Made by a program: the position numbers and the translations under genes
The notes under the pieces: generated by a model
Databases searched by the model: none
What the model was told of the DNA's origin: nothing
Seen by the model: the letters and a program-made list of their open reading frames with translations, nothing else
Shown: one piece after another, positions 1 to 64,000 of the stretch
Numbering within the stretch: position 1 is the stretch's first letter
How the letters are laid out: every line of letters begins with the position of its first letter
From: an uncultured delta proteobacterium
GTDB taxonomy: Bacteria; Desulfobacterota; Syntrophia; Syntrophales; UBA8958
Assembly (NCBI GenBank): GCA_903885795.1
Contig: CAISJV010000027.1
Span: forward strand, 22,943-86,942
Direction of reading: 5' to 3'
Length of the DNA stretch: 64,000 nt

Positions 1-702
1 ATGCACCTGGCTTCTACTGAACGTTTCGACGATGAGATCGACCCCGCTATTCTCCAATATGAGGGGGCGACCTATTTTGCAAACATCCTGCTTCCCTATT
101 CTCCCCTCGTAAACAAGTTGCTCGGACGGGTTGGATCTTCAGGGATGACCTTTAAATACATCGCACCGGATCATGGACCTGTCTGGCGCAAGGATATCGG
201 GGGAATTATCGGTAAATACGGCGAATGGTCGGCTCAAAAACAGACCCGGAAGGCCATCGTTGTTTACGGTACCATGTGGCACAGCACGGAACATATGGCC
301 AGGGCGATCAGTGAAGGACTTGCGAACGGCGGTGCGATTACCAGATGCATGTCCCTGGACGTTTTTCATCGTAGTGATGTTGCATATGAAATCCTTGATG
401 CCGGCGCCCTGGTGATCGGTTCTTCAACCCTCAACAACAACATGTTACCCCAGGTAGCCGATGTACTGACCTATTTGAAAGGTCTCCGGCCGATGAATCT
501 AATGGGAGCATCTTTCGGCTCTTACGGCTGGAGTGGCGAGGCGCCGGGACAGATTACGGACATTTTGAGGGATATGAAAGTGGAAGTGATGGCTGACCCC
601 ATCAAAGTTCAACATGTGCCCCGGGAAAATGATCTTGCCCGCTGCTATGCCCTGGGGGAGGAGATAGCATTGCAATTGAAGAGAAATAAGGAGGTTGCAT
701 GA
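1..702 (+). CDS. flavodiiron protein (FprA / rubredoxin:oxygen oxidoreductase type), C-terminal part; 5' end lies outside the window
   Basis: Frame is open from base 1. It carries a flavodoxin-like module (KAIVVYGTMWHSTEHMA, GALVIGSSTLNNNMLP, FGSYGWSGEA). Rubredoxin and rubrerythrin genes follow on the same strand. Confidence 0.8.
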   Translation: MHLASTERFDDEIDPAILQYEGATYFANILLPYSPLVNKLLGRVGSSGMTFKYIAPDHGPVWRKDIGGIIGKYGEWSAQKQTRKAIVVYGTMWHSTEHMARAISEGLANGGAITRCMSLDVFHRSDVAYEILDAGALVIGSSTLNNNMLPQVADVLTYLKGLRPMNLMGASFGSYGWSGEAPGQITDILRDMKVEVMADPIKVQHVPRENDLARCYALGEEIALQLKRNKEVA

Positions 703-1430
703 AAAAGTTGAAAAAATCGTTCATTGTAATGTCGGCATTTGTTTTTCTGATTGTTGGGGCCTTTGCTGCTCAGGCGGAGAAGTACATTCCGGAAAAGGTT
801 GTTGGGGCCGTGGCGAACTGGGGAAACGGGAAGGTATATTTCTTTAAAGGCGATCGCTATGTGCGTTATTCCGCGAAGCCGGACATGGCTGAAGATCTCA
901 TGGGAGACAGGGCTGATCCTGGCTATCCAAAAACCATCAGCAAGGAAACTTGGCCGGGGTTGAACTGGACGGATATTGACGCCGTGGTCTTTATGGGCAA
1001 CGGTAAGGTTTGTTTTTTTAAGGGAAAAGAATACATCCAGTACGACATCAATGCCGATAAGGCAGATCCGGGATACCCGAAACCTATCAATGAGCAGACC
1101 TGGCCGGGTCTGATCTGGACAGACGGTGTTGACGCGGCGGTGAACTGGGGCAATGGCAAGATCTTTTTTTTCAAAGGCAACGAATACATCCGTTATGGTA
1201 TTTCAAAGGGTCGGGCCGACTACGGCTACCCCAAACTGATTGAAGAACGTAACTGGCCAGGAATGATCTGGACAGACGGCATTGACGATGTAGTGAACTG
1301 GGGCAACGGCAAGGCCTATTTTTTCAAAGGCAATGAATATATACGCTATGATATTCAGGATGATAGGGCGGACCCTGGTTATCCAAAACCTATAAACCGG
1401 CAGACTTGGCCGGGGCTCATTAATTGGTGA
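699..1430 (+). CDS. secreted protein built from four hemopexin-like repeats
   Basis: ATGA overlap with the upstream stop. Sec signal MKKLKKSFIVMSAFVFLIVGAFAAQA/EK. Four ~47-aa repeats follow the pattern NWGNGK-x-(Y/F)FFKG-x-x-Y-(I/V)-(R/Q)Y ... ADPGYPK-x-I ... TWPGL, which matches the hemopexin/MMP blade consensus. Confidence 0.75.
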   Translation: MKKLKKSFIVMSAFVFLIVGAFAAQAEKYIPEKVVGAVANWGNGKVYFFKGDRYVRYSAKPDMAEDLMGDRADPGYPKTISKETWPGLNWTDIDAVVFMGNGKVCFFKGKEYIQYDINADKADPGYPKPINEQTWPGLIWTDGVDAAVNWGNGKIFFFKGNEYIRYGISKGRADYGYPKLIEERNWPGMIWTDGIDDVVNWGNGKAYFFKGNEYIRYDIQDDRADPGYPKPINRQTWPGLINW

Positions 1431-1457
1431 CGGCTTCACAAAAAGGAGACTTCAGAA

Positions 1458-1616
1458 ATGGAAAAATACGTTTGTAATATTTGCGGTTATGTCTATGACC
1501 CTGAACAGGGTGATCCGGACGTCGGAATTTCGCCGGGGACGACATTTACGGATCTGCCCGATGACTGGATTTGTCCAATCTGCGGGTCGGGGAAGGACGA
1601 ATTCGTGATCGAATAA
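1458..1616 (+). CDS. rubredoxin (52 aa)
   Basis: Not in the supplied ORF track because it is under 60 aa. Hand translation: [52 protein letters not shown]. It has both CxxCG knuckles, and AAGGAG lies 9 nt upstream of the ATG. Confidence 0.9.
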
Positions 1617-1646
1617 TAAAGGGGTTCATCTCTAGAGGAGCTGGTA

Positions 1647-2141
1647 ATGGATGAGTTGAAGAAGGTATTGTATGAGGCGTATGTGGGCGAAGCAAAAGCT
1701 GCGTTGCGCCTGAAGGTCTTCGCTGATAAGGCCAAGAAGGAAGGCTACCCGCAGATTGCTAAGCTGTTCGGTGTTATTTCCTTTTCCGAAGAGATACATG
1801 GGACCCGGGCGCTGAAACTGCTCAGAGAAGTAAAATCGACGGAAGAGAATCTCGCGGCCAGTTTTGAATCGGAACAGAAGGTTGCCGGCGTCGCTTATGA
1901 CGAATTCATAAAAATGGCGGAACGGGCAGGGAACAAGGCGGCGGTCCTTCACTTCAGCCAGAGCCGGGATGTGGAAGAGGTTCATGCCAAACTCTATAAA
2001 GAGGCGATGAACCACTTTCTGGAGGAACGGGAAACAACATACTATGTATGCAAGGTATGCGGTTTCGTATCCGATGGAGTCCTGCCTGATGAATGTCCCT
2101 TCTGCGGCGCCAAAAAGGAGCAGTTTGAACATTTCGGATAG
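1647..2141 (+). CDS. rbr: rubrerythrin
   Basis: Ferritin-like di-iron ExxH motifs (SEEIHG, VEEVHA) plus a C-terminal rubredoxin-like CKVCG...CPFCG. Confidence 0.85.
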   Translation: MDELKKVLYEAYVGEAKAALRLKVFADKAKKEGYPQIAKLFGVISFSEEIHGTRALKLLREVKSTEENLAASFESEQKVAGVAYDEFIKMAERAGNKAAVLHFSQSRDVEEVHAKLYKEAMNHFLEERETTYYVCKVCGFVSDGVLPDECPFCGAKKEQFEHFG

Positions 2142-2182
2142 TAAGGCGAGTGCCCATCAACAAGGAGAGAAGAGGAGCGATA

Positions 2183-2533
2183 ATGAAAGGACTGATCGTT
2201 CGCTGGCTGATTCTGACCATTGCCATTCTGTCTGCCGCCTATTTGATCCGGGGCATTTCCGTCAATAGTTTCGCAGCCGCCTTTTTTGCCGCGGCGGTTC
2301 TTGGAATTCTGAACGCCCTCTTCAGGCCTGTTCTCATCCTTCTCACCCTGCCCATAAATATCCTGACTCTGGGCCTATTCACCTTTATCATCAATGCGGT
2401 TCTTTTGAAAGTGACCGCCAGCCTCATTCCCGGATTTGATCTTCAGGGATTCTGGCCCGCCATTCTTGGCGCCCTTGTCATCAGTATCGTTAACTGGCTT
2501 CTTCACGTCTTGATCGCCGATTCCAGGAAATGA
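2183..2533 (+). CDS. DUF360 / phage-holin-4-like small membrane protein
   Basis: [25 protein letters not shown]...[30 protein letters not shown] is the typical DUF360 pattern. I prefer the ATG at 2183, which has an AG-rich RBS, over the ORF-track start at 2150. The stop overlaps the mutS ATG (ATGA). Confidence 0.7.
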
Positions 2534-5202
2534 AGATACAGGGATCTGAAACGGACAAAAGGGTGACTGGGACGAGCGATCTTACTCCGGCGATGAAGCA
2601 GTACATGGAGCTGAAGTCTCGTTATCAGGACAGTATCCTGTTTTTCAGGATGGGAGATTTCTATGAAATGTTTTTTGAGGATGCCGTCATTGCATCGAAG
2701 ATTCTCGATATTACTCTTACCTCAAGAAATAAAAATAAAGAGGGCAGCATCCCTCTTTGCGGGTTTCCCTATCATGCCGCCCCTTCCTACATTGCCAAAC
2801 TGATTGAAAAGGGACGTAAAGTCGCCATATGTGAACAGATTGAAGATCCGAAGCAGGCCACGGGTGTTGTTAAGAGAGATGTTGTCCGGGTCATAACACC
2901 GGGGCTGATGGCTGACCCCAACCATCTGGATGGCACGGAGAATCATTTCATCGCCTCCTTAACTGTTGAGAAGGGGAGCTTCGGCATGGCGTTCATGGAC
3001 ATTTCTACGGGAGAATTCCGGGTGATGGAGTTTCAAGACCGTGACATGTTCATGGCCGAAATAACGGGGCTTCGATTCCGGGAAATAATCATTTCCGATG
3101 ATTTTCAGGATCAGAGCCTGGTAAAAGCCCTTTCCCGGAACGAGCACATAGCCGTCATCAATTCATTTCCTCCGGAATACTTTGACCGGTACGAAGCCCT
3201 CCAGCGCCTGCGTAACTATTTTCCTCAGGAAAATATCGCCGAAGTCAACATTGAAAACCGTCCGGCCATCATCGGGCCGGCCGGGGCCATCCTCCGCTAT
3301 TTAGAGGAGACGCAAAAAGAACATCTTGCCCACGTCAACCATTTGGAGGAGATGGCATGGAATCATGTGCTGCTCCTCGATGAGATTGCCAAGGGAACGC
3401 TGGAATTATTCCATACAATCCAGGAGCGCAAGAAAAAGGGTTCCCTTTTTTCTGTTCTCGACGAAACGATGACAGCCATGGGAGCAAGACGGTTGCGATG
3501 GTGGCTCCACTATCCCCTTACAGAACCGGCAAGGATACAACAGCGTCTTGGTTCGGTTGGAGAGATCAAGGAGCATCATCTGCTTCGAGGGGAACTGCGC
3601 AAGATCCTGGAGAAGATTTATGATCTTGAACGTCTGAGTGGGCGTGTGGCGATGGATATGGCCCATGCGAGAGATCTGGCGGCTCTGAAGACGTCTCTGC
3701 AGGTTATCCCACAGCTTAAAGCGCTCCTCCTCCAATCTCTGACATCGCCGCTGATCCATTCTCTTCTGGCCAGAATGGATGATCTGCCGGAGACGGCGGT
3801 GCTAATTGACCGCGCCATTGTTGACGACCCTCCCCTGACAATTCGCGAAGGGGGGATAATCAAGGATGGTTTTGATGAAGAGCTTGACCAGCTTCTGTCT
3901 CTGTCCCGGAATGGCAAGCAGAACATTGCCGCCCTTGAAGAACGGGAGCGCAAGAAAACAGGAATCCAGTCCCTCAAGGTAGGATTTAATCAAATATTTG
4001 GATATTATATCGAGGTGACCAAGGCCAATACCCATCTGGTCCCCGGCGACTATATCCGCAAACAGACCCTGGTGAATGCCGAACGTTATATCAACCAGGA
4101 ATTGAAGGAATTTGAGCAGACCGTCCTTCATGCCGAGGAAAACGGCAGACAGCGGGAATATGAACTATTTCTCCGGATTCGGGGAGAAATCGCCCGGCAT
4201 ATCAGACAGATTCAAGAAACAGCGTCCTGTCTGGCCGATCTGGATGCGTTGACCTCTCTGGCTGAGGTAGCGGAAAAATACGGTTATTGCTGTCCTGTCG
4301 TCGATGATGGCGAAGTAATCGAAATCGCCGATGGCCGACATCCGGTGGTGGAGAGAATGCCGCTGGCAGAAGGATTCGTACCCAATGACACTTATCTGGA
4401 CCTGAACCAAAACCGGCTCCTCATAATCACCGGACCCAATATGGCTGGTAAATCAACCTTCATCCGTCAGGTTGCCCTGATGGTCATTATGGCTCAGATG
4501 GGTGGTTTTGTCCCCGCAAAAAAGGCCCATATCGGAGTTACTGACCGTATTTTTACCCGTATCGGCGCCGCTGATAGTCTTGCCCGGGGGCAGAGCACCT
4601 TCATGGTGGAAATGAAGGAGATGGCAAATATCCTGAATCACGCAACCTGCCGAAGTTTGATCATTCTGGACGAAGTAGGTCGGGGAACCAGTACTTTTGA
4701 CGGCCTAAGCATTGCGTGGGCGGTGGCCGAGTACATCCATGACGAAAAACATGTCGGTGCCAGGACCTTATTTGCCACCCATTATCATCAGCTGACCGAA
4801 CTCGCCCTGACCAATGAAGGGGTCAGGAATTATAACATTGCCGTCCGGGAGTGGGGAGATAGGATTATCTTTCTCCGAAAGATCATGGAAGGCGGGACAA
4901 GCAGAAGCTACGGCATTCAGGTAGCCAGATTGGCCGGTGTTCCCGATGAAGTGATCCGGCGCTCCCAGGAAATCCTTAAAAATCTGGAAAAGGGGGAACT
5001 GGATGATATGGGCGTCCCCAGGATAGCCCATGGGAAAAAAACCACCGCCAAAGGTCGGATGAAAAATCAGCTTAGCCTCTTTATGGATGACAGGGATATC
5101 ATTTTCAACGAACTGAAGGAACTCGACACAACTCGTCTCACGCCCCTCGAAGCCTTAAATCGACTTCACGAGTGGCAAAACAGGATTGGGGGCGGAGCAT
5201 GA
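2530..5202 (+). CDS. mutS: DNA mismatch repair protein MutS
   Basis: 890 aa. N-terminal [30 protein letters not shown], Walker [17 protein letters not shown] and [11 protein letters not shown] motifs. Confidence 0.95.
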
Positions 5203-6119
5203 GGAAAATTGGGATCATTTCCAGTTCTCTGATATTAGTCTTTATTTTCTCCTTCCCGGCACTGGCGGCTGACTGGTCGCCCCTGATGAAGCGACTGATA
5301 AATGATGGGTTCGAAGAAAAATCGATGCGAACACTTTTCAGTCGTAATGACGTCCAGTTTGATCCGGAACCAATGGCAACGAAAATGAATGAAATATTAC
5401 GACGCTCATCCAATAATCCGGCGTCGCTAAAGCCTTTTGTAAGCAGAGAAATTCATAAACGTTATCTTCGCTCCAGCATGATCAATCAGGCGCGCGCATA
5501 CATGATACGGAACCGCACAACTCTGGAGCGAATTAGCCGGACCTACTGTGTCCCGAAGGAGGTGGTGGTGTCCATCCTCCTGGTAGAAACCCACCTGGGG
5601 TCCAATACGGGGAAAAGAAAGGCCTTTCATGTCCTTTCCAGTATGGCCCTGAGCCCGGAGCTAGAACAGGTCAGATCTTTTGTCCCGTCGGGGACCATAC
5701 GCAACGATAATGAAGAATATGCCCGGACGCGCTGCCGGGAAAAATCGGACTGGGCCTACAATGAGCTGAAATTTCTATTGGAATATTCGCGAAGCAACAA
5801 CACGGATCCCCTTTCCATTCCCGGGTCGATCTATGGAGCGATAGGTCTTTGCCAGTTTATGCCGTCCAATGTCTTTCTCTATGGGGTCGATGCGGATGGC
5901 AACGGGCGAATCGATCTTTTTTCCGCTCCCGACGCTTTGAACAGTATTGCCAATTATCTTCACCAGAATGGTTGGGGATGCCGGATAGAAAAGAAGGACC
6001 GGCGTCAGGTAGTTATGACCTATAATCATAGTCAGGTTTATGCCAATACCGTTCTGGCCGTCGCCGACCGGTTGCAGGCAAAGAAACGGGAGCGAGGACG
6101 ATCAAACCGGTCAACGTAG
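5199..6119 (+). CDS. lytic murein transglycosylase (MltB/SLT_2-like), secreted
   Basis: Signal peptide [26 protein letters not shown]. Catalytic-region motifs [11 protein letters not shown] and [12 protein letters not shown]. The ATG at 5199 overlaps the mutS stop (ATGA). Confidence 0.7.
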
Positions 6120-6205
6120 AACCTCGGCACGAGCGCCGCCGAGGCACTGCCATGGGGAAACTGCCAAAAAAATGATTGTAGATGTTTATCAGGTCCTGCA
6201 GAAAA

Positions 6206-8503
6206 CTACTTGATACAGACCCGGCGGACCTGTTTGAAATCGGTCATGCCTTGAATTGACTTCTGGATGCCATCCTGAAGAAGAGTCGTCATACCTTCGG
6301 ACATGGATTTCTCCCTCAGGTTTTCCACGGGTTCGTGTTTCTGGATCATCCGTTTGATATCGTCAGAAGCGACCAATAGTTCATGGATGCCCATCCTTCC
6401 CTTATATCCTGTTTTATCACAGATATCGCAGCCTTTAGGGCGGTAAAGTTTGAGGTCGTCCGTATAAGCGACGTTGAGCTTCTTAAAGTCTTCTTCACCA
6501 TAGCTCTCCACAATCTCGTTATATTCCTGTTGGGTTGGATGATAAGGTTCCTTGCAGTTCTTGCAGAGGGTGCGCACCAGGCGCTGGGCAAGGATGCCCA
6601 GGAGGGCGTCGGCGAAATTCAGTGGGTCGATCCCCATATCCAGGAGCCTGGTGATGGTTTCCGGGGCGCTGTTGGTATGGAGGGTGCTGAAGACGAGATG
6701 TCCCGTCAGGGACGCCTCGACGCCTGTCTTGGCGGTTTCGAAATCCCGCATTTCGCCGACCATGATGACATCCGGATCTGCCCGCAGGAAGGCCCTCATG
6801 GCCGCTGCGAAATCGAAGCCGATTTTTGATTGCACCTGAACCTGCCGGAGTCCGTACTGGGTAATTTCGACGGGATCTTCGGCGGTCCAGATCTTCCGGT
6901 CCGGAGTGTTGATATGGTGCAGGGCGGCATGGAGGGTGGTGGTTTTGCCGGAACCGGTGGGACCCACCACCAGGATCATTCCATAGGGCTTTTCGCAGAT
7001 GTCGAGGAGTCCCTTGTAATTTCGAGGCAACATGCCCATCGCCTCCAGAGGAAGGGTTTCTCCCTTGGCCAGAATACGCATAACGACGTCCTCGACGCCG
7101 CCTTGAGTCGGGATTGTTGCCACGCGCAATTCAATTTCATCTCCGCCAGATCTTCTGAATTTTATTTTGCCGTCCTGGGGAAGGCGTTTGATGGTGATAT
7201 CAAGATTGGACATGATCTTGATCCTCGATATCAGTGCTGCCCGATAGCTGTAAGGAACCGTCTGATAGAGGGCGCAGTCCCCATCGACCCGGAATCTTAC
7301 TTCTACATTCTTTTTGCCAACATTGGGCTCGATATGAATGTCTGAAGTACGCCGGACGTAGGCGTCATTGATAATCTTGTTGACCAGCTGCATTATGGCG
7401 CTGTCTGATTCGGTTACGATGTCTCCTTCTTCATCCTCATCGCCTTCATCCTCATCGGCATCCATTTTTCCAAGGATGTCGGAAATAGAGGTTTCATCTT
7501 CCGGAGACTGGTAAAAATAATTAATGAACTTAATTATATCACCAGTGAGGGCCACATCATACCGGATTGTTTTGGTTTTCATGAGGTTTTCGATCATGTC
7601 CCGCTTGAGGATGTTATTAGGGTCGTCCACAAGGATATTGATGCTGCCGTCTTCCGTCCTTCCTATGGGCACCCATAACTCTCTGCGAAGGTAGTCCTTC
7701 TTAAGGTTCTTGATGAGATCTCCGGGGATGGGAATTTTATCGTTGTACTGGACAAACTTGCAATGATAGAACTCGGCGAAAGACTTCCCCAGATCATCCT
7801 TGGAGATCTTGTATTTCTTCATGAGGTAGACTTCCATTGTTTCCTTCTGCTCCCGGGATTCTTCCCACGCAGCATCCAGCCCATCCTCCTTTAGGAGATC
7901 ACGGCTAATCAGGTAATCGAAGCGGGTCTTGCGTTTCCGGGCAAAACGCTCCTGATTGAAAAAGGCGACGCCGAGGACATCACATATTTCTTGCATAAAA
8001 CCTTTTTCATCTTCTGAAAACCTGCCGATCCCCCCTTTTTTGTTGAGAATCTGAACTACGCCCATGAGCTTACCGTTGTGATATACCGGGGCGGTAAGAA
8101 TCTGTTTGGTCCGGAAACCTGATTTATTGTCCCAACTGGCGTCGAAGGTCAGCTCCTTGTCAATCGCCTTCAATTCCTTGTCATCGTAAGCATCGGCAAT
8201 ATTGGCAATTTTCCCTGTATTGGCCACATAGCCGGCAATACTGCAATTGCTGATAGGGACCCTGATTTCGTTAATCTTTGATCCGTAAAGAAACATGGAA
8301 AAGATCTCGTTTCTCAGGTGGTCGATGATATAGATGGTAATTGAGTGAGCTTCAAAGAGATTGAGGATGCCGTCCTTCAGATCTACGAGTATCTGCTTGA
8401 TGTTTTGGGCGGAGTGGATCCGATTGGTAATATCCTGAAGCTTCTTACGGCGTTGAAGTTGTTCTTCAAGTTCGTTGATCTGTTGGGAAGCGGGACCAGC
8501 CAT
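6206..8503 (-). CDS. GspE/PilB-family secretion ATPase with an N-terminal GAF domain
   Basis: 765 aa. GAF-like segment (ITIYIIDHLRNEIF...CSIAGYVANTGKIANIADAY...LTAPVYHNGKLMGVVQILNKKG). T2SS-E N-domain-like middle. Walker A GPTGSGKTTT, GEMRD, and the tetracysteine CKNCKEPY...CDICDKTGYKGR. Confidence 0.85.
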   Translation of the reverse strand: MAGPASQQINELEEQLQRRKKLQDITNRIHSAQNIKQILVDLKDGILNLFEAHSITIYIIDHLRNEIFSMFLYGSKINEIRVPISNCSIAGYVANTGKIANIADAYDDKELKAIDKELTFDASWDNKSGFRTKQILTAPVYHNGKLMGVVQILNKKGGIGRFSEDEKGFMQEICDVLGVAFFNQERFARKRKTRFDYLISRDLLKEDGLDAAWEESREQKETMEVYLMKKYKISKDDLGKSFAEFYHCKFVQYNDKIPIPGDLIKNLKKDYLRRELWVPIGRTEDGSINILVDDPNNILKRDMIENLMKTKTIRYDVALTGDIIKFINYFYQSPEDETSISDILGKMDADEDEGDEDEEGDIVTESDSAIMQLVNKIINDAYVRRTSDIHIEPNVGKKNVEVRFRVDGDCALYQTVPYSYRAALISRIKIMSNLDITIKRLPQDGKIKFRRSGGDEIELRVATIPTQGGVEDVVMRILAKGETLPLEAMGMLPRNYKGLLDICEKPYGMILVVGPTGSGKTTTLHAALHHINTPDRKIWTAEDPVEITQYGLRQVQVQSKIGFDFAAAMRAFLRADPDVIMVGEMRDFETAKTGVEASLTGHLVFSTLHTNSAPETITRLLDMGIDPLNFADALLGILAQRLVRTLCKNCKEPYHPTQQEYNEIVESYGEEDFKKLNVAYTDDLKLYRPKGCDICDKTGYKGRMGIHELLVASDDIKRMIQKHEPVENLREKSMSEGMTTLLQDGIQKSIQGMTDFKQVRRVCIK

Positions 8504-8515
8504 GTCGATATTCCT

Positions 8516-10588
8516 CTAAAAATCTGTAACAAGCTTAGAAAAATCGGCGACTCTGCGAAACAGAGACGAGATTTCTTCCAGAAGAGAGAGACGGTTATAT
8601 TTTATCTCCTCCTCTTTGGCCATGATCATTACGGCATCAAAGAACGAATCAACAGGAGCGCGCAAACTGGCCATCTCCACGAGGGCTGATTCATAATCAC
8701 GCCCGTCGAGATACATCAGGGCCTTGTTACGGATGGCAAGAAAGATCCGGTAAAGTTCCCGTTCCTCTCCTGCCTGAAACAGACTTTCCTGAACGGCGCC
8801 GCCCTGGAAATCCTTGAGAATGTTGGATACGCGCTTGAAGGCGACGGCCAGAGGCTGGAAATCAATGTGCTTCCTGAATGTTTCCATGGCCGTGATCTTC
8901 TTCAGAGTCTCCGTTAAATCAGAAAAACCGGCGGCGACAACGGCATCAACGACATCATAAGGATGTCCCTGGGTGATCAGTTGATTCTCGAAACGGGCCT
9001 TAAAGAACTCCATGACATCATTCTTTACGTCCATGGCTGGCCGCTTGATCCGATCTTGCAGGTTATCGATACTGTGGGCGATCAGCTCGTCCAGTTTCAG
9101 GGGATATGCCTTGTCAAGGATGATGTTGATGATGCCAAGGGCTTGCCTACGCAGGGCGTAGGGATCGGCCGTTCCTGAGGGGATGAGGTTGACGCTGAAG
9201 AAACCAGTAATAGTGTCCAGTTTGTCAGCAATACTGACAATGGCCCCTTCATCGGTTGCCGGCAGCTCCCCGCCCGCAGCCAGGGGAAGATAATGCTCGT
9301 AAACAGCTTTGGCTACCAGCGGATTTTCTCCGGCCAGGAGGGCGTATTCACGACCCATTACTCCCTGAAGCTCGGAGAATTCTCCCACCATCTGCGTATC
9401 CAGATCAGCCTTGGCAAGAACAGCGGTGCGGTCAACAGAGGCCTTCAGGGTCGGATTGATCTTTTCGGCGATAAAGGCTGCCAAATTCCGGAAACGCAGC
9501 ACCTTTTCGTAGGATGTGCCCAACAGGGTATGATAGACGACTTTCTGCAGATCTTCAAAGCGCTTATCTAGGGATATTTTCTGGTCCTCTTCAAAAAAGA
9601 ACCGTGCGTCGGACAACCTTGCCCGGATAACCTTTTCGTTTCCTCTGGTCACCACCGAAGGATCACGGGCCAGCGTGTTGTTGATCGTGATGAAATGAGG
9701 GAGGAGTTTGCCATTGTCATCGACAACGGGGAAATACTTCTGGTGGGACATCATGGTCGTTATCAGGACTTCCCGGGGAAGATCCAGATAGGACGGATCG
9801 AAACTGCCGCAGACCGCGGTAGGGTATTCTACAAGAAAAGTGACTGTCTGAAGCAGATCATCATCTATGAATGGTTCTCCGGAAACCTTTGCTGCTACCC
9901 GCCGAGCTTCTTCGATAATGGTCTTTTTCCTATCTTCCGGATCAACAATCACATAGGCGCTCTTTGTCTTTTCAAGATAGTCCTGGTAGTCGGACACGGC
10001 AAAGGAACCGGGACTCATAAAGCGGTGTCCCCGGGACGTATTGCCGCTCTGAATGTTCTCGATCCTAAAGGGGATTACGGCACCGCCGTACAGGGCCAGA
10101 ATCCAATGAATAGGTCTGGCGAAACGGATTTCCAGATTCGACCAGCGCATGGCTTTTTTAAAGGGAATGGATAATATCAGTTTGGAAAGAAGTCCGGGCA
10201 AAAGTTCGGCTGTGGGACCACCGGCAATTTTCTTGCGGGCACAGAGATTTTCTCCCTTGTCGGTGGTAATGATTTCAATTTCCGATAGTTCCATCCCCTG
10301 TCCCTTGGCAAAACCGATCGCGGCCTTGGTCGGGGCGCCCTGATCGTCAAAAGCTGCTTTCCTGGTGGGACCGAGTTTTTCGATAACCTGATCTTCCTGC
10401 ATTTCTGATAAATTCGCCACGCACAGGAAAAGACGTCTCGGCGTGGACATGGTCATGACCTGCCCGTACGTGACCCTTTCGCCGCTGAGGGCCTTGCGGA
10501 TGAGATCATCCATATCGGCCATGGCCTTGGGTAGAAAGGCAGCCGGAATTTCTTCCGTCCCTATTTCAAGCAGCAATTCTTTTCCCAT
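8516..10588 (-). CDS. glyS: glycine--tRNA ligase beta subunit
   Basis: 690 aa with the N-terminus LLEIGTEEIPA typical of GlyS. It lies immediately downstream of glyQ. Confidence 0.95.
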   Translation of the reverse strand: MGKELLLEIGTEEIPAAFLPKAMADMDDLIRKALSGERVTYGQVMTMSTPRRLFLCVANLSEMQEDQVIEKLGPTRKAAFDDQGAPTKAAIGFAKGQGMELSEIEIITTDKGENLCARKKIAGGPTAELLPGLLSKLILSIPFKKAMRWSNLEIRFARPIHWILALYGGAVIPFRIENIQSGNTSRGHRFMSPGSFAVSDYQDYLEKTKSAYVIVDPEDRKKTIIEEARRVAAKVSGEPFIDDDLLQTVTFLVEYPTAVCGSFDPSYLDLPREVLITTMMSHQKYFPVVDDNGKLLPHFITINNTLARDPSVVTRGNEKVIRARLSDARFFFEEDQKISLDKRFEDLQKVVYHTLLGTSYEKVLRFRNLAAFIAEKINPTLKASVDRTAVLAKADLDTQMVGEFSELQGVMGREYALLAGENPLVAKAVYEHYLPLAAGGELPATDEGAIVSIADKLDTITGFFSVNLIPSGTADPYALRRQALGIINIILDKAYPLKLDELIAHSIDNLQDRIKRPAMDVKNDVMEFFKARFENQLITQGHPYDVVDAVVAAGFSDLTETLKKITAMETFRKHIDFQPLAVAFKRVSNILKDFQGGAVQESLFQAGEERELYRIFLAIRNKALMYLDGRDYESALVEMASLRAPVDSFFDAVMIMAKEEEIKYNRLSLLEEISSLFRRVADFSKLVTDF

Positions 10589-10621
10589 TCGATAATACTC
10601 CCGTGATTACCTGTCTCTAAA

Positions 10622-11488
10622 TTATTTAATGAGAGGATAACCCATTTTCTCACGCTGTTTCATGTATAATTCGGCGCTGAACCTAGCAAGATTTCTGACC
10701 CTGCCGATGTAACTTGTCCGTTCCGCGACGCTGATAGCCCCCCGGGCGTTGAGCATGTTAAAGGTATGGGAGCATTTGAGGCAGCAGTCATAAGTTGGCA
10801 GGACCAGCTCCATTTCTGCGGTGCGGATGCCTTCGGCTTCGTACATATCAAAGATTTTCCTCAGCATTTCCACGTTCGCCTTTTCGAAGTTATAAGTGGA
10901 CCATTCCACCTCACCCTGATGGTGAACCTCGCCGTAAGTAACCCGATCGTTCCATAGCAGATCGTAGACATTGTCGATTCCCTGGATATACATGGCAATT
11001 CGTTCGATGCCGTAAGTAAGCTCGGCGCTTACGGGGTGGAGATCCACGCCGCCGACCTGCTGGAAATAGGTGAACTGGGAGATCTCCATGCCGTCCAGCC
11101 ATACTTCCCACCCTAAACCCCACGCTCCCACTGTCGGTGATTCCCAGTCATCTTCGACAAACCGGATATCATGATCAAGGGGATCGATGCCGAAACTCCT
11201 CAGTGAGTCAAGATAGAGCTCCTGAATGTTCAGGGGCGACGGTTTCATGATTACCTGGTATTGGTAGTAATGCTGCAGGCGGTTCGGATTTTCGCCGTAA
11301 CGTCCGTCCGTCGGTCGTCGCGAAGGTTCCACGTAGGCCACATTCCAAGGCTCCGGACCCAGGGATCTCAAAAATGTTGCCGGATTGAAAGTCCCTGCCC
11401 CTACCTCTAGGTCGTATGGCTGCTGGACAACACAACCATGGTCTGCCCAGTATCTTTCCAGTGAAAATACCAACTCCTGAAAGGTCAC
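10622..11488 (-). CDS. glyQ: glycine--tRNA ligase alpha subunit
   Basis: 288 aa. [19 protein letters not shown]...[26 protein letters not shown] is highly conserved GlyQ sequence. Confidence 0.95.
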
Positions 11489-11561
11489 TATAACCTCCTT
11501 ACTGTTTAAAGATTCTGCATGGTTATTGAGGGTCGTCGAATAACACGGTAAATGATGGGTG

Positions 11562-12350
11562 TCAATAGGTATTTCTGCCGATAGCTCCTATCTTCCGGAG
11601 CTGCTGGAGGACCTGCAGCGATTTCAATTCCCGCCCCAGGAGATGCTGAATAAAATGGACGAGTAGTTGTCTGCTTTCCTGTGCGGACTGACGGGAAAGA
11701 ATGAGTTGAGAAAGCCTGTTGACGGGAATATCCTTGGCGTGAATAAGACTGCGGAGCGTTCCAATGGATAATGACGGCGCGGCGGGGTGAAAGGCTTCAC
11801 AACGGTTGCACTTGACCCCCCCCCGGCTATTACTAAAGCGATATGAACTTTCAGCTTCCAACGCCCTGTTACAGAGGGCGCAACGGTCAAGAACGGGTTC
11901 GTAGCCGGAGAGGTGAAGCAAGCGGATTTCAAAGAAGGACAATAAACCGGGGATAAATGGTCTGTTGTCCATAATGGACAGAAAGTCGATTAACAACTTG
12001 AAAATCGGCTCGTTTTTTTTACCTTCCACTGTAAAGGCGCCGGTCAGTTCAACCAGATATGAGGCGGACATGCTTTTTTCAAGATCTGAGCGGATGGTTG
12101 GAAAATGATTGATCATATCACATTGATCAACGAAGGCCAAGGAATCGCCTTTTTTGGAGAAGCGAATGTCGGCGCATGAAAAAGGTTCGAGGGCGTTGAC
12201 AAAACGGCGGCGGCTGCGCCGAGCCCCTTTGGCAATCCCCTTTACCTTGCCGAACTCCAGGGTGAAGAAGGTCGCGATGCGGTCCGATTCTCCATAGTCA
12301 AGGGTATGGAGGACGACGGCCCTGGTTTTATGAATGGTCCGACTGTTCAT
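11562..12350 (-). CDS. recO: DNA repair protein RecO
   Basis: 262 aa with an OB-fold N-terminus ([20 protein letters not shown]) and zinc finger CALCNR...KCNRC. Confidence 0.85.
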
Positions 12351-12351
12351 G

Positions 12352-13641
12352 TCAATTGTGAAGCTCGTCGAAGGTTACTACGCCGTCCTTCATGGTCAAG
12401 ACGGCCTTACCGGTCAGGTCCCAGCCGAGGAAGGGCGTGTTTTTGCTGAGTGAACGAATCGTCTCGCGGTCGACCGTCCATGAGTGCTGCAAATCGATGA
12501 TTGTCAGGTCGGCAGGGGCGCCTGGCAGCAGGCTGCCTCCGGGAATACGCAGTATCCTGGCTGGATGGGTACTCATTTTCTCGATCAGCTGATTCAGGGT
12601 CAGGACGTCCGCGGAGACGAGTCTCAGACTCAAGGCCAGGGATGTTTCCAGTCCGATCATACCGCTGGCGGCATATTCGAATTCCACTTCTTTGTCCGTG
12701 AGGGCATGGGGGGCATGATCACTGGCAATCGCATCAATGGTTCCGTCCCGGAGGCCTTCCTTTATTGCCTCGACATCGTCCTTGCCCCGCAAAGGAGGGT
12801 AGACCTTGGCATTAACATTATAGGTTCTCAGGTCATCGTCGGTCAGGGTAAAGTAATGAGGGGCCGTTTCGGCGGTGACCTTGATCCCTCTGTTCTTGGC
12901 GTCTCTGATCAGGCGCACGGAACCGGCCGTACTGACATGGGCGATATGGATGGACGACCGGGTGTATTCGGCAAGCAACAAGTCTCTGGCCACCATAATA
13001 TCTTCGGCAATGCCCGGTATTCCCGGCAGGCCCAGTTCCGTGGATGGGAATCCCTCATTCATGGCGCCACCGGATGAGAGACAGGTATCCTCGCAGTGGG
13101 AGATGATCGGGAGACCAAGGGAATCGGCATATTCCAGCGCCCGGCGCATGACAGCGCTATCCATGACCGGTTTCCCATCGTCGGACAGTGCGATGGCCCC
13201 AGCTTCTTTGAGATCCCAGAACTCGGCAAGTGATTTCCCCTGAGATTGCATAGTAATGGCGGCAATGGGATAAACATTGACGAGATTTGTTTCCGCCGCT
13301 TTTCTGAGAATAAATTCTGTAACGGAACGGGTATCATTCACTGGATTCGTGTTGGCCATACAGGCAATGCCAGTGAATCCCCCGGCACAGGCGGCTTCAG
13401 AGCCGGTCTTAATGGTTTCCTTGTATTCGAAGCCCGGTTCCCGCAGATGGGTGTGCATATCGACAAGTCCAGGGGTGACGACAAGGCCGGCAAGCTCCAT
13501 GATCTCCATCCCCCTTTTTTTTGACGGCGACAGGTTGTGTCCGAGTTTGACGATCTTGCCGTCTTCGATCAAGATATCCATCTTGTCGTCGATATGTTGG
13601 GACGGGTCGATAATTCGGGCGCCCTTGATAAGCCAGTTCAT
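12352..13641 (-). CDS. pyrC: dihydroorotase
   Basis: MNWLIKGARIIDP..., GLVDMHTHLREPG and SDHAPH motifs. Start is trimmed to the ATG at 13641, directly abutting the pyrB stop. The 52 extra N-terminal codons of the track ORF overlap pyrB. Confidence 0.9.
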   Translation of the reverse strand: MNWLIKGARIIDPSQHIDDKMDILIEDGKIVKLGHNLSPSKKRGMEIMELAGLVVTPGLVDMHTHLREPGFEYKETIKTGSEAACAGGFTGIACMANTNPVNDTRSVTEFILRKAAETNLVNVYPIAAITMQSQGKSLAEFWDLKEAGAIALSDDGKPVMDSAVMRRALEYADSLGLPIISHCEDTCLSSGGAMNEGFPSTELGLPGIPGIAEDIMVARDLLLAEYTRSSIHIAHVSTAGSVRLIRDAKNRGIKVTAETAPHYFTLTDDDLRTYNVNAKVYPPLRGKDDVEAIKEGLRDGTIDAIASDHAPHALTDKEVEFEYAASGMIGLETSLALSLRLVSADVLTLNQLIEKMSTHPARILRIPGGSLLPGAPADLTIIDLQHSWTVDRETIRSLSKNTPFLGWDLTGKAVLTMKDGVVTFDELHN

Positions 13642-13642
13642 A

Positions 13643-14566
13643 TTATGCTTTGCCTCCTGTGAGAAGATATAAAAGGGCCATGCGTACCGCCACCCCGTTG
13701 GTGACCTGATTGAGAATGACCGAGTAGGGACCATCGGCAATATCCGAGGAGATTTCCACCCCCCGATTGATTGGTCCCGGATGCATGACGAGGACATCCT
13801 TTTTCGCCAGGGAAATATTCTTTTTGCTCAGGCAGAAACGTTGGCCATATTCACGGATTGAGGGGAAAATTGTCTGATGCTGCCGCTCAAGCTGAATCCT
13901 GAGCATCATGATTACATCTACCTCTTTGATGGCCTCATCCAGGGAGGAATGCACAGCAACCCCCATTTGTTCGATATCTCTGGGGATCATGGTTGCCGGT
14001 CCGGCGACTGTGACCTGGGCGCCCATTTTTTTGAGCCCGTATATGTTGGAGCGGGCGACACGGCTATGGGCGATGTCGCCCACAATGGCGATATTAAGAT
14101 TTTCAATATGCCCCTTTTTCGCCCGGATTGTCATCATATCCAGCAGCGCCTGGGTGGGATGCTCATGGGCGCCATCGCCGGCGTTGATGATGGACTGTTT
14201 AACCATTCCTGCCAACATGTGGGGGGCTCCGGCAGCGCTGTGACGGATGACGATCACATCAGGATTCATGGCCTCCAGGTTCCTGGCCGTATCTAAAAGT
14301 GTTTCCCCTTTTACCACGCTGCTTGTCGAAGCTGAGATGTTGATCGTATCGGCACTGAGGCGCTTTCCGGCAATCTCGAAAGAAGTCCTCGTACGCGTAG
14401 AGGCCTCGTAAAAAAGGTTAATGATCGTTTTTCCTCTTAAAGTGGGAACCTTTTTGATTTCCCGCGTGGATATCTCTATGAAGGAATCGGCTGTATCAAG
14501 GATAAGAAGGATTTCATCCTTTGAAAGCTCCTTGATGCCCAGGATGTCTTTTCTCTCTAATATCAT
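13643..14566 (-). CDS. pyrB: aspartate carbamoyltransferase catalytic subunit
   Basis: 307 aa with the STRTR, HPTQ and HPGP motifs. Confidence 0.95.
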
Positions 14567-14570
14567 ATCG

Positions 14571-15131
<561 letters not shown>

Positions 15132-15174
15132 TTATTAGCAACAACAAAACATCAACAAATATGAGCGTATGATT

Positions 15175-15213
15175 AAAAAACAAAAAAGCCCCCCCTTGGT
15201 ATTCGGGGAGGCT
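15175..15213 (-). terminator. intrinsic terminator / attenuator in the pyrR leader
   Basis: Minus-strand RNA reads GCCUCCCC-GAAUACCAA-GGGGGGGC followed by UUUUUUGUUUUUU. The stem is 8 bp with one G-U pair. It sits ~55 nt upstream of the pyrR ATG. Confidence 0.75.
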
Positions 15214-15252
15214 ATCTAATGACAATTTTTGATTATCACATCACTCACATAT

Positions 15253-15289
15253 TTCCTTTTTCAATCTCTCAGGATTAAATTAAAAGGTC
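15253..15289 (-). promoter_or_regulatory. candidate PyrR-binding anti-antiterminator hairpin
   Basis: Minus-strand RNA reads GACCUUUUAAUUUAAUCCUGAGAGAUUGAAAAAGGAA. Lower stem CCUUUU/AAAAGG, upper stem UAAUC/GAUUG. The AAUCCUGAGAGAUU core resembles the PyrR box ARUCCAGAGAGGYU. It lies between the promoter and the terminator. Confidence 0.45.
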
Positions 15290-15311
15290 ACACCACTTCA
15301 AAACCGGCTCA

Positions 15312-15340
15312 CATATAAAAGAACAATTACTTTTTGTCAA
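15312..15340 (-). promoter_or_regulatory. sigma-70-type promoter for the pyrR operon
   Basis: Minus strand reads TTGACA, a 17-nt spacer, then TATATG. It lies just upstream of the putative PyrR hairpin. Confidence 0.5.
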
Positions 15341-15394
15341 GTTTTTAAGAGACCGGCCAAAGTGAATAAAAAAATGGCAACATGCAATCCGAAG

Positions 15395-17323
15395 TCATCT
15401 ATCCATTCTCATCAGCAGTTCCAGATTCTTTCGGGCGGCCTGATAATCAGGCTTTAACCGCAGGGCTTCCTGGAGATGATCAGTGGCCTCCTGCTTCCGG
15501 CCCAAGCGTCCCAGTGCCAATCCCAAATTGGAGTGCGCTGCGGCATAGTCAGGTTTCAGGCGTAGCGCATACTCCAACTGAACCACGGCTTCGTTTAATC
15601 TTCCCGATCGGCCGAAAGCCACCCCGAGGTTGGAATAGGCCTCTGCATAATCCGGCTTGAGGCGAATCGCCTCCTTTAGATAACGAATCCCTTCATCAGT
15701 TTTCCCGAGGTTCGTCAGGACATTTCCCATATTGTTGTAGGCCCCCGCATAATCCGGTTTGAGGCGAATCGCCTCCTGTAGATAGCGAATCGCGTCATCT
15801 ATTTTTCCTAGGTTAGCCAGGACATTTCCCATATTGGAATAGGCCCCAGCCTGATCCGGCTCGAGTCGGATGGCATCCTCGAAATGCCGGATTGCCTCAT
15901 AGGGATTTCCTGCATGATCCAGTGCGACGCCCAGGTTCAGATGGGCACGGCTGTTTCGTGGCGCTTTCTGCACCGTATCCGTCCATATTGACACCTCATC
16001 GGCATACACACTGTTGCGTTTGTATGTAATACCACCCAGTAGCAGAGCCAACACGAGCACGCCGATAACCACGGCAATAAGCGTTTTGTCTCTCCCCACG
16101 GCATACCGCGCCTGTAAGATCAGACCCACCCGATACACCCCGACAACTCCCAGCACGACAAGCGCCGCCAGGGACAGATACATGCGATGTTCAAAGGCGG
16201 GGTCAGGAAGAGTCACAAGGGACGTAGGGGCAAGAATAGCAAAAAACCACGCCCCGAGAAAGCCTACGGGTTTGCGCCCTAAAACCGCCCAGCCGGTGAG
16301 CGCCATCAGCGCCGACAAGATCAGAATGGAGGACCACGCCTGTTGCAATGTAGTAAAGGGCCAGGCATAATCGAGACAAAGGGTATCTGGCCATACTACA
16401 AGGCGTAAATAATGGAGAATTACTCCTGGTTGTGTCTGCCAATACTCCACCAGCGGTAGAGACTCCTTTAATCCTGCCCCCTGCCAAACCTTCAATCCCA
16501 TCATCACAAGAAAGCCCATCACAATCAGACCGCCGGCCAATCCGCCATAGAGAGGCCAAGATGTCCTGAACGTTTCCCTCCATCCTTTTTTCATAAAGAT
16601 CGCATCATAGATGAACAACAGGGGCGGTGCCGCGACGATCACTTCCTTGCTGCCCACACCGAGCAGAAAAAACAGAACCGCCGCACCATGCCATGGTCCG
16701 GATCGTGATGACTGCCAGCCACGGATGGCGCAGTAGAAGGTCAACAGAAAAAACAGGCCCATCATCGATTCGCAGCGCTGAATGATATAGGTAATTGCCT
16801 GGGTCTGGATGGGATGGAGCAGCCAGATCAGGGCGCAAGCAAATCCGAGCAGAGTCGCCGCTGGTCCATAGATGGCCTTCATTCTTTCGGTCAGGAGCGT
16901 TCTGCGGGCAATGCCGAAAAGGGTAATTCCGGCCAGGAGATGAACGGCCAGGTTCAGGATATGGTACCCCCGGACATAATTTCCGCCTAGGGCGTAATTG
17001 ATGGCGAAAGAGAACCGGATGACAGGCCGGATATAGAGACCCGCACTGGTCGTTTCCAGAGATGGATTCACAGACTTGAGGATGTTATGTATGACCTGGT
17101 TATCGACAATATTGGGGATGTCATCGTAAATAAAAGGGCCGTGAAGGCTATTTCCATAGGCCAGAATACCCGCAGCAATCAAGAATAATGCCGCAAAATA
17201 TACGCCCGAAGAACGAGTCAGAGAGTTTGTCGGGCGGGGCATGGCAAGCTCTTTTTTTTCTTTTCGGGTTTTCTTCATTTTTTTCCCAATCGACGGTCTG
17301 ACCAAAAGGGACCATATCGTCAT
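15395..17323 (-). CDS. TMTC/PMT-like GT-C membrane glycosyltransferase fused to C-terminal TPR repeats
   Basis: 642 aa. Multi-pass membrane N-terminal half with FIYDDIPNIVDN just after the first helix (DD motif of TMTC/DUF1736-type GT-C enzymes). C-terminal run of ~34-aa TPR units (AIRLKPDYAGAYNNMGNVLTNLGK...). The true start may be an internal Met. Confidence 0.7.
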   Translation of the reverse strand: MTIWSLLVRPSIGKKMKKTRKEKKELAMPRPTNSLTRSSGVYFAALFLIAAGILAYGNSLHGPFIYDDIPNIVDNQVIHNILKSVNPSLETTSAGLYIRPVIRFSFAINYALGGNYVRGYHILNLAVHLLAGITLFGIARRTLLTERMKAIYGPAATLLGFACALIWLLHPIQTQAITYIIQRCESMMGLFFLLTFYCAIRGWQSSRSGPWHGAAVLFFLLGVGSKEVIVAAPPLLFIYDAIFMKKGWRETFRTSWPLYGGLAGGLIVMGFLVMMGLKVWQGAGLKESLPLVEYWQTQPGVILHYLRLVVWPDTLCLDYAWPFTTLQQAWSSILILSALMALTGWAVLGRKPVGFLGAWFFAILAPTSLVTLPDPAFEHRMYLSLAALVVLGVVGVYRVGLILQARYAVGRDKTLIAVVIGVLVLALLLGGITYKRNSVYADEVSIWTDTVQKAPRNSRAHLNLGVALDHAGNPYEAIRHFEDAIRLEPDQAGAYSNMGNVLANLGKIDDAIRYLQEAIRLKPDYAGAYNNMGNVLTNLGKTDEGIRYLKEAIRLKPDYAEAYSNLGVAFGRSGRLNEAVVQLEYALRLKPDYAAAHSNLGLALGRLGRKQEATDHLQEALRLKPDYQAARKNLELLMRMDR

Positions 17324-17334
17324 ATTTCCAATGG

Positions 17335-18468
17335 TTATAACTTGGTATTATTCAAGCAAACCCTTTCCAGAATCGCAATAAATTCTTCCGCCGTCCGATC
17401 CCACGTCAGCGTCCGGCTCCAAGCCAGGGCGCGCTCGGCATAAATCGTCCGGAGACCGGAGTTCCGAATTAGCTTTATCGCCATATGGGCCATGGCTTCC
17501 GGATTTGGTTGCACAAGGCAGCCCGTCTGCCCGTCGCGGATCGAATCCCGGAGGCCAGGGACGTCGTAACCGATAGCCGGGGTCCCGCAGGCATTCGCTT
17601 CCGTCACTACTAGACCCCACCCTTCACGAACGGCGGGCATGAGGAGCAGATGGGCCCTTTGCATCCGCCGGATCTTTTCCTCCTCGCTAACATAACCAAG
17701 TAACGTCACATCCATGTCTTCAGCCAGCCTTTTGAGCCTGACAAGTTCGGGGCCGCGACCGGCGATCCAGAGGCGGGCATGGGGGAAAGACCTGCAGACG
17801 AGCCGGAAAGCTTCGATGGCGTGGTCGGCCAGGTTCGTTTCCTTGAGCAATCCTACAAACAGCAGCGTCGGGAGGTCTTCTTTTGCGGGAATCTCGGCAA
17901 CAGGTTCAAACCCGACCCCCATGGGCACAATAGTAACATCCGAAAACCCCAGATTCTCAAGATCACTCTGCGTGGAGCGGCTGATGGTCAACGTGGGAAA
18001 GGCCTTGTAGTGCCTCATCCAGGAAGGTTCGATCCACCATTGGAAGAAGTGGCTGAGGACAGGCGGCAGAACATGGCCGTACTTCTCCCCGGCCAGCTCG
18101 TTGACAAGAAATACGAGGGGTTCCCGGACAAAGCGGGGGGTCATGAAAGGACGACAAGTATATTCGTCGATGACGACATCGAAACAGCCCCTGAGTTTCT
18201 CCTTATAAAATCTTCTGGCCAGGGGATAGACGGTGAGAGAATTTCCCATGCGAATGACGGTGACGCCTTCGAGCACTTCCCGTTGGCGCGCATTCTGGAA
18301 CGAAGAAGAAACAAGTGTTGCCTCGTGTCCTCCCGCCGCCCATCTTTTTGCGACTTCATGTATGAAGACCTCCGCGCCCCCCGCTTCGGGATTGGCCCTG
18401 TCCCTTAGATTGAAAATCAGAATCCGCAGGGACATATCATCCTGCACCGTGAAGGCGTTTTTTTTCAC
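17335..18468 (-). CDS. glycosyltransferase family 4 (GT-B)
   Basis: 377 aa. C-terminal EGWGLVVTEANACGTPAIGYDVPGLRDSI is the Glycos_transf_1 signature. Confidence 0.8.
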   Translation of the reverse strand: MKKNAFTVQDDMSLRILIFNLRDRANPEAGGAEVFIHEVAKRWAAGGHEATLVSSSFQNARQREVLEGVTVIRMGNSLTVYPLARRFYKEKLRGCFDVVIDEYTCRPFMTPRFVREPLVFLVNELAGEKYGHVLPPVLSHFFQWWIEPSWMRHYKAFPTLTISRSTQSDLENLGFSDVTIVPMGVGFEPVAEIPAKEDLPTLLFVGLLKETNLADHAIEAFRLVCRSFPHARLWIAGRGPELVRLKRLAEDMDVTLLGYVSEEEKIRRMQRAHLLLMPAVREGWGLVVTEANACGTPAIGYDVPGLRDSIRDGQTGCLVQPNPEAMAHMAIKLIRNSGLRTIYAERALAWSRTLTWDRTAEEFIAILERVCLNNTKL

Positions 18469-19147
18469 AGAGATGATAAACCTGAAACTGCCAGCTCAGG
18501 GGCCAGACGATTAGTGCCGCCGCCTGTAGAGCGCGGAAGGGAATATGCCACCCCTTCGATAGGGATATCCAACGCCAGGAAAGGATATGGAGATCGCGCC
18601 AGCGTTTTTTTACATGAAGTCCGGCCTCTTCAAAAACCCGCTTCCACTGGTCAGTGTTCATCGTGACCTCGCATATATCGCTCTGGATCGTCCCCTTGTA
18701 AAAACCGAGGCGGCGTGTGAGAAAACCGGCATTGGGGACAAGGATGAGGATAGGGGAGTCATCTCTGGCCACCCGGACCATTTCGAGAAGGGCTTGCTTC
18801 ATATCCATAAAATGCTCCAGCGAACCCATGCAGGTGACCATATCGAACTGCCCCTCTCCGAAGGGCAGGCTTTCGGCGCATCCCGTCAGCAGGATGCCTT
18901 CATGCAGCGAGATTCGTCCGATTGATATGGCCCGCTGGGACAGATCGATCCCGATGGGAATCGCCCCCTGATCATGCGCGGCCCGGAGCCATTCAGCAGT
19001 TCCGCATCCCACGTCAAGAATACGTTGCCCTTGCGATACGGCCATACGCAGGGCAAGACGCCGGTAATGCCGGGATATCTTCCCTGGTCGTGGAACATCA
19101 CGGTAATACACCCCGTCATAGAAGCGGCGCATCGTTTCCATGTTCAT
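18437..19147 (-). CDS. class I SAM-dependent methyltransferase
   Basis: 236 aa with SAM motif I, ILDVGCGTAEW. ATGA overlap with the upstream GT2 gene. Confidence 0.8.
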   Translation of the reverse strand: MNMETMRRFYDGVYYRDVPRPGKISRHYRRLALRMAVSQGQRILDVGCGTAEWLRAAHDQGAIPIGIDLSQRAISIGRISLHEGILLTGCAESLPFGEGQFDMVTCMGSLEHFMDMKQALLEMVRVARDDSPILILVPNAGFLTRRLGFYKGTIQSDICEVTMNTDQWKRVFEEAGLHVKKRWRDLHILSWRWISLSKGWHIPFRALQAAALIVWPLSWQFQVYHLCEKKRLHGAG

Positions 19148-19959
19148 CTGGTTACCCCACGCCCGGTTTTGTCCGCCTGGGGCGTGACATATTTCCGGAT
19201 GATCCGGGAGAAGAAGCCCGCGATGAGCTTGGGGGGGAATGTCCAGATGATCTGGGAGATCCTCAGGGATGACATCTCTCCGCCATAGCGGGCGGGAACA
19301 TACATTTCGGCAACACGACCTCCCAAAACGTTGATCTCGATCAACATGCTGTTTTCAAAAAAATATCCCCTGTCAATCCTGTTCAGGGGAATACGGGAAA
19401 GCATTTGACGAGTGATGAGGACGTAGCCGTTCTGGGGATCCGAGATCTCCCGGAACCCTGACGCCATCCTTGTCAGGAACGCCAGCACGAGATTTCCCAC
19501 CAGACGGATGGGGGGCATCTCCGGAAGGGGACCTCTTTTTTGAAAGCGGTTTGCCTTGACATAGTCATACCTCTGCTCGATGGCAAGTCCTGCCATTTTG
19601 TTAAGGTAATCCGCTTCCATCTGGCCATCGGCATCAATTTTCACCACAAGATCGACCCCTGCGGCCAGGGCGGCCTTGAATCCTGTTACCATGGCGCCGC
19701 CTACCCCCTGATTGCGATTATGACAAAGGAGTATGATCCTCGGATCATCCAGGGATCTGACCGCTTCACTCGTCTGGTCCACCGACCCGTCATCGACAAC
19801 GATGATCCGTTCAACATTCACCGGCAAAGAAAGGATGACCGACCGGATGCTTGTCTCTGCGTTATAGGCCGGAATGATAACGGCAAGGTGGTAACTGTCG
19901 ATTAGACAAGACATTGTTTTCCATGGGTCGAAGCACAAAGGGCCGATTTTGCCTATCAA
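19144..19959 (-). CDS. glycosyltransferase family 2 (polyprenyl-phosphate sugar synthase-like)
   Basis: LAVIIPAYNAE..., IVVDDGSVDQT and DADGQ motifs. An alternative start is the Met at 19914. Confidence 0.8.
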   Translation of the reverse strand: MIGKIGPLCFDPWKTMSCLIDSYHLAVIIPAYNAETSIRSVILSLPVNVERIIVVDDGSVDQTSEAVRSLDDPRIILLCHNRNQGVGGAMVTGFKAALAAGVDLVVKIDADGQMEADYLNKMAGLAIEQRYDYVKANRFQKRGPLPEMPPIRLVGNLVLAFLTRMASGFREISDPQNGYVLITRQMLSRIPLNRIDRGYFFENSMLIEINVLGGRVAEMYVPARYGGEMSSLRISQIIWTFPPKLIAGFFSRIIRKYVTPQADKTGRGVTR

Positions 19960-20021
19960 GGGGCTATCCCTGTCAAGAAATAGCCCCTTGATTTATTATG
20001 ATTTGATATCTGGTTATATAC

Positions 20022-21296
20022 TCAGAAGCCAAATATGCCCCGCAGTCGATCTTTCACTCCTTCTTTGGATTTTACAGAATCGGAACCAGAATCCTCGTCC
20101 ACAGTCTGGGAGCCGCTTGGATCATCATCCTGGGATTTGGGTTGTTGTCTGCTTTTTGTTGAGGAATTACCTCTTCTGCTGCCATCATCAGTTGCCATCA
20201 ATGAAGTCATACCAGTTGATTTGAGACGAACCTTGACCGACCATTTGGGATCCCATGACTGCCTGGGATCCTTGGGCTTGGGCGGGTGAATCAGGTTCAG
20301 CTCTTCGCCATAGGCGATGAACTGCAACATGGCCCCTTGCGAATTCTTGAAGATGGGAGGTATGGTACAGGTTGTGCGGGAGGCATCCAGCACCACCTTT
20401 TCCTTAATAAAACGGTTCACATCACCGGGTGTCAGATAATCCTGCAGCGCAAAACCGATCTCGGGCACCTCACTGGCAGACCAGAATATTGAGTCACCGG
20501 ATAGCTGGTCATGCCCCATGGCGGCGGCAAAATATCCGATTGCTGTGGTAATTGGCTGCCATTCCACCTTCATGGCACCGGACGGAGTCGCTTGGATCGG
20601 TAAAAACTCCACCGATTCCATGAAGTCACGTTTCTTGTCCAGCACAAACGAAATATCCGGCAGATAATTTCCTTTAACCAGATGGCTTCCAACCAGCGAA
20701 CTGTCCTTGGGAACATCAGTCCGTTCTTCACTATTGGGCCATTCTCCATATATCCAGCCCTTATGGGCAGAAGGCGGAATCTGGCGCGTCGGTGATCTGC
20801 CGGCAAAGGCCTTGCCGAAATCGGCGGGGCTCATCTTGGCAGTGTCAATCACTCTGGGCTGGCCTTTGCCCACTGTCTCGCCACAACCCCAGTAAATCAG
20901 CATGCGTACCTTCGGTTTTTCAAGCTTCTCCGGTTTTTCCCCCTTACTCGGCATATATTCATGCTTCTCCACCTGCGGCGTCACAAGAGGCAGCGACGCT
21001 CCCATGTTCAGGCCGGGAGGGATCACGTGAGATGCCTGTGGCTTGTCGGTTACCACCAGAGGTGATTCGGTCTTCAGAAGCAGTTCACGACGCGGACCAA
21101 GGCCCATTTTCCCGCCCATCAGAGCTGCCATGCCGGTCATCTGTCCCGACATCCCGGGGATACTCTGATTGGTTGTGGCAATACTCATCCAGTAATGGGG
21201 ATAGGGCTTGATTTTTTCGGCTGCATGGCCGGGTATCGCTATGAGCAACAACAAACAGCAAGGGGCTAAAAGATCAACTAAGCGGAAACCTCTCAT
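20022..21296 (-). CDS. secreted protein of unknown function
   Basis: 424 aa. Signal peptide MRGFRLVDLLAPCCLLLLIAIPGHAAE. Met/Gly-rich stretch SIPGMSGQMTGMAALMGGKMG. Acidic/Ser-rich C-terminal tail ending RGIFGF. I recognise no family. Confidence 0.6.
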   Translation of the reverse strand: MRGFRLVDLLAPCCLLLLIAIPGHAAEKIKPYPHYWMSIATTNQSIPGMSGQMTGMAALMGGKMGLGPRRELLLKTESPLVVTDKPQASHVIPPGLNMGASLPLVTPQVEKHEYMPSKGEKPEKLEKPKVRMLIYWGCGETVGKGQPRVIDTAKMSPADFGKAFAGRSPTRQIPPSAHKGWIYGEWPNSEERTDVPKDSSLVGSHLVKGNYLPDISFVLDKKRDFMESVEFLPIQATPSGAMKVEWQPITTAIGYFAAAMGHDQLSGDSIFWSASEVPEIGFALQDYLTPGDVNRFIKEKVVLDASRTTCTIPPIFKNSQGAMLQFIAYGEELNLIHPPKPKDPRQSWDPKWSVKVRLKSTGMTSLMATDDGSRRGNSSTKSRQQPKSQDDDPSGSQTVDEDSGSDSVKSKEGVKDRLRGIFGF

Positions 21297-21769
21297 AATT
21301 CCTCCTTCACATGAGTATTGGAAACTCCAACTTGTGATACGCGATGTTCCATCGACAAACTAATGTGTGTAGACCTGAATCGCTCGGCACGTCTTCTGAC
21401 ACTCAACTATAACAGATCACGCATTTTATCAAACGCAATTTTTCATGCACGCAATTTTTCATGCACGCCTTTTTCCATGATGCGTTATAAATGGATGTAG
21501 CCATCCCGGGAGTGGTCTGGTCTTGATAGGGGTGATCAATAAGCATCTAAATCTTCTGCCCATGCAAGAAAGGCATGCCTGTTGTTTTCAGTAAATGCTC
21601 TTTAGCAGGATAAACCCGTCATATCTTCATCCCTGAATGTCAAGATGAGAATATGGAAGACTAGCGGGTAGGGGAATCGAGTAACATCAAATTGACATTA
21701 TCACCAAAAAATGTCTTTCCGCTGAGCTTGGGACTGTGCTATATACCTCGCCGCCTGGAGGTGTGAATC

Positions 21770-23038
21770 GTGGCTATAAATGCTGAGCCTCAGGTTTTTT
21801 TGTTTTTAAGCGAAATCCTGGGACAACCAATCATAGGGCCGGAAGGCCAGTCGATGGGCAAGATTATGGATCTGGTAGCGACTCTGGCCGAGCCCTATCC
21901 CATTGTCACCGACGCCCTGCTCTCCCCCGAGGAGGGTCAGAAGACGGCGCTGTTTTATCGTTTCCCCGGTATTGAGGAAGGGCAGCGTCCATTCAAGGCG
22001 AATAGCGTCTGTCCCGATGATTTCCGGGCGCCATTCTTGCGGGACAACGAGCTGCTCCTGAAGGATGCCCTCCTGGACAAGCAGATTGTGGATACCCACG
22101 GCGCCAAGGTACTCCGGGTCAACGATCTACAGTTTCTCACGGCCCGTCAGGGACTCCACCTGGTTCATGTGGATGTAGGATTCCGGGGTCTCATGCGTCG
22201 CTCCGGACTGGAGAAGGTGGTTGATCTTTTTCTCCGTGGGCTTTTCGACTACGACCTGCCCAATCAGTTCATCTCATGGAGGTTTGTCCAACCCATTTCC
22301 TCGCCTGATCTCCTGCGCCTGAAGATCGCTCAGGACCGTCTCTCCCGAATTCATCCGGCTGATCTGGCAGATATTATTGAAGACCTTGATATGCGTCAGC
22401 GTAGCGCTGTTTTCCAGTCTCTCGATGTGGAAACAGCGGCAGAGACTCTTGAGGAAACGGATCCGAAGATTCAGGTCAGTCTGATCGAAAACATGAATGC
22501 TGCCGAAGCATCGGACATTATAGAAGAAATGTCTTTGAGTGAAGCGGCTGATCTTTTGGGCGATCTATCCAAAGAGAAGGCGGAAGGGATCTTGAAGGAG
22601 ATGGAGCAGGATATGGCGGATGACGTCAAGGAGCTTCTCACTCACCCTGAAGAAGAGGCGGGGGGGCTGATGACTTCTGCCTTTCTTCATTTCTTGCCTT
22701 CGGCGACGGTTGACAAAGTCATTTCAACCATCCGGCACGAAGCCGAGGATATGGATTTTATCTATTATGTTTATGTTGTTGACGAGGACGAGCATCTCCT
22801 GGGAATGATCAGTCTAAAAGAACTCCTCGTGGCGCCAGGTGAGGCCCTGCTGGCAGAACTTATGGAAGACAGGGTGGTTTCCGTCCATCTTGATGAGGAT
22901 AAAGATGAAATCGCCGATCTTTTTGCAAAATATGGCATGATGGCAATTCCGGTTGTAGATGATGGGAATAGAATCAAGGGGGTGATCCTTTTCAAGAATC
23001 TCCTCGAAGTCGTGGCCCCCCACTTGGGTAAGAAATAA
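21770..23038 (+). CDS. soluble MgtE-like protein: PRC-barrel-like N-terminus, MgtE N-domain and CBS pair, no membrane domain
   Basis: GTG start 8 nt after GGAGG. IHPADLADIIEDLDMRQRSAVFQSLDVETAAETLEE... matches the MgtE_N domain. A CBS pair follows (YVYVVDEDEHLLGMISLKELL..., MMAIPVVDDGNRIKGVILFKNLL). The protein ends without any TM segment. Confidence 0.8.
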   Translation: MAINAEPQVFLFLSEILGQPIIGPEGQSMGKIMDLVATLAEPYPIVTDALLSPEEGQKTALFYRFPGIEEGQRPFKANSVCPDDFRAPFLRDNELLLKDALLDKQIVDTHGAKVLRVNDLQFLTARQGLHLVHVDVGFRGLMRRSGLEKVVDLFLRGLFDYDLPNQFISWRFVQPISSPDLLRLKIAQDRLSRIHPADLADIIEDLDMRQRSAVFQSLDVETAAETLEETDPKIQVSLIENMNAAEASDIIEEMSLSEAADLLGDLSKEKAEGILKEMEQDMADDVKELLTHPEEEAGGLMTSAFLHFLPSATVDKVISTIRHEAEDMDFIYYVYVVDEDEHLLGMISLKELLVAPGEALLAELMEDRVVSVHLDEDKDEIADLFAKYGMMAIPVVDDGNRIKGVILFKNLLEVVAPHLGKK

Positions 23039-23063
23039 TCATGGACGAAGGCGAAGGTCATCA

Positions 23064-24344
23064 ATGCCGGAAAATGAAGATAAATCACCAAAGAATATCT
23101 TTCATCGCCTTTCCCGGCGGGGATTCTGGCGATCCATGGGATTGCTTTTTGCTCTCATCGGGCCGGGGATCATTACCTCCAACGTGGACAATGACGCAGG
23201 CGGCATTACCACCTATTCTCTGGCCGGGGCTCAATTTGGTCTCTCCCTCATCTGGATACTCCTTCCGATCACCATTGCCCTGATCATTATTCAGGAGATG
23301 TGCGCCCGGATGGGCGTCGTTTCCGGGAAAGGATTGTCAGACCTCATTCGGGAACGTTTCGGAGCCAGGATTACGGTCTATCTTATGATCGTCCTTTTTT
23401 TAGCCAATCTCGGCAACACTATTTCCGAGTTTGCCGGAATTGCTGCCAGCCTGGAGATCTTCGGTGTCAGTAAATATATCTCTGTTCCTTTCGGGGCTTT
23501 TTTCGTCTGGTGGCTAGTCGTCAAAGGCAATTATAAATCCGTTGAGAAGGTCTTTCTGGTTGCCTGTCTTTTCTATGTCTCTTACATTATTTCCGGTTTT
23601 ATGGGGAAGCCGGACTGGGGACAGATTGGCAAGGCGCTGATCACGCCTACAATCCATTCCGATCCCGCTTTTCTGACCATGGCCGTTGGTATTGTTGGAA
23701 CCACCATTGCCCCGTGGATGCAGTTTTATCTCCAGTCCTCTGTGGTAGATAAGGGACTCAAGGCTGAAGACTATGCCTATACAAGGGTCGATATTATTGT
23801 CGGTTCTTTTACGGTCAACATCGTGGCTTTCTTCATTATCATGCTGTGTGCCGTGACGCTGTTTCAGCAGGGTATCAAGATTGAAACAGCCAAAGACGCG
23901 GCTCAGGCCTTGGCCCCTCTTGCCGGTGCGTACTGTACCTGGCTTTTCGCTTTTGGCCTGTTGAACGCTTCCCTCTTTGCCGCTTCGATCCTGCCTTTAT
24001 CGACAGCCTATACGATCTGTGAGGCCTTTGGGTGGGAATCCAGTGTAAATCACAAGTTCACTGAAGCACCTCAATTTTATTGGCTTTATTCCCTGATGAT
24101 CTTTCTCGGCGCTGCGATTATTCTGTTTCCGAACATGCCCCTTGTTGCCATCATGTTTTACTCCCAGGTCATCAACGGGATGCTTTTACCCTTCATTCTG
24201 ATTTTTATGCTCCTGTTGATTAACGATCGTCGGATCATGGGCGATTATGTGAACAGTAAATTCATGAATGGCGTAACCTGGCTCACGGTAGGCGTTTTGA
24301 TTATGCTATCGGTGGCGATGGTGATCAGCGCCGTGTTTTCATGA
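23064..24344 (+). CDS. NRAMP/SLC11-family transporter with an NRMT-type (putative Mg2+) metal site
   Basis: 426 aa with ~11 TM segments. The TM1 motif reads NVDNDAGG, where canonical NRAMPs have DPGN. The TM6 motif reads GTTIAPWMQFYLQS, where canonical NRAMPs have GA-x-IMPHNLYLHS. Confidence 0.85.
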   Translation: MPENEDKSPKNIFHRLSRRGFWRSMGLLFALIGPGIITSNVDNDAGGITTYSLAGAQFGLSLIWILLPITIALIIIQEMCARMGVVSGKGLSDLIRERFGARITVYLMIVLFLANLGNTISEFAGIAASLEIFGVSKYISVPFGAFFVWWLVVKGNYKSVEKVFLVACLFYVSYIISGFMGKPDWGQIGKALITPTIHSDPAFLTMAVGIVGTTIAPWMQFYLQSSVVDKGLKAEDYAYTRVDIIVGSFTVNIVAFFIIMLCAVTLFQQGIKIETAKDAAQALAPLAGAYCTWLFAFGLLNASLFAASILPLSTAYTICEAFGWESSVNHKFTEAPQFYWLYSLMIFLGAAIILFPNMPLVAIMFYSQVINGMLLPFILIFMLLLINDRRIMGDYVNSKFMNGVTWLTVGVLIMLSVAMVISAVFS

Positions 24345-24352
24345 TGGTGGTT

Positions 24353-24477
24353 ATTCCGATTCTAAATCAAAGACGATATCAAAGCGGCGAGGAAGAGGCG
24401 ACGCAGGCGTATTGTTTATACGCCGAAGAGCCGATGACGATGCCAACGAAGATAGCGCTTTGATTTAGAATCGGAAT
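24353..24477. repeat. 125-bp palindromic intergenic element (REP/MITE-like, probable bidirectional terminator)
   Basis: Perfect 20-bp inverted repeat: attccgattctaaatcaaag (24353-24372) and ctttgatttagaatcggaat (24458-24477). Inner hairpin ggcgtat-tgttt-atacgcc. It fills the whole gap between two convergent genes. Its right 28 nt recur at 55869-55896. Confidence 0.8.
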
Positions 24478-25097
24478 TAATGAAGAAGGCTGCCGAGACG
24501 ACTCCAGCGGACAGAATTATCTTCCTTGTTCCATGACCAGTAGATAACAAAGGCCTTGCCCATGACATCCTTGAGATCGACAAAGCCCCAAAATCTACTG
24601 TCGTAACTCTGATCGCGGTTGTCTCCCATGGTGAATATGGCGCCCTTGGGGACGGTTATGGGGCCGAAATTGTCCCTTGGCTGGATGGCCCCGGGGATGA
24701 TGAAGTCATCGACATAGACGCCGTGCTTATCCTCATAGGGCATGCCATTTAGGAAGATCTTTTTGTTTTTGATCTCAATGGTGTCCCCGCTTACCCCGAT
24801 AACCCGCTTGATGAAATCTTTGGACCTGTCTTCGGGATAAATAAAAACGACAATTTCTCCTCTTTTGGGGTTACTGATCGGCACCAGGGTGTTCCGAAAA
24901 TAGGGCACCTTGATCCCGTAGCTGAACTTGCTGACCAGGATGTGGTCGCCGACCAGCAAGGTTGGTTTCATGGAACCGGAAGGGATCTTGAAGGCCTGTA
25001 CCACAAAGGTGCGGATGAAGAAGGCAATGAGAATGGCAATGATTATCGCTTCTGCGTATTCCTGAATCTTCGATTTGGTTTTAGTCATAACAGACAA
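24477..25097 (-). CDS. lepB: signal peptidase I
   Basis: 206 aa with the catalytic Ser box IPSGSMKPTL, then GDHILV and GDNRDQSYDSRFWG. Confidence 0.9.
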   Translation of the reverse strand: MSVMTKTKSKIQEYAEAIIIAILIAFFIRTFVVQAFKIPSGSMKPTLLVGDHILVSKFSYGIKVPYFRNTLVPISNPKRGEIVVFIYPEDRSKDFIKRVIGVSGDTIEIKNKKIFLNGMPYEDKHGVYVDDFIIPGAIQPRDNFGPITVPKGAIFTMGDNRDQSYDSRFWGFVDLKDVMGKAFVIYWSWNKEDNSVRWSRLGSLLH

Positions 25098-25115
25098 GAA
25101 TTCCTCTTTAAGGTT

Positions 25116-25628
25116 TTATGAGTAGATAGTGGTCAGTGAAATGACAACCATCGTAAAGGCGAGAGAGCCCTTTACGCAAATTCCCGCGATCCGTCCTAAA
25201 ATCATTCCGTAGCCGGCCCGAAATGCCGGTTTCAAACGCCGCTGCCTGATCATTTCAACAGCGAATACCCCGGCGAATCCCCCCAAAAAAGCCCCGGCAA
25301 TAGACCCGAAGCCAAGAAAGAAGGGGGTCAGCAGCGTTGCCCCGATCATGCTTCCCAGAATAGACGCCCAGAATCCTTTCACAGACAGGCCAAACTGCAA
25401 GGCAACAGACATGCCGATAAAAAATTCCAGCGTTTCTGCTAGGACCGCGAGCACCAACATGATCAGGATCACCTTCCAGCCAATCGGGTTGAAGCCGGTT
25501 ACCACTGCATAGATGATGACGTCGGCGGCAATGATGATGGTCCCCGGCAGTCCGAAAATAATCGAAAAGAACCCTGAGAAAAGAACGATGATAAACAGGC
25601 TTATGCCGATGATCTCTATTGGCGACAA
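25116..25628 (-). CDS. DUF456-family membrane protein
   Basis: Hydrophobic protein with the FGLPGTIIIAADVIIY motif. I prefer a TTG start at 25628 (GAAGGA 9 nt upstream), which abuts the secF stop. The longer track ORF would overlap secF by 62 nt. Confidence 0.6.
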   Translation of the reverse strand: MSPIEIIGISLFIIVLFSGFFSIIFGLPGTIIIAADVIIYAVVTGFNPIGWKVILIMLVLAVLAETLEFFIGMSVALQFGLSVKGFWASILGSMIGATLLTPFFLGFGSIAGAFLGGFAGVFAVEMIRQRRLKPAFRAGYGMILGRIAGICVKGSLAFTMVVISLTTIYS

Positions 25629-25632
25629 TTTG

Positions 25633-26538
25633 TCATTTCCTTCTTGGGCGCGATGGCCAGTATTTTTCCCAGGCAAGGACCACGGGACTGGCAATGAACA
25701 CGGAGGAGTAGGTTCCGAAGATTACTCCAACGAGGAGGGCGAAGGCAAAGTCATTGATCACAGCCCCACCGAATACATATAGAACCGCTACGACCAGAAC
25801 TACGGTGAATGATGTCAGAATGGTCCGGCTCAGGGTCTGGTTGATGCTCTCGTTCATCACCGTAGGCAGGTCCTTTTTCATATTTTTAGGGATATTTTCC
25901 CGGACACGGTCGAAAACGACGATGGTATCGTGGATAGAGTATCCGATGATAGTCAGCAGAGCAGCTACAATGGTGAGGGTGAACTCTTTCCCCAAAAGGG
26001 AAAAGATGCCCAGGACCACGATGACATCATGAATGACCCCGACGATGCCACCCACGGCGAAGCGCAATTCGAAACGGATGGCGATATAGATGAGCATGCC
26101 GACCCAGGAGAAGACCACCGCCAAAATGGCTTTTTTCGTCAGATCCTTACCCACCTTCGGGCCGACAACCTCCACCCGCTGGACCTCCAGGTTTCCTTTT
26201 CCATAAGTGGCGTTGAGGGCCTCTTCGATGCGGCCGGCCAGTCCTTTCACGTCGGAAGTGGATTCGGCGGTTCGGACCACGACTTCATTGACGCCAAAGG
26301 GCTGAATGATAGCGTCCATGATGCCAATTCCCGTCATGACCTTTCTGATGCCGTCGGCAGATGTCTCCTGTTTGAATTTGATCTGCACGAGGGTGCCCCC
26401 CGCAAAATCTATCCCGTAGGTAAATCCCTTCCATACAAAGGATACGACGCACAGCATTGTCAGCACAAGTGAAAAGATGATGCACCATTTCATTGCACCG
26501 ACGAAATTTATATTGATACCTGGTTTGACGAGTTCCAT
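25633..26538 (-). CDS. secF: protein translocase subunit SecF
   Basis: 301 aa. GINFVG..GIDFAGGT and the conserved C-terminal TM bundle. It lies downstream of secD. Confidence 0.95.
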   Translation of the reverse strand: MELVKPGININFVGAMKWCIIFSLVLTMLCVVSFVWKGFTYGIDFAGGTLVQIKFKQETSADGIRKVMTGIGIMDAIIQPFGVNEVVVRTAESTSDVKGLAGRIEEALNATYGKGNLEVQRVEVVGPKVGKDLTKKAILAVVFSWVGMLIYIAIRFELRFAVGGIVGVIHDVIVVLGIFSLLGKEFTLTIVAALLTIIGYSIHDTIVVFDRVRENIPKNMKKDLPTVMNESINQTLSRTILTSFTVVLVVAVLYVFGGAVINDFAFALLVGVIFGTYSSVFIASPVVLAWEKYWPSRPRRK

Positions 26539-26551
26539 GTCTGCTCCTTAG

Positions 26552-28156
26552 TTATACGCTAATCGCGGAGATCTTGCGATTCCAGATAAAGTAGTCGAAG
26601 ATGATCCGGGTGACGAATACCGCCGTAAAAAGACTGGCGACAATACCAACGCTCAGGGTCATGGCAAAACCCTTGACTGGCCCTGTTCCGAACCCGAAGA
26701 GAAAAAGGCAGGCAATCAGGGCATTGACATTTGTATCCAGAATAGTGAGAAACGCCTTGCCGTATCCCGTTTCCACTGCCACCCGGGGCGTTTTCCCCGC
26801 TCGGAGTTCTTCCCGTATCCTTTCAAAGATCAGCACATTGGCGTCCACCGACATACCGATGATCAAGACAATGCCGGCGATACCGGGCAAGGTCAGGGTG
26901 GCCCGAAATGCTGCGAGAAACCCCAGGAGAAGGACCATATTCAAAATCAGAGCGATATTGGCCACGATCCCGGAGAGTTTGTAATAGACGATCATGAACA
27001 GGGCGACGGCAAATAAGCCGATAGCGGCTGCCCAGGCGCCCTTGTCTATGGAATCCTGTCCTAGGGAAGGCCCGACAGTCCTTTCCTCCAGGATGGTGAC
27101 CGGGGCCGGCAACGCGCCCGCCCGAAGAACGATGGACAGGTCTTTGGCCTCATCCATACTGAAGGACCCGGTTATCTGAGCGTTGCCACCGGAAATTCTT
27201 TCCTGAATTACCGGGGCGGAATACACAGCGCCGTCCAGAACGATAGCCATGCGCTTTTTGACGTTTTCTCCCGTAATCCGGTCGAAATCCTGGGCGCCCT
27301 GGGCATTAAACTTCAATGAAACGTGGGGTTCGCCAAACCGATCGCCGATAGCGACCTTGGCGCTCTCAAGGGCGCTTCCGGTCATGACGGTTTTGGCCTT
27401 CAGCAGGATCGGGCTGTTGGCTCGGCGCCCCGATGCCCGGTCGATCCTGTATTCATAGGCCAACTGGCTGCCCTCGGGAACGTTTCCCCGCACTGCCTCT
27501 TCAAGGGAGTGTTCTTCGTCAACGATTTTGAATTCCAGAAGGGCAGTCTTGCCGATGAGGTTTTTCGCCCGGACCGTGTCTTTGATGCCGGGCAGCTGGA
27601 TAACGATGCGGTCCTTTCCTTCCGGGATGATTTCCGGTTCGGTAACTCCGAATTGGTCAACACGGTTGCGGATAGTTTCGAGACTTTGCTCTATGGCGTG
27701 TTTTTTGAGTTCACCGACCCGTTTTTCCTTGATGCGGACAGTAACAGTTTCCCGTCCATCACGGATTTCGGAGGAGCCAGCTTCCAGATCAGGGTAAGAA
27801 TCTTTCAGGATTGTTTCAAATGCTGCCTTGGATTGGCTGTCGGGAAACTCATAGGCTGCGGACAGATTACCTCCCGTTCTCTCGACATACCTGAAACGGA
27901 CCTTTTTTTCCATAAGGGTTTCTTTCAGGCTTTCCGCAGACCGAGACAGAATTGCTTCCACCGCTTTGTTGGTGTCTACCTCCAGAACCAGATGGATGCC
28001 TCCCTGAAGGTCAAGACCTAATGGAATCTTATCTGCCGGAAGATTCTTTTTCCAAAATTCCGGCAGATTATCCGTCATGGATGGAATGAGATAAAAAAGG
28101 GCGGCAAGACAGACCACAGCCGTTATGGCCGCCCGAATGCTAATGCTTTTAATCAT
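26552..28156 (-). CDS. secD: protein translocase subunit SecD
   Basis: 534 aa with the LGLDLQGGIHLVLEV, PGIAGIVLIIGMSVDANVLIFERIREE motifs. Confidence 0.95.
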   Translation of the reverse strand: MIKSISIRAAITAVVCLAALFYLIPSMTDNLPEFWKKNLPADKIPLGLDLQGGIHLVLEVDTNKAVEAILSRSAESLKETLMEKKVRFRYVERTGGNLSAAYEFPDSQSKAAFETILKDSYPDLEAGSSEIRDGRETVTVRIKEKRVGELKKHAIEQSLETIRNRVDQFGVTEPEIIPEGKDRIVIQLPGIKDTVRAKNLIGKTALLEFKIVDEEHSLEEAVRGNVPEGSQLAYEYRIDRASGRRANSPILLKAKTVMTGSALESAKVAIGDRFGEPHVSLKFNAQGAQDFDRITGENVKKRMAIVLDGAVYSAPVIQERISGGNAQITGSFSMDEAKDLSIVLRAGALPAPVTILEERTVGPSLGQDSIDKGAWAAAIGLFAVALFMIVYYKLSGIVANIALILNMVLLLGFLAAFRATLTLPGIAGIVLIIGMSVDANVLIFERIREELRAGKTPRVAVETGYGKAFLTILDTNVNALIACLFLFGFGTGPVKGFAMTLSVGIVASLFTAVFVTRIIFDYFIWNRKISAISV

Positions 28157-28213
28157 GCCTTACCTCGCTTATCGTTGCTCGTCTTTAATTGATAGTTTGT
28201 AAGTTTTCATTTC

Positions 28214-28540
28214 TTATTCCTTGTTTGCCTTCTGGAGCACGGCGCCGATGAAACTTCTCGAAATCTTGATTCTGATTTTATCGGCAATCTCAAGGGTAAC
28301 AATGGCGTCTGTCAATGCTACGACCTTCCCATGAATCCCCCCGGAGGTTACTACCGTATCCCCATGGGCCAGGTTATCGAGCATGGACTTCAATTCCTTC
28401 TGTTTCTGCTGTTGTGGCCTAATGAGGAGAAAATAAAAGATGGCGAACAGAATCGCCATCACCAACATGAAACTCCAGTCTCCTCCGGCCCCTGGCATGC
28501 CGCCGCCCATCCCCCCCATCGCATAAGCTGTATCGATCAA
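28214..28540 (-). CDS. yajC: preprotein translocase subunit YajC
   Basis: 108 aa. FYFLLIRPQQQKQKELKSML..L..GD.V.T.GGI.G is the YajC signature. Confidence 0.9.
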   Translation of the reverse strand: MIDTAYAMGGMGGGMPGAGGDWSFMLVMAILFAIFYFLLIRPQQQKQKELKSMLDNLAHGDTVVTSGGIHGKVVALTDAIVTLEIADKIRIKISRSFIGAVLQKANKE

Positions 28541-28608
28541 TTACCTTTCCTCCTTAATTTGAATCCCCCCCATCGATTCATACCGGGGGAGAGGATTATC
28601 CCCTTTCC

Positions 28609-29700
<1,092 letters not shown>

Positions 29701-29774
29701 TTATTGATCCCTGTTACCGTGAGAATTATTGCATAGCCGGAGAAAGATGGTTCGCAATCGGCGAATCAAATATC

Positions 29775-30812
29775 TCAATGTATGAACATACAATCGCCGT
29801 AGCTATAAAAACGGTAACCCAGAGCTATGGCTTGCCGGTAAGCTGATTCAATCTGCTCCTTTCCCCCGAATGCACAAGTCAGGAGGTAAAGAGAAGATTT
29901 CGGAAGATGGAAATTAGTCAGAAGGGCCTGTACCCGTTTGAATCGATACCTGGGATACACATACAATGATGTCCATCCCGATGCAGGTTTCAACAGCCCC
30001 TTGTCATCGGCAACTGTTTCAATTACCCGGGTGGCCGTCGTTCCGACGGCAACTACCCGTGAGGCGCTGTTGATTATTTCCGCGGATTCCTCTCCGATTT
30101 CGAAATATTCGGCCTCCATTTCATGGTCCTCGATCTCCGTCACGGTGAGGGGTAGAAATGTCCCATAGCCGACATGAAGCGTGACGGGAGCCACGCGGAT
30201 GCCCTTGTCCACAAGTTCAGCCAGGACGGCAGGAGAAAAGTGGAAACCTGCCGTAGGGGCCGCCACGGACCCTGGAACCCGGGCGTAAACAGTCTGGTAC
30301 CGGTCCAGGTCGTAAGCGGCGTCTTCTCCATCCTTTTCTCTCTTAATATAGGGAGGCAAGGGCGCCCGGCCATAGTTGCGCAGAAAGTCAGAAAAAGGGG
30401 CGGGGCAAAAAAAGCAGACCCGCCATTTTTTATCCGATAGCCGGTCCACGACGATACCTTCCGCATCGGGCGCAAAGTGAATCCTGGACCCGATTCGCAT
30501 CCGTTTCGCCGGTTTGAGGAGTACGTCCCAAGCCTCTTCCCCCCCTGAGTCCAGGCTTTTTGAAAGCAGGAGGATTTCGATCCGTCCTCCAGTGTCCTTA
30601 TTTCCTGTCAGCCGCGCTGGAATTACCTGGGAATCATTTATAACCACTACGTCCCCGGCCCTGAGATAGTGGGGAAATTCATAGAAGTGGTGATGGTGAT
30701 TTTGCCCGGTTCCCGTATCCACGACGAGCATTCGGGAGTGATCGCGTTTCTCCAGAGGGGACTGGGCGATCGATGCTGACGGCAGATCGTAAGCAAATTC
30801 CGACAGCTTCAT
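29775..30812 (-). CDS. queA: S-adenosylmethionine:tRNA ribosyltransferase-isomerase
   Basis: 345 aa. MKLSEFAYDLP...IAQ.P, VAAPTAGFHF, AVGTTATR. Confidence 0.95.
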   Translation of the reverse strand: MKLSEFAYDLPSASIAQSPLEKRDHSRMLVVDTGTGQNHHHHFYEFPHYLRAGDVVVINDSQVIPARLTGNKDTGGRIEILLLSKSLDSGGEEAWDVLLKPAKRMRIGSRIHFAPDAEGIVVDRLSDKKWRVCFFCPAPFSDFLRNYGRAPLPPYIKREKDGEDAAYDLDRYQTVYARVPGSVAAPTAGFHFSPAVLAELVDKGIRVAPVTLHVGYGTFLPLTVTEIEDHEMEAEYFEIGEESAEIINSASRVVAVGTTATRVIETVADDKGLLKPASGWTSLYVYPRYRFKRVQALLTNFHLPKSSLYLLTCAFGGKEQIESAYRQAIALGYRFYSYGDCMFIH

Positions 30813-30997
30813 TCTGTTCTTCCAAAATAGACGAGAACCAGCCCCGCAATAATGGCGGTCAATCCCATGATGCGCAGGGAGGAATCTGGTACCTCCGCCA
30901 TCTTGGCAAGATAAACCTTGAGTTTTTCCGGGAAAGCGAAGTAGGGAAGGCCTTCAATTATAAAGACCATGCCGATGACACAGAAAAAAAATTTCAT
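30809..30997 (-). CDS. DUF2065-like small membrane protein
   Basis: MKFFFCVIGMVFIIEGLPYFAFPEKLKVYLAKMAEVPDSSLRIMGLTAIIAGLVLVYFG. The stop overlaps the queA ATG (ATGA). Start is taken at the Met preceding the first TM helix. Confidence 0.6.
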   Translation of the reverse strand: MKFFFCVIGMVFIIEGLPYFAFPEKLKVYLAKMAEVPDSSLRIMGLTAIIAGLVLVYFGRTE

Positions 30998-31279
30998 AAA
31001 CCACTCCTCACGGAGGCCGTAGTAACACATTCGACTTTCCGTGACAATGACCAAGCATGATTTTTTACAAAATACTTGACACTGTCGACTGTTTCATATA
31101 CGTAGACCCGGTTTTTCAGGGTCATCGATATTTCTACCCCATGAGCTGCTACAGGGAACAACGGCGTTCCTTCCGACAACGAGAAAACCTCGTGATTTCT
31201 GCGAAGAGGCTTTGATAAGGTGGAAAGGTGTAATGTCATGAAACTGGATGATTCATCCAATAAATAGGAGGAGGTAGGT

Positions 31280-32959
31280 ATGGCAGAAGAAGAGAAAAAA
31301 CCAAGGTTGACAAGGGCTGAAAGACTCGAGAAAGATCGGGAAAAGAATATTCAGCACTGGTTGGAGCAGGACGAGCTCCTGTTCAAACACCGGAATGAGG
31401 CTCTCAACATCGGCGGGGACGACCAGGTAGCGCGGCTGGCCAAGCAAAACAAGAAGCCTATGCGTGATCTCATTTCACAGCTTATCGATCCGGGAACGGA
31501 TTTTTTTGAGGTGGGTCTGGATGCGGGCTACGACATCGGGGAAAAGCGCCTCTACGGCGGTGAGATCTATCAGTCAGAAAAACGCGGCAACATCCCCGGC
31601 GGCGGTATGGTTACTGGTATTGGCGTCGTACACGGCAAAGACTGCATGATTTTCGCCAATGAGAACCGCTATGCAGCAGGGACCTATTTCCCCATCACCC
31701 TGAAGAAGCACATGCGGGCTCAGGCTATAGCCGAGGCCTCACGGCTTCCCTGTATTTACATCGCCGATTCCGGCGGCATCAATCTGCCTCTTCAGGTCGG
31801 CTGTTTCGCTGACGAAGGTCATTTTGGCAGCATGTTCTACAACATGTGCCGCATGTCCGCCATGGGTATCAAGCAGTTTACCCTCTCCACGGGTGGCAAC
31901 ACGGCGGGCGGAGCCTATATTGTTTATCTGGCCACTGAATCGATCATGATCGAGAAGATGTCCTTTGCCTTCCTGGCCGGTCCCCCCATGGTCAAGTCGG
32001 CTATCGGCGAGACCGTTTCCCCCGAAGATCTGGGCGGCGCTTACGTCCATACCCAGCACTCCGGTGGTTGCGATCACATTGTCCGGACCCAGGACGAAGG
32101 TATTCAGAAAATTCGTGATATGATGGAGTTCGAGCCTTCCCAGCAGTTGTTCATTGATCGCCGCGAGACGAGAGAGCCGAAATTCGATTTCAAAGAGATG
32201 ATGCGCGCCACCCCCACGGACACGTATCAATACATCAACATCAAAGACACGATCAAGTGTCTTGCCGACGACAGTTATTTCCATGAGTACAAACCGACTT
32301 ACGGCCCCGGCCGCGGCGACTCCGTTGTTTGCGGCAAGATGTGGATGAAGGGCATCCCGGTCGGCGTCGTAGCCTCCAACGCCAGCGGTGTTATATATAT
32401 CGATGCGGCAAGGAAGGCGACCGAGTGGATGATCCGTTGCGGCAATTCCAATCTGCCCGTTCTGTTCCTCCAGGGTTCCCCCGGATACATGGTCGGTAAG
32501 GCGGAAGAGTGGGGCGGCATCGGCAAGTATGGATCAGACATGGTCAGGGCCTGCAGTTGCCTCATGTCTCCCAAAGTGACCTACGTTATCGGCCCCGACC
32601 ACGGTGCCGCCAACTACGGGATGAATGGCCGGGCATTCAAGCCAAGATTTGCTTTCACGAACATGCGGGGCCGTACGACCGTCATGTCCGGTGAAACGGC
32701 GGGTTTCATCGTGGAGACGGTGCGCCGGAAGAATATCGAAGCCAAGGGATTGCCGGTTAATGAAGATGAAATGACCCAGTTCCGTCAGATGATGAGAGAT
32801 CGTTATGACTCCGAAGGGCATCCCTTCTATACGGGATCCCTCCTGTTCCATGACGGTGTCGTCGCCTTCAGTGAAGCCCGTGACAAGATTGCCCGGGCCT
32901 TCGAAATCGCCCTGCGCGTTCCCGTTGCCCATTCCGACTGGGGCGACCTGAAGGTTTAG
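31280..32959 (+). CDS. biotin-dependent acyl-CoA carboxyltransferase subunit (MccB / GcdA / 12S-like)
   Basis: 559 aa with AGGAGGAGG upstream. GGGMVTGIGVVHGKDCMIFANE...TLKKHMRAQAIAEASRLPCIYIADSGGINLP is the Carboxyl_trans signature. Confidence 0.85.
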   Translation: MAEEEKKPRLTRAERLEKDREKNIQHWLEQDELLFKHRNEALNIGGDDQVARLAKQNKKPMRDLISQLIDPGTDFFEVGLDAGYDIGEKRLYGGEIYQSEKRGNIPGGGMVTGIGVVHGKDCMIFANENRYAAGTYFPITLKKHMRAQAIAEASRLPCIYIADSGGINLPLQVGCFADEGHFGSMFYNMCRMSAMGIKQFTLSTGGNTAGGAYIVYLATESIMIEKMSFAFLAGPPMVKSAIGETVSPEDLGGAYVHTQHSGGCDHIVRTQDEGIQKIRDMMEFEPSQQLFIDRRETREPKFDFKEMMRATPTDTYQYINIKDTIKCLADDSYFHEYKPTYGPGRGDSVVCGKMWMKGIPVGVVASNASGVIYIDAARKATEWMIRCGNSNLPVLFLQGSPGYMVGKAEEWGGIGKYGSDMVRACSCLMSPKVTYVIGPDHGAANYGMNGRAFKPRFAFTNMRGRTTVMSGETAGFIVETVRRKNIEAKGLPVNEDEMTQFRQMMRDRYDSEGHPFYTGSLLFHDGVVAFSEARDKIARAFEIALRVPVAHSDWGDLKV

Positions 32960-32988
32960 GATCGTTTCAACGACAGAGGAGGAAAATC

Positions 32989-33789
32989 ATGTCTGATGTT
33001 TTATTGAAGGAAAGGACCGAAGACGGCATCCTGATTCTTACCCTGAATCGTCCGGATGCCATGAACTGTTTCAATTTTGACCTCCTGGCAGTCTTGGCGG
33101 ACACAATCCGGGAAGCCAATTTCGATATGGATCTCCGTTGCATCATCATCACTGGTTGCAAAGCCGGTGATGAGCCCAAGAAGTGGTCATTTTCCACAGG
33201 GGCTGACCTGAAGGAGAGAAGGACACTAACGCAGGATCAGGTTCGCCGTTTCATCTTCACGATCCGCAACACCTTCACGGCGGTAGAGCAGGTGCGAGTA
33301 CCAGTTATCGCCGCCATCAACGGTTTTGCCTTCGGCGGCGGCACGGAACTGGCTTTGGCATGCGATATTCGCATTGCTTCGTCCAATGTCCTCATGGGGC
33401 TGACAGAGACCTCTCTGGCAATCATCCCTGGAGCCGGCGGTACGCAGCGCTTGCCGAGGATCATCGGTGTGGCCAAGGCCAAAGAGCTGATTTACACGGC
33501 CCGCCGGTTCAATGCCCAGACAGCCCTGGATATCGGTCTGGTCAGCAAGGTTGTCGATCCTGATAAACTCATGGAGGCAGCTCTCGAGTTAGCGAGGGAG
33601 ATTGCCAAAAATGGTCCCATCGGCGTGGCCCAGGCAAAGTTTGTTCTCAATTATGGTATGGAGGCAAGCCTTGGCGTTGCCCTGCCTTTGGAATCGAAGG
33701 CTTATGAAGTAACTATCCCGACGAAGGACCGCCTGGAAGCACTGGCTGCCTTTGTAGAAAAGCGGAAACCTGTTTTCAAGGGTGAGTAG
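32989..33789 (+). CDS. enoyl-CoA hydratase/isomerase (crotonase) family, methylglutaconyl-CoA-hydratase-like
   Basis: 266 aa. LNRPDAMNCF, VIAAINGFAFGGGTELALACDIRIAS and GLTETSLAIIPGAGGTQRLPR. Confidence 0.85.
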   Translation: MSDVLLKERTEDGILILTLNRPDAMNCFNFDLLAVLADTIREANFDMDLRCIIITGCKAGDEPKKWSFSTGADLKERRTLTQDQVRRFIFTIRNTFTAVEQVRVPVIAAINGFAFGGGTELALACDIRIASSNVLMGLTETSLAIIPGAGGTQRLPRIIGVAKAKELIYTARRFNAQTALDIGLVSKVVDPDKLMEAALELAREIAKNGPIGVAQAKFVLNYGMEASLGVALPLESKAYEVTIPTKDRLEALAAFVEKRKPVFKGE

Positions 33790-33886
33790 TTGACGGATTA
33801 ACCATTTCCCCTTCTCCATCCTGCCGCCGGAGGAGGGGAATTTAATCTTAACAAAGCACAAAATATAACTAAGGAGGATGTTTTTT

Positions 33887-35077
33887 ATGGCGACAGAGTA
33901 TGATTATTGGAAGATTTTCCCGAGAATGCCAAAGAAGGTAACACTTGGCGACATTACGATCCGCGATGGTTTTCAGCATTGTGAGAAGTTTGTCTCCACG
34001 GCCGCCAAGATTTTTTACGGCCAGGAAATGATTCTTGCTGGTGCAAAGGAGATTGAGATTACCAATCTTGGGAGCGCTGTTACGACGCCCCAGTTCAGTG
34101 ATGCGGAAGAGGTTCTGACGGCCATGCGCAGTGATTCATTCAAGAAGACCTGCGCCCGCGCCGGAATCAACTACGATGAATTAAGCATGACGGCGGTCAG
34201 TATCCGCGAAACCGCTGTGGACCGGGCTATCGAATTAAAGAAGAAAGGGATCGGTCCCGACCGCATCCTCATGATGGTCTCCACGGATCCAGAGCATCAT
34301 TTTGCCAATTCCGGTACGACATTGTCTCAGTATTGGCGGGAGGCGGAGCGTTGCATCAAGAAGGCGCGCGATGCGGGTCTGAAGATGTGCGGCACCGTCA
34401 GCACCATTTGGGGGAGCCCCATCAGCGGCGCCACGGAATTGAAAGACGCCGTGGAATTCACGAAACGCTGGTTCCAGATCGGCGCCCATGATATCGAGCA
34501 TGCCGACCATGACGGTTCTGCCAATGCGGCGGATGTTTACCGTTATTGCTCCATGATCCTAGACGCCATGCCGAATCCGGAAGGCCACCTGCTCCACCTC
34601 CATGAGACGAAGAGAATTGCTTCTTCGTCTATCCTGGCGGCTCTCCAGGCCGGTTTCACGCGGTTTGAGGGGACTCTGGGCGGCCTGGGCGGGCAGCCGG
34701 CCAACTTCCTTGACGATTGCCCCATCCGGGGTACCGGCGAGTACTACTATGATGATCCCCGTTTCGTCGGCCTGATCACCTTTGAAGATCTCCTGGTCCA
34801 GATCGATGAATTGGGCATTGAACATGGTTTTAACGTAGACCGCGTCCTGTGGCTGGGCAAAAAGATGGAGAAGACCTTGAACATGAGACTCCGTTCGGAA
34901 GCCATTTACAATGGCCGGACGCAGAAGGCGGGGCACATGGAATTTGCCCGTCCCGGTCTGAAGAAACTGATCGACAAAGTCGGTGAAAAGGTCGGTCAGC
35001 GGGTTCCGGCGGAATGGTCAGCCAAGGCTATTGTCCCCAAAAAATGGGGTCCTGCGGATCCTATCTGGAAGAAATAG
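33887..35077 (+). CDS. DRE-TIM metallolyase (HMGL-like) family protein, divergent
   Basis: DITIRDGFQH (compare RDGLQN in HMG-CoA lyase), HLHET (HxH metal site), and GLGGQPA where HMG-CoA lyases have GLGGCPYA. About 100 aa longer than typical lyases. Start is at the second ATG, 9 nt after AAGGAGG. Confidence 0.7.
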   Translation: MATEYDYWKIFPRMPKKVTLGDITIRDGFQHCEKFVSTAAKIFYGQEMILAGAKEIEITNLGSAVTTPQFSDAEEVLTAMRSDSFKKTCARAGINYDELSMTAVSIRETAVDRAIELKKKGIGPDRILMMVSTDPEHHFANSGTTLSQYWREAERCIKKARDAGLKMCGTVSTIWGSPISGATELKDAVEFTKRWFQIGAHDIEHADHDGSANAADVYRYCSMILDAMPNPEGHLLHLHETKRIASSSILAALQAGFTRFEGTLGGLGGQPANFLDDCPIRGTGEYYYDDPRFVGLITFEDLLVQIDELGIEHGFNVDRVLWLGKKMEKTLNMRLRSEAIYNGRTQKAGHMEFARPGLKKLIDKVGEKVGQRVPAEWSAKAIVPKKWGPADPIWKK

Positions 35078-35096
35078 TTTTAGGATGAAAGAAACT

Positions 35097-35127
35097 AATC
35101 AGGGGGAGCTTGTTTGCTCCCCCTGAT
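35097..35127 (+). other. strong intra-operon stem-loop between the HMGL-like and biotin-carrier genes
   Basis: atcagggggagc-ttgttt-gctccccctgat, a 12-bp perfect stem. It is followed only by a short cttt. Confidence 0.6.
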
Positions 35128-35201
35128 CTTTAAAATGTTTTGTCATGGCGCGGCGACAAGCCACGCTTAAGTTTTTAAATAATTTCAAGGAGGTTTATCA
35201 A

Positions 35202-35417
35202 ATGGCAATAGAAGTCGTAGCCCCTATGCCCGGAACGATTGCTGAGATTCTGGTTTCGGTTGGTGACGAAGTGCAGGCTGATGAAGAACTTATTATTCTT
35301 GAGGCCATGAAAATGGAAAACCCCATTGTTGCCCCGAAAGGCGGCAAAGTGGCGGAGATCAAAGTAGCCGAGAAGGACAAGGTTGATACCAATCAGGTGC
35401 TCCTCGTCCTCGAATAA
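35202..35417 (+). CDS. biotin carboxyl carrier / biotinyl domain protein (71 aa)
   Basis: AAGGAGG upstream. MAIEVVAPMPGTIAEILV...LIILEAMKMENPIVAPKGG carries the EAMKM biotinylation motif. Start is trimmed from the track ORF at 35145. Confidence 0.85.
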   Translation: MAIEVVAPMPGTIAEILVSVGDEVQADEELIILEAMKMENPIVAPKGGKVAEIKVAEKDKVDTNQVLLVLE

Positions 35418-35443
35418 ACGCCTAAAGTTTCGATAAGAAAGAG

Positions 35444-35491
35444 ACGCCGAATCAGTGGACCCTGTGGGGCCTAACTGATTCGGCGTTTTTA
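35444..35491. terminator. intrinsic terminator between convergent operons
   Basis: acgccgaatcagt (35444-35456) pairs with actgattcggcgt (35474-35486), followed by ttttt on the plus strand. It sits 27 nt after the biotin-carrier stop and just beyond the end of the minus-strand CMD gene. Confidence 0.8.
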
Positions 35492-35497
35492 TTCATA

Positions 35498-35890
35498 CTA
35501 TTTGACGGGCCATTCCCCCCGTTCCTTGAGAACCTCACGGTATACTTCGAGTGCCTCGTTGACGGCAGGCATACCGGCATAAGTTGCCACCTGGAAAAAA
35601 ATCTCTGCCAACTTTTTAGGATCGCAACCTACATTGAGCGCCGCATTCACGTGGAGCTTCAGCTCTCCCGTTGCCCTCAGAGCTGCTAACATGGCGCAGG
35701 CGGCCATCTGCCTTTCCGGGAGGGTTAATACTGTTCGCGAATAAAGATTGCCCGTAATGAATTTAGAGAATTCATTGGCCAGATCCTTGTCGAATTCCCG
35801 CCACATAAGATAGGGGGGATCCATCTTGACGCCCTTGCCAAAAAGGGTTTTTGCTGTTTCCTGGGTTCTTTTTACAATTTCATCTGACAT
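35498..35890 (-). CDS. carboxymuconolactone decarboxylase (CMD/AhpD-like) family protein
   Basis: 130 aa. LPERQMAACAMLAALRATGELKLHVNAALNVGCDPKKLAEIFFQVATYAGMPA is the typical CMD-family core. Confidence 0.75.
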   Translation of the reverse strand: MSDEIVKRTQETAKTLFGKGVKMDPPYLMWREFDKDLANEFSKFITGNLYSRTVLTLPERQMAACAMLAALRATGELKLHVNAALNVGCDPKKLAEIFFQVATYAGMPAVNEALEVYREVLKERGEWPVK

Positions 35891-35923
35891 AATAAAAGTA
35901 CTCCTCTCTCATTTATTGTTTGT

Positions 35924-37234
35924 CTATTTATTGATGAAGATGTCCCGGTCCCGATCCTGGAAGTAGAGGTGACGATATTTACCCTTCTGCATACTGTCAA
36001 AAAAGGCTTCCCCCTCCTCTCTGCAGACAGGGCAGCTCTGACCGGGAATGATTACGGCGTGGATTCGCGTCCCCGTGTCGGCAAAGGAATCGATCATGAC
36101 CAGACCGCCGCAATCGTCACAGACCCGGACCGTTTCTTCCTGCTGTTCAGAGATGCCGTCCGTATCATAGTAAATTTGTTTCTTCCGTTTGATATATTTA
36201 TTCGTTCCCACAAGCGATTTTTTCATGTCCCGGCGCTTTTTCCAGAGCATCATGACTTCCGAGGAGGTCCGTTCTATGTACTGGGTGATCTGCTCGGATT
36301 GTCTGAGCGCCTCTGCATTATAATCCGGCTCCCGGACGGCGCTGTAGTCCAGACCTGCCATGGCCAGAATGATGCCTACATTTACGTAGGGCAGGGCCTT
36401 TTCGATGGAATAGCCCCCTTCGAGGACGGCGATGTCCGGTGCCAGGCGCTCATTCAGTCGGGCATAACCCTGGGCGCTGAAACGCATATTGGTGATCGGA
36501 TCCGTATAATGATTGTCCTGCCCGGCGGAGTTGATGACGATATCCGGCTTGAACTCGGCAAGGATCGGCATGATAACGTTTTCGAGGACATAGAGAAATC
36601 CCTCGTCCGAGGTCCGGGGCGGCAGTGGCACATTGATCGTTGTCCCCAGGGCGTTAGGCCCTCCGAATTCGTCGGTGGACCCCGTGCCCGGGTACAGGGT
36701 CCGGCCGTCCTGGTGGATGGAGATACATAGGGTGTTGGGATCGTGCCAGTAAATCTCCTGGGTGCCGTCGCCGTGATGGCAATCCGTATCGACAATGGCG
36801 ATCCGCTTGGGGCCGTAATGTTTCCGTATATATTCCACCATGATGGCTTCGATGTTGACGTTACAAAAGCCACGGGCGCCGTGGACGACCTTCATGGCAT
36901 GATGTCCCGGCGGTCTGACTAGGGCAAAGGCGTTGTCCACTTCCTTGGTCATGACCTTTTGGGCTGCTGTGATGGCGCCCCCCGCCGAGATGAGATGGGA
37001 TTCCGTAATGACGCTGCTTGCCTGGGGTACGCAGATGTGGATACGGTTAATGTCCTCCACTGTTGCCAGCCCGGGTTTGTATTCGATGATGTTCTCAAAA
37101 TCGAGAAGCCCCTCTTCAAAAACCTGATCCTGGGTATAGAGAAGCCTCTCCTCCCGTTCCGGATGGGTCGGAGAGATGGCCCAATCGAAGGCGGGGAAAA
37201 AGATCAGACCCGTTTTGCGCTCCTTTTTACTCAT
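35924..37234 (-). CDS. histone deacetylase / acetylpolyamine amidohydrolase family protein with a C-terminal zinc ribbon
   Basis: 436 aa. VRPPGHHA, DTDCHHGDGTQ and EGGY motifs. C-terminal CDDCGG...CPVCREEG. The ATG overlaps the upstream stop (ATGA). Confidence 0.85.
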   Translation of the reverse strand: MSKKERKTGLIFFPAFDWAISPTHPEREERLLYTQDQVFEEGLLDFENIIEYKPGLATVEDINRIHICVPQASSVITESHLISAGGAITAAQKVMTKEVDNAFALVRPPGHHAMKVVHGARGFCNVNIEAIMVEYIRKHYGPKRIAIVDTDCHHGDGTQEIYWHDPNTLCISIHQDGRTLYPGTGSTDEFGGPNALGTTINVPLPPRTSDEGFLYVLENVIMPILAEFKPDIVINSAGQDNHYTDPITNMRFSAQGYARLNERLAPDIAVLEGGYSIEKALPYVNVGIILAMAGLDYSAVREPDYNAEALRQSEQITQYIERTSSEVMMLWKKRRDMKKSLVGTNKYIKRKKQIYYDTDGISEQQEETVRVCDDCGGLVMIDSFADTGTRIHAVIIPGQSCPVCREEGEAFFDSMQKGKYRHLYFQDRDRDIFINK

Positions 37235-38904
37235 AACATCTTACCCCTCGTGAACCCTGAAATCAGCCCCGGTTTGATTTGAACCTTAACCCGAATATTT
37301 TTTCCCGCCGTATATGAATCCCGGATCATATTGAATTCCTGATTCTCAATGACTTCGATTTCGAGGTCTTCATCTTTTGCACCCATGGCCAGGGCCTTTT
37401 CACGAAGCCTTTCCCTGCCGACGGCAATGGCCTCTTCAGATGTGAATCGTGAGGGGATCGGTATTTGCAGCCCTTCCTCGCCAATGGTCAACAAACGTCT
37501 TTCCGTATCGGCAAGTATTGTCAATTCCGCCGTGGTTCTGGCCAGGGCCGCTCCTATGGCGTTGGCCACTTCCGAATGCTCAGGGATGAAGGGTGTACAG
37601 GCCAGATAGCCCCCCAGGGGACCTGCCATAGCCGCTGCCGGCCCGCCCACCACATATAGGGCCTTGGGGGAGATCTTTCTCCCTTCCAGCATTTCGTGAA
37701 TCGTATATACGGGCTGATTATTTATTTCTTCGGTGAATGAAAGCACCGCAGCAACAATCTTCCTGCAGGCTTCCTCAAAAATCTGCTGCGCCGTTTCCTT
37801 AACGGACCTGCCCAATAGACGGGCAATGGGTTCCAGAGCGATTACGGCCTTGTCCCGCTCGCCGATAGTTGTCATATTCAAAACGATCATAGCGTCGGTC
37901 GGAGTGGGGAAAGGTCCTCCCAAGGCGGCCGCCGGACCTTCCCGCTGGGGACCGATCATAAGTTTCCCATTTTCACAACGGACAATGCTGTCTCCGCCGA
38001 GGCCTATAGATCTTGTCCTCAGTCCCCGGATCAAGGTTTTATGGCCTTCAATAGTAACACCCAGATTCTCTAGGAGCGGAACTCCATCGGCAAAAATGGC
38101 GATATCCGTGGTTGTGCCGCCGATGTCCAGGGCGATAGCGTCCTCGTTGCATTTGACCATACTGAGAACACCCATGATGCTTGCCGCCGGTCCGGAAAGG
38201 ATAGTCTGGGCCGGGTAGTCGGCCGACTTGGCAACTTCGAAGGTTCCCCCGTCGGCTTTCAATATATAGATGGGGACGTTGATTCCCTGCTGCTTGACGA
38301 ATTGAAGAACGTCTTGGACGAAGCGTTGGTAGAGGTCCCAGATGGCGCTGTTAAGATAGGTAGTTGCAATCCGCCGCCGAAAATTGAGATGCCCGGACAT
38401 GCGATGACCAAGGGATGCATGGTAGAAATGGTTGCTCAGAATCTCGGCAATCTTCAGCTCCTGTTCGGGATTGCGGGTGCAAAACTTACCTACAATGCCA
38501 ATATGATCAATGCCTTCCTGTCTCAGTTTGGCGCCGACGTCCTTAATCTCTTCCGTATTGATATCGGCGGCGATAATACCGCGGTGATTCACATAGCCTT
38601 CAATGAAGTGGGCATTATGAGGAACAGGGAGCAGGGAGGGTGGCAAACCGGGACCGCTGGCAATAATCATCCCCACTCTCTTAATCTTGTTCTGAACAAT
38701 AGCGTTGGTAGAAAGGGTGGTACTGAGAACCACCCGCTGGAGTTTGGCCGGATCTTCTGCTGCAAGGATTGTGGTTGTAACCTGGAGCAGTGAATTCAAT
38801 AAATGGTGAGCATCCGTGGGAACCTTGGCCTTCTTCCTGATTTTGAAATGATCGATAAGAACCGCATCCGTATGCGTCCCGCCAACATCAATCCCTAAGA
38901 TCAT
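37231..38904 (-). CDS. hydantoinase/oxoprolinase-family (ASKHA-fold) protein
   Basis: MILGIDVGGTHTDAVLI N-terminus and a second phosphate loop, ALDIGGTTTDIA. Start is at the ATG at 38904, preceded by GGAGGA. The track ORF adds 38 unsupported codons. Confidence 0.8.
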   Translation of the reverse strand: MILGIDVGGTHTDAVLIDHFKIRKKAKVPTDAHHLLNSLLQVTTTILAAEDPAKLQRVVLSTTLSTNAIVQNKIKRVGMIIASGPGLPPSLLPVPHNAHFIEGYVNHRGIIAADINTEEIKDVGAKLRQEGIDHIGIVGKFCTRNPEQELKIAEILSNHFYHASLGHRMSGHLNFRRRIATTYLNSAIWDLYQRFVQDVLQFVKQQGINVPIYILKADGGTFEVAKSADYPAQTILSGPAASIMGVLSMVKCNEDAIALDIGGTTTDIAIFADGVPLLENLGVTIEGHKTLIRGLRTRSIGLGGDSIVRCENGKLMIGPQREGPAAALGGPFPTPTDAMIVLNMTTIGERDKAVIALEPIARLLGRSVKETAQQIFEEACRKIVAAVLSFTEEINNQPVYTIHEMLEGRKISPKALYVVGGPAAAMAGPLGGYLACTPFIPEHSEVANAIGAALARTTAELTILADTERRLLTIGEEGLQIPIPSRFTSEEAIAVGRERLREKALAMGAKDEDLEIEVIENQEFNMIRDSYTAGKNIRVKVQIKPGLISGFTRGKML

Positions 38905-39058
38905 TGTTCCTCCAGCCAAGAAAATCAATATCTGCATTGCCCTATATAATGATAAATTTATCTTGACAAGGTAAAAAAAAAGCGTATGGTCTCCTTCACT
39001 AAAGGTGATTAGTATCATCCCAAGGTAATGAAATTATTGGAAAGGAGGTGACGCTTTA

Positions 39059-39319
39059 ATGAAGAAGGTATTTGCCATTATTCTTTCGCTGCTTTTCGTT
39101 GTGACGTTTTCGCTTGCAGTCGTTGGTTGCAAGAAGGCCGAAGAGCAGAAACCGGCTGAGCCGGCTAAGACCGAGGCTCCTGCCCCCGCTCCCGCGGCTC
39201 CTGGTGCTCCTGGTGCTCCCGCAGCTCCTGGTGCGGCTCCGGCGGCTCCTGGTGCGGCTCCCGCGGCTCCTGGTGCAGCTCCGGCAGCTCCGGCGCCCGC
39301 AGCTCCAGCGGCAAAGTAA
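39059..39319 (+). CDS. small lipoprotein with an Ala/Pro-rich tandem-repeat tail
   Basis: Signal plus lipobox MKKVFAIILSLLFVVTFSLAVVGC. Then KPAEPAKTEAPAPAPAAPGAPGAPAAPGAAPAAPGAAPAAPGAAPAAPAPAAPAAK. RBS GGAGG upstream and a terminator downstream. Confidence 0.6.
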   Translation: MKKVFAIILSLLFVVTFSLAVVGCKKAEEQKPAEPAKTEAPAPAPAAPGAPGAPAAPGAAPAAPGAAPAAPGAAPAAPAPAAPAAK

Positions 39320-39345
39320 TATAGAACCAAAAGTTCATCTTGAAG

Positions 39346-39380
39346 ACCGGGCATTTGATATTCGAATGCCCGGTTTTTTA
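39346..39380 (+). terminator. intrinsic terminator
   Basis: accgggcat-ttgatattcga-atgcccggt followed by tttttt. Confidence 0.8.
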
Positions 39381-39450
39381 GTGCCTTAAAATGGCTTGAC
39401 AGCTGCCCGTCAATTGCTTAATAAAAAAGAAAAAACGGGAGGTGAAAAAT

Positions 39451-39825
39451 ATGTCAGACAGAGCAGGTGATTTTTTAAAGGGATTGTTTATCGGTGGACT
39501 CGTTGGCGCCGTCATCGGTATTCTTTACGCTCCCAAGAGCGGCAAAGAAACCCGAGAGGAAATTGGGAAAAAAGCGGAAGAGCTACTTGCCAAGGCGAAA
39601 GAGGAATACGAACAGGCCCTGGAAAAGAGCCGCAAGACCTATGAGACGGCTGTCAGCCGCCTGAAGAAAATTGAAGAAGTTGCCAGGGAAAAGGTTGGCG
39701 AGTTGGAAACCAAAGCCGGCGAAATGGTTGATAAGGGAAAAGTAAGTCTGGAAGACAATAAGAGCCGTTTAAAGAAGGCCATAGATGCGGGCGTGGAAGC
39801 CTTCAAGGAAGAAAAATCGTCATAA
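39451..39825 (+). CDS. YtxH-domain protein
   Basis: GDFLKGLFIGGLVGAVIGILYAPKSGKETREEI followed by a long charged helix. ATG lies 8 nt after GGGAGG. Confidence 0.7.
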   Translation: MSDRAGDFLKGLFIGGLVGAVIGILYAPKSGKETREEIGKKAEELLAKAKEEYEQALEKSRKTYETAVSRLKKIEEVAREKVGELETKAGEMVDKGKVSLEDNKSRLKKAIDAGVEAFKEEKSS

Positions 39826-39911
39826 GAAGGGCATTCCCGCCGTCTTTTCCAAAGCGGACGGCAGCGCCGTTCATTTCATAACGACAGTGTTTGTTTTTTT
39901 GTGAGATCATC

Positions 39912-40313
39912 ATGTACGTCGAAATCAGTTTGTTATGTTTGAGTTTGGCCGTTCTTCTCATTGTAGCTTTTACAGTTCCTCTTCTCTGGCAGGTCAGGAA
40001 GGTGGTTCAGGGGCTCTCCTTGACTCAGGAGATGCTCCAAAAAAGACTGCCGGCGATTCTTCAAAACCTGGAAGAATCCTTGGTAACGGTGAAAAGAACG
40101 GCTCATATCGTCAACGAGCAAGTAGAAGTTGCAGCCGTGGCCATGAAAAGGTTACAGGCCGTCTTGGGCGTCTTGATGGAACTGGAGAATGTCGCGCGAC
40201 TGGGGATAAAATTGCCCTTCTTCAGATTCCTGCGGAATACCAACGCGGTTGTGAGAGGCGTCAAGGTCTTCCTGAATGTCTACACCTCCAGACCTCATCA
40301 ATTGGGGCAATAG
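39912..40313 (+). CDS. DUF948-like membrane-anchored coiled-coil protein
   Basis: MYVEISLLCLSLAVLLIVAFTVPLLWQVRKVVQGLSLTQEML... has one N-terminal TM helix followed by helical sequence. It is a typical partner of YtxH genes. Confidence 0.6.
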   Translation: MYVEISLLCLSLAVLLIVAFTVPLLWQVRKVVQGLSLTQEMLQKRLPAILQNLEESLVTVKRTAHIVNEQVEVAAVAMKRLQAVLGVLMELENVARLGIKLPFFRFLRNTNAVVRGVKVFLNVYTSRPHQLGQ

Positions 40314-40327
40314 GGTCCGCGGCAGCG

Positions 40328-40792
40328 ATGGCAAAGATGACCTTTGGCAATAAGGGGGGGCGTGTCCGGGCAGCAGTCCAAAGACCGGCCGGTGTTGTAG
40401 CGCGGCCTGTCGAAGATATCGTCAGAGAACTCAAGAAGGCGAATCAGAAGTCGCCAGGCGAAGATTATCGGGAGCGTTCCCTGGCCATTCATGGCCTTAT
40501 CTGTGCCCGGTGCGCCCGGGAATTCTCGGGAGTGCAAAGGCAGCTCCTGACGGTTCATCATAAAGACGGTAACCACCACAATAATCCTTCTGACGGCAGT
40601 AATTGGGAAAATCTCTGTGTATACTGTCATGACGATACCCACAGCCGCGGTCTTCTGGGTGACTATCTGGAAGGGGCGCCCGGCTCACAAGAGATCGGCG
40701 TTGCTTATCGGGATGTGGGGCACACTGATATGTCTCCGGGACGATCGGCTTTGGGAGACAAACTGCAACAGGCACTGCAAAGAAAGAAATAG
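40328..40792 (+). CDS. yajD: HNH nuclease YajD
   Basis: YRERSLAIHGLICARCAREF...LTVHHKDGNHHNNPSDGSNWENLCVYCHDDTH aligns closely by eye with E. coli YajD. Only the 3' part of track ORF 39935..40792 is taken. Confidence 0.75.
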   Translation: MAKMTFGNKGGRVRAAVQRPAGVVARPVEDIVRELKKANQKSPGEDYRERSLAIHGLICARCAREFSGVQRQLLTVHHKDGNHHNNPSDGSNWENLCVYCHDDTHSRGLLGDYLEGAPGSQEIGVAYRDVGHTDMSPGRSALGDKLQQALQRKK

Positions 40793-41033
40793 CTTAAGAT
40801 ATCTTTTCATAATTATATTCATGGTTACCTTTTGCACTAAGAACAATAGGGGGCGGGTGTGTAATTTTTAGTTGATTCCCGCCGTTTCTTATGTTATGGA
40901 GGCACCCGCTTTCGTGACTAATATTAACCCCGTCTGGTTTCCCATATTCAAATAAGAATGAAGCAACATACAAAAACTGTATGAGTGAAAGGTGGTTAAG
41001 GATAACACTAAATAAGAGAAGGAGGTAGGTTCA

Positions 41034-42026
41034 GTGGATGTTATTGAACAAGGAGTAGGAAGGATCTTTACGGATCCGGATGCGGATAAGGCGAGGGAGT
41101 TTTTCCGCCATAAAAGCCGCGCCCTCGTGAGCAAACTCACAACAGTCAAAGAAGCAGTGCAGAAGTATGTGACCGATGGTGATTATGTCTCCATCGGCGG
41201 TTTTGGGGTTAACAGAATCCCGGCAGCCGTACTTCATGAAATTGTCAGGCAGGGCAAGAAGAATCTTGGCTTGGCTGGTCATACTGCAACACATGACTTC
41301 CAGATTCTTTCCGCTGGAAAATGTTTCAACAAGGTTGATGCGGCCTATATCATTGGCCTGGAAGCAAGAGGATTGTCCCCCAACGCCCGGCAGTATATGG
41401 AAAGCGGTGAGGTTGAAGTTTCCGAGTGGACCAATTATACCCTTGCCGTGCGCTATAAGGCTGCCTGTGCGGGGGTTTCTTTCCACCCCATCCGCAATAT
41501 GATGGGTACGGATACCTTCAAGTACAGTGGCGCCAAGAAAGTAAAGTGCCCCTTCACAGGGGTCAATTACGCTCTGGTTCCCGCCCTGTATTCGGATGTG
41601 GGACTGATTCATGTCCATGAGGCGGACATTTACGGCAACTGCCGGACCAAAGGCATTCTCATGTCGGATTATGACATTGCCCGTTCCTCGAAAAAACTTA
41701 TTGTGACCTGCGAGCGTCTGATCACGAACGACGAAATCCGCAGAGATCCCACCTCGACCTTTATCCCCTACTGGTGCGTCGATGCCCTGATTGAAGTACC
41801 CTACGGCAGCTATCCCGGCAACATGTATGCCGAGTATTTCTCGGATGAGGAACATCTCCGGGAATGGCTGAAGGTGGAGAAGGATCCGGACGAGTTCAAG
41901 GCGTTCCTCGACAAGAACATTTACGGTGTAAAGGATCACTTTGAGTACATCGAAAGAAACGGCGGCATTGGTAAGATGAACAGACTCAGACAAAAAGAGT
42001 GGCTGTTTGTCGGCGCCAGGGCATAG
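41034..42026 (+). CDS. class I CoA-transferase, subunit A (glutaconate CoA-transferase GctA-like)
   Basis: 330 aa. GTG start 7 nt after AAGGAGG. DGDYVSIGGFGVNRIPAAVLHEIVRQG..., typical of the A subunit. Confidence 0.8.
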   Translation: MDVIEQGVGRIFTDPDADKAREFFRHKSRALVSKLTTVKEAVQKYVTDGDYVSIGGFGVNRIPAAVLHEIVRQGKKNLGLAGHTATHDFQILSAGKCFNKVDAAYIIGLEARGLSPNARQYMESGEVEVSEWTNYTLAVRYKAACAGVSFHPIRNMMGTDTFKYSGAKKVKCPFTGVNYALVPALYSDVGLIHVHEADIYGNCRTKGILMSDYDIARSSKKLIVTCERLITNDEIRRDPTSTFIPYWCVDALIEVPYGSYPGNMYAEYFSDEEHLREWLKVEKDPDEFKAFLDKNIYGVKDHFEYIERNGGIGKMNRLRQKEWLFVGARA

Positions 42027-42049
42027 AGAGAGGAGGATAAATACGAATT

Positions 42050-42820
42050 ATGGCTAACTATAACACAATGGAGTTGATGATTTGTACGGCTGCGAGGGAG
42101 CTTGAAGATGGCGCCAGTGTCGGCGTGGGTACCGGCGCCCCCTGTGCCGCCGCCATGCTTGCACAAATGACGAAGTCTCCCAACCTGGTGATTCTTTTCG
42201 AGGCGGGTGGGGCGGCCCCGTTGATTCCGGAGATGCCGATTTCCGTCGGCGACTCACGGACGACCTGGAAAGCTCTTATGGCAAGCAGCATGGCGGAAAT
42301 TATGGAAACCGCTTGCCGCGGGCAGCTCGACTACACCTTCCTCGGCGGGGCGCAGATCGATATGTATGGAAACCTGAATTCCACACGGATCGGTAATGAT
42401 CACCAGAAACCCAAGGTCCGTTTCCCGGGGAGCGGCGGGGCCAACGACTTTGCGTCCTTCTGCTGGCGCATGATGGTCATGACCCCTCAGGACCCCAAGC
42501 GTTTTACCGAGAAGTGTTCTTACATCACTTCGCCAGGGTGGCTGGAAGGCGGCGACTCCCGCGCGAAGTCCGGTCTGCCCCTGGGCGCAGGCCCCTACAA
42601 GATCATTACCAATATGGCTGTTATGGACTTTGAACCGACATCCAAGCGGATGCGGCTCATTGCCGTCAATCCCGGTTATTCCGAGAAGGACGTACAGGAC
42701 AATTGCGGTTTCGAGCTTCTCAAGGCCCCGAAGATAGCCGAGAATCCGGGCCCGAGCGAGAACGAGCTGTCCATTCTCCGCGACAAGATAGATCCCTACC
42801 GCTATGTCATCGGGCGTTAA
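42050..42820 (+). CDS. class I CoA-transferase, subunit B (GctB-like)
   Basis: 256 aa. VGVGTGAPCAAAMLAQ...LVILFEAGG contains a Glu at the position of the catalytic glutamate loop. FLGGAQIDMYGNLNST also present. Confidence 0.8.
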   Translation: MANYNTMELMICTAARELEDGASVGVGTGAPCAAAMLAQMTKSPNLVILFEAGGAAPLIPEMPISVGDSRTTWKALMASSMAEIMETACRGQLDYTFLGGAQIDMYGNLNSTRIGNDHQKPKVRFPGSGGANDFASFCWRMMVMTPQDPKRFTEKCSYITSPGWLEGGDSRAKSGLPLGAGPYKIITNMAVMDFEPTSKRMRLIAVNPGYSEKDVQDNCGFELLKAPKIAENPGPSENELSILRDKIDPYRYVIGR

Positions 42821-42904
42821 TTAATCTTTAATGTCCCCTGTGGGGATGGTTGAAGTCCCTCGAATTAATATCGAGGATAAGTTTAATTCAGTGAAGAAAA
42901 AACG

Positions 42905-42940
42905 AAGGCCGCTGCTTTCCCAAGCAGCGGCCTTTTTTCT
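42905..42940. terminator. bidirectional intrinsic terminator
   Basis: aaggccgctgctt-tccc-aagcagcggcctt, flanked by an A-run upstream and ttttttt downstream. It lies between convergent genes. Confidence 0.85.
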
Positions 42941-42949
42941 GGTAATGTT

Positions 42950-43150
42950 TTACCTGAGCAGGATTTTTGGGCCATCCGTTTCCTTAACGATTTTATCCCC
43001 CGCGGACGTTCCGCAGAAAACACAGGTATAATCGTACTTTTCTCCCTCGGATAAGACAAGCAGTAGCCGCTTCCGGACGGGTACAGCCCGGCGGCAACGG
43101 GGACAAAAGAGTTCCGTGGCGTCAAAATCCTTGAATTGCTGTCTTTTCAT
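42950..43150 (-). CDS. small zinc-ribbon protein (66 aa), function unknown
   Basis: CPRC...CVFCG pairs. The ATG overlaps the nadE stop (ATGA), and a terminator follows. No family recognised. Confidence 0.45.
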
Positions 43151-45225
43151 CGTATTTCATCCTCGTCTTTGTCAGGTATGAGTTTTGCGTTATCAAGCCA
43201 GACGGTGGCCTCGCTGTCGCTGGGGGCCCGGTAATCGCCCCGGGGAGACAGTGATCCTCCGGAACCAACCTTGGGACTGTTGGGGATGCAGGAGCGCTTG
43301 AACTGGCTGGTTTTGAAGAAGCGGTAGAGATACACCTCCAGCCAGTGCTTGATCTCCCCGATGGTGTATTCATGGCGTTTGCTTTCCGGGATATTCGGCC
43401 AGAGGCCCCGGTTGCCATCCCGCCAGGTACAATAGGCCATAAAGGCGATTTTGGTGGGCAGATAACCGAAGCGGGTTATGTAAAAATTATGGAAATCCTG
43501 GAGTTCATAGGGGCCGATGACCGATTCTGTTTTTTGCGCTGGCTGGGAGCCCTCTAAACCGGGGATAAGTTCCGGGCTGATCTCTGTTGCGAGGATATCG
43601 ATTAGAATCGCGGAGGTTTCCTTCGAGAAGACAACTGAATCCGCCACCCAGTGGATAAGATGTTGAATGAGGGTCTTGGGGACGCTAGCATTGACATTGT
43701 AGTGAGACATGTGATCCCCGACGCCGTAAGTGCACCAGCCTAAAGCCAATTCGCTGAGGTCTCCTGTTCCGACAACCAGGGCCTTCCGCATGTTGGCCAA
43801 ACGAAACAGATGGGAAGTCCTTTCCCCAGCCTGGATATTTTCAAAAGTCACATCGTAAACAGGTTTTCCTTTTGCAAAGGGATGGCCGATATCTTTCAGC
43901 ATTTGAATACAACTGGGCTTGATATCGATTTCGTTAGCTTCCACCCCCAGGACCTTCATCAACCGGATGGAGTTGGTGTAAGTCTTGTCAGTGGTTGCAA
44001 ATCCGGGCATTGTATAGGCCTTGATATTGGCGCGGGGCCACTTGAGAAGATCCATGGTCCGCGCCGTGACGATCAAGGCATGGGTTGAATCGAGTCCTCC
44101 GGAGACGCCGATGACGATGTTTTTGATGTCCGCAGCCTGAAGTCGCTTCGCCAATCCCTGAACCTGGATATTATAGGCCTCGTAGCAACGCTGATCCAGC
44201 TTGTTCGCATCGGCGGGAATATAGGGAAAGCGGGGATACTCACGCACAAGGAGGATGCGTTGTGTTTCCGGCAGGTCAACGGCGAAGTCAATATTGCGGA
44301 AGGCGGTTATACGGTCCCGGTGGGTTCGGGCGTTCTGGCTGAAGCTGGTCAGGCGCATCCGATCCTGTGCCAGACGGTCGAGATCGATATCCGAGTAGAT
44401 TACCTGAGGCTGTTGTGAAAAGCGCGTCGATTCAGCGAGGAGATTGCCATTTTCATGAATCATGGCATGGCCGTCCCAGGCAAGATCCGTCGTCGATTCT
44501 CCCGGGCCTGCCGCAGCATACAGATAGGCGGCCACACAGCGGGCCGACTGGTTGGCGGCGAGGCTCTGGCGATATTCCGATTTACCGATGGTTATATTGG
44601 ACGCCGATAAGTTGCCGATCAAGGTCGCTCCGGCCATAGCGGCGAAACTTGAGGGGGGAATCGGGACCCAGACATCCTCGCAGATCTCAATGAAAAATTT
44701 AAAATTGGGAATGTTCCGAACATGAAAAAGAAGGTCAGCCCCGAAGGGGATGTCTTGCTGGCCGCAAAGATCGATTGTCTTTGTCAGGGCTTCTTCCGCC
44801 GGTGTGAACTGGCGGCGTTCGTAGAATTCCCGGTAATTCGGCAAATAAGATTTGACGGCCGCACCCAGAATACGTCCCCGGTATATCACCACTCCACAGT
44901 TGTATAGGCGGTTATCCGCCTGTAGAGGAGCGCCGACCACGACGATGAGCTTCAGCTTCCGTGAAGCCGCGACTATTTGCTGCAGTGCCGCCTGGACAGC
45001 ATGGAGAAGGGCGTCCTGGTGGAAAAGGTCTTCATTGGAATAGGCGGAGATCCCAAGTTCCGGGAAAAGGGCGAAGACGGCATGGTTATCCGCCGCCTTA
45101 CGGGCCATCTTCAGGGTTGACTTGACGTTAAATTCCGTATCCGCCACCTTTACTTCCGGGACGCATACTGCCGCACGGATGAATCCATGCCGGTATATAT
45201 TGAAATAATTATTCATCGTCATCAT
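43147..45225 (-). CDS. nadE: glutamine-dependent NAD+ synthetase (large form)
   Basis: 692 aa with an N-terminal CN-hydrolase domain ([16 protein letters not shown]) and a C-terminal NAD synthase domain ([11 protein letters not shown]). Confidence 0.9.
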
Positions 45226-45992
45226 GAGTCTCCCTCTACATAGGCGTAGGCGCTATGATTATGGATACTTTCGTGATTCTCCGCCTCCACCGTGTAGGAG
45301 GGGAAATTTTCATGTGCCTTCAGACGGGCGGCGACATTCCGGACGACATCCTCGACGAACATGGGATTTTCATAGGCCCGCTCCGTTACGAATTTTTCAT
45401 CCGGTCTTTTGAGGAGGGAATACACTTCGCCGCTTGCTGATTCTTCGACAATGCGGATGAGGTCTTCGATCCAGAAGAATTTCTTGAAACGGACCTTGAC
45501 CGTTACCATGCTGCGCTGATTATGGGCTCCCATATTGCTGATTTCCTTGGAACAGGGACAGACCGTTGTCACCGGCACGATTATGCCTACTTGGAAGTCC
45601 GCCCCATTGTCATTGAGGGCGCCGCAAAACAGGCATTTATACTCCATCAAGCTTTTTGCGCCCGTCACGGGCGCCGCTTTCTCTATGAAGTAAGGGAATA
45701 GGATTTCCATGTGGGCCGATTGGGCCTTGAGTTTCTGTCGTGTTTTTTCCAGGATCAGATGAAACGTCTTGATGTTGATCTGTCCTCTGAATTCATTGAG
45801 GATTTCAATGAAGCGACTCATGTGGGCCCCCTTGAAATGATGGGGCAGGTTGACATACATGTTGATAGCAGCGTTTACCGCCTGAGTTCCCTGGGCGCGG
45901 TCGAGGACGATAATGGGGTACTTGATCCCCTTTACCCCCACCTTGGTAATTTCTATATTCCGATGATCTTTGAGGTTTTGTACGTCGATCAT
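45222..45992 (-). CDS. folE2: GTP cyclohydrolase FolE2/MptA family
   Basis: [27 protein letters not shown]...HMSRF..., CPCSKEIS. Start at 45992 forms an ATGA overlap with the queD stop. The stop overlaps the nadE ATG. Confidence 0.85.
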
Positions 45993-46363
45993 GCGGTATA
46001 CGTCACCCGGGCGTTGTCCGATTCCCATACGGTCACTCCGGATACCATCAAACTCAGGTTCAAGGATTTGATTTTTTCCGTCAGGAGATCATAAATAAAT
46101 TTCGCAACTCGCTCCGAAGAGGGGTTTATGTCCCTGAACGCCTCTACTTCATTCAGATATTTGTGATCAAGATGTTCAAGAATCTCCTTGATCCACTTTT
46201 TCAGATCCCGGAAATCGATGAGGAGATCCTCCCCGTTCAAGGCGTCGCCCGCCACTGTAACCTCGACGAGGAAATTATGTCCATGAAGGCTTTCGCACTT
46301 TCCACCGATCTCCTTGAGGACATGGGCGGCGGAAAAATATTTTTTGATCGTAACTTCGTACAT
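45989..46363 (-). CDS. queD: 6-carboxytetrahydropterin synthase / 6-pyruvoyl-tetrahydropterin synthase family
   Basis: 124 aa. FSAAHVLKEIGGKCESLHGHNFLVEVTV is the QueD/PTPS signature. Confidence 0.85.
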   Translation of the reverse strand: MYEVTIKKYFSAAHVLKEIGGKCESLHGHNFLVEVTVAGDALNGEDLLIDFRDLKKWIKEILEHLDHKYLNEVEAFRDINPSSERVAKFIYDLLTEKIKSLNLSLMVSGVTVWESDNARVTYTA

Positions 46364-46512
46364 AAATTACCTCTTTTTATCTGCTGGTTTGTAAGGGCTG
46401 TCGGCCCCTGCTTGTCAACAAGTACAATTTAATAATCATTTTGTCAAAGTTGTTATAGTGTGAATGCACGAAGGGGAGGGATACCTGCGTTTTCAGGCGT
46501 AAAGGTCCGTGC

Positions 46513-47667
46513 CTATTTGTGCTGGAGTTCCTTGTCCACCGCCATATTATCCCGGTGAATCACCTCGTCGTAGTCTTTATACCCCAGTACCTGCTGAATC
46601 CTAGAAGTTTTGAGTCCCATAATCTTGCGAACTTCCTCTGCACCATAATTGGTGAGTCCCTTGGCGAGTATTTTTCCACTGGTGTCTAAACAGAGGACGG
46701 GATCGCCGACATGGAAATCCCCTTCTACATCGATAACGCCGGAAGGAAGTAGACTCTTGCCCTCTTCGATGAGTGCCTTTTTCGCACCGTCATCGACAGT
46801 CAGTTTCCCCCGGGATCTGAGGGTAAAGGCAATCCAGTATTTACGACTGTTGAGATGTTCTTTCATAGGCAGAAAGAGGGTACCCCGCTCTTTTCCGGCG
46901 CAGAGATCCCTGAGTATCCCCTTTTCCTTGCCCGCAGCGATGATATAAGGGATGCCGAAGGCTGTAACTTTCTTGGCGGCCAGGACTTTACTTTTCATGC
47001 CTCCCGAACCGACATCGGAGGTTTCATCCGTTGCCGCCTGCTCGATCACATCGGAGATCTCATGGACGATAGGGATGACCTTGGCCTTCTTGGAGCGATT
47101 GGGATTACGGTCATAGAGACCGTCGGTGTTGGTCAGGTTGATCAGAAGATGGGCTTCCGTAATATTGGCAATCATGGCGGCCAGCTGATCGTTGTCTCCG
47201 AATTTGATTTCATCGACCGCGACGGTATCATTTTCGTTGATGACGGGTATCACTCCCCATTCCATAAGGGTTGTCAGGGTATTGCGGATGTTAAGGAAAC
47301 GCTTCCGATCCGTAAGATCGCTCATGGTGAGAAGGATCTGGGCAACATAGATGCCGTGCTTGCCAAAGGCATTGGAATAGACGCGCATCAGCCGTCCTTG
47401 ACCAATAGCGGCGGCCGCCTGTTTCTGGGGCATGCTTTTCAACGGCCCGCTGATGCCCATACGGTGTTTTCCCGAGGCGATTGCCCCAGAGGTGACAATG
47501 ACGATGTGGTATCCGCGCTTCTTCAGATCAACCATGTCATCGACAAGTTGTTCGATGATATCAAGATCAAGACCGTTATCTCCCGTTAGGACAGCACTAC
47601 CGATCTTGATCAGGACTTTTTTGACGTCCTTAAGGATTTCCTTTCTCGTCATCAGGCTTCCCTTCAC
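46513..47667 (-). CDS. proB: glutamate 5-kinase
   Basis: 384 aa. VLIKIGSAVLT, VIVTSGAIA and a C-terminal PUA domain. The true start may be the Met at 47652. Confidence 0.95.
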   Translation of the reverse strand: MKGSLMTRKEILKDVKKVLIKIGSAVLTGDNGLDLDIIEQLVDDMVDLKKRGYHIVIVTSGAIASGKHRMGISGPLKSMPQKQAAAAIGQGRLMRVYSNAFGKHGIYVAQILLTMSDLTDRKRFLNIRNTLTTLMEWGVIPVINENDTVAVDEIKFGDNDQLAAMIANITEAHLLINLTNTDGLYDRNPNRSKKAKVIPIVHEISDVIEQAATDETSDVGSGGMKSKVLAAKKVTAFGIPYIIAAGKEKGILRDLCAGKERGTLFLPMKEHLNSRKYWIAFTLRSRGKLTVDDGAKKALIEEGKSLLPSGVIDVEGDFHVGDPVLCLDTSGKILAKGLTNYGAEEVRKIMGLKTSRIQQVLGYKDYDEVIHRDNMAVDKELQHK

Positions 47668-48706
47668 CTATTTGTTCTTCCCGTGCTTGGGCGGATCGCT
47701 CTAATTGCTCCGTGATACGACCGAGTACTCCGTCGAGACCTTCACCCGTAACTGCTGAAAAAGTGGATACTTCTATGCCCTTTTCACGAAAGATGTCAAT
47801 GTCTTTTTTCATCCTTTCCCGGGTAATGGGCAGGTCGATCTTGTTAATGACAACAATCTGTGGTTTGTTTATTAAGGTGGTGTTGAAGAGTCCCAGTTCC
47901 CGATTGATGGATTCATAGAGATCCCATGCCCCCTGGTAATCTTCATCAGAAATATCGAGAATATGAAGAAGGATTGATGTTCTTTCCACATGTTTCAGAA
48001 ACTGGACGCCCATACCGGCGCCAGCGTGAGCCCCGGTGATCAGGCCGGGAATATCGGCGATGACGAAACCCTGATTCTGTCCATAAGAAACAACGCCAAG
48101 GTTGGGAACAAGGGTAGTGAACGGGTAATCGGCAATCTTCGGTCGGGCCGCCGAAACTCTTGATATAAATGTAGATTTTCCTACGTTGGGACGGCCGATA
48201 ATTCCTACATCAGCCAGTAGTTTAAGTTCGAGAATGATCCATCGCTCCTCGCCGGGCATGCCATCCTGAGCAAAACGGGGGGCGCGATTTGTGGAAGAAG
48301 TGAAATGGGCGTTACCCTTGCCCCCGATTCCTCCCTTGGCGCCGATAAACCGCTCACCGTCATGGGTAAGATCCGCGAGTATTGTCTGACTTTCGGCTTC
48401 TTTGAAGACAGTGCCGACAGGAACAGCGATCTCTATATCTTCCCCGCTGCGACCCGTTCGATTGTTCCCCTCGCCGCTTGCACCGTTAGGGGCGGCGTGG
48501 CGCGGACGGTATCTAAAGTCGAGCAGGGTGGCGAGATTGTGGGAGGCGTGAAAGGTAATATCTCCTCCTTTGCCCCCGTCGCCGCCGTTTGGCCCCCCTC
48601 TGGGGACAAACTTTTCCCGCCGAAAACTCACACAACCGCGACCGCCATGGCCTGCTTGGATGTATATTTTCGCTTCGTCGATAAATTTCATCTGAAAATA
48701 CACCAA
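47630..48706 (-). CDS. obg: GTPase Obg/CgtA
   Basis: MKFIDEAKIYIQAGHGGRGCVSFRREKF..., G1 motif GRPNVGKST, DIPGLI, NKID. Probable start is the Met at 48691. Confidence 0.95.
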   Translation of the reverse strand: MVYFQMKFIDEAKIYIQAGHGGRGCVSFRREKFVPRGGPNGGDGGKGGDITFHASHNLATLLDFRYRPRHAAPNGASGEGNNRTGRSGEDIEIAVPVGTVFKEAESQTILADLTHDGERFIGAKGGIGGKGNAHFTSSTNRAPRFAQDGMPGEERWIILELKLLADVGIIGRPNVGKSTFISRVSAARPKIADYPFTTLVPNLGVVSYGQNQGFVIADIPGLITGAHAGAGMGVQFLKHVERTSILLHILDISDEDYQGAWDLYESINRELGLFNTTLINKPQIVVINKIDLPITRERMKKDIDIFREKGIEVSTFSAVTGEGLDGVLGRITEQLERSAQAREEQIGEGKPDDEKGNP

Positions 48707-48710
48707 TCTC

Positions 48711-48752
48711 CCTCCCCTTTAAGGGGAAGGTTGGGGTGGGGATGGGTTAATA
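48711..48752. repeat. G-rich interspersed repeat, copy 1
   Basis: tctccctcccctttaaggggaaggttggggtggggatgggttaata. The 19-nt core tggggtggggatgggttaa (48732-48750) recurs in inverted orientation at 62168-62186, with similar flanks. Confidence 0.75.
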
Positions 48753-48764
48753 TCTTGATTTTCA

Positions 48765-48799
48765 TAAAAAAATAAAGGCGCTCATATCAAGCGCCTTTT
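48765..48799 (-). terminator. intrinsic terminator/attenuator after rpmA
   Basis: Minus strand reads aaaggcgct-tgatatg-agcgccttt followed by atttttt. It lies between rpmA and obg. Confidence 0.75.
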
Positions 48800-48865
48800 G
48801 ATGGTGATAGTATTTGCGATACCCGCTATGGGATACTGTGTCCTCTTCAGGGCTGACGTTAACGT

Positions 48866-49120
48866 CTATGCCGCGTAGACACTTACTTTCTTTCTTGTTT
48901 TGTCGAGTCTTTCAAATTTAACGAAGCCGTCTATTTTTGCAAAAATGGTGTAGTCTCTGCCGAGGCCGACATTTTTTCCGGGGTGAACCTTTGTTCCAAC
49001 CTGACGGATGATAATCCCGCCGGCGTTGATTGCCTCACCACCGAAGACCTTCACACCCCGACGCTGGGAGTTGCTGTCCCGGCCGTTCCGTGAGCTTCCC
49101 TGTCCTTTTTTGTGTGCCAT
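48866..49120 (-). CDS. rpmA: 50S ribosomal protein L27
   Basis: [24 protein letters not shown]... Confidence 0.97.
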
Positions 49121-49138
49121 GAATCTCTCCCTATTACC

Positions 49139-49450
49139 TTAAAAAGAAATGTCCCGAATAACCATACGGGTCAGCGGCTGGCGATGGCCAGTTTTTTTCT
49201 TGAAACCCTTCCGCCGTTTCATGTGGAAAACGGCAATCTTCTCAGCCTTTGTCTGGGCGATGATTTCTCCCACAACCTTTGCCCCGTTTACCGTGGGGGT
49301 TCCGATACAGATCGCCTCGTCCGTTGCAACCATAAGGACGTTATCAAACACCACCGTATCTCCCTTGCTTCCGTCGAGCTTCTCTGTGGCAACCATGTCT
49401 CCCACGGAAACCCGATGCTGCTTTCCGCCTGTCTTTATCACTGCGTACAT
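49139..49450 (-). CDS. rplU: 50S ribosomal protein L21
   Basis: [14 protein letters not shown]... Confidence 0.97.
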
Positions 49451-49502
49451 CGTTTCATCCTTGTTGAAAAATTTTGAACAGGTTATCTACTCGAAAAGGC
49501 AT

Positions 49503-52028
49503 TTATTTGTCAACAAAAAAAGTTGCCGTTTTCGTCAGTCTGGTTTCGAGAGTGGTGGCAACATCCAGGCAAAGGGCATGGACAAGAATATCCTCGGCAC
49601 GGACAGCGCCTTCGTTACAGAAACGGACATCCATTATGATCTCGCGGACGGAACGATCAAAGGCAAGATAGGAAACGAGGGGCCGGATATCCCTGATCAC
49701 TGTCCGTTCCTTGATCGTCTTCGTGATAGGAAATTGTTGAGTATTTAAAAAGGTATCTATATGTTCTTCCAGACAAACCAGCCTATTTTCGTCAAGGGTG
49801 TCCGGCAGGAGGGCGCGATATTGGAAACCCCGGATCAATTCGTTCAGAGAACGGGCACCCTGGGGAAGCTCCGCCATTTCAAACACCGTCATCCCCTCAG
49901 GAAGATAACGATTGATCAGTTCCGGCAGCGCCGCGACTGCCGACGCCGGTTTGATAACCTGGATGTCGCAATATTCCCCTTCACTTTCCAGTCCAACGGC
50001 GGCGGCGACGGCAAAAGAGATCTTGGGATGGGGGTGGAAACCCTCCGAATAGATGAACTGCAGGCCGCTCTGGACTATCCCCCGGGTCAGGGCGGAGGCG
50101 CTCTCCAGGTGAGACAGATAGCGGGACAGACCCTTTTTCTTGAAGCTTAATCGGAACCGGCGAGAATCTATAGAAAGGGAAACCGTTTCCCGGGTGGCCG
50201 GTTCAGCAGCGGGGGTGGTGTCACCGATGGGGGCGGGTGCTCCCGCCGCTTCTTCCTCGGCGCGGACGGGCCGGATGTCGATATGGTCGCAGACGCCGCA
50301 TTGATAACAGCCGTCAAGGCGGCAGTCCGCCGTCAGAGTTTCATTATGTGCCTTTTGCGCTTCTTCCAGGAGGAATTGACGGTCGAGACCGCAGTCGATA
50401 TGGTCCCAGGGGAAAGCAGTCTCCGGGGGGCGCTCGCAAAGAAATGCGGCTGGTTCGATTCCGAGCTGGGCTATGGCATTTTCCCAGTGATCATTGCGGA
50501 ATTGGTCGCTCCAGCCGTCGAAACGGCAGCCGTTGCGATAGGCGGCCTCAACAAGTGGGCCCAGGGATTCATCTCCCCGGGAAAACAGCCCTTCGAGAAG
50601 GCTCATCCGGGCGTCATGCCATTTGATCTGGATGTTGCGATGGCGCAATCGGGATTTGAAAAAGGACTGCTTCGCGAAGATTTCTTCCAGGCCGACCTGG
50701 CGTTCCCATTGAAAAGGGGTGTGGGGTTTGGGGACGAAAGTGGAAAGGCTGACCGTGACCTGCCCACGGTTTTTTGACGTCCGCAGCACCTTATGGGCCA
50801 GAGACGCTATTCCCTCCAGGTCCGCAGCTTCCTCTCCCGGGAGACCGATCATGAAATAGAGCTTGACCGCCCGCCATCCCGCATCAAAGACCAATGCCGA
50901 GGTTTTCAGGAGATCCTCTTCCGTGTTTCCCTTGTTGATGGAATTTCTCAGCCGCTGGGTTCCCGCTTCGGGGGCCAAGGTGAAACTCGTCTTTCGGACC
51001 CGTTTGATGGCCTCGATGAGGGAGACGCTCAAGGTCTCGACGCGCAGGGAGGGCAGGGCGAGGGCAATCCGCTGGGAGTAATATCGATCCATCAGCACCG
51101 GCAGGAGGGTCTCGATGCAGGAATAATCGCCGGAACTCAGGGACAGGAGGGATAGTTCTTCCTGTCCGGTGGCGGCGAGCATGGCGTCGGCCATATTTTG
51201 AAGGAGGGCGGGATGTCTTTCCCGGACCGGGCGCCAGACCATGCCGGCCTGGCAGAACCGGCAGCCCCGGGTGCAGCCCCGGGCAATCTCCAGCACTACC
51301 CGGTCGTGAATGGTTTTCATCAGAGGGGTCAGCGGTTTTACCGGCCCTATCCAGGCGTTCAGATCGGCAACAATCCGTTTCCCGATCTTCCGCTCGGGGC
51401 TGTGGACGGCGGGGACATATACCCCTTCGATATCGGCAAGGGCGGCAAGGATCACGTTCCGGCGTGTGTTCCTTCCCTTTTCCCTGATCATAGCGGCGGC
51501 AATCTCCATGATGACCTCTTCCCCTTCGCCGATGACGAAGGCGTCGATAAAGGCAGACATGGGGGCGGGGTTGAAACAGCAGGGCCCCCCGGCGATCACG
51601 ACGGGGTCGCCGTCCCTTCTGTCTTCGCGGCGGATGGAGATACCGCCCAGGTCGAGCATAGCGAGGACATTTGTGAAGGAGAGCTCATATTGGAGGGAAA
51701 ACCCTACCAGATCAAAGGCCTGCAAGGGGGTTCGGGATTCGATGGTAGGGAGGAGGATGCCGTAACGGCGCATCTGGCCTTCCATGTCGGGCCAGGGGGC
51801 GTAACAGCGCTCGGCGACGATATCGTCCTGTCTGTTCAAGATCTCATACAAGATCTGGATGCCCAGGTGGGACATCCCGACTTCGTAAGTATCCGGAAAG
51901 GCAAGGGCAACGCTGAGCCGGCAGAAATGTCGATCCTTGTGGACGGCGTTGATTTCCCCGCCGATATAGCGACTGGGCTTGGAGCAGGCGAGCAGAACGT
52001 CGTCCAGTGTTTTTTGATAATCAGGCAT
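49503..52028 (-). CDS. B12-binding-domain radical SAM protein fused to a DUF2344-like C-terminal domain
   Basis: 841 aa. The CTRGCRFC cluster motif lies after a B12-binding-like N-terminus. The C-terminal ~230 aa (FRLSFKKKGLSRYLSHLE...) resembles the DUF2344 module often fused or adjacent to this radical SAM family. Confidence 0.75.
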   Translation of the reverse strand: MPDYQKTLDDVLLACSKPSRYIGGEINAVHKDRHFCRLSVALAFPDTYEVGMSHLGIQILYEILNRQDDIVAERCYAPWPDMEGQMRRYGILLPTIESRTPLQAFDLVGFSLQYELSFTNVLAMLDLGGISIRREDRRDGDPVVIAGGPCCFNPAPMSAFIDAFVIGEGEEVIMEIAAAMIREKGRNTRRNVILAALADIEGVYVPAVHSPERKIGKRIVADLNAWIGPVKPLTPLMKTIHDRVVLEIARGCTRGCRFCQAGMVWRPVRERHPALLQNMADAMLAATGQEELSLLSLSSGDYSCIETLLPVLMDRYYSQRIALALPSLRVETLSVSLIEAIKRVRKTSFTLAPEAGTQRLRNSINKGNTEEDLLKTSALVFDAGWRAVKLYFMIGLPGEEAADLEGIASLAHKVLRTSKNRGQVTVSLSTFVPKPHTPFQWERQVGLEEIFAKQSFFKSRLRHRNIQIKWHDARMSLLEGLFSRGDESLGPLVEAAYRNGCRFDGWSDQFRNDHWENAIAQLGIEPAAFLCERPPETAFPWDHIDCGLDRQFLLEEAQKAHNETLTADCRLDGCYQCGVCDHIDIRPVRAEEEAAGAPAPIGDTTPAAEPATRETVSLSIDSRRFRLSFKKKGLSRYLSHLESASALTRGIVQSGLQFIYSEGFHPHPKISFAVAAAVGLESEGEYCDIQVIKPASAVAALPELINRYLPEGMTVFEMAELPQGARSLNELIRGFQYRALLPDTLDENRLVCLEEHIDTFLNTQQFPITKTIKERTVIRDIRPLVSYLAFDRSVREIIMDVRFCNEGAVRAEDILVHALCLDVATTLETRLTKTATFFVDK

Positions 52029-52036
52029 GGGAGATC

Positions 52037-52426
52037 TTATATGTTTCCGAGGAGATCTTTGTATTTATAAGGGTTCTGGACGATGTCGCGATATTTTGAC
52101 CGGGAATACCGCCGGGGGAACTCGTCCTTGGCCAGATAGGGCAGGGCGTCCCTTTTGAAGTCTTCGACAAGATTCCGGAAGACTGTTTCAGTTTCGGCGT
52201 TATGCACGAAGGTCCTTTCCTTCCGGTATTCGTAATTGCCCACCGGTCCGAAGACCCGGCGGGTCTTCAAATAGTGATCCTCTTCCTCAAAATGGGAGAT
52301 TTCGAATGCCACGTCCATTTTGATGACCAGTTCCACCTTGACCGTATCTGCGGCAATCTGACGGGAAGCATCCCAGATTTCCATGGTCAGACCGTTGGGA
52401 AGGTTTAAATATTCAATATGTTTCAT
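52037..52426 (-). CDS. hypothetical protein (about 129 aa)
   Basis: ORF ends 8 nt upstream of the radical SAM start. Start is taken at MKHIEYLNLPNG. No family recognised. Confidence 0.5.
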   Translation of the reverse strand: MKHIEYLNLPNGLTMEIWDASRQIAADTVKVELVIKMDVAFEISHFEEEDHYLKTRRVFGPVGNYEYRKERTFVHNAETETVFRNLVEDFKRDALPYLAKDEFPRRYSRSKYRDIVQNPYKYKDLLGNI

Positions 52427-52503
52427 GGCGACACACCTTCTTTGAGATGCCTTGTCCCTTAGCATCTTTAATCTTGACCTGCAATGTCAATCCTCATATA
52501 TGA

Positions 52504-52624
52504 CGGCTTCGTAAAAAGTTTGGATGCTGCGTTGCGATGCATCCTTCGTCACTGCGACGTACAACAAGTACGCCTCATTCCCCAGGACTTACGCGCCTTG
52601 CCTGCGGATCTTTTTGCGAAGCCG
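52504..52624. repeat. MITE/REP-like structured intergenic element
   Basis: 15-bp terminal inverted repeats: cggcttcgtaaaaag (52504-52518) and ctttttgcgaagccg (52610-52624), 14/15 complementary. Internal hairpins ggatgc...gcatcc and gtac-aacaa-gtac. Confidence 0.6.
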
Positions 52625-52711
52625 TCGATTATGACTATTGTTTTGACTTTTTACGAGTTCATCATATACAATTCTTACCATTCCCATTAGGGGAACAGAT
52701 GAGAGGAAGCC

Positions 52712-53578
52712 ATGACCGAAGAACGAAGCGCCAATGCCATTTTATTGCTCTCCTGTCAAGACCAGAAGGGCCTGGTCTATAATATCTCCAACTTTATTTA
52801 TCGCCATAACGGCAATATTGTCCATGCGGCGCAGCACACCTCGGTGACAAGAAAGATCTTTTTCATGCGGATCGAATGGGAACTAAACGGCTTTGTCATT
52901 CCCCGCGAGGAAATCGCCCTGGTCTTCAGGCATGTGGCCAGCCAGTTCGATATGAACTGGGAGCTGCATTTCACCGATACGATTCCCAGGATGGCAATTT
53001 TCGTGTCCCGCCATCCCCATTGCCTCTACGATCTCATTCTGAGACGGCAGATGGGAGAATTCCGGGCGGAGATCCCCTTGGTCATCAGCAATCATCTGGA
53101 TCTTAAGCCCATGATCGAGCAGTTTGGCTTAAAGTTCATGCACTTTCCCATTACCCGGGAAAACAAGGAGGAGCAGGAACAGCGAGAGCTTGAGGAAATA
53201 AGGAAACGCAATATCGACCTGATTGTCCTTGCCCGGTACATGCAGGTCCTGTCGAACCGCTTCGTAGGGGAATATCCGAACAAAATTATAAACATTCACC
53301 ATTCATTTCTTCCCGCCTTTGCCGGCTCGAATCCCTACCAGCAGGCCTATGACCGGGGGGTGAAGATCATCGGCGCCACAAGCCATTATGTGACGGAACA
53401 GCTTGACGACGGACCAATCATTGCCCAGGATGTCATCAAGATTAGCCATCGGGATGCCCTGGATGATATCAAGCTAAAAAGCCGGGATCTGGAAAGAACG
53501 GTCCTGGCCAAAGCCGTCCGCCTGCAACTCGAGAACCGGATCCTGGCCTACGGTTCCAAGACCGTCGTTTTCGAATAA
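52712..53578 (+). CDS. purU: formyltetrahydrofolate deformylase
   Basis: 288 aa with an ACT domain N-terminus and a formyltransferase core (INIHHSFLPAF.G..PY..A, GATSHYVT). Confidence 0.9.
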   Translation: MTEERSANAILLLSCQDQKGLVYNISNFIYRHNGNIVHAAQHTSVTRKIFFMRIEWELNGFVIPREEIALVFRHVASQFDMNWELHFTDTIPRMAIFVSRHPHCLYDLILRRQMGEFRAEIPLVISNHLDLKPMIEQFGLKFMHFPITRENKEEQEQRELEEIRKRNIDLIVLARYMQVLSNRFVGEYPNKIINIHHSFLPAFAGSNPYQQAYDRGVKIIGATSHYVTEQLDDGPIIAQDVIKISHRDALDDIKLKSRDLERTVLAKAVRLQLENRILAYGSKTVVFE

Positions 53579-53587
53579 CTGTTCAAA

Positions 53588-54403
53588 ATGATGAAAAATT
53601 CCGACCCCCATCTCTGTCAGCCCGACGAGTGTAAATCCTGCGGGGCCTGTTGTGGGCTCTATAACTATGCCGACTCTTCCCGTGAATCGCTTATTTTGCG
53701 GCTGAGGCGGAGAACGAAACTGTTTCGCCACGCCGATAAATCCCCGGAGGGGCTTCAGGCTTTCTCCTCCATGATTCAGGCTGCGGAAGACATGGCCAAG
53801 CGCTACGAGGTTATCTACTGCTGTGAGTACCTGGGATTTCTCGATGCGGGAGAGAAGCGCGTCGGCTGTCTTCTCCACCCCCTTCAGAATGGCGGCGTGG
53901 ATCACCGGGAGGTCTCTTTTTACGGCCGTGAGCTCTGTGATGGCCATTTCTGCCCAAGTTATCACTATATCTCCCGGGAAGAAAAACAGTCGCTCCTGAA
54001 TACTATCGATGACTGGTACCTCTTCGGACTGGTCATTACGGATATCGATCTGGTCAAATCATATTTCCAGCTGATCAGCGACGGGGTCTATGAGACGCCC
54101 TCGCCGGAACGGTTCAAAGAAGTCCTGCTCCGCAAAAAGGTTTTGTCCTTCTTTGATCTCAAGCTATCATGGCCCTTCCGTTCCGCCGATGTACATCGCC
54201 TGGGGAAATATTATTTTGACGGTTCCCAGTACATGATCAACCATATCGATTACGAGGACCTTGATTCGGAAAGATCTCGTTTCGACAGGATATTCCTGAG
54301 CCTGACCTCCGATTTTCGCAGTCGGGAAGACCTCCGGCAGGCGGAAGACCTGATTCAGGGTCATCTGGATGCCTTTATCCATGCTTATCAGGATAACCAT
54401 TGA
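53588..54403 (+). CDS. YkgJ-like CxxCxxCC (putative Zn/Fe-chelating) domain protein
   Basis: 271 aa. N-terminal CKSCGACCGLYNY, then further Cys/His motifs (YCCEYLGF, GCLLHP, CDGHFCPSYH). Confidence 0.55.
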   Translation: MMKNSDPHLCQPDECKSCGACCGLYNYADSSRESLILRLRRRTKLFRHADKSPEGLQAFSSMIQAAEDMAKRYEVIYCCEYLGFLDAGEKRVGCLLHPLQNGGVDHREVSFYGRELCDGHFCPSYHYISREEKQSLLNTIDDWYLFGLVITDIDLVKSYFQLISDGVYETPSPERFKEVLLRKKVLSFFDLKLSWPFRSADVHRLGKYYFDGSQYMINHIDYEDLDSERSRFDRIFLSLTSDFRSREDLRQAEDLIQGHLDAFIHAYQDNH

Positions 54404-54484
54404 TTTTTCGTTGACAAAGGACGTCATGTCGATTAGCATCCCTCGCATTATCTGGATGCTGGAACGGTTCCAAGGGGGGATCAC

Positions 54485-55012
54485 ATGGAAGCTATGCAAA
54501 AGGAGATTCTGTTCTCCCGGGATAACATCAATCAGCGCGTAACGGAGCTTGCCGCCGACATCTCCCGGGATTACGCCGGGAAAGAGCTGGTCGTTGTCGG
54601 CGTCCTCAAAGGGGCCTTCGTCTTTATGGCCGATCTTATTCGCTGCATCCAGACCCCCTGTGTCATCGATTTTGCGAGATTGGCGAGCTACGGATCGGGA
54701 TCGACAAGTTCCGGTCAGATCGTCATTACCAAGGACATTGAAATGGAGATTAAAGACAGGGACGTCTTGATTGTTGAGGATATCGTGGATACGGGTCTGA
54801 CCCTGTCTTTCCTTGTCCAGGCCTTTAAGAAGAGACACCCTCGTTCCCTGAAGATCTGTGCCTTCATGGATAAGAGGTTGCGCCGCAAGGTTGCCTTCGA
54901 AGCGGATTATGTAGGCTTTACCATTGACGATGGTTTTGTGGTCGGCTATGGTCTCGATTTCAATGAGAAGGCAAGATATTTTCCGGATGTTTACATCGTG
55001 ACGAATTTGTAG
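54485..55012 (+). CDS. hpt: hypoxanthine phosphoribosyltransferase
   Basis: 175 aa. VVVGVLKGAFVFMADL, VLIVEDIVDTGLTL. Confidence 0.9.
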   Translation: MEAMQKEILFSRDNINQRVTELAADISRDYAGKELVVVGVLKGAFVFMADLIRCIQTPCVIDFARLASYGSGSTSSGQIVITKDIEMEIKDRDVLIVEDIVDTGLTLSFLVQAFKKRHPRSLKICAFMDKRLRRKVAFEADYVGFTIDDGFVVGYGLDFNEKARYFPDVYIVTNL

Positions 55013-55019
55013 AGGCCTT

Positions 55020-55844
55020 ATGATTATTCAATGCCGAACCTGTCGAACAAAATACCGTTTTGATGAAGCCAAGATTCCTCATGATGGCGCCTGGGTCCGC
55101 TGTACCCGTTGCCAGAAGGTCTTTCTTCAGCATCCGCCCCTGCTGACGTTGGAAGCGGATAAGCGCGATGTTTCCGATCAGGCCGTTACCGCGGACCTGA
55201 AAACGATGGATATGGGCAATTTGGATGAAATTCAAGAATTTTCCGAAATCTCCGGGATTTCCGATCCCCGCCCCTCCGCAAAAAGGGCATGGATTTGGGT
55301 TCTGAGTGCGATCCTGCTGTTGCTGGCGGCGGGCGGAGGCAGTCTTTTCCTGTTCCCGGAATACGGTCGGATGGCAATAAAGGAATTGAATGCCCTTTTC
55401 CCGGGTCTGGCGTCGCTTATCTCCCAGGAAGCGCCGGCGCCTCTGGTCGGACCTGCCCAGGTCAAAATTGTGGATGTGAAACAACGTTTCGTCAGCAATG
55501 CCCTCCTCGGCAATGTCCGCATTGTCGAAGGCGTTGCCATGAACACCTCCCCTTATCCCATGACCAGGATAAAGGTCAGGGGGGAACTCTCGGATACGAC
55601 CGGGACAGTGGTGCGGGAGAGCTCGGCCTTTTGCGGGAATCTGCTGACAGATGAAGAGCTGGGGATCATGTCGGAGGAACAGATTTTACGGGAGTTGGCC
55701 AATCCCCAAGGCAGCGACATACCCAATGACAAGATCGCCCCGAATGGAACGATTCTCTTTATGATCGTCTTTATCCGGGAGCCCCCAGGGGTGATCAGGA
55801 CACTTGTTCTGCCCATCGCCGCTGAACGGCTCCTTTCTTCGTAA
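55020..55844 (+). CDS. MJ0042-type zinc-ribbon protein with one TM helix and a DUF3426-like C-terminal domain
   Basis: MIIQCRTCRTKYRFDEAKIPHDGAWVRCTRCQKVF. TM helix AWIWVLSAILLLLAAGGGSLFLF. C-terminal V.IVDV...V.G...N....P...IKV.G.L. Confidence 0.7.
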   Translation: MIIQCRTCRTKYRFDEAKIPHDGAWVRCTRCQKVFLQHPPLLTLEADKRDVSDQAVTADLKTMDMGNLDEIQEFSEISGISDPRPSAKRAWIWVLSAILLLLAAGGGSLFLFPEYGRMAIKELNALFPGLASLISQEAPAPLVGPAQVKIVDVKQRFVSNALLGNVRIVEGVAMNTSPYPMTRIKVRGELSDTTGTVVRESSAFCGNLLTDEELGIMSEEQILRELANPQGSDIPNDKIAPNGTILFMIVFIREPPGVIRTLVLPIAAERLLSS

Positions 55845-55868
55845 ATATCTCCGGGTGATATTCCCCCA

Positions 55869-55896
55869 CCAACGAAGATAGCGCTTTGATTTAGAA
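55869..55896. repeat. second copy (right arm only) of the 24.4 kb palindromic element
   Basis: ccaacgaagatagcgctttgatttagaa is identical over 28 nt to 24443-24470. It also lies between convergent gene ends. Confidence 0.8.
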
Positions 55897-55902
55897 ACGT
55901 AA

Positions 55903-56448
55903 TTATCTTTTCTGGGTATCGTAGAGCTTTAGTATCCTGTCCGTGATATCGATGCTTTCCTCCGCGGTAATTACGGCCATGCGGTCCAGAATGATGGTGA
56001 AACGCTCACCCCGGGCATAATTCCTCAGGACCTGCATGATCTCGCCGATAACCTTCTGGGTTATTTCCATTTCTTTACGTTTGAGTTCCCCTTCCGCATC
56101 CTCGCGCAGGTACTGAAGTTCCCGCATTTCGTGCTTGATCTGATCTCCTTTTTTCTTCCGCGCATCCATGGCGCCGGGTTCGAGGCCTTTGAATTCTTCC
56201 TCCAGTTTCCGGACTTCCCCTTCCTTGGCGACAATGGCGGCCTGTTTTTTCTCAACATCCTTCATGAAGACGTTACGGACCTTCTGGGAGTTCTTTGATT
56301 CCCTGAGGATTTTCTGCATATCCACCATGCCGATCTTCTGGGGCCCACCGCCGACCGCCGCCTTTGGCGCCGCCCCGGCAGGCAGGGCCAGTAGCATAAT
56401 CATCAATAAAAAGGCCATCCACACTAAACATCTCATCTCTTTTTTCAC
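55903..56448 (-). CDS. OmpH/Skp-family periplasmic chaperone
   Basis: Signal peptide (MRCLVWMAFLLMIMLLALPAGAAP). QKIGMVDMQKILRESKNSQKVRNVF... is coiled-coil, Skp-like sequence. GTG start at 56448 lies 8 nt after GGAGGAG, with an alternative ATG at 56436. Confidence 0.8.
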   Translation of the reverse strand: MKKEMRCLVWMAFLLMIMLLALPAGAAPKAAVGGGPQKIGMVDMQKILRESKNSQKVRNVFMKDVEKKQAAIVAKEGEVRKLEEEFKGLEPGAMDARKKKGDQIKHEMRELQYLREDAEGELKRKEMEITQKVIGEIMQVLRNYARGERFTIILDRMAVITAEESIDITDRILKLYDTQKR

Positions 56449-56595
56449 TATCCTGACTCCTCCTTCGTTGGCTTGGGATGCTCTTAACTTCTTTTGCCCA
56501 TGAATGTAAATGGGGGGAAACAGATATGTCGGTCTGTTTCCCCCCATGGAAAGTTGTCGTCGGGGAGAGTCATAAAAAGGGTAATGACCTCCCCC

Positions 56596-59196
56596 TTACT
56601 TGCTCCCCTGGAACCCTCCGACTGCACGGCCGTAAGCTGAGTCGCCGGCTTTCCAGACGCCGCCTATGTATTTTCCTGCATCAGCCTTGTTTCCGTAAAC
56701 AGTCCCGGAGGCGCCCTTTTCGGTGGCAGTTCCTATGCCGTTGATCATCCAAGTACCGGAACTAGGGTTGATGGTAAAGGTGCTCGTCTGACCGGTCCCA
56801 CTGTTGAAGCTCCCACTGGCGCCTGCTATAGCGACGCTGTTCCCACCGCCGGAAACGTTGACGTTGAAGCCGGTGACGGCCGGGCTTGCAAAATTGACAG
56901 TGCCGCTGAAGGTTCCGGTCATGGCCGTCCCGGGACTGTTACCCACGAAGTACGTCCCCCAGGCGTTGCCGCTATAATTGGCCGTAATCATGTTAGACTT
57001 CAATGTAGCCATTTCGCTGTCCGTTGTCGCACTGCCCCAGACGTAGGCCCCTTGATTCATGAAGTCATAACTCGATCCGCTACCGCCCATTGACATGGTG
57101 TTGCTCTGCGTCCAGGTTCCCCATTCCATATATTCATTGGAGCCAACTTGGGAGATCGTGACGGGCTGACTTCCCGTCCATGTGCCACCACTGGTACCCA
57201 ATGCTACCATGTTCTTTGTTGCGCCCGTTCCGTCTATTTGGGTGGAATAGGTGTTGGCGTTATTCATGGCGTAGGCGTTGCTCGATTTGAAGTCTTCTAG
57301 CCCCGTGGTCAAATACGTATCCGCATAAGATCCCCCCGTGTACTCGAGCATCCCTGCAAAGTGGCCCATCTGTCCCATTTGTATAACGGATTTATTGCCC
57401 TGGAAAACACCGACGGCCCCCGTATTGTTAGTACTATTGCCCATGCCCCAGGCGCCGCCCATGTTGTCGCTGCTGGGCCCGTAGAGGGAGCCGTTTAAGT
57501 AAGTCTTGTCGGGGGTAACGCCGTTCAGGTTCCAGGTGCCGGTGCTTTGTCCCATTTGGAGGGAGGCGTCACTCGCGATAGTTCCGTAGGCGCCGTTAAT
57601 GGAGGCGTAGGCCCCGGGGCCCGAAACGTCAAGTTTAAAATTGGTCACTCTGGCGCTTGTGAAGTTTACATCGCTGCTGAAGCTACCCGTCATATTTATG
57701 CCCCCCGCTGATGTCCAGTAGGTGCCATAGGCAGGACCGCTGTAGGTTGCTACCACTGAGGCTGTCACCAGGGAAGGCGTATTGTAGCCGGAAATCCAGT
57801 AGGTCCGGTTGTCGAAGGCGTAGCTGGTGTTATCGACGGTAAAGGAACCCGGGACCGTCGCGTATCCCCATTCCATGTATGAGTTTTCTCCAATCGTGGT
57901 GCTGGAGATAGCGGAACTCAACTCTCCCGAGTTTTTGGTCCCTGAATCGAAAACTACCCACTTCAAGGTGGGGGTGCCGAATCCTCCCCCGCCGCTGTTG
58001 CCTAGAACCCGGGTATAATCCGTGCTGCTTTTAGCCCCTTCAGCCCAGATATTGGAATTCATGTCGTAGCGGTAGCGGCTGCCGAATCCCTCCATGAGGG
58101 TGCCACCCGTGAGGTTCGAAAGCATAGTTGCGAAGTACCCGACTTTGTTGCCCGAGGCGTTCGTTTTCGGGTCTGTCACGGGATCTTTTGCGGCGGCCTG
58201 TTGTTGTAAGATATTGTCATTCTGTTGCTGGGCTATACTCGATGTGTCAACCGTATTGGTTGTCGGAGCCCCCGTGCCGTCCGCAGTTGTTCTCGCATTC
58301 GGGGCGTTGCCGCTTGAGCTACCGCCACTGCTCTGGCCGTCGCTGCCTCCGCCACCCGGCGGCGGCACGTTTGTTTCGGCCTGGAAGCGCTGGGAAACCT
58401 GGGGGGGAGTAGGCATGAGAGTTCCGATTCCCAGGGGAGAGGACGACACCGTCTGCCCTGGTCCCACGTTCTGCGTTCTTCCGTCCACGGTCGAAGTGAC
58501 GGCCACCGTGCCATCGAAGCCGTGGACTGTCGTCGTGATAACCGGCGGCTGGTTCGCCTGGGCCAAAAGGAGGTGGCGCCCCCAATCGTCAGAGGCGTCG
58601 GCAAGAAGGAGGGGAAGCGCCCCGAAAGTCTTTTCGCCTTCTATGGTTACCTCCATACCGAATTTCGTCCCTCGGACGCCGGCAACGGCAGTCGGGCTTC
58701 CCACGGTCATGGTCGTGCCCTTCTGGCTGAGGAGGCGGATCGCATAGAACATGGCCTTGCCCCGGGCCATGGAGAGGTCAGATTTCTTTTCTGTCATGTT
58801 TTTATTTCCCGTCACCTCCTTGACGGTTATGCGGGTATGGTCACCGAGGGTGATGATGTCGTTGTTAAGGAGCTTGACGCGGCATTTGGAGGCCTTCAAT
58901 GTAAGGACGATATCCTGCTCGTAAAGTTTGTCGCCGTTTGCCGCAAAATAGGCCTGGCTGAGATCACCGCGGGCCACGACCACATGGCCTGTAGCCGTCT
59001 GAATCACCCCGGCTTCTTTGGTCTTTCCCGGTAGGAAGTAGTCCTTGACGCTGACGTTCTTCAATTCCCTGGGCAGGGCATCTGCAGGGGCCACGCGACC
59101 CCGGTTCTCAGCGGCGAGGCTGACGCCAGCCATCCCTACGCAGGCGATGATCGTGACGAGGATGATCAGGGTGAAAATACGCTTGTGGCAGTTCAT
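56596..59196 (-). CDS. secreted (possibly lipidated) protein: N-terminal FecR domain, Gly/Ser/Pro-rich linker, two TbpB-like handle + beta-barrel lobes
   Basis: 866 aa. FecR-like sequence (VIQTATGHVVVARGD...GDKLYEQDIVLT...GTTMTVGSPTAVAGVRGTKFGMEV). Linker PPPGGGGSDGQSSGGSSSGN. Two copies of the pattern YMEWG-x-(W/A) ... A-x-YSG-x-A-x-GTY ... MTG-x-FS-x-x-VNF-x-x-x-x-VT-x-F ... GG-x-W ... AVG-x-FQG-x-K. Confidence 0.7.
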   Translation of the reverse strand: MNCHKRIFTLIILVTIIACVGMAGVSLAAENRGRVAPADALPRELKNVSVKDYFLPGKTKEAGVIQTATGHVVVARGDLSQAYFAANGDKLYEQDIVLTLKASKCRVKLLNNDIITLGDHTRITVKEVTGNKNMTEKKSDLSMARGKAMFYAIRLLSQKGTTMTVGSPTAVAGVRGTKFGMEVTIEGEKTFGALPLLLADASDDWGRHLLLAQANQPPVITTTVHGFDGTVAVTSTVDGRTQNVGPGQTVSSSPLGIGTLMPTPPQVSQRFQAETNVPPPGGGGSDGQSSGGSSSGNAPNARTTADGTGAPTTNTVDTSSIAQQQNDNILQQQAAAKDPVTDPKTNASGNKVGYFATMLSNLTGGTLMEGFGSRYRYDMNSNIWAEGAKSSTDYTRVLGNSGGGGFGTPTLKWVVFDSGTKNSGELSSAISSTTIGENSYMEWGYATVPGSFTVDNTSYAFDNRTYWISGYNTPSLVTASVVATYSGPAYGTYWTSAGGINMTGSFSSDVNFTSARVTNFKLDVSGPGAYASINGAYGTIASDASLQMGQSTGTWNLNGVTPDKTYLNGSLYGPSSDNMGGAWGMGNSTNNTGAVGVFQGNKSVIQMGQMGHFAGMLEYTGGSYADTYLTTGLEDFKSSNAYAMNNANTYSTQIDGTGATKNMVALGTSGGTWTGSQPVTISQVGSNEYMEWGTWTQSNTMSMGGSGSSYDFMNQGAYVWGSATTDSEMATLKSNMITANYSGNAWGTYFVGNSPGTAMTGTFSGTVNFASPAVTGFNVNVSGGGNSVAIAGASGSFNSGTGQTSTFTINPSSGTWMINGIGTATEKGASGTVYGNKADAGKYIGGVWKAGDSAYGRAVGGFQGSK

Positions 59197-59214
59197 CGTA
59201 ACCTCCCGTGATAA

Positions 59215-60672
59215 TCAGAAATAGAACCCGACACTCAAGGTGTAGGTCTCTTTGGTAAAGCTGTAAAGCTCATCGTTTGAATGATTGTCGATATAGTTGA
59301 AGGCAAAGGATGTAAAATAATGCTTCAGGAACTCCTGGCTTACGACGGCGGAGACGCTTTGACGGCGGTCCACCCGGGAGTCATTATAAAGGACGGGCGC
59401 CGCCTTGTAGTTTCTTTCGCCGAGCTGGTATCTCAGAAAGAAATCCGTCTTCGTAGGAAAGCGGGTATAGTAAGATATTGCCCCATAAGGCGCCGTATAG
59501 GTGAAGTTTCGGGCATCAGCGATGGATAATTCATAGCCGATATTAAGGGAAACGATGTGGCGGCGGTTCATGAAAAAGAAGTTCGGTGTGATCTCGTAGC
59601 GCGTCGTAGTATTGTTCAGGTTGTAGTTGTCGCTATCCATGAAGCTCTCCTTGCTCCATGAAAACAAGCCCCTGACACTGAAATAAGGCGTGAAATAGTG
59701 TTCCATGGTCGGCCGGAAATAAGAAATACTTGACAGTGGTGAACTGCCATACTCCTGTTTGGCAAAACCAACGGGCAGTTTCAGGATGTCGTTTGGTCCC
59801 ACCCACCAGGGGCCCGTCGAGACGTCTCCGAGGAGGTAGTTGTATTGCCCGTAGTGGAAATAAGCCTGGTTGTAAACATCGGCAGTAGTATTCCACATGA
59901 AACCCCCTTTATCTCCGAAATCATAGAGGACGTTTCCAGAGAAATTCTCGATGGAGGCCCAATCGCCAAGCTTTTTCGTTTCGTCTTTGAGGGTCAGGGT
60001 TCCACCGGTCACAGAGAGTTCCTTCTGGTCCGGTCCACTCGATATATTGCTGTCCCATTGGAAACCCTGGGAGAATCGAACATTCCAGAACACAGTTTTG
60101 GTGCTTTCGTCGATCGCGGCAAGAAGGCGGTCGATATTTTTTTGGACATCTTGCGGCGGCTTGGACTGCTTGACGATTTCCAGTTCCCGGCGGGCCTCGT
60201 TGTATTGCTTCGCCTGGAAATAGGCCGCTGCCAGTTCGAGGCGTACCCGGTGCAGCCCGGGGTCAATGGCCAGCATCTTTTGAAATTTCACGATGGCAAG
60301 CTTCGTATCCCCGGTATTCATGGCGGATGTTCCCAGCCACCACATGAGATCCATCGTTTCCACGTCGGCGGAAATGCTGTTGAAGATGGGCAGGGCTTGG
60401 GCAAATTTCCCGTCGTAATAAAGGGTCAGGGCCTCTGCAAGCTTGTCATCCAGGCTTGCCACCTTTTCCGGCGACATCTTGCGAAGATTTTCGACGGCCT
60501 CCTTGTTGGTCGTCTGGAAATCCATATCCCCGGTGGGCTTTTCCGTTTCTGCCAAGGCCGGTGAGGTGTTGGGCGTTTGGGAATGGGCCTTTACGGTTAT
60601 GGTGAGGTTAATGGAGGTAAGGAGGATAAAGCAGAGCAGATATGGAAAAAGCCGTTCATACATGAGAGTCAC
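59215..60672 (-). CDS. Slam-like outer-membrane protein (N-terminal TPR region + DUF560-type beta-barrel)
   Basis: 485 aa with a signal peptide. TPR-like helices (LTLYYDGKFAQALPIF, AIVKFQKMLAIDPGLHRVRLELAAAYFQAKQYNEARRELE). About 300 aa of amphipathic beta-strand sequence ends ...FNYIDNHSNDELYSFTKETYTLSVGFYF. It sits 18 nt upstream of a TbpB-like gene. Confidence 0.55.
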   Translation of the reverse strand: MTLMYERLFPYLLCFILLTSINLTITVKAHSQTPNTSPALAETEKPTGDMDFQTTNKEAVENLRKMSPEKVASLDDKLAEALTLYYDGKFAQALPIFNSISADVETMDLMWWLGTSAMNTGDTKLAIVKFQKMLAIDPGLHRVRLELAAAYFQAKQYNEARRELEIVKQSKPPQDVQKNIDRLLAAIDESTKTVFWNVRFSQGFQWDSNISSGPDQKELSVTGGTLTLKDETKKLGDWASIENFSGNVLYDFGDKGGFMWNTTADVYNQAYFHYGQYNYLLGDVSTGPWWVGPNDILKLPVGFAKQEYGSSPLSSISYFRPTMEHYFTPYFSVRGLFSWSKESFMDSDNYNLNNTTTRYEITPNFFFMNRRHIVSLNIGYELSIADARNFTYTAPYGAISYYTRFPTKTDFFLRYQLGERNYKAAPVLYNDSRVDRRQSVSAVVSQEFLKHYFTSFAFNYIDNHSNDELYSFTKETYTLSVGFYF

Positions 60673-60821
60673 CTTAAAGAATGTTTGGAATTATTTCCGT
60701 TTTTAACAAAAAATGTTCCAAATGCTCGCACGCTGCAAAGGACACAAAGAAATCATGACGCCGTATGGCAGCAATGACTTTTAATGGCGGTGAACCTTAC
60801 CTCCCTTGCTTTGTGTCTTGT

Positions 60822-60851
60822 CATATAGAGTATACTTCATGAAATTGTCAA
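60822..60851 (-). promoter_or_regulatory. candidate sigma-70 promoter of the Slam-like operon
   Basis: Minus strand reads TTGACA, an 18-nt spacer, then TATATG. It lies ~150 nt upstream of the 60672 start, in the 234-bp gap after tsaC. Confidence 0.35.
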
Positions 60852-60906
60852 TAGGTTTATATGCTTCAGCATGAAATTTTGAAATAAATATTTGAAAGAA
60901 TTGTAT

Positions 60907-61539
60907 TTACCTCCTCAAGGCGACTCTGAGCGCTGCGTCTTGGATCGCCCCTTCCCGAAGCAGGGCCGGGGGATCGGCGGTTACGTCAAGAAAAGTCGAT
61001 CCCCTGCCGCCAGGGGTGGGGCCGCCGTCGATGACAGTGATTTGCACGTTTGTCATTTGCCCCCTGACCTCTTCGGCGGATGTGCATTCTCTTTCCCCGG
61101 AAAGATTCGCGCTGGTGGCGGTGATCGGACGGCCAAGACCTGCGGCTAGGGCATTGGCGATGGGGTGGCTGGAGATGCGAACTCCAATTTTACTGGTACC
61201 TGCCGTCAGACGCGGGCTGACCGATGGGGATGCCTCGAATACTATGGTCAAAGGCCCTGGCCAGAATGCAGTCATAAGTGTTTTGGCTTCTTCCGGGATG
61301 TTGTTCGTAATTAGATCAAGATCATCCTTTTTGGAAATGATCAGGGCGATGGGATTATTAAATGAGCGTCCTTTGATCTCAAAAATGCGATCAACAGCCC
61401 CTTCGTTCGCAGCATCGGCGGCGAGGCCGTAGAAGGTTTCCGTCGGGAAAGCGACAACGCCCCCTGCTTTTAATATTGTCACCACCTTTTCAATACTTGA
61501 GGGAGCAATATCGTTGGGATCGATATAGATAATGGCCAT
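60907..61539 (-). CDS. tsaC: L-threonylcarbamoyladenylate synthase (YrdC/TsaC family)
   Basis: 210 aa. [20 protein letters not shown]....P, SANLSGE. Confidence 0.85.
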
Positions 61540-61545
61540 AAATTA

Positions 61546-62058
61546 TCAAGACCTGATCCCCATAAGATTATCGTGTTTTAACGCCACATCCCTAGCCATA
61601 TCATCCACGAACTTTATCAATTTATTTCGCATGCTTTCATTTTCCAAGGCCAGAATCCTCACGGCGAACAAGGCCGCGTTTCTGGCCCCGGCCTTACCGA
61701 TGGCCATTGTCGCCACCGGAATGCCGCCGGGCATTTGTACGGTTGCCAGCAGCGCGTCAAGTCCCCGCAGAGATGTCGCATCGATGGGAACACCAATAAC
61801 TGGCAGCAGTGTTTCGGAGGCGATAACGCCGGCCAGGTGGGCCGCCGCCCCGGCCCCGACGATGATGACCTTTATTCCCCGTTGAGAAGCGTTTTTTGCG
61901 AACGTCGTCGTCCGCGCGGGGGAGCGATGGGCCGAAGTCAGGAATAATTCGTAGGGAATATCAAACTGCTCCAGGATTTTTGTGGCTTCTTCCATAACCG
62001 GAAGATCGGAGTCGCTTCCCATAACAACGCTGACGATGGGTTTGGCTTTAGGTTTCAT
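61546..62058 (-). CDS. purE: 5-(carboxyamino)imidazole ribonucleotide mutase
   Basis: [22 protein letters not shown]...TSAHR.P..., [14 protein letters not shown]. Start is at 62058, 9 nt after GGAGGA. The longer track ORF runs into a repeat hairpin. Confidence 0.9.
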
Positions 62059-62108
62059 TGATACGATTCCTCCTACAACTTTAGAGATCACGTGTTCGTA
62101 AATAAGTC

Positions 62109-62215
62109 CCCTTATCCTCTCCACGGGGAGAGGGTAAGGGCGGGGTTTATGTAGTCATTCCTAAATCTTAACCCATCCCCACCCCAGACCTTCCCTTGAA
62201 GGTGAGAGGGGAAAT
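62109..62215. repeat. G-rich interspersed repeat, copy 2 (inverted), plus an adjacent 14-bp-stem hairpin
   Basis: Hairpin cccttatcctctcc-acgg-ggagagggtaaggg (62109-62140). Positions 62165-62215 are the reverse complement of the 48.7 kb element, with core ttaacccatccccacccca at 62168-62186. Confidence 0.75.
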
Positions 62216-62219
62216 CTAT

Positions 62220-63788
62220 TTAGTGTTTGAAATGCCGTTTCCCCGTGAAAATCATCGTGATGCCGTGTTCATTTGCCGCCTGGATGGCCTCTTCGTCCCG
62301 GACGGAACCGCCTGGCTGGATGATGGCCGTAACCCCCGCTACGGCAGCCATGTCAATGCCGTCCCGGAAGGGGAAGAAGGCGTCCGAGGCCAGGACTGTT
62401 CCCTCCGTGGGCAGCAGTGACTTCATTTTGGCGATCTTGACGGAATCCACCCGGCTCATCTGGCCGGCCCCGACGCCGACGAGCTGATCCTTCGTAGCGT
62501 AGACGATAGCGTTGGATTTGACATGCTTGACGATCCGCCAGGCGAAATCGAGGGCCTGGTATTCCTCTTCCGTGGGCAGCCTCTTGGTGACGATCTGGGC
62601 CTTGCGGATGTCGAGATCATCTGTATCCCGCTCCTGGATGAGCAGTCCGCCAATAACCCGGCGAAAATCATAGCCTGTATGGGAGGAGGGGACGCTTTGA
62701 GGAATTTCCAGGACTCGGACGTTTTTCTTGGCCCCGAGAATGGCCTTGGCCTCATTGTCGAAGGCGGGGGCGATGATCACTTCTAGGAAAACCTTGGCTA
62801 ATTCTTCCGCTGTCTTCGCGTCCACGGTCCGGTTGAGGGCCACAATGCCGCCAAACGCCGACACGGGGTCAGTCTTCAAGGCCTTCTGATAGGCTGTCAC
62901 GAGATCGCCGTCCGAGGTCGCGGCGCCGCAGGGATTGGCGTGCTTGATTACCACCGCCGCCGGCAGGTTGAAATCCGAAACCATCTGCCAGGCCGCGTCG
63001 GAGTCCATGATGTTATTATAGGACAATTCCTTGCCCTGGAGCTGCCGGGCATTGGCGACGGCCGACAGGAGGGGATTATTTTCCGTGTAGAAGGCCGCCT
63101 TCTGGTGGGGGTTTTCCCCGTAGCGGAGATCCTGGGCCATGGCGAACTGGAAGGTGTAGGTTTCCGGGAATTCCTTCTTGCTGCCGTCGGGGTTTATCTT
63201 GCCGAGATAATTGGAGATGGCGCCATCGTAACGGGCCGTTAACTGAAAGGTCTTGGTCGCCAAGCGGAAATTTGTCGTTTCCGAGATCTTCCCGCCGGTC
63301 CGCTGCATTTCCTCAATTATTTTTGAGTAATCGCCGGGATCAGTGACAACACTGACGAAACGGTAATTCTTGGCCGACGCCCGGAGCATGGTGGGGCCGC
63401 CGATATCGACGTTCTCCACTGCTTCTTCCAGGGTGCACTCCTCTTTGGCCACGGTATCCTCAAAACGATAGAGATTGATGACGACCATGTCGATGAGGTC
63501 AATGCCATGGGCCTGCACAGCCTCGATATGTTTGGAATTGTCTCTGAGGGCGAGGAGTCCGCCGTGAATCTTGGGGTGAAGGGTCTTGAGGCGACCGTCC
63601 ATCATTTCCGGAAAGCCAGTATAATCGGACACATCACGCACTTCCAGACCGCTTTTCCGCAACTGCGCCGCCGTCCCCCCCGTAGAAAGGATTTCCACGC
63701 CAAATTTATTTAATTCCCTGGCAAAATCGATGATGCCATATTTGTCGGTGACGCTGATCAGTACCCGCTTGATGACGTTCAAATGCAT
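62220..63788 (-). CDS. purH: bifunctional AICAR transformylase / IMP cyclohydrolase
   Basis: 522 aa. [43 protein letters not shown], and a C-terminal ...TGKRHFKH. Confidence 0.95.
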
Positions 63789-63871
63789 AAATTATCTCCC
63801 TGTTTTTATTATAGGTACATGCAAACTAACCAGTAGCGAAAAAGATTTTTGAGCCGCTGCGAAGCCGTTTC

Positions 63872-64000
63872 TCAGAGGTTTCCTCGTATGGCCTCCATGT
63901 GGCGGACCCGCTTGTCGATGAGGGCTGCCGTACCGATGTCCGACCGGTGGGCGACGGGCCCCTGAATAGCGGAGACGGCATTTTCAGCCATGATTTCGGC
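63872..64000 (-). CDS. 3' end of an unidentified gene (last 42 codons only)
   Basis: Hand translation of the minus strand: AEIMAENAVSAIQGPVAHRSDIGTAALIDKRVRHMEAIRGNL*. The frame is open to the window edge. Too short to assign a function. Confidence 0.3.
   Translation of the reverse strand, partial: AEIMAENAVSAIQGPVAHRSDIGTAALIDKRVRHMEAIRGNL

Follow-up and report, generated by a model that had tools for sequence, protein, structure and literature searches.

What does an exported hemopexin-like protein do when its gene sits among genes for oxygen detoxification? The question is posed by the first part of the stretch of DNA analysed here (the window, 64,000 nt), in which an open reading frame of 243 codons plus stop, with an ATG start (699..1430, + strand) and here called HPX, lies between the 3′ part of a flavodiiron protein (FDP) gene and genes for rubredoxin (Rd) and rubrerythrin (Rbr). 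The original prediction suggested that the product of HPX may act in the periplasm, perhaps by binding heme, a metal or another ligand, in a role linked to oxidative stress and to the O2/H2O2-detoxifying enzymes encoded next to it. As outlined below, HPX adds to an already known, uncharacterised kind, the bacterial hemopexin-repeat proteins, its most likely role being that of a non-catalytic binding module in the periplasm; so far, the only apparent connection with oxygen defence is one of position.

Export signal, repeats and predicted fold

The HPX start codon (699–701) overlaps the TGA stop codon of FDP (700–702) in the sequence ATGA, as had been noticed, and is arranged in a manner compatible with translational coupling. 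A strong Shine–Dalgarno sequence, AAGGAGG (688..694, + strand), can be read within the coding end of FDP, 4 nt before the ATG. Of 20 related loci that were compared, 17 keep the arrangement AAGGAGG or AGGAGG, followed by ttgc and ATG; the other three (L032, L033 and L037) have different purine-rich sequences in place of AAGGAGG. Translation of HPX is probably coupled to that of FDP.

The protein begins with a Sec-type signal peptide (residues 1–26; 699..776, + strand), recognised from sequence features and hydropathy, which agrees with the signal first proposed. Its n-region, MKKLKKS, contains four Lys; its hydrophobic core extends over 17 residues from F8 to A24 (11-residue Kyte–Doolittle mean up to 3.1); and A-Q-A occupies positions −3/−1 of a predicted cleavage site before E27 (AQA/EK). 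Reading the N-terminus for a lipobox Cys and for a twin-Arg motif revealed neither. The signal is common to the orthologues, as is a mature N-terminus of the form E-K-Y-x-P-E, and in the AF2 model the N-terminal helix (residues 2–24) stands apart from the propeller. Having n-, h- and c-regions and an AxA site without a lipobox, HPX has the sequence features of a Sec-exported soluble periplasmic protein, with cleavage being predicted; its location in the periplasm rather than outside the cell is an assumption on our part.

The mature part consists of hemopexin repeats. Pfam PF00045 (Hemopexin) matches HPX in four stretches (E=3.2e-43; 145.9 bits vs a cut-off of 21.3 bits), and the Pfam search returned no second domain, so the protein appears to be without a catalytic domain; no NCBIfam model matches it. 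The motifs quoted in the original prediction recur as GNGK-x-[YCF]FFKG-x-x-Y-x-[RQ]Y, D[PY]GYPK-x-I and [TN]WPG, each in four copies, with slight departures in blades 2 and 3 (C105 for Y, QY for RY, DYGYPK and NWPG). The PF00045 repeats and a comparison of the blades with one another place blade 1 at residues 34–91 (798..971), blade 2 at residues 92–142 (972..1124), blade 3 at residues 143–193 (1125..1277) and blade 4 at residues 194–243 (1278..1427), all on the + strand.

Blade 1 differs from the others in two respects that mark the subfamily to which HPX belongs. In the hemopexin fold, a central channel holding Ca, Na or Cl ions is formed by the first strands of the blades, each with an x-D-A-x motif. 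The first strands of blades 2–4 read IDAVV, VDAAV and IDDVV, whereas that of blade 1 reads VGAVA, in which VGA replaces the [IV]DA normally found. Additionally, blade 1 contains an 8-residue loop insertion, S58–E65 (870..893, + strand), which is part of the acidic loop SAKPDMAEDLMG. In alignment A1, this insertion is found in 19 of 19 operon-type sequences (HPX itself plus 18 orthologues) and in 0 of 32 homologues from other contexts.

The same loop is the sole low-confidence part of the propeller in the AF2 model (pLDDT 89.8, pTM 0.82), which has four beta-strand blades. The best 30 matches in a Foldseek search of this model against the PDB are all hemopexin-fold proteins (TM up to 0.83), and every hemopexin-fold match is eukaryotic. 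The fold, which had been put forward as a test of the original prediction, is therefore indicated alike by profile, model and PDB matches, and HPX is modelled as a four-bladed hemopexin-fold beta-propeller.

The four blades share 60–76% protein identity, far above the blade-to-blade identity of eukaryotic HPX domains, whereas their DNA identity is only 65–68%. Given this low DNA identity, the likeness of the blades at the protein level would be maintained by selection, as expected if each blade gives an equivalent site. We reject both concerted evolution and a collapsed assembly as sources of the similar blades on the strength of this figure, and also because residues specific to blade 3 (DYGYPK/DFGYPK, NWPGM) recur in both orthologues inspected (P0018 and P0035).

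Selection on the gene as a whole is evident from dN/dS values against orthologues of 0.07–0.20 (about 0.1), for comparison with 0.10–0.17 for FDP and 0.09–0.11 for MutS, and more than 20 loci have an uninterrupted reading frame. On these values HPX appears to be a functional gene under purifying selection. The repeated loss of HPX (in L041 and in the clade of L042, L043 and L114) and a variant in which blade 3 has been precisely deleted, in frame (P0020 of locus L008), might be taken as signs of a functionless, decaying passenger; such an explanation is barely credible against a dN/dS of about 0.1 over a long divergence, reading frames that have stayed intact, and a Shine–Dalgarno sequence, signal peptide and subfamily loop that are all conserved.

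Heme, thiols and relation to other hemopexin-fold proteins

Serum hemopexin is made of two propellers, which hold heme between them through two His. It belongs to the same repeat family and has the same blade fold as HPX (1qhu, 1qjs), of which it is the weakest family match (E=2.6e-8, 15–21% identity), but HPX consists of one propeller with four repeats only and contains no His at all; its orthologues have 0–3 His, none of them conserved. As the protein has a single domain rather than two and lacks His, its sequence excludes heme binding in the manner of serum hemopexin. Of the periplasmic ligand role that had been suggested, the Sec-type signal thus stands and the hemopexin-type heme ligand does not.

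The thiol complement is equally sparse. HPX has one Cys, C105 in blade 2, which is present in 58% of the subfamily and is probably buried, and no Cys or Met conserved across the subfamily was found in the alignment. With a single Cys, the disulfide that joins blade I to blade IV in animal HPX domains cannot form. Plant members of the fold are also without disulfides (PMC6934871), so this bond is not universal for the fold.

The best matches in both sequence and structure are the HPX domains of MMPs, namely MMP-14 (3c7x) and MMP-2 (1rtg). Identity to MMP HPX domains amounts to 29–31%, with phmmer E=3.8e-18 for the best match and, for MMP-14, Foldseek E=1.5e-15, TM 0.82 and 31% identity. Common to both sides are four blades, the motifs G-x-Y-F-F-K-G, D-x-G-Y-P-K and W-x-G and, in blades 2–4, a first strand of the D-A-[AV] type that would line the central channel. 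The HPX domains of MMPs bind substrates and partners, and by analogy a non-catalytic binding role may be shared as well. Unlike the MMPs, the window protein has no protease domain (residues 1–33 comprise the signal peptide and a short linker), and unlike their HPX domains it lacks the blade I–IV disulfide, is bacterial and is predicted to be periplasmic.

The stand-alone architecture is that of the plant PA2 family (LS-24, 3lp9; CP4, 3oyo; DC25, 6ix1; chickpea CAL, 3s18), whose members likewise consist of one four-blade propeller of ~220–225 aa with no disulfide and with pseudo four-fold symmetry. They match HPX with TM 0.72–0.76 and sequence E-values of 1e-6 to 1e-4 at only 22–24% identity, below the identity to MMP HPX domains. 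LS24 was crystallised with spermine, Ca, Na and Cl ions occupy the channels of CP4 and of LS24, and for DC25, a single-domain protein, heme-analogue binding and peroxidase activity have been reported (PMC6934871). By its architecture, HPX might similarly bind or buffer a small molecule, a polyamine or the like, in its central channel or in the grooves between blades. We consider this decidedly improbable: besides the low identity, the conserved cluster contains no transporter or polyamine gene, no conserved pocket residues were identified, and the ligands and activities reported in plants (spermine, heme analogue, Cys-dependent peroxidase and hemagglutination) have no conserved counterpart residues in HPX. 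The plant proteins, moreover, reside in the cytosol or serve for storage, and have no signal peptide like that of HPX. A DC25-like Cys-peroxidase site was considered separately and is ruled out as a conserved feature by the occurrence of C105 in only 58% of the subfamily.

Historically, the photopexins of Photorhabdus were the first prokaryotic examples of hemopexin repeats. PpxA and PpxB, together with Plu1645, resemble HPX in being bacterial and in having a function that is also unproven. Photopexins are ‘believed to be involved in iron scavenging’ and are described as a pair of HX domains linked with a PA-IIL lectin domain (PMC2422844), a description that sets them, as proteins of an insect pathogen, apart from the single-domain HPX of a free-living or syntrophic anaerobe.

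The original statement that only scattered bacterial examples exist is out of date. An indexed search yielded 866 hits, an exhaustive search yielded 2,966 clusters at 50% identity, and such proteins are encoded in 31 species genomes from roughly ten phyla; NCBI annotation already uses the name ‘hemopexin repeat-containing protein’. Hemopexin-repeat proteins in bacteria are not rare. The bacterial domain is often part of a fusion, with partners that include peptidoglycan hydrolases (NlpC/P60, CHAP-like and SLT), envelope domains (LpoB/TolB_N/CsgG-like), astacin-like and trypsin-like proteases and a tyrosinase; these fusions belong to distant paralogues outside the Syntrophales subfamily. In the literature searched, we found no study of Syntrophales hemopexin-like proteins, bacterial functional work being confined to the photopexins.

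The gene cluster and its exceptions in relatives

The gene upstream of HPX encodes a class-A flavodiiron protein, of which the window contains the 3′ part (233 codons; 1..702, + strand; Flavodoxin_1 E=3e-12), covering profile positions 169–395 of the NCBIfam flavorubredoxin-type models; the full-length orthologue in L003 comprises ODP and Flavodoxin_1. Because the window begins inside this gene, it does not reach the position ahead of FDP at which relatives have a gene for a peptidoglycan glycosyltransferase. Downstream, and within the 220 nt originally given, the rubredoxin gene (52 aa; 1458..1616, + strand; PF00301 E=7e-25; NCBIfam RubredRD 101 bits vs a cut-off of 90) follows HPX after a gap of 27 nt, and the rubrerythrin gene (164 aa; 1647..2141, + strand; PF02915 and PF21349) starts 217 nt past the HPX stop. 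Next come a gene for a small PF04020 membrane protein (2183..2533, + strand; E=8e-35) and mutS (890 aa; 2530..5202, + strand), the last conserved member of this same-strand cluster; the end of the PF04020 gene and the start of mutS have 4 nt in common, as they do in relatives. A gene for an SLT_2 lytic transglycosylase (5172..6119, + strand; PF13406 E=2.5e-51) lies after mutS.

From FDP to PF04020, the genes are spaced by −4, 27, 30 and 41 nt, and no terminator-like sites were found on the + strand over this interval, a combination compatible with one transcript. In a scan for promoters and terminators, the counts did not exceed those of shuffled sequence, so the scan speaks neither for nor against an internal promoter; across all 64,000 nt of the window, Rfam and tRNA scans returned nothing. 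HPX is probably co-transcribed with its cluster neighbours. The wider cluster, however, reads peptidoglycan glycosyltransferase–FDP–HPX–Rd–Rbr–PF04020 membrane protein–MutS, and in relatives the glycosyltransferase (Transgly) and FDP genes share a 4-nt overlap identical to those of FDP/HPX and PF04020/MutS. Such overlaps appear to be the style of the whole cluster rather than a feature specific to HPX, and in a compact cluster that also includes mutS and a peptidoglycan synthase they are weak evidence of shared function.

The synteny originally suggested for examination in relatives is extensive. The order FDP–HPX–Rd–Rbr is found in 8 species genomes and 14 metagenome contigs (71–91% identity) as well as in two deeper relatives (loci L001–L008, L032, L037 and L044–L057, the deeper ones being L032 and L037), and it persists across MutS divergence down to ~65% identity. 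Neither outcome named beforehand as refuting the original prediction was encountered, be it a missing hemopexin-profile hit or non-propeller fold, or a gene absent from the equivalent operon of all relatives and transcribed on its own. Operon-type HPX sequences are monophyletic, and their tree parallels that of MutS, both being simple NJ trees without support values. From these data the gene order appears to be vertically inherited within one Syntrophales lineage. Recent horizontal acquisition of HPX is ruled out by the parallel with MutS, by the monophyly of the subfamily and by a GC3 the same as in the neighbour genes.

Exceptions to this order are informative. Two loci have FDP–Rd–Rbr without HPX (L041 and L043), two have Rd–Rbr without HPX (L042 and L114), and one has Transgly–HPX–Rd without FDP or Rbr (L033). 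HPX and the FDP–Rd–Rbr module were accordingly not gained and lost together, and because four loci lack HPX and one lacks FDP and Rbr, HPX appears to be no obligate part of that oxygen-defence module; the ~20 sampled loci suggest that it is independent of its neighbours. Among the more distant homologues, 0 of 78 loci contain FDP, Rd or Rbr close by. In other phyla, stand-alone homologues have no common neighbour; the adjoining genes, among them those for a methyltransferase, a PEP mutase, an MFS transporter and an acetate kinase fusion, are mutually unrelated.

These observations bear directly on the possibility that HPX is the periplasmic arm of an oxygen-defence operon, co-regulated with FDP, Rd and Rbr and binding heme, metal or another ligand under O2/H2O2 stress. 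The ATGA overlap with its conserved Shine–Dalgarno sequence, the stretch free of terminator-like sites and the long persistence of the gene order are all consistent with it, as is the reported chemistry of plant DC25; and the tight, conserved FDP junction together with an Rd adjacency retained even in L033, where FDP and Rbr have been lost, makes co-expression with the oxygen-defence genes likely. We nevertheless regard this possibility as unlikely, given the exceptions, the empty distant loci and the unrelated Transgly and MutS genes joined by the same overlaps. Additionally, the partner enzymes are cytoplasmic, there is no export-side redox partner gene nearby, and the protein offers one domain with no His and no conserved Cys or Met. 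The tie to O2/H2O2 detoxification is thus reduced to adjacency, and here the value of the analysis is mainly cautionary. Quite unlikely, too, is a dedicated partnership in which the subfamily with the acidic blade-1 loop would serve the co-translated oxygen-defence genes from the periplasm, capturing a ligand of O2 exposure (metal, porphyrin or damaged envelope component) or signalling oxidative damage to the envelope. If HPX were an oxygen partner, this would be the first function assigned to a bacterial hemopexin-fold protein, and the FDP/Rd/Rbr system of strict anaerobes would be extended outside the cytoplasm.

A proposed binding role in the cell envelope

The cluster also points towards the cell wall. 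Transgly (PF00912) is found ahead of HPX in all HPX-positive loci with enough upstream sequence, and directly adjoins HPX in L033; LysM/NlpC-P60, YkuD and SLT_2 genes flank the cluster; and the fusions to NlpC/P60, CHAP-like, SLT and LpoB/TolB_N-like domains are of the same bent. HPX could be an accessory or scaffold of peptidoglycan synthesis or remodelling that works with the monofunctional glycosyltransferase at the head of the cluster, comparable to LpoB-type activators. This is rather unlikely in our estimation: L041 has Transgly without HPX, the domain is also fused to non-wall proteases and a tyrosinase, and adjacency to Transgly argues no more strongly than adjacency to FDP.

The reading that we prefer, with confidence about evenly balanced, is that HPX is a Sec-exported, non-catalytic, single-domain propeller that acts as a periplasmic or envelope binding module. 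The binding role is supported by the fusion of HPX modules elsewhere to hydrolases, envelope domains, proteases and a tyrosinase, which parallels their role in MMPs; against it stand the origin of these fusions in distant paralogues and the lack of a common neighbour, indicative of a partner, among the stand-alone homologues of other phyla. The ligand would most likely be a macromolecule of the envelope (glycan, peptidoglycan or partner protein). Binding would be supplied by the four near-equivalent blades, with the blade-1 loop adding a subfamily-specific contact. HPX would be neither a heme carrier of the hemopexin type nor an obligate part of FDP–Rd–Rbr; its gene would be long established in a compact housekeeping cluster, and the protein would represent a distinct subfamily that probably descended vertically in Syntrophales and is marked by the acidic 8-residue blade-1 loop and the channel Asp lost in that blade.

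The bacterial hemopexin-fold family is sizeable (~3,000 clusters at 50% identity), with no experimental function found in the literature searched. Being small, stand-alone and strongly conserved, with a signature loop and a fixed locus, the Syntrophales subfamily offers a handy entry point. Its ligand, once learned, would indicate what the module contributes in its fusions to secreted bacterial proteases, wall hydrolases and oxidases, and might also inform the origin of the animal MMP/hemopexin domain. Direct orthologues already exist in NCBI among proteins of Syntrophales and other bacterial MAGs (P0008, P0023 and P0031), for which we found no function, structure or locus analysis in the literature searched; they share 62–72% identity with HPX without material difference, and one of them, P0031, is encoded in a like locus (L033).

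The hemopexin-repeat gene and its product

The hemopexin-repeat gene (HPX; 699..1430, + strand; 243 aa) starts within the end of the preceding open reading frame (ORF), its ATG (699-701) sharing two bases with the upstream TGA (700-702), as originally noted, and it is served by a strong Shine-Dalgarno sequence, AAGGAGG (688-694, +). The upstream ORF extends beyond the window start; its 233 residues include a flavodoxin domain and match flavorubredoxin-type models over their C-terminal two thirds. Because its full-length orthologue at the related locus L003 consists of ODP and Flavodoxin_1 domains, we assign it to the class-A flavodiiron proteins (FDPs). On the same strand, the expected rubredoxin (Rd; 1458..1616) and rubrerythrin (Rbr; 1647..2141) genes follow HPX, and then come genes for a small PF04020 membrane protein (2183..2533), for MutS (2530..5202, the start overlapping the PF04020 stop by 4 nt, 2530-2533) and for an SLT_2 lytic transglycosylase (5172..6119). 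The longest ORF of the last begins at a GTG 31 nt ahead of the mutS stop (5172-5202); since its homologues in L032, L041 and L007 begin after mutS, the true start probably lies further downstream.

Pfam recognizes four hemopexin repeats (E=3.2e-43) and no other domain, and an AlphaFold2 model built from 51 homologues confidently reproduces the proposed four-blade propeller (pLDDT 89.8, pTM 0.82; four beta-sheet blades), with low confidence confined to the signal peptide and one blade-1 loop. Foldseek's top 30 PDB matches consist entirely of hemopexin-fold proteins (TM up to 0.83), every one of them eukaryotic, and WD40-type propellers rank far lower (TM 0.4 or less). Sequence comparison with solved structures ranks the hemopexin-like domains of MMP-14 (3.8e-18), vitronectin and MMP-2 first, plant hemopexin-fold albumins next and serum hemopexin lower still; that HPX binds a small molecule as the plant albumins do is very doubtful.

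The Sec signal peptide claimed for HPX is borne out by n, h and c regions at the N-terminus (MKKLKKS, F8-A24 and AQA|EK), with neither a lipobox nor a twin arginine; in orthologues, too, such a signal precedes a mature protein beginning E-K-Y-x-P-E. Identity between blades is 60-76% in protein and only 65-68% in DNA, and blade-3-specific residues (DYGYPK, NWPGM) recur in both orthologues inspected (P0018, P0035), so the similarity of the blades is evidently maintained by selection; recent duplication or gene conversion was rejected on the same grounds. The mature protein contains no His and a single Cys (C105), which replaces the strand Tyr/Phe of the remaining blades.

A conserved cluster in Syntrophales

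The arrangement FDP-HPX-Rd-Rbr-PF04020-MutS recurs in every one of the eight Syntrophales species genomes recovered (L001-L008; 71-89% identity in HPX), in 14 of 14 metagenome contigs within each contig's reach (71-91%; two are identical to genome contigs), and in the deeper relatives L032 (66%) and L037 (62%), so that the anticipated linkage of HPX to FDP, Rd and Rbr holds among relatives. The closest genomes are labelled Syntrophus sp., Syntrophales bacterium or Deltaproteobacteria bacterium, which makes the source a Syntrophus-like strict anaerobe. A monofunctional peptidoglycan glycosyltransferase gene (Transgly; PF00912, 290-300 aa) always lies upstream of FDP, overlapping its start by 4 nt within the window's clade (L003 4732-4735), and is itself preceded by a divergently transcribed LysM/NlpC-P60 gene. 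At the 23 genome loci outside Syntrophales, as at the 55 metagenome loci of greater distance, the HPX homologue has no FDP, Rd, Rbr or Transgly gene nearby, and the sampled stand-alone homologues with annotated contexts have no common neighbour.

Several related loci depart from this arrangement. L033 (HPX 62%) reads YkuD-Transgly-HPX-Rd-PF04020-MutS, without FDP and Rbr; L041 reads Transgly-FDP-Rd-Rbr-PF04020-MutS, with an FDP-Rd gap of only 24 nt that holds no HPX remnant; HPX is missing from L043 (FDP-Rd-Rbr); HPX and FDP are both missing from L042 and L114 (Rd-Rbr-PF04020-MutS); and L113 has mutS alone. When MutS is placed on a simple NJ tree, loci with HPX are found on several deep branches, the outermost (L033) among them, and L041, which lacks HPX, nests within this set. 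The cluster-borne HPX sequences form a single clade whose branching parallels that of MutS, and the GC3 of HPX equals that of its neighbours. The simplest history is that HPX is ancestral at its present position within the lineage, with at least two losses of HPX and at least one independent loss of FDP and Rbr. We read HPX as a member of a subfamily inherited vertically in Syntrophales, at home in a compact housekeeping cluster. Its dN/dS (0.07-0.20) is similar to that of FDP (0.10-0.17) and MutS (0.09-0.11), with Rbr lower (0.02-0.05), which speaks against a functionless passenger gene, a reading we disfavour.

Four features are common to this subfamily and absent from homologues in other contexts: an 8-residue blade-1 insertion (S58-E65) within the acidic loop SAKPDMAEDLMG; a blade-1 channel position occupied by Gly rather than Asp; loss of one residue between blades 1 and 2; and the residues P61, G69, V96, I190, D197 and W243. 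The signature, the fixed locus and the presence/absence pattern appear to be undescribed, if incremental; neither the fold nor the family is new, and the annotation name, too, was already in use.

The orthologue P0020 (L008 6001-6579, 192 aa; in a MAG labelled Syntrophus aciditrophicus, and on two contigs in the database) lacks exactly blade 3 (51 aa), in frame, so that blade 2 meets blade 4 in register; the cluster around this three-repeat protein is otherwise intact, and its dN/dS (0.20) is the highest in the set. A second Syntrophales-like HPX lineage (L034-L036; P0041, 232 aa) lacks the blade-1 insertion; its gene adjoins PqiA/MlaD genes and lies 10 nt upstream of a 775-aa cNMP-binding/acetate kinase/phosphotransacetylase-like (PTAC) fusion gene. 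At L033 (1-2699), alternative-heme-pathway-like genes (ALAD, two radical-SAM/SPASM genes and a NirD/L-like HTH gene) lie 5-8 kb upstream of HPX on the same strand, with polA and a YkuD gene between, a proximity that is probably coincidental. The order Transgly-FDP-HPX-Rd-Rbr-PF04020-MutS-SLT_2-MlaE/F/D persists across MutS divergence to about 65% identity and has the look of a conserved 'super-operon' with mixed functions.

Hemopexin repeats elsewhere in bacteria

The premise that bacterial examples are only scattered is out of date. An indexed search with HPX gave 866 significant matches, nearly all with PF00045 alone or plus extra domains and some already named 'hemopexin repeat-containing protein' by NCBI; an exhaustive search of 1.84 billion cluster representatives gave 2,966 clusters at E<=1e-3, of which 473 reached E<=1e-30. 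Relatives in species genomes span Syntrophales, Bacteroidota, Chloroflexota, Verrucomicrobiota, Acidobacteriota, Nitrospira, Bacillus, Actinomycetota (Kribbella), Alpha- and Gammaproteobacteria and a heliobacterial MAG. The family is known but functionally uncharacterised.

Multi-domain architectures are frequent, the repeats being joined to NlpC/P60 (P0097, 6e-28), a CHAP-like domain (P0090 and P0091, just under the cut-off), SLT (P0117), LpoB/TolB_N/CsgG-like domains (P0014, P0045 and about eight more), an astacin-like metalloprotease (L010 5266-6651, Caldilineaceae; four repeats), a trypsin-like protease (L011 5056-6624, Verrucomicrobiae; four repeats) or tyrosinase plus DUF7868 (L030 5867-8164, Kribbella). 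The last three have MMP-like or analogous architectures. Across these fusions the module resembles that of MMPs in seeming to act as a general domain for binding or targeting outside the cytoplasm.

Other homologues carry 8 or 10 repeats (P0003, 426 aa; L019 4192-6723, 843 aa, from an Accumulibacter MAG) and probably form two or more propellers; P0003 has no obvious signal peptide. In a recurrent class of about 400 aa (P0090-P0094, P0105, P0114), the called ORF opens directly with blade 1, with no visible signal peptide, and its C-terminal domain is weakly CHAP-like; such proteins might be cytoplasmic, might derive from phages or might have a miscalled start. The JGI labels on many bacterial homologues ('matrix metalloproteinase-14 (membrane-inserted)', 'TolB-like protein', 'type 1 glutamine amidotransferase') were carried over in error from whichever eukaryotic or partial-domain protein matched best.

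Heme, oxygen defence and the cell envelope

Hemopexin holds heme between two propellers by two His, whereas HPX has one propeller and no His. Plant DC25 reportedly binds a heme analogue and has a Cys-dependent peroxidase activity (PMC6934871). C105, the sole Cys of HPX, is present in just 58% of the subfamily, M63 in 63% and M68 in 47%, and the subfamily conserves no candidate ligand residue. Hemopexin-style binding of heme, one of the ligands first suggested, is excluded.

What links HPX to the oxygen-defence genes is conserved co-location. The ATGA overlap and conserved Shine-Dalgarno sequence make translational coupling to FDP plausible (at L003 the FDP stop lies 9 nt upstream of the HPX start, without overlap), and a sequence scan found no terminator-like site between FDP and PF04020 on the + strand; co-expression is probable. 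Co-location and probable co-expression keep alive the original prediction of a periplasmic role in oxidative stress, at low probability: similar 4-nt overlaps join Transgly to FDP and PF04020 to MutS, so in this cluster an overlap is no sign of shared function, and the independent losses (L033, L041, L043) speak against a mutual dependence of HPX and the FDP/Rbr enzymes.

On our best reading, HPX is a Sec-exported, non-catalytic four-blade binding module. We favour an envelope macromolecule or a partner protein as the ligand, given the fusion partners elsewhere, the equivalence of the four blades and the cell-wall genes flanking the cluster. Those surrounding cell-wall genes, counted here for an envelope ligand generally, would also suit a narrower version of this reading, a specific action with the adjacent glycosyltransferase, which we consider unlikely.

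Follow-up and report, generated by a model that had tools for sequence, protein, structure and literature searches.

What does the cytoplasmic sensor of an MgtE channel do when it is made as a separate soluble protein and encoded beside an SLC11/NRAMP transporter? This question is raised by the genes at positions 21770-24344 of the window (the whole stretch of 64,000 nucleotides, or 64 kb, that we analysed). The two genes lie on the + strand and form a bicistronic operon of a Syntrophales-type bacterium. The open reading frames agree with an earlier reading made from the sequence only, which gave 422 amino acids for gene 1 and a start of gene 2 25 nt further on. The 25-nt spacer holds no terminator-like site. 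The features of the locus are the following.

21737..21745, + strand: TGnTATA (extended -10-like) motif, a putative promoter with a short leader, conserved in the upstream alignment
21757..21761, + strand: Shine-Dalgarno sequence GGAGG of gene 1, at 8 nt from the GTG and without variation among the six aligned upstream sequences
21770..23038, + strand: gene 1 (422 aa, GTG start), a soluble PRC-PRC-MgtE_N-CBS-CBS protein, the NRMT-associated partner
21791..22039, + strand: PRC-barrel-like unit 1 of gene 1 (residues 8-90), variable; a sub-threshold Pfam PRC match, above the cutoff at the same position in homologues
22049..22297, + strand: PRC-like unit 2, two helices and an ISW..VQP motif (residues 94-176), where the N-module is most conserved
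22349..22654, + strand: MgtE_N domain (residues 194-295; Pfam PF03448, E 7.6e-26), with helices at 196-291 in the AF2 model
22667..23017, + strand: CBS pair (residues 300-416), found by Pfam CBS in two stretches that reach residue 415
23039..23063, + strand: intergenic spacer of 25 nt, with an SD-like GAAGG at 23053-23057, at 6 nt from the gene 2 ATG
23064..24344, + strand: gene 2 (426 aa, ATG start), an NRMT-clade SLC11/NRAMP transporter
23193..23204, + strand: TM1 metal-site motif D44-A-G-G47 (canonical D-P-G-N), from the EleNRMT and DraNramp alignments and a motif table over clade representatives
23697..23717, + strand: TM6 metal-site motif G212-T-T-I-A-P-W218 (canonical G-A-x-x-M-P-H), from the EleNRMT and DraNramp alignments

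The upstream alignment includes six regions, from relatives with 65-92% protein identity. It is this conservation that suggests a promoter function for the TGnTATA motif, which a simple sigma-70 scan does not list at 21737..21745. Syntrophus gentianae has the same pair with the same flanking genes.

Gene 2 matches the Pfam Nramp family (PF01566) with E 1.1e-106. Of the PDB entries, EleNRMT matches it best (7qia, E 7.4e-122), with an alignment that covers residues 35-435 of the 438 in EleNRMT, a protein described with 11 membrane-spanning segments in Ramanadane et al. 2022 (PMC8806188). The best canonical NRAMP is DraNramp, at 7e-31. In TM1, D-A-G-G of gene 2 aligns with DAGG in EleNRMT and D-P-G-N in DraNramp, so that the Asp is kept and Asn is replaced by Gly. 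In TM6, G-T-T-I-A-P-W aligns with GTTIAPW in EleNRMT and G-A-T-V-M-P-H in DraNramp (Ala to Thr, Met to Ala and His to Trp). The alignments thus put all four substitutions at metal-site positions and gene 2 in the NRMT clade, both as the sequence-only reading had claimed. The Gln equivalent to EleNRMT Gln379 is also conserved. The EleNRMT paper describes roles for Gly58 and for Thr224, on which Mg2+ transport critically depends, and finds that both Mg2+ and Mn2+ are carried uncoupled from H+ (PMC8806188). Since its site residues are near-identical to those of EleNRMT, gene 2, an 11-helix transporter of the SLC11 fold, is most likely an importer of hydrated Mg2+ (and Mn2+) that is not coupled to protons.

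The C-terminal part of gene 1 is homologous to MgtE. Its best PDB match is the cytosolic domain of T. thermophilus MgtE (2yvy, E 1.9e-34, gene 1 residues 188-416), and the same domain is the top Foldseek match of the gene 1 AF2 model (E 2e-20), followed among others by OpuCA, AcuB and IMPDH. The mean pLDDT of this model is 81.9; it replaces an earlier model from a shallow alignment, uninformative at the N-terminus (pLDDT 52.6). Gene 1 matches the NCBIfam mgtE model (TIGR00400) at positions 23-252 of 450, with 159 bits, below the cutoff of 232.75. The alignment to TtMgtE stops at residue 253, and the end of gene 1 corresponds to about TtMgtE residue 253-259, six residues past the CBS pair. The earlier description of a PRC-like N-terminus followed by MgtE_N and a CBS pair, with no membrane domain, stands. 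One refinement concerns the place where the protein stops: the plug helix is gone as well, and gene 1 ends with the CBS pair. Without plug helix and pore domain, gene 1 is not an MgtE channel.

The metal-binding residues of MgtE are kept in part. The MgtE_N region is highly acidic, with 31 D+E and 9 K+R in the 109 residues 188-296. E225 and D261 of gene 1 align with the Mg7 and Mg6 ligands of TtMgtE (E59 and D95), acidic ligands that are therefore kept. Both carboxylates of the Mg4 site are replaced in the Syntrophales clade (D91 by S257, D247 by N410), and the Mg5 ligand D226 is Gly in gene 1. Across 53 partners, Asp stands at the D91 position in 44, at the D95 position in 51 and at the D247 position in 43; a Nitrospirota orthologue keeps Asp at both Mg4 positions.

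The N-terminal part of gene 1 is a tandem PRC-like module of about 185 aa, present in every complete partner, and the AF2 model folds it as two beta-rich units. In gene 1 itself the Pfam PRC match (PF05239, residues 11-40) has E 0.0024 and 18.3 bits, below the cutoff of 21.2; at the family level, PRC is matched in 50 of the 53 partners at E<=0.01 (best 2.8e-11), and some homologues show a second PRC stretch. An hhalign comparison of unit 1 with unit 2 gives a probability of 71% (E 3.6e-5). The PDB profile matches of the module are weak and not significant (E 0.3-2), almost all of them PRC barrels. Unit 1 has strands at 9-64 in the AF2 model and a median identity to family members of 0.20. Unit 2 has 15 of 83 columns at least 90% conserved, and D103, Q105, R116, D119, R143 and R144 make up six of the ten invariant columns of the partner family. 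The PRC-like N-terminus first noticed in gene 1 is then a family trait and not an incidental one. Among the literature searched, no paper has both "PRC-barrel" and "MgtE".

The pairing is real and strongly conserved, with near-obligate linkage in both directions. In surveys biased to relatives of the present locus (NRMTs with 51-80% identity, partner N-modules with 42-92% identity), 76 NRMT loci could be assessed, drawn from many phyla; 53 have a partner directly upstream, 65 have one within 5 kb, and 10 have none within 5 kb. For loci found through the partner N-module, an NRMT is directly downstream in 62 of 63 assessable cases. Adjacency, whose conservation in other genomes the sequence-only reading had put forward as a check, repeats in most of 143 independent assessable loci. 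The genome scan for NRMT used a 13-sequence alignment, a broad one of 32 NRMT sequences being too divergent. Over 51 adjacent pairs the median spacing is about 13 nt. Partner length is uniform (413-452 aa), and the two genes co-diverge (Mantel r 0.69, compared with a maximum of 0.16 in 999 permutations). Three apparent partner-NRMT fusions (P0194, P0204 and P0219) are frameshift artefacts with out-of-frame junk in all three proteins; in the P0194 contig, both genes are broken into small ORFs. We also rejected extra system components in Acidobacteria loci with separated genes. There, the intervening genes (a glycosyltransferase-like gene, a GMC oxidoreductase, an aldo/keto reductase and a PIN toxin) are unrelated insertions.

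In two Firmicutes loci (L023 and L058), an M-box is found directly upstream of a PRC-type partner and NRMT operon, and M-box control has been reported for other NrmT members (Shin et al. 2014, PMC4072509). Such control is common in the family without defining it. At Rfam gathering thresholds, we find no M-box or other riboswitch in the 64-kb window, and none at E<=10 in 21200-21900.

The sequence-only reading knew of no experimental description of such a pairing, a claim that has to be withdrawn. In Shin et al. 2014 (PLoS Genet, PMC4072509), a gene for the MgtE cytoplasmic domain was already described next to most NrmT genes, and its product was proposed to act either in cytoplasmic feedback regulation or as a chaperone. 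Gene 1 fits this description: an MgtE cytoplasmic homologue next to an NrmT on the same strand. For one such pair, from A. capsulatum, co-expression of the partner in B. subtilis added nothing to the Mg2+ rescue (PMC4072509). Shin et al. had an mgtE yloB yfjQ-deficient, Mg2+-auxotrophic B. subtilis strain; for MgtE, an mgtA corA yhiD-deficient E. coli strain has been used. A growth-rescue assay of this kind would miss feedback inhibition, and it was a Co2+/Ni2+ assay that brought out the loss of gating in MgtE mutants. The transporters function alone in cells (PMC4072509) and also in proteoliposomes (PMC8806188). Nothing usable on motifs of the A. capsulatum protein came from the supplements of Shin et al., and the paper makes no mention of a tandem PRC-like module (PMC4072509).

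The reading that we prefer is that gene 2 is an uncoupled importer of Mg2+/Mn2+ and gene 1 its own regulatory subunit in the cytoplasm, acting as a brake, and we consider the chances for and against it to be even. CorA and MgtE have cytoplasmic Mg2+-sensing domains that serve as a brake. An uncoupled cation importer would need one too, and the NRMT, having no cytoplasmic sensing domain of its own, may be supplied with it in trans by the partner. The acidic MgtE_N/CBS part would change conformation with the cytoplasmic level of divalent cations, the PRC-like module would contact the transporter, standing in for the missing plug helix, and the partner would hold back uptake once the cation is abundant. 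The analysis shows what the domains are, the motifs of the metal site, how the operon is built and that the linkage is conserved both ways; that the two proteins touch, which way the regulation runs and which ion is sensed are all things that we infer. That an MgtE-type module regulates an NRMT in trans is plausible, backed by the near-obligate linkage in both directions; the mechanism of MgtE itself is not available to the module, since the plug helix that couples sensor to pore is absent. In favour of a brake are the linkage, the co-divergence, the M-box in sister operons, the Asp residues at the D91, D95 and D247 equivalents in most partners, the six invariant columns in PRC-like unit 2, and the earlier proposal by Shin et al. 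Against it are the A. capsulatum co-expression without effect, the NRMTs that work alone, the loss of the plug helix and of the Mg4 carboxylates, the change of D226 to Gly, and the 10 of 76 loci without a partner. More specifically, and as a tentative proposal that we would sooner expect to fail than to hold, the tandem PRC-like module may be a docking adaptor that lets the MgtE-type sensor gate a LeuT-fold uniporter in trans, with the invariant D103/Q105/R116/D119/R143/R144 cluster as the interface.

An unlikely alternative, yet one to be weighed, is that the partner is a positive or an energy-state regulator, either because the CBS pair senses adenine nucleotides or because the partner activates or stabilises the transporter. 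CBS pairs are common nucleotide sensors (compare the OpuCA, AcuB and IMPDH matches), and ATP bound by the MgtE CBS domain tunes gating (PMC5529423). The ATP-site residues of MgtE are partly kept in gene 1, where Y170, R187 and D188 appear conservatively as Y333, K350 and E351. However, the adenine-stacking Phe227, whose mutation F227A abolishes ATP binding in MgtE, gives way to Met in gene 1 and to Leu in 37 of the 53 partners, and the equivalent of Asn203 is not conserved, so that conserved ATP binding by the partner CBS pair is not clearly supported. Against a positive regulator, NRMTs function without any partner.

We think it rather improbable that the system is primarily an importer of Mn2+ (or of another transition metal) with a partner that senses that metal and not Mg2+. 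With the A. capsulatum homologue, which has a partner beside it, rescue was complete for a Mn2+-transport mutant and partial for a Mg2+ mutant (PMC4072509), and EleNRMT also carries Mn2+ (PMC8806188). The missing M-box in the window and the Mg4-site carboxylates lost in the clade point the same way. Against this, the site motifs are identical to those of EleNRMT, including Thr at the Thr224 position critical for Mg2+, and sister operons of the same architecture are under M-box control.

There is little to recommend the other proposal of Shin et al. (PMC4072509), in which the partner is not a gate and takes over the ion after import, as a metal chaperone or buffer in the cytoplasm. The acidity of MgtE_N would suit such a role, but the most conserved residues are in the PRC-like module and not in the acidic metal-binding helices. 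Free Mg2+ in cells is millimolar, which leaves a chaperone without an obvious role. Finally, a coincidental adjacency, with gene 1 an independent CBS protein or a decayed MgtE remnant, is effectively refuted and next to impossible, given linkage in 62/63 and 65/76 loci across many phyla and a partner of uniform length with invariant residues that co-diverges with its NRMT.

The regulatory subunit that we prefer touches on how uncoupled NRMTs avoid Mg2+/Mn2+ overload, the role of the ancillary gene being a question posed since 2014. The near-obligate linkage and the conserved PRC-like module make it directly testable, since the module with the most invariant residues offers particular positions as targets for mutation and a delimited candidate interface. 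If the docking-adaptor proposal were true, NRMT and partner would together form a feedback-controlled system of two components for Mg2+ entry, a third architectural solution beside CorA and MgtE, and the first SLC11 carrier controlled by a soluble subunit.

Compared with known systems, the closest are the NrmT pairs of Shin et al., with the same gene order (the MgtE-cytoplasmic-domain homologue immediately upstream) and the same proposed feedback role. The present locus has no M-box, like the A. capsulatum pair and unlike the C. acetobutylicum operon. Gene 2 has site motifs identical to those of EleNRMT (Eggerthella lenta, 7QIA; Ramanadane et al. 2022, PMC8806188), which was studied alone, without a partner; keyword searches of that paper find mentions of MgtE that concern the transporter and none that describe a partner gene. 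With T. thermophilus MgtE (2YVX, 2ZY9), gene 1 shares the N-domain and CBS pair (residues 188-416), and differs in having no plug helix or transmembrane domain, in an extra 185-aa PRC-like module, and in the Mg4 ligands replaced in its clade. In MgtE, sensor and pore belong to one protein and the control is in cis, whereas gene 1 is a separate soluble protein. With PRC-barrel proteins such as the photosynthetic reaction-centre H subunit and MTH1895, the partner shares the family-level match to PF05239; the partner has this domain in two copies, joined to an MgtE-type sensor. The pairing and the regulatory hypothesis are thus already published, and the present locus opens no new category. New beyond Shin et al. 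are the linkage counts, the tandem PRC-like module, the absence of the plug helix, the Mg4 loss in the Syntrophales clade, and the M-box status.

By its sequence, gene 2 is an NRMT, an NRAMP-related Mg2+ transporter. It matches Pfam Nramp (E 1.1e-106), and EleNRMT, the Eggerthella lenta NRMT (PDB 7QIA), is by far its top match among solved structures (E 7.4e-122, residues 24-424), the top canonical NRAMP being DraNramp at merely 7e-31. The motifs D44-A-G-G47 and G212-T-T-I-A-P-W218 are the same in EleNRMT, and in the DraNramp alignment they stand opposite D-P-G-N and G-A-T-V-M-P-H. These alignments put all four substitutions claimed in the sequence-only reading at metal-site positions. The EleNRMT paper (PMC8806188) describes 11 membrane-spanning segments, a transport of Mg2+ and Mn2+ that is not coupled to H+ and does not extend to Ca2+, and Thr224 as critical for Mg2+ transport; where keyword searches of that paper met MgtE, the transporter was meant each time, and a partner gene was not described. 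The features around the pair are:

20022-21296, minus strand: 424-aa ORF upstream of gene 1, whose N-terminus has a hydrophobic stretch resembling a signal peptide and whose C-terminus is rich in Ser/Asp
21737-21745, upstream of gene 1: TGnTATA, conserved in the alignment of relatives' upstream regions
8 nt 5' of the gene 1 GTG, plus strand: GGAGG, invariant in that alignment
21770-23038, plus strand: gene 1, 422 aa, GTG start
6 nt 5' of the gene 2 ATG, plus strand: GAAGG
23064-24344, plus strand: gene 2, 426 aa, ATG start
25116-25694, minus strand: DUF456 ORF as listed, 192 aa, TTG start

Both genes have the coordinates first read for them. They are 25 nt apart, and no terminator-like site was found in the spacer. 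In the upstream alignment the gene 1 GTG lines up with its orthologues' starts (ATG or GTG), and the conserved TGnTATA together with the invariant GGAGG suggests a near promoter and a short leader. An Rfam search of the whole window gave zero matches, and nothing resembling an M-box was found in the 470-nt region upstream of gene 1. In the divergent intergenic region a 16-nt unit (ACGCAATTTTTCATGC) is repeated in tandem (21433-21479; 2.9 copies, 90% matches). The minus-strand ORF starts ~140 nt away from it, and gene 1 lies at a distance of ~300 nt; the repeat might serve as an operator, and shows no visible conservation in the relatives' upstream regions. The closest relatives are Syntrophales (Smithella, Syntrophus). 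The same convergent genes (S26 signal peptidase, DUF456, SecF, SecD) come after the pair in Syntrophus gentianae, where the 424-aa ORF, which has no Pfam match, has no counterpart beside the pair. The DUF456 ORF overlaps the end of secF (25633-26538, minus strand) by 62 nt; since its S. gentianae orthologue has 170 aa, the true start is probably downstream of the listed TTG. Elsewhere in the window, a local G+C peak (0.595 at 50001-52000; the window as a whole is at ~0.51) falls on an 841-aa ORF (49503-52028, minus strand).

Gene 1 is, as far as its sequence tells, a soluble MgtE-type module plus an extra N-terminal module:

Residues 194-295: MgtE_N (Pfam, E 7.6e-26)
After MgtE_N, up to residue 415: two CBS domains (Pfam)

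The NCBIfam mgtE model is covered only at positions 23-252 of 450, with a score under the cutoff. The cytosolic domain of Thermus thermophilus MgtE (TtMgtE) aligns to residues 188-416 (E 1.9e-34) and ranks first in a Foldseek search with the gene 1 AF2 model (E 2e-20). Gene 1 ends just six residues past the position aligned with TtMgtE residue 253, and therefore, compared with MgtE, is without both the membrane domain and the plug helix, through which the MgtE sensor keeps the pore shut (domain layout, PMC5882242). The idea of a poreless MgtE sensor holds for MgtE_N and the CBS pair, and has to be amended in that the plug helix is missing too.

The PRC-barrel-like N-terminus seen at first reading is borne out in the family (PRC in 50 of 53 diverse members of the partner family, gene 1 and its homologues), less so in gene 1 itself, whose only match over residues 1-187 is a PRC match below threshold. 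In isolated N-modules (the first ~185 aa) PRC matches mainly at about residues 8-80, and in several partners a second time at about 88-133. The AF2 model (deeper alignment; mean pLDDT 81.9, N-module mostly 70-90) has two units rich in beta structure (strands 9-64 and 94-135). Two helices (138-159) come next, and a disordered linker (178-189) leads on to the helices of MgtE_N and then to the CBS pair. The two units match each other in profile-profile comparison (probability 71%, E 3.6e-5), and seven of nine weak matches in a PDB profile search (E 0.3-2) are PRC barrels. With moderate confidence, we regard the N-module as tandem PRC-like.

The most likely reading, to which we give about even chances, is that gene 2 imports Mg2+/Mn2+ without coupling and that gene 1 serves it as a dedicated regulatory subunit in the cytoplasm. 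An uncoupled importer would need feedback control, which is built into both CorA and MgtE. The acidic MgtE_N/CBS part of gene 1 would answer to the divalent-cation level, and its conserved PRC-like segment may be the contact that replaces the missing plug helix. Only ten columns are invariant among the 53 partners, and six of these (D103, Q105, R116, D119, R143, R144) lie within PRC-like unit 2 and the next helix. This stretch matches MgtE_N in conservation (median identity to gene 1: 0.45 versus 0.47); unit 1 is variable (0.20). The Mg2+-site residues of TtMgtE (PMC5882242) correspond as follows in gene 1 and the 53 partners:

E59 (Mg7): gene 1 E225; E or D in 42/53
D95 (Mg6): gene 1 D261; D in 51/53
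D91 (Mg4): gene 1 S257; D in 44/53
D247 (Mg4): gene 1 N410; D in 43/53
D226 (Mg5): gene 1 G389; mostly N
D250 (Mg5): gene 1 E413; D in 21/53, E in 13/53

Within this family, both Mg4 carboxylates are lost in the Syntrophales clade alone. A rival reading makes the partner a nucleotide-dependent or activating regulator; the MgtE ATP-site residues (PMC5529423) are only partially retained in gene 1, which has Met in place of the stacking Phe227; most partners have Leu there.

What the sequence-only reading observed is confirmed. Its proposal of regulation in trans by the MgtE-like protein finds partial support here, and repeats a hypothesis of Shin et al. (2014; PMC4072509), who reported that most NrmT genes adjoin a gene for the MgtE cytoplasmic domain; the statement that the pairing was undescribed is therefore wrong. 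A system centred on Mn2+ is a second rival. The Acidobacterium capsulatum transporter fully rescued a Mn2+-transport mutant, and the pair from that species (Acp2976 and Acp2977) was co-expressed in Mg2+-transport-deficient Bacillus subtilis, where the partner added no rescue; many NrmT/MgtE-like operons are M-box-controlled (same paper). Among 27 sister loci that we scanned, the two from Firmicutes (MAGs) have strong M-boxes directly upstream of a PRC-type partner and then the NRMT (L023:3444-3614, 132.7 bits; L058:68-234, 150.8 bits), which links operons built in this way with Mg2+ homeostasis, for some lineages at least; none was found in the 25 from other phyla. One of the latter, from a Nitrospirae MAG, has a group II intron match (L025:39-182, 49.5 bits) ~1.5 kb upstream of the partner gene. 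Thirdly, the partner may be a chaperone or buffer; Shin et al. speculated on cytoplasmic feedback regulation or a chaperone.

Coincidental adjacency, the weakest rival, has to face two surveys, whose figures describe the broad clade of the window locus because both favour the sequences most similar to it. The forward survey (NRMT-site peptide patterns, one genome per species) gave at least 593 relatives, and the best 80 (51-80% identity) come from Thermodesulfobacteriota, Nitrospirota, Acidobacteriota, Planctomycetota, Chloroflexota, Bacteroidota, Firmicutes and others. Of these, 76 have enough upstream sequence to be assessed:

Partner directly upstream, same strand: 53/76
Partner upstream, same strand, 0.4-4.4 kb away: 9/76
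Partner convergent, just downstream of the NRMT: 3/76
No convincing partner within 5 kb: 11/76, including L041, whose sole match is a weak CBS (E 1e-8) 3.7 kb away

Order and strand are kept at 0.4-4.4 kb in Acidobacteriota/Terriglobia (L050, L052, L060, L064, L067, L073, L076). The genes in between at the two loci sampled, a PIN-domain gene (L060) and a glycosyltransferase-like gene, a GMC oxidoreductase and an aldo/keto reductase (L076), were set aside as unrelated insertions. In the reverse survey, which searched metagenome contigs for the partner-specific motif D[KR]Q[IV]VD..G, an NRMT lies directly downstream on the same strand at 62 of 63 assessable loci, the exception being a short, broken contig. 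The median spacing of the two genes is ~13 nt. Partner and NRMT divergences correlate (Mantel r 0.69; maximum of 999 permutations 0.16), and the partner is the faster-evolving of the two (mean distance 0.63 versus 0.43). All complete partners match both the MgtE_N+CBS and N-module profiles (E 1e-10 to 1e-96), and the 55 extracted with a near-full N-module match have 413-452 aa. Upstream of the NRMT in a Spirochaetota MAG (L022:4090-4986), a gene in two frames matches the MgtE_N+CBS profile and not the N-module profile, which would make it a partner that has degraded or else a short variant. Two of the best 80 carry archaeal MAG labels (L051, Methanobacteriaceae; L081, Nanoarchaeota) and have the complete pair, which could reflect horizontal transfer into archaea or binning error.

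Shin et al. (PMC4072509) do not mention the PRC module, a review by Cellier (2022; PMC9606685) mentions neither MgtE, synteny nor operon, and no paper in the literature searched has "PRC-barrel" and "MgtE" together. The window pair is a new Syntrophales representative of a known pairing, NrmT with an MgtE-like protein; what the analysis adds, modestly, is the conserved tandem PRC-like module, the near-obligate reciprocal linkage and the clade-specific loss of the Mg4 ligands.

Follow-up and report, generated by a model that had tools for sequence, protein, structure and literature searches.

What does an operon do that encodes a biotin-type carboxyltransferase and a biotin carrier and no biotin carboxylase, and where would its carboxybiotin come from? 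In the 64-kb stretch of DNA analysed here (the window), from a Syntrophus bacterium, four co-directional genes on the + strand, for a transferase, a hydratase, a long HMG-CoA-lyase-like protein (TIM396) and a biotin carrier, follow each other with intergenic gaps of 29, 97 and 124 nt and form one transcription unit (Table 1). The ATG of the transferase gene is preceded by an AGGAGG ribosome-binding site, and the end of the operon is marked by a strong terminator hairpin 3' of the carrier gene, common to the operon and a convergent CMD-family gene. The hairpin between the lyase-like and carrier genes has a G+C-rich stem of 12-13 bp, followed by only a weak U-tract, and is possibly an attenuator or an mRNA-processing/stabilising element. 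The TIM396 reading frame can be extended to 33878 (33878-35077, 399 aa), and its orthologues begin at the second Met, 33887. The carrier frame is extendable to 35145 (35145-35417, 90 aa); its true start is very probably 35202, since the ATG there follows an AAGGAGG ribosome-binding site at a distance of 7 nt and the orthologues, found in 37 related loci, are 71 aa long. The neighbours of the operon in the window include the housekeeping genes queA, tgt and secDF. No acyl-CoA dehydrogenase gene was found in the 64 kb.

Table 1. Coordinates of the operon and associated features in the window.
Feature	Position	Strand	Details
Carboxyltransferase (beta subunit type), MccB clade	31280..32959	+	559 aa; Pfam Carboxyl_trans E = 1e-92
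Enoyl-CoA hydratase (crotonase), AUH/LiuC (3-methylglutaconyl-CoA hydratase) subgroup	32989..33789	+	266 aa; Pfam ECH_1 E = 4e-60
Long-form HMG-CoA-lyase-like DRE-TIM protein (TIM396)	33887..35077	+	396 aa; Pfam HMGL-like E = 3e-19
Strong hairpin between lyase-like and carrier genes	35097..35128	+	-25.7 kcal/mol, z = -4.4
Minimal stand-alone biotin carboxyl carrier protein	35202..35417	+	71 aa, EAMKM; Pfam Biotin_lipoyl E = 2.5e-19
Intrinsic terminator	35446..35491	.	hairpin -34.2 kcal/mol, z = -7.8, then UUUUUAUU
Glutaconate-CoA-transferase-like A/B subunit pair	41034..42820	+	330 and 256 aa; best PDB matches A. fermentans GctA/GctB

On similarity scores, each enzyme of the operon belongs to the Liu-specific subgroup within its own superfamily. 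The closest solved relatives of the transferase are MccB, AccD1 and human MCCC2 (E = 1e-107 to 1e-110, full length), whereas other clades match far more weakly (geranyl-CoA carboxylase beta, 4e-77; 12S/PccB, about 1e-36; GcdA, 6e-23), and the score on the MmdA model is 187 bits (cutoff 999). The top PDB matches of the hydratase are 3kqf, M. xanthus LiuC (5jbw, second-best, E = 2e-61) and human AUH (1hzd, E = 3e-61), with generic crotonases weaker at about 1e-44. Among solved biotinyl domains, those nearest to the carrier are P. horikoshii BCCP, transcarboxylase 1.3S, PycB and B. subtilis BLAP, matches that do not tell the enzyme classes apart. Unlike transcarboxylase 1.3S, the carrier has no N-terminal tether, and it is also devoid of the Ala/Pro linker and anchoring part of decarboxylase gamma subunits. 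A precedent for a carrier of about 70 aa in such a cluster is the B. subtilis yng operon, which encodes YngE, YngF, YngG, YngHB (73 aa) and YngH; B. subtilis BLAP is, as said, among the PDB matches.

A PDB sequence search with TIM396 returned HMG-CoA lyases only (phmmer E = 1e-20), and on the NCBIfam HMG-CoA lyase model the protein reaches 106 bits, far short of the cutoff of 246. Its AlphaFold model (pLDDT 92.9) was best matched by HMG-CoA lyases in Foldseek (E = 2e-27, TM 0.90-0.94), compared with E = 1e-13 to 5e-12 and TM 0.47-0.48 for 5S/OadA, scores no better than those of isopropylmalate or homocitrate synthases. The active-site loop reads GGLGGQPANFLDDCPIRGTGEYYYDDPRFVGL, whereas canonical lyases have GGLGGCP(F/Y)xxGxxGN. 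Where characterised HMG-CoA lyases carry the loop Cys, an Asn metal ligand and DTxG, TIM396 has Gln, Leu and DHDG; Cys->Gln and Asn->Leu affect two residues important in the characterised enzymes. The motifs ITIRDGFQH, IEHADHDGS, HL[CL]HLHETKR and GGLGGQPA are near-invariant in 84 long copies. The carbamylated Lys found in the KDMAG of 5S, PC and OadA is replaced by Ala in TIM396 (IEHADHDGS), and Pfam detects no PYC_OADA domain in it. Orthologues also occur as solitary genes, one of them alone behind a sigma-54 regulator, and the neighbours of remoter GGQP-type relatives are thiolase or AMP-ligase genes, not biotin enzymes. A 5S-like identity for TIM396 is disfavoured by the sequence and fold match to HMG-CoA lyases, the missing carbamylated Lys and the solitary orthologues. 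Since at 23 loci a fully canonical HMG-CoA lyase of about 305 aa lies directly beside the long form, the latter may do something other than HMG-CoA cleavage; its active-site motifs are identical with or without a canonical lyase at the locus.

These results confirm what the initial annotation of this locus observed and partly support its interpretation. All four genes that it listed were found with Pfam support, and its Liu-type assignment (MccB-like transferase, methylglutaconyl-CoA hydratase and HMG-CoA-lyase relative) holds. The Cys->Gln change plus insertion that it reported in the active-site loop is real by comparison with canonical lyases, and the lyase-like gene is present, although its product is 396 aa by the orthologue start and not 397 aa. 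As to the two placements that it proposed, among MccB, PccB, GcdA and 12S, similarity scores assign the transferase to the MccB clade, and among HMG-CoA lyase, OadA and 5S, sequence and predicted fold group the DRE-TIM protein with HMG-CoA lyases.

The four proteins so identified are conserved as a unit. The long lyase is carried by at least 549 species-level genomes, and the module is widespread in anaerobic Desulfobacterota. About 60 of the 81 related loci share the order transferase-hydratase-long lyase, so the arrangement goes beyond chance; the transferase and long DRE-TIM genes are the invariant core, even without the hydratase (L041, L049, L050, L057). An acyl-CoA dehydrogenase gene is present in 33/81 loci, in Smithella with ETF alpha/beta, and further pathway neighbours include an SCFA transporter, or a Liv-type ABC transporter with an AMP-ligase, as well as CoA-transferases and an acetoacetyl-CoA-synthetase-like ligase. 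In Syntrophobacteraceae loci, FabH-like and SDR genes lie downstream of the cluster. In several genomes the transferase/long-lyase cluster is present as two paralogues (L009/L051, L013/L083 and L020/L080 are examples), and within each pair one cluster has a MaoC-type hydratase that either replaces the crotonase or accompanies it. Long-form genes are also found beside a PccB-like transferase with a BC-BCCP alpha subunit (L025, L037, L074) and beside a pycA/pycB-like pair (L065), where the genuine PycB-like protein keeps the KDMAG Lys. A glutaconate-CoA-transferase-like pair occurs in 24 related loci, in types B and D directly adjoining the transferase or long-lyase genes. The pair in the window (E = 5e-45 and 5e-46 to A. 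fermentans GctA and GctB) retains the catalytic Glu of GctB (FEAGG), which the decarboxylase AibB lacks, and it probably belongs to the pathway.

The function of the module is indicated by Desulfococcus. In Desulfococcus sp. (L098) the order is ACAD-ECH(260)-CT(530)-HMGL-like(390)-regulator(212)-hydrolase-AACS-like(650), without any carrier gene, and the gene lengths are those of D. multivorans Dmul_28480/70/60/50/30. The D. multivorans proteins EchA2, Mcc, HmgL and AcsA6 are formed exclusively in 3-methylbutanoate-grown cells (PMC5109826). The window proteins are 72% (lyase-like protein, against the 390-aa 'HmgL') and 50% (transferase) identical to those of L098. The operon is thus orthologous to a cluster that matches the published isovalerate-induced one by gene order and lengths, and for this reason the best interpretation of it is a module for leucine/isovalerate catabolism.

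The absence of a biotin carboxylase, already noted in the initial annotation for the window, extends to the related loci. A tblastn search with E. coli AccC (query sequence checked against PDB 1bnc) gave no match in the 64-kb window, and at 64 related loci the 10 kb around the MccB-like transferase never include a biotin carboxylase gene. Likewise, Pfam scans covering every ORF from 300 aa upwards and the majority of those between 100 and 300 aa confirmed that the window encodes no OAD_beta-type membrane subunit; none appears among the recurrent families annotated at the 81 loci, and no delta-type anchor gene is present. The carrier is also missing in about half of the loci (35/64), so in those genomes the biotin component comes from elsewhere. 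Related Desulfobacterota encode a fused BC-BCCP alpha subunit elsewhere in the genome, which makes an ordinary in-trans carboxylase explanation available. This family of ~670-aa subunits is widespread in Syntrophobacteraceae and Desulfobacterales; it was not detected in Syntrophus, one MAG of which encodes a stand-alone PycA-type carboxylase. In D. multivorans, PccA (BC-BCCP, 669 aa) adjoins a PccB-like transferase and has been paired with the unlinked PccB3 (PMC5109826). In-trans carboxylases are plausible in this lineage, and carboxybiotin most likely comes from a biotin carboxylase encoded elsewhere. It is unusual for a carboxylase dedicated to catabolism to be unlinked so consistently.

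We therefore regard the operon, with somewhat better than even confidence, as the core of an anaerobic Liu-type leucine/isovalerate module with an ATP-dependent methylcrotonyl-CoA carboxylase whose subunits are unlinked. The substrates would be leucine-pathway intermediates. The transferase would carboxylate 3-methylcrotonyl-CoA at the gamma-methyl group, giving 3-methylglutaconyl-CoA, with carboxybiotin on the 71-aa carrier as donor; the carrier would be charged by a stand-alone AccC/PycA-type enzyme or by the BC domain of a shared alpha subunit. The hydratase would then form HMG-CoA, which we infer the Gln-variant long lyase cleaves to acetyl-CoA and acetoacetate, and the nearby CoA-transferase pair would probably activate acetoacetate or the starting acid.

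The same enzyme logic might serve another 3-alkyl-branched or unbranched enoyl-CoA, which we consider distinctly unlikely: a terpenoid-type (geranyl-CoA-like) substrate, 3-methylglutaconate- or HMG-type dicarboxylates entering via the Gct-like CoA-transferase, or crotonyl-/glutaconyl-CoA, with the long lyase acting on the matching 3-hydroxy-3-alkylglutaryl-CoA and the canonical one on HMG-CoA. The paralogous clusters with a MaoC-type hydratase, the co-occurring lyases, the glutaconate type of the adjacent CoA-transferase, which acts on dicarboxylates, and the lack of an acyl-CoA dehydrogenase in the window would fit, but the transferase is far nearer to MccB than to geranyl-CoA carboxylase beta (1e-110 versus 4e-77), the orthologous cluster is isovalerate-induced and the long-lyase motifs are unchanged by the presence of the canonical enzyme. 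It is very unlikely that the operon runs in the decarboxylating, biosynthetic direction, from HMG-CoA or 3-methylglutaconyl-CoA to 3-methylcrotonyl-CoA and isovaleryl-CoA as primer for iso-branched lipids, as a biotin-dependent counterpart of the AibAB route of myxobacteria, with carboxybiotin decaying or passing to another enzyme. Decarboxylation requires no biotin carboxylase, M. xanthus uses a LiuC-like hydratase in both directions (LiuC being the second-best PDB match), and the FabH-like and SDR genes and the housekeeping surroundings of the window operon would agree with it. Against this, the Desulfococcus orthologues are induced by isovalerate growth, the uptake, activation and acetoacetate-activating neighbours are typical of catabolism, a lyase would be pointless, HMG-CoA synthase is absent nearby and the CoA-transferase pair, unlike AibB, retains its catalytic Glu.

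Two further readings, both raised in the initial annotation, dispense with the biotin carboxylase. A three-component transcarboxylase (12S+5S+1.3S type), with a 5S-like DRE-TIM protein that takes the carboxyl group for the carrier from a beta-keto acid such as oxaloacetate or acetoacetate, and with the MccB-like transferase handing it on to 3-methylcrotonyl-CoA, is extremely improbable. The hydratase-independent core, the apparent redundancy of the long form as a lyase at the 23 loci and the long-form genes beside other biotin enzymes speak for it; against it stand the lyase-only sequence matches and lyase fold of TIM396, its Ala in place of the Lys kept at L065, its lack of PYC_OADA, the solitary orthologue and the remoter relatives without biotin enzymes beside them, the untethered carrier and the carrier-free Desulfococcus cluster. 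Unlikely, though not negligible, is an ATP-independent version of the same pathway, in which transferase and carrier dock on a Na+-translocating beta subunit of the GcdB/OadB/MmdB type that is encoded elsewhere and is driven backwards, so that the sodium gradient pays for carboxybiotin, an energy-saving variant suited to a syntroph. Na+-decarboxylases can work in both directions, and Syntrophus is believed to operate glutaconyl-CoA decarboxylase in reverse; a biotin carboxylase is missing from 64/64 loci and a free-standing carrier is present. However, no OAD_beta-type gene is found in the window or the recurrent families, a delta-type anchor is absent, the transferase belongs to the MccB clade and not to the decarboxylase alpha clades (GcdA, MmdA), the carrier is devoid of the gamma-type linker and anchor, and sulfate reducers, able to afford ATP, use the same module.

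Energetics also favour the sodium-driven version. On the isovalerate pathway of Stieb & Schink, as far as it is cited in PMC5109826, our bookkeeping would give three acetyl-CoA, two of them spent on CoA transfers, and one ATP left; ATP-dependent carboxylation together with reversed electron transport would therefore leave none for an obligate syntroph, which argues against ATP use for carboxylation there. If carboxylation is ATP-dependent, as in the module that we favour, an obligate syntroph could afford the pathway only when it has an external electron acceptor or in co-metabolism. A drive that needs no ATP, such as a sodium pump, would make syntrophic isovalerate oxidation energetically easier.

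The four co-directional and tightly spaced genes described in the initial annotation at 31280-35417 of the forward strand, encoding a carboxyltransferase, a crotonase, a DRE-TIM protein and a small biotinyl protein, were confirmed in every detail (see the table). Mechanically called open reading frames (ORFs) start earlier for the DRE-TIM gene (33878) and for the carrier gene (35145); the shorter starts (33887 and 35202) were adopted on the basis of the starts of the orthologues and of an AAGGAGG motif 7 nt before 35202. The hairpin located between these two genes may attenuate or process the transcript, and the expression of the carrier may thereby be set separately. Upstream of the operon lie the divergent housekeeping genes queA, tgt, yajC, secD, and secF.

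The initial annotation had also reported that the window lacks a biotin carboxylase (BC) and a membrane decarboxylase beta subunit (OAD_beta). Both absences hold for the window: a tblastn search with the E. coli AccC query, validated against PDB 1bnc (1017 bits), gave no match, and no OAD_beta-type membrane protein was found. Within the same 64 kb there is no acyl-CoA dehydrogenase and no canonical HMG-CoA lyase, and the Rfam scan of the window returned no riboswitch and no RNA family.

Other genes of the window deserve a brief description. Convergent with the operon is a CMD/HDAC-like/Hydantoinase_A trio whose synteny is kept in about 20 related loci; in L020 it is apart from the cluster. The Hydantoinase_A gene stands alone in the window, without a B subunit. 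The ORF with an HNH-endonuclease domain is 285 aa long, against 119-154 aa for the syntenic gene in related loci; the excess may reflect an extended N-terminus or a start called too far upstream. Three further ORFs have no Pfam family, and a 243-aa protein carries four hemopexin repeats, a domain uncommon in bacteria.

Coordinates of the features discussed, in the window and in related loci (L numbers), and locus tags of the D. multivorans cluster
Feature	Locus	Position or locus tag	Strand	Remarks
Hemopexin-repeat protein	window	699-1430		Pfam E = 3e-43
ORF without Pfam family (E <= 1e-5 or 1e-3)	window	20022-21296	-	424 aa
Carboxyltransferase	window	31280-32959	+	559 aa; Pfam Carboxyl_trans over residues 97-546, 1e-92
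Crotonase	window	32989-33789	+	266 aa; Pfam ECH_1, 4e-60
DRE-TIM / HMGL-like protein	window	33887-35077	+	396 aa; Pfam HMGL-like, 3e-19
Hairpin between DRE-TIM and carrier genes	window	35097-35128		-25.7 kcal/mol, z = -4.4; weak U-tract after
Biotinyl protein (carrier)	window	35202-35417	+	71 aa; Pfam Biotin_lipoyl, 2.5e-19
Terminator hairpin and U-tract	window	35446-35491		-34 kcal/mol; end of transcription unit
CMD-family (130 aa), HDAC-like (436 aa), and Hydantoinase_A (595 aa) genes	window	35498-39018	-	convergent with operon
ORF without Pfam family (E <= 1e-5 or 1e-3)	window	39034-39354	-	106 aa
HNH-endonuclease-domain ORF	window	39935-40792
Gct-like CoA-transferase A/B pair	window	41034-42820		~5.6 kb past operon; catalytic Glu retained
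ORF without Pfam family (E <= 1e-5 or 1e-3)	window	53588-54403	+	271 aa
PccB-like transferase and fused BC-BCCP alpha subunit	L025	2723-6303		purC/purE neighbourhood
PccB-like transferase and fused BC-BCCP alpha subunit	L074	2709-6358		purC/purE neighbourhood
PccB-like transferase and fused BC-BCCP alpha subunit	L037	9927-12790		purC/purE neighbourhood
pycA-like carboxylase and pycB/oadA-like protein	L065	1110-4591		IKDMAG; C-terminal biotinyl domain
Canonical lyase downstream of long form	L026, L029, L030, L033, L035, L036, L039, L040, L042, L045, L046, L053, L054, L056, L061-L063, L066, L070, L072, L076, L079	50-600 nt from long form
Canonical lyase near long form	L021		opposite
Third HMGL-like paralogue	L047, L067, L068, L071, L075, L077	about 7100-8300		~340 aa; upstream of transferase
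Thiolase/HMGL-like/AMP-ligase trio	L087	6663-10761		HMGL-like protein P0147
echA2	D. multivorans	Dmul_28480		260 aa (PMC5109826)
mcc	D. multivorans	Dmul_28470		530 aa, single transferase subunit (PMC5109826)
hmgL	D. multivorans	Dmul_28460		390 aa (PMC5109826)
regulator	D. multivorans	Dmul_28450		212 aa (PMC5109826)
acsA6	D. multivorans	Dmul_28430		650 aa (PMC5109826)

The ranking of PDB-search E-values placed the transferase, described initially as MccB/GcdA/12S-like, in the MccB clade. The protein aligns end to end with MccB-type beta subunits (overall range for MccB, AccD1, and MCCC2 from 1e-107 to 1e-110), the best matches being P. aeruginosa MccB (3u9r, 2e-109), human MCCC2 (2e-107), and M. 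tuberculosis AccD1 (6e-107). The values for the other clades were 4e-77 for the geranyl-CoA carboxylase beta subunit, about 1e-36 for 12S/PccB and 6e-23 for GcdA, and the identity to the PccB-like transferase of a related locus (L074) is 25%. The hydratase is nearest to M. xanthus LiuC (5jbw, 2e-61) and human AUH (3e-61), both 3-methylglutaconyl-CoA hydratases, with generic crotonases at about 1e-44. On this similarity, the transferase would carboxylate the gamma-carbon of 3-methylcrotonyl-CoA, and the formation of an orthologue on isovalerate gives this assignment indirect support. The carrier is a bare 71-aa Biotin_lipoyl domain without N-terminal anchor or linker, and biotinylation is predicted from its EAMKM motif. 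In other systems such a region is the N-domain of AccB, residues 1-50 of 1.3S, or the Ala-Pro linker of GcdC/MmdC.

The DRE-TIM protein (hereafter, the long barrel) proved to be HMG-CoA-lyase-like and not 5S/OadA-like, both in sequence and in fold. The PDB sequence search returned only HMG-CoA lyases (E from 1e-20 to 3e-11), and the alignment to B. subtilis YngG (1ydo) had E = 2e-18. The AlphaFold model is confident (pLDDT 92.9), and its best Foldseek matches were again HMG-CoA lyases (2e-27 to 1e-20, TM relative to target 0.90-0.94; 6nds at 2e-27, 2cw6 and 1ydo at about 1e-24), against a TM of 0.47-0.48 and E from 1e-13 to 5e-12 for 5S/OadA, which thus did not exceed isopropylmalate or homocitrate synthases.

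The long barrel retains the strand-1 Arg-Asp, the S..E.H...N segment and the HxH metal ligands. It departs from canonical lyases in the catalytic loop, where GGLGGCP is replaced by GGLGGQPA (Cys to Gln) followed by about 17 additional residues (NFLDDCPIRGTGEYYYDDPRF); at the Asn metal ligand, where GN(I/V)ATED is replaced by VGLITFED (VGL(I/V)TxED in the family, Asn to Leu); and at ADHDG, where canonical lyases carry (G/A/C)DTxG. The catalytic Cys of the canonical GGCP(Y/F) loop and the Asn ligand correspond to human Cys266 and Asn275. Further extras are an insertion of ~13 residues after strand 3 and a C-terminal tail of ~60 residues. Among 84 long forms, ITIRDGFQH and HLxHLHE are almost invariant, IEHADHDGS is found in 81, and GGLGGQPA in 78, indicating a site under strong selection and not in decay. 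The protein scores 106 bits on NCBIfam PRK05692, below the cutoff of 246, and its orthologues are named "hypothetical protein" or "pyruvate carboxyltransferase" by NCBI and HMG-CoA lyase by JGI.

The simplest reading is that the long barrel would form an autonomous acyl-CoA lyase subfamily; some second role is conceivable. A 5S-like carboxyltransferase identity was rejected on sequence, fold, the missing carbamylated Lys, and solitary orthologues. This Lys, a metal ligand, lies within ILCIKDMAG in the genuine PycB-like protein of L065, and Ala takes its place in the corresponding segment of the window protein (IEHADHDGS). PYC_OADA, the C-terminal domain that forms the biotin funnel, was not detected in the long barrel with Pfam. 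One orthologue stands alone behind a sigma-54 two-component regulator. Distant relatives of the GGQP type (30-49% identical) are either solitary or accompanied by thiolase and AMP-ligase genes, and no biotin enzymes adjoin them. One such trio, in L087, resembles ORFs 00007-00015 of D. biacutus, most products of which are more abundant on acetone (PMC4103992).

Conservation of the operon is robust. For the long barrel, 4839 homologues were counted in the database, the best 120 of which are at least 78% identical, and a species-level scan with one genome per species found a close relative in at least 549 genomes. We kept 80 loci with a long barrel 76-99% identical, labelled as Syntrophus, Smithella, Syntrophales, Syntrophaceae, Syntrophobacteraceae, and Desulfoferrobacter, apart from a few MAGs unclassified or under other labels. 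A Syntrophus sp. MAG matches the window at 99%. ORFs were called by conservation-weighted selection and clustered, the recurrent clusters were annotated, and 81 distinct loci were counted. MccB-like and PccB-like transferases were separated by the GKLTARER motif and by identity.

An MccB-like transferase adjoins the long barrel in 64/81 loci, and a hydratase (ECH) is present in as many (64/81); the 71-aa carrier was found in 37/81, an acyl-CoA dehydrogenase in 33/81, and a CoA-transferase pair similar to glutaconate CoA-transferase (Gct) in 24/81. The transferase/long-barrel pair is kept also in loci without a crotonase or with a MaoC hydratase instead. Also found repeatedly nearby are an SCFA (AtoE-type) transporter, a Liv-type ABC transporter with an AMP-ligase, ETF alpha/beta, sigma-54 regulators, a CoA-transferase of the acetyl-CoA hydrolase/transferase family, and an acetoacetyl-CoA-synthetase-like ligase. 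Taken together, these neighbours provide for all that isovalerate/leucine catabolism requires, from uptake and activation through dehydrogenation to the activation of acetoacetate.

A canonical HMG-CoA lyase of ~305 aa (GGLGGCP...GN) lies beside the long form in 23 of the 81 loci. This neighbour is ~300-310 aa long with the motif GGLGGCP(F/Y)...GN(I/V)ATE, and the active-site motifs of the long form are unchanged whether it is present or not. The side-by-side occurrence suggests that the two lyases are non-redundant. Several MAGs carry two long-barrel paralogues (L009/L051, L013/L083, L020/L080, L022/L082, L030/L069, and L005/L065). Usually one copy accompanies a Liv transporter or the carrier, and its paralogue lies near a different biotin enzyme or a MaoC-type hydratase, a hint that the two may differ in substrate specificity. 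In Syntrophobacteraceae, six loci have a third HMGL-like paralogue with an apparently degenerate site (REGLQ, GGAGVHS, and HFYEN where other members have HxH), preceded by a sigma-54 activator gene.

What is consistently missing is the partner of the transferase. No biotin carboxylase was found within 10 kb of the MccB-like transferase in any of the 64 loci (64/64), nor is an alpha subunit (BC + BT + BCCP, the last being the biotin carrier) encoded with it in the window or in that same distance, and OAD_beta is absent from the annotated recurrent gene families of the 81 loci. A biotin carboxylase occurs in four loci only (L025, L037, L074, and L065), where other biotin enzymes adjoin the long-barrel gene.

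The link to a substrate comes from Desulfococcus. EchA2, Mcc, HmgL, and AcsA6 of D. multivorans are formed exclusively in cells grown on 3-methylbutanoate (Doerries et al. 2016, PMC5109826). In a related locus of Desulfococcus sp. (L098), gene lengths and order are exactly those of this cluster, with an acyl-CoA dehydrogenase ahead; the two were equated by genus, gene order, and identical lengths, not by sequence identity to the type strain. The 390-aa barrel of L098 shows 72% identity to that of the window and carries every family motif; between the two transferases the identity is 50%. Thus, the window operon is orthologous to a cluster that matches, by order and lengths, the isovalerate-induced cluster of D. 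multivorans. Within 8 kb in L098 there is no carboxylase, carrier, or canonical lyase, and the long barrel is the sole lyase candidate of the cluster. As read from L098, the D. multivorans cluster shares with the window the three core proteins, the long lyase form, and the lack of a biotin carboxylase in the cluster. The order differs, being hydratase-transferase-lyase without a carrier gene, whereas in the window the transferase comes first and the carrier is present; furthermore, the acyl-CoA dehydrogenase and the acetoacetyl-CoA-synthetase-like ligase are linked in D. multivorans. The published annotation gives ordinary Mcc and HmgL, does not remark on the absent alpha subunit or the atypical lyase, and includes no enzyme assays (PMC5109826).

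The CoA-transferase A/B pair of the window is probably part of the pathway, although 5.6 kb separate it from the operon, given that in related loci of types B and D such a pair lies immediately beside the transferase or long-lyase genes. The pair resembles GctAB, a true transferase (E = 5e-45), more than AibAB (E = 1e-23) and keeps the catalytic Glu that is missing in AibB, so an AibAB-type decarboxylase was rejected. Similarly to the window, the M. xanthus LiuC/AibAB pathway has a LiuC-type hydratase with A/B proteins of the glutaconate-CoA-transferase family nearby, and the retained Glu is one difference. The direction of the window pathway is most probably catabolic.

Another system close to that of the window is the leucine-degradation operon yngJIHGFE/yngHB of B. 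subtilis (with YngG as PDB 1ydo and BLAP as 1z6h). It has a separate transferase (YngE), a separate carrier of ~73 aa (YngHB/BLAP), a hydratase (YngF), and an HMG-CoA lyase (YngG), and is a precedent for a split methylcrotonyl-CoA carboxylase with so small a carrier. Its biotin carboxylase, YngH, however, is inside the operon, whereas the window operon has none, and YngG is a canonical lyase of ~300 aa with a GGCP loop where the window protein has Gln. The three chemical steps are also those of Pseudomonas Liu and human MCC/AUH/HMGCL, but these have a fused BC-BT-BCCP alpha subunit (adjacent to beta in Pseudomonas) where the window has only the 71-aa carrier, and the window lyase exceeds theirs by 100 aa, carries two insertions and a C-terminal tail, and is changed at catalytic and metal-site residues. 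Overall, assignment of the operon to leucine/isovalerate catabolism is well supported. Compared with characterised systems, it represents a Liu/Yng module that differs in having its carboxylase unlinked, its carrier minimal, and its lyase long and of the Gln type.

As for the source of carboxybiotin, we consider it on balance probable that it comes from an ordinary ATP-dependent carboxylase whose subunits are unlinked, the BC acting in trans. Half of the loci have no carrier, so that the biotin component is supplied in trans anyway, which favours this model. Coherently, D. multivorans has a PccA (BC-BCCP, 669 aa) beside a PccB-like transferase (PMC5109826 pairs PccA with the unlinked PccB3), the alpha-subunit family is abundant in Syntrophobacteraceae and Desulfobacterales among the matches listed, and a Syntrophus MAG has a stand-alone PycA-type carboxylase. 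Among the 120 matches listed for an alpha-subunit query, none lay on the large contigs bearing the operon, which says nothing for or against a dedicated carboxylase. The initial annotation had proposed instead a three-component transcarboxylase or an ATP-independent decarboxylase-type route. The former resembles the Propionibacterium enzyme, which also has no biotin carboxylase and combines the same three Pfam families in a hexameric Carboxyl_trans protein, a DRE-TIM protein, and a small carrier. Nevertheless, the window transferase is MccB-like (E = 1e-110) and not 12S-like (2e-36), the carrier has no N-terminal tether, and the barrel is HMG-CoA-lyase-like by sequence and fold, without the carbamylated Lys or PYC_OADA, hence a transcarboxylase with a 5S-like component is disfavoured and appears very improbable.

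Carboxylation driven by a Na+ gradient, via a shared decarboxylase beta subunit, would be cheaper than an ATP-dependent one. According to our own energy balance for the Stieb & Schink pathway (cited in PMC5109826), the yield is three acetyl-CoA, of which two pay for the transfer of CoA to isovalerate and acetoacetate; the remainder, one ATP by substrate-level phosphorylation, would be consumed by an ATP-using carboxylation and by reversed electron transport for the acyl-CoA dehydrogenase. GcdABCD, which works without ATP, likewise combines a transferase and a carrier for a glutaconyl-type CoA ester. On the other hand, the cluster has no linked decarboxylase beta-subunit gene, and neither its transferase nor its carrier resembles a decarboxylase subunit: beta and delta membrane subunits are absent from the window and from the annotated gene families of the related loci, GcdA is distant (E = 6e-23), and the carrier linker is lacking. 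We regard an ATP-independent drive as conceivable but unlikely, and as unsupported. A joint version, to which we likewise give a low probability, is that in the obligate syntrophs Syntrophus and Smithella the transferase and the 71-aa carrier would be charged without ATP and the long barrel would have a second role tied to the charging. The donor could be a shared Na+-translocating decarboxylase beta subunit working in reverse, or an unrecognised carboxyl donor; if true, this would be the missing energy-saving step making syntrophic isovalerate oxidation thermodynamically feasible. An acetoacetate/acetone carboxyl shuttle, in which acetoacetate gives CO2 to biotin and acetone leaves, was prompted by the neighbouring Hydantoinase_A and dropped, since that gene has no B or gamma partners, is on the other strand, and is apart from the cluster in L020, and since the shuttle brings no gain over direct cleavage.

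When protein is degraded anaerobically, isovalerate derived from leucine is among the major intermediates, and little is known of the organisms and enzymes responsible for its removal in methanogenic systems. In the literature on Syntrophus MCC/HMG-CoA lyase, 3-methylglutaconyl-CoA decarboxylase, and syntrophic isovalerate degradation, we found only the D. multivorans paper to be relevant; members of the variant were seen earlier in one proteogenomic study and never analysed as such. Genomes of Syntrophales, Smithella, and Syntrophobacteraceae carry the module by the hundreds; it is the only candidate route, and the linked biotin carboxylase is consistently missing. The Gln-for-Cys lyase subfamily is of interest in itself: its conservation is strong, isovalerate induces it in Desulfococcus, and a canonical lyase is often its neighbour. 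If the carboxylase acts in trans, the finding would be mainly a lesson for annotation, as split and shared carboxylase subunits occur, together with a new long HMG-CoA-lyase subfamily that NCBI PGAP cannot name. If carboxylation is instead ATP-independent, this would account for the use by syntrophs of so costly a step in a pathway yielding about one ATP.
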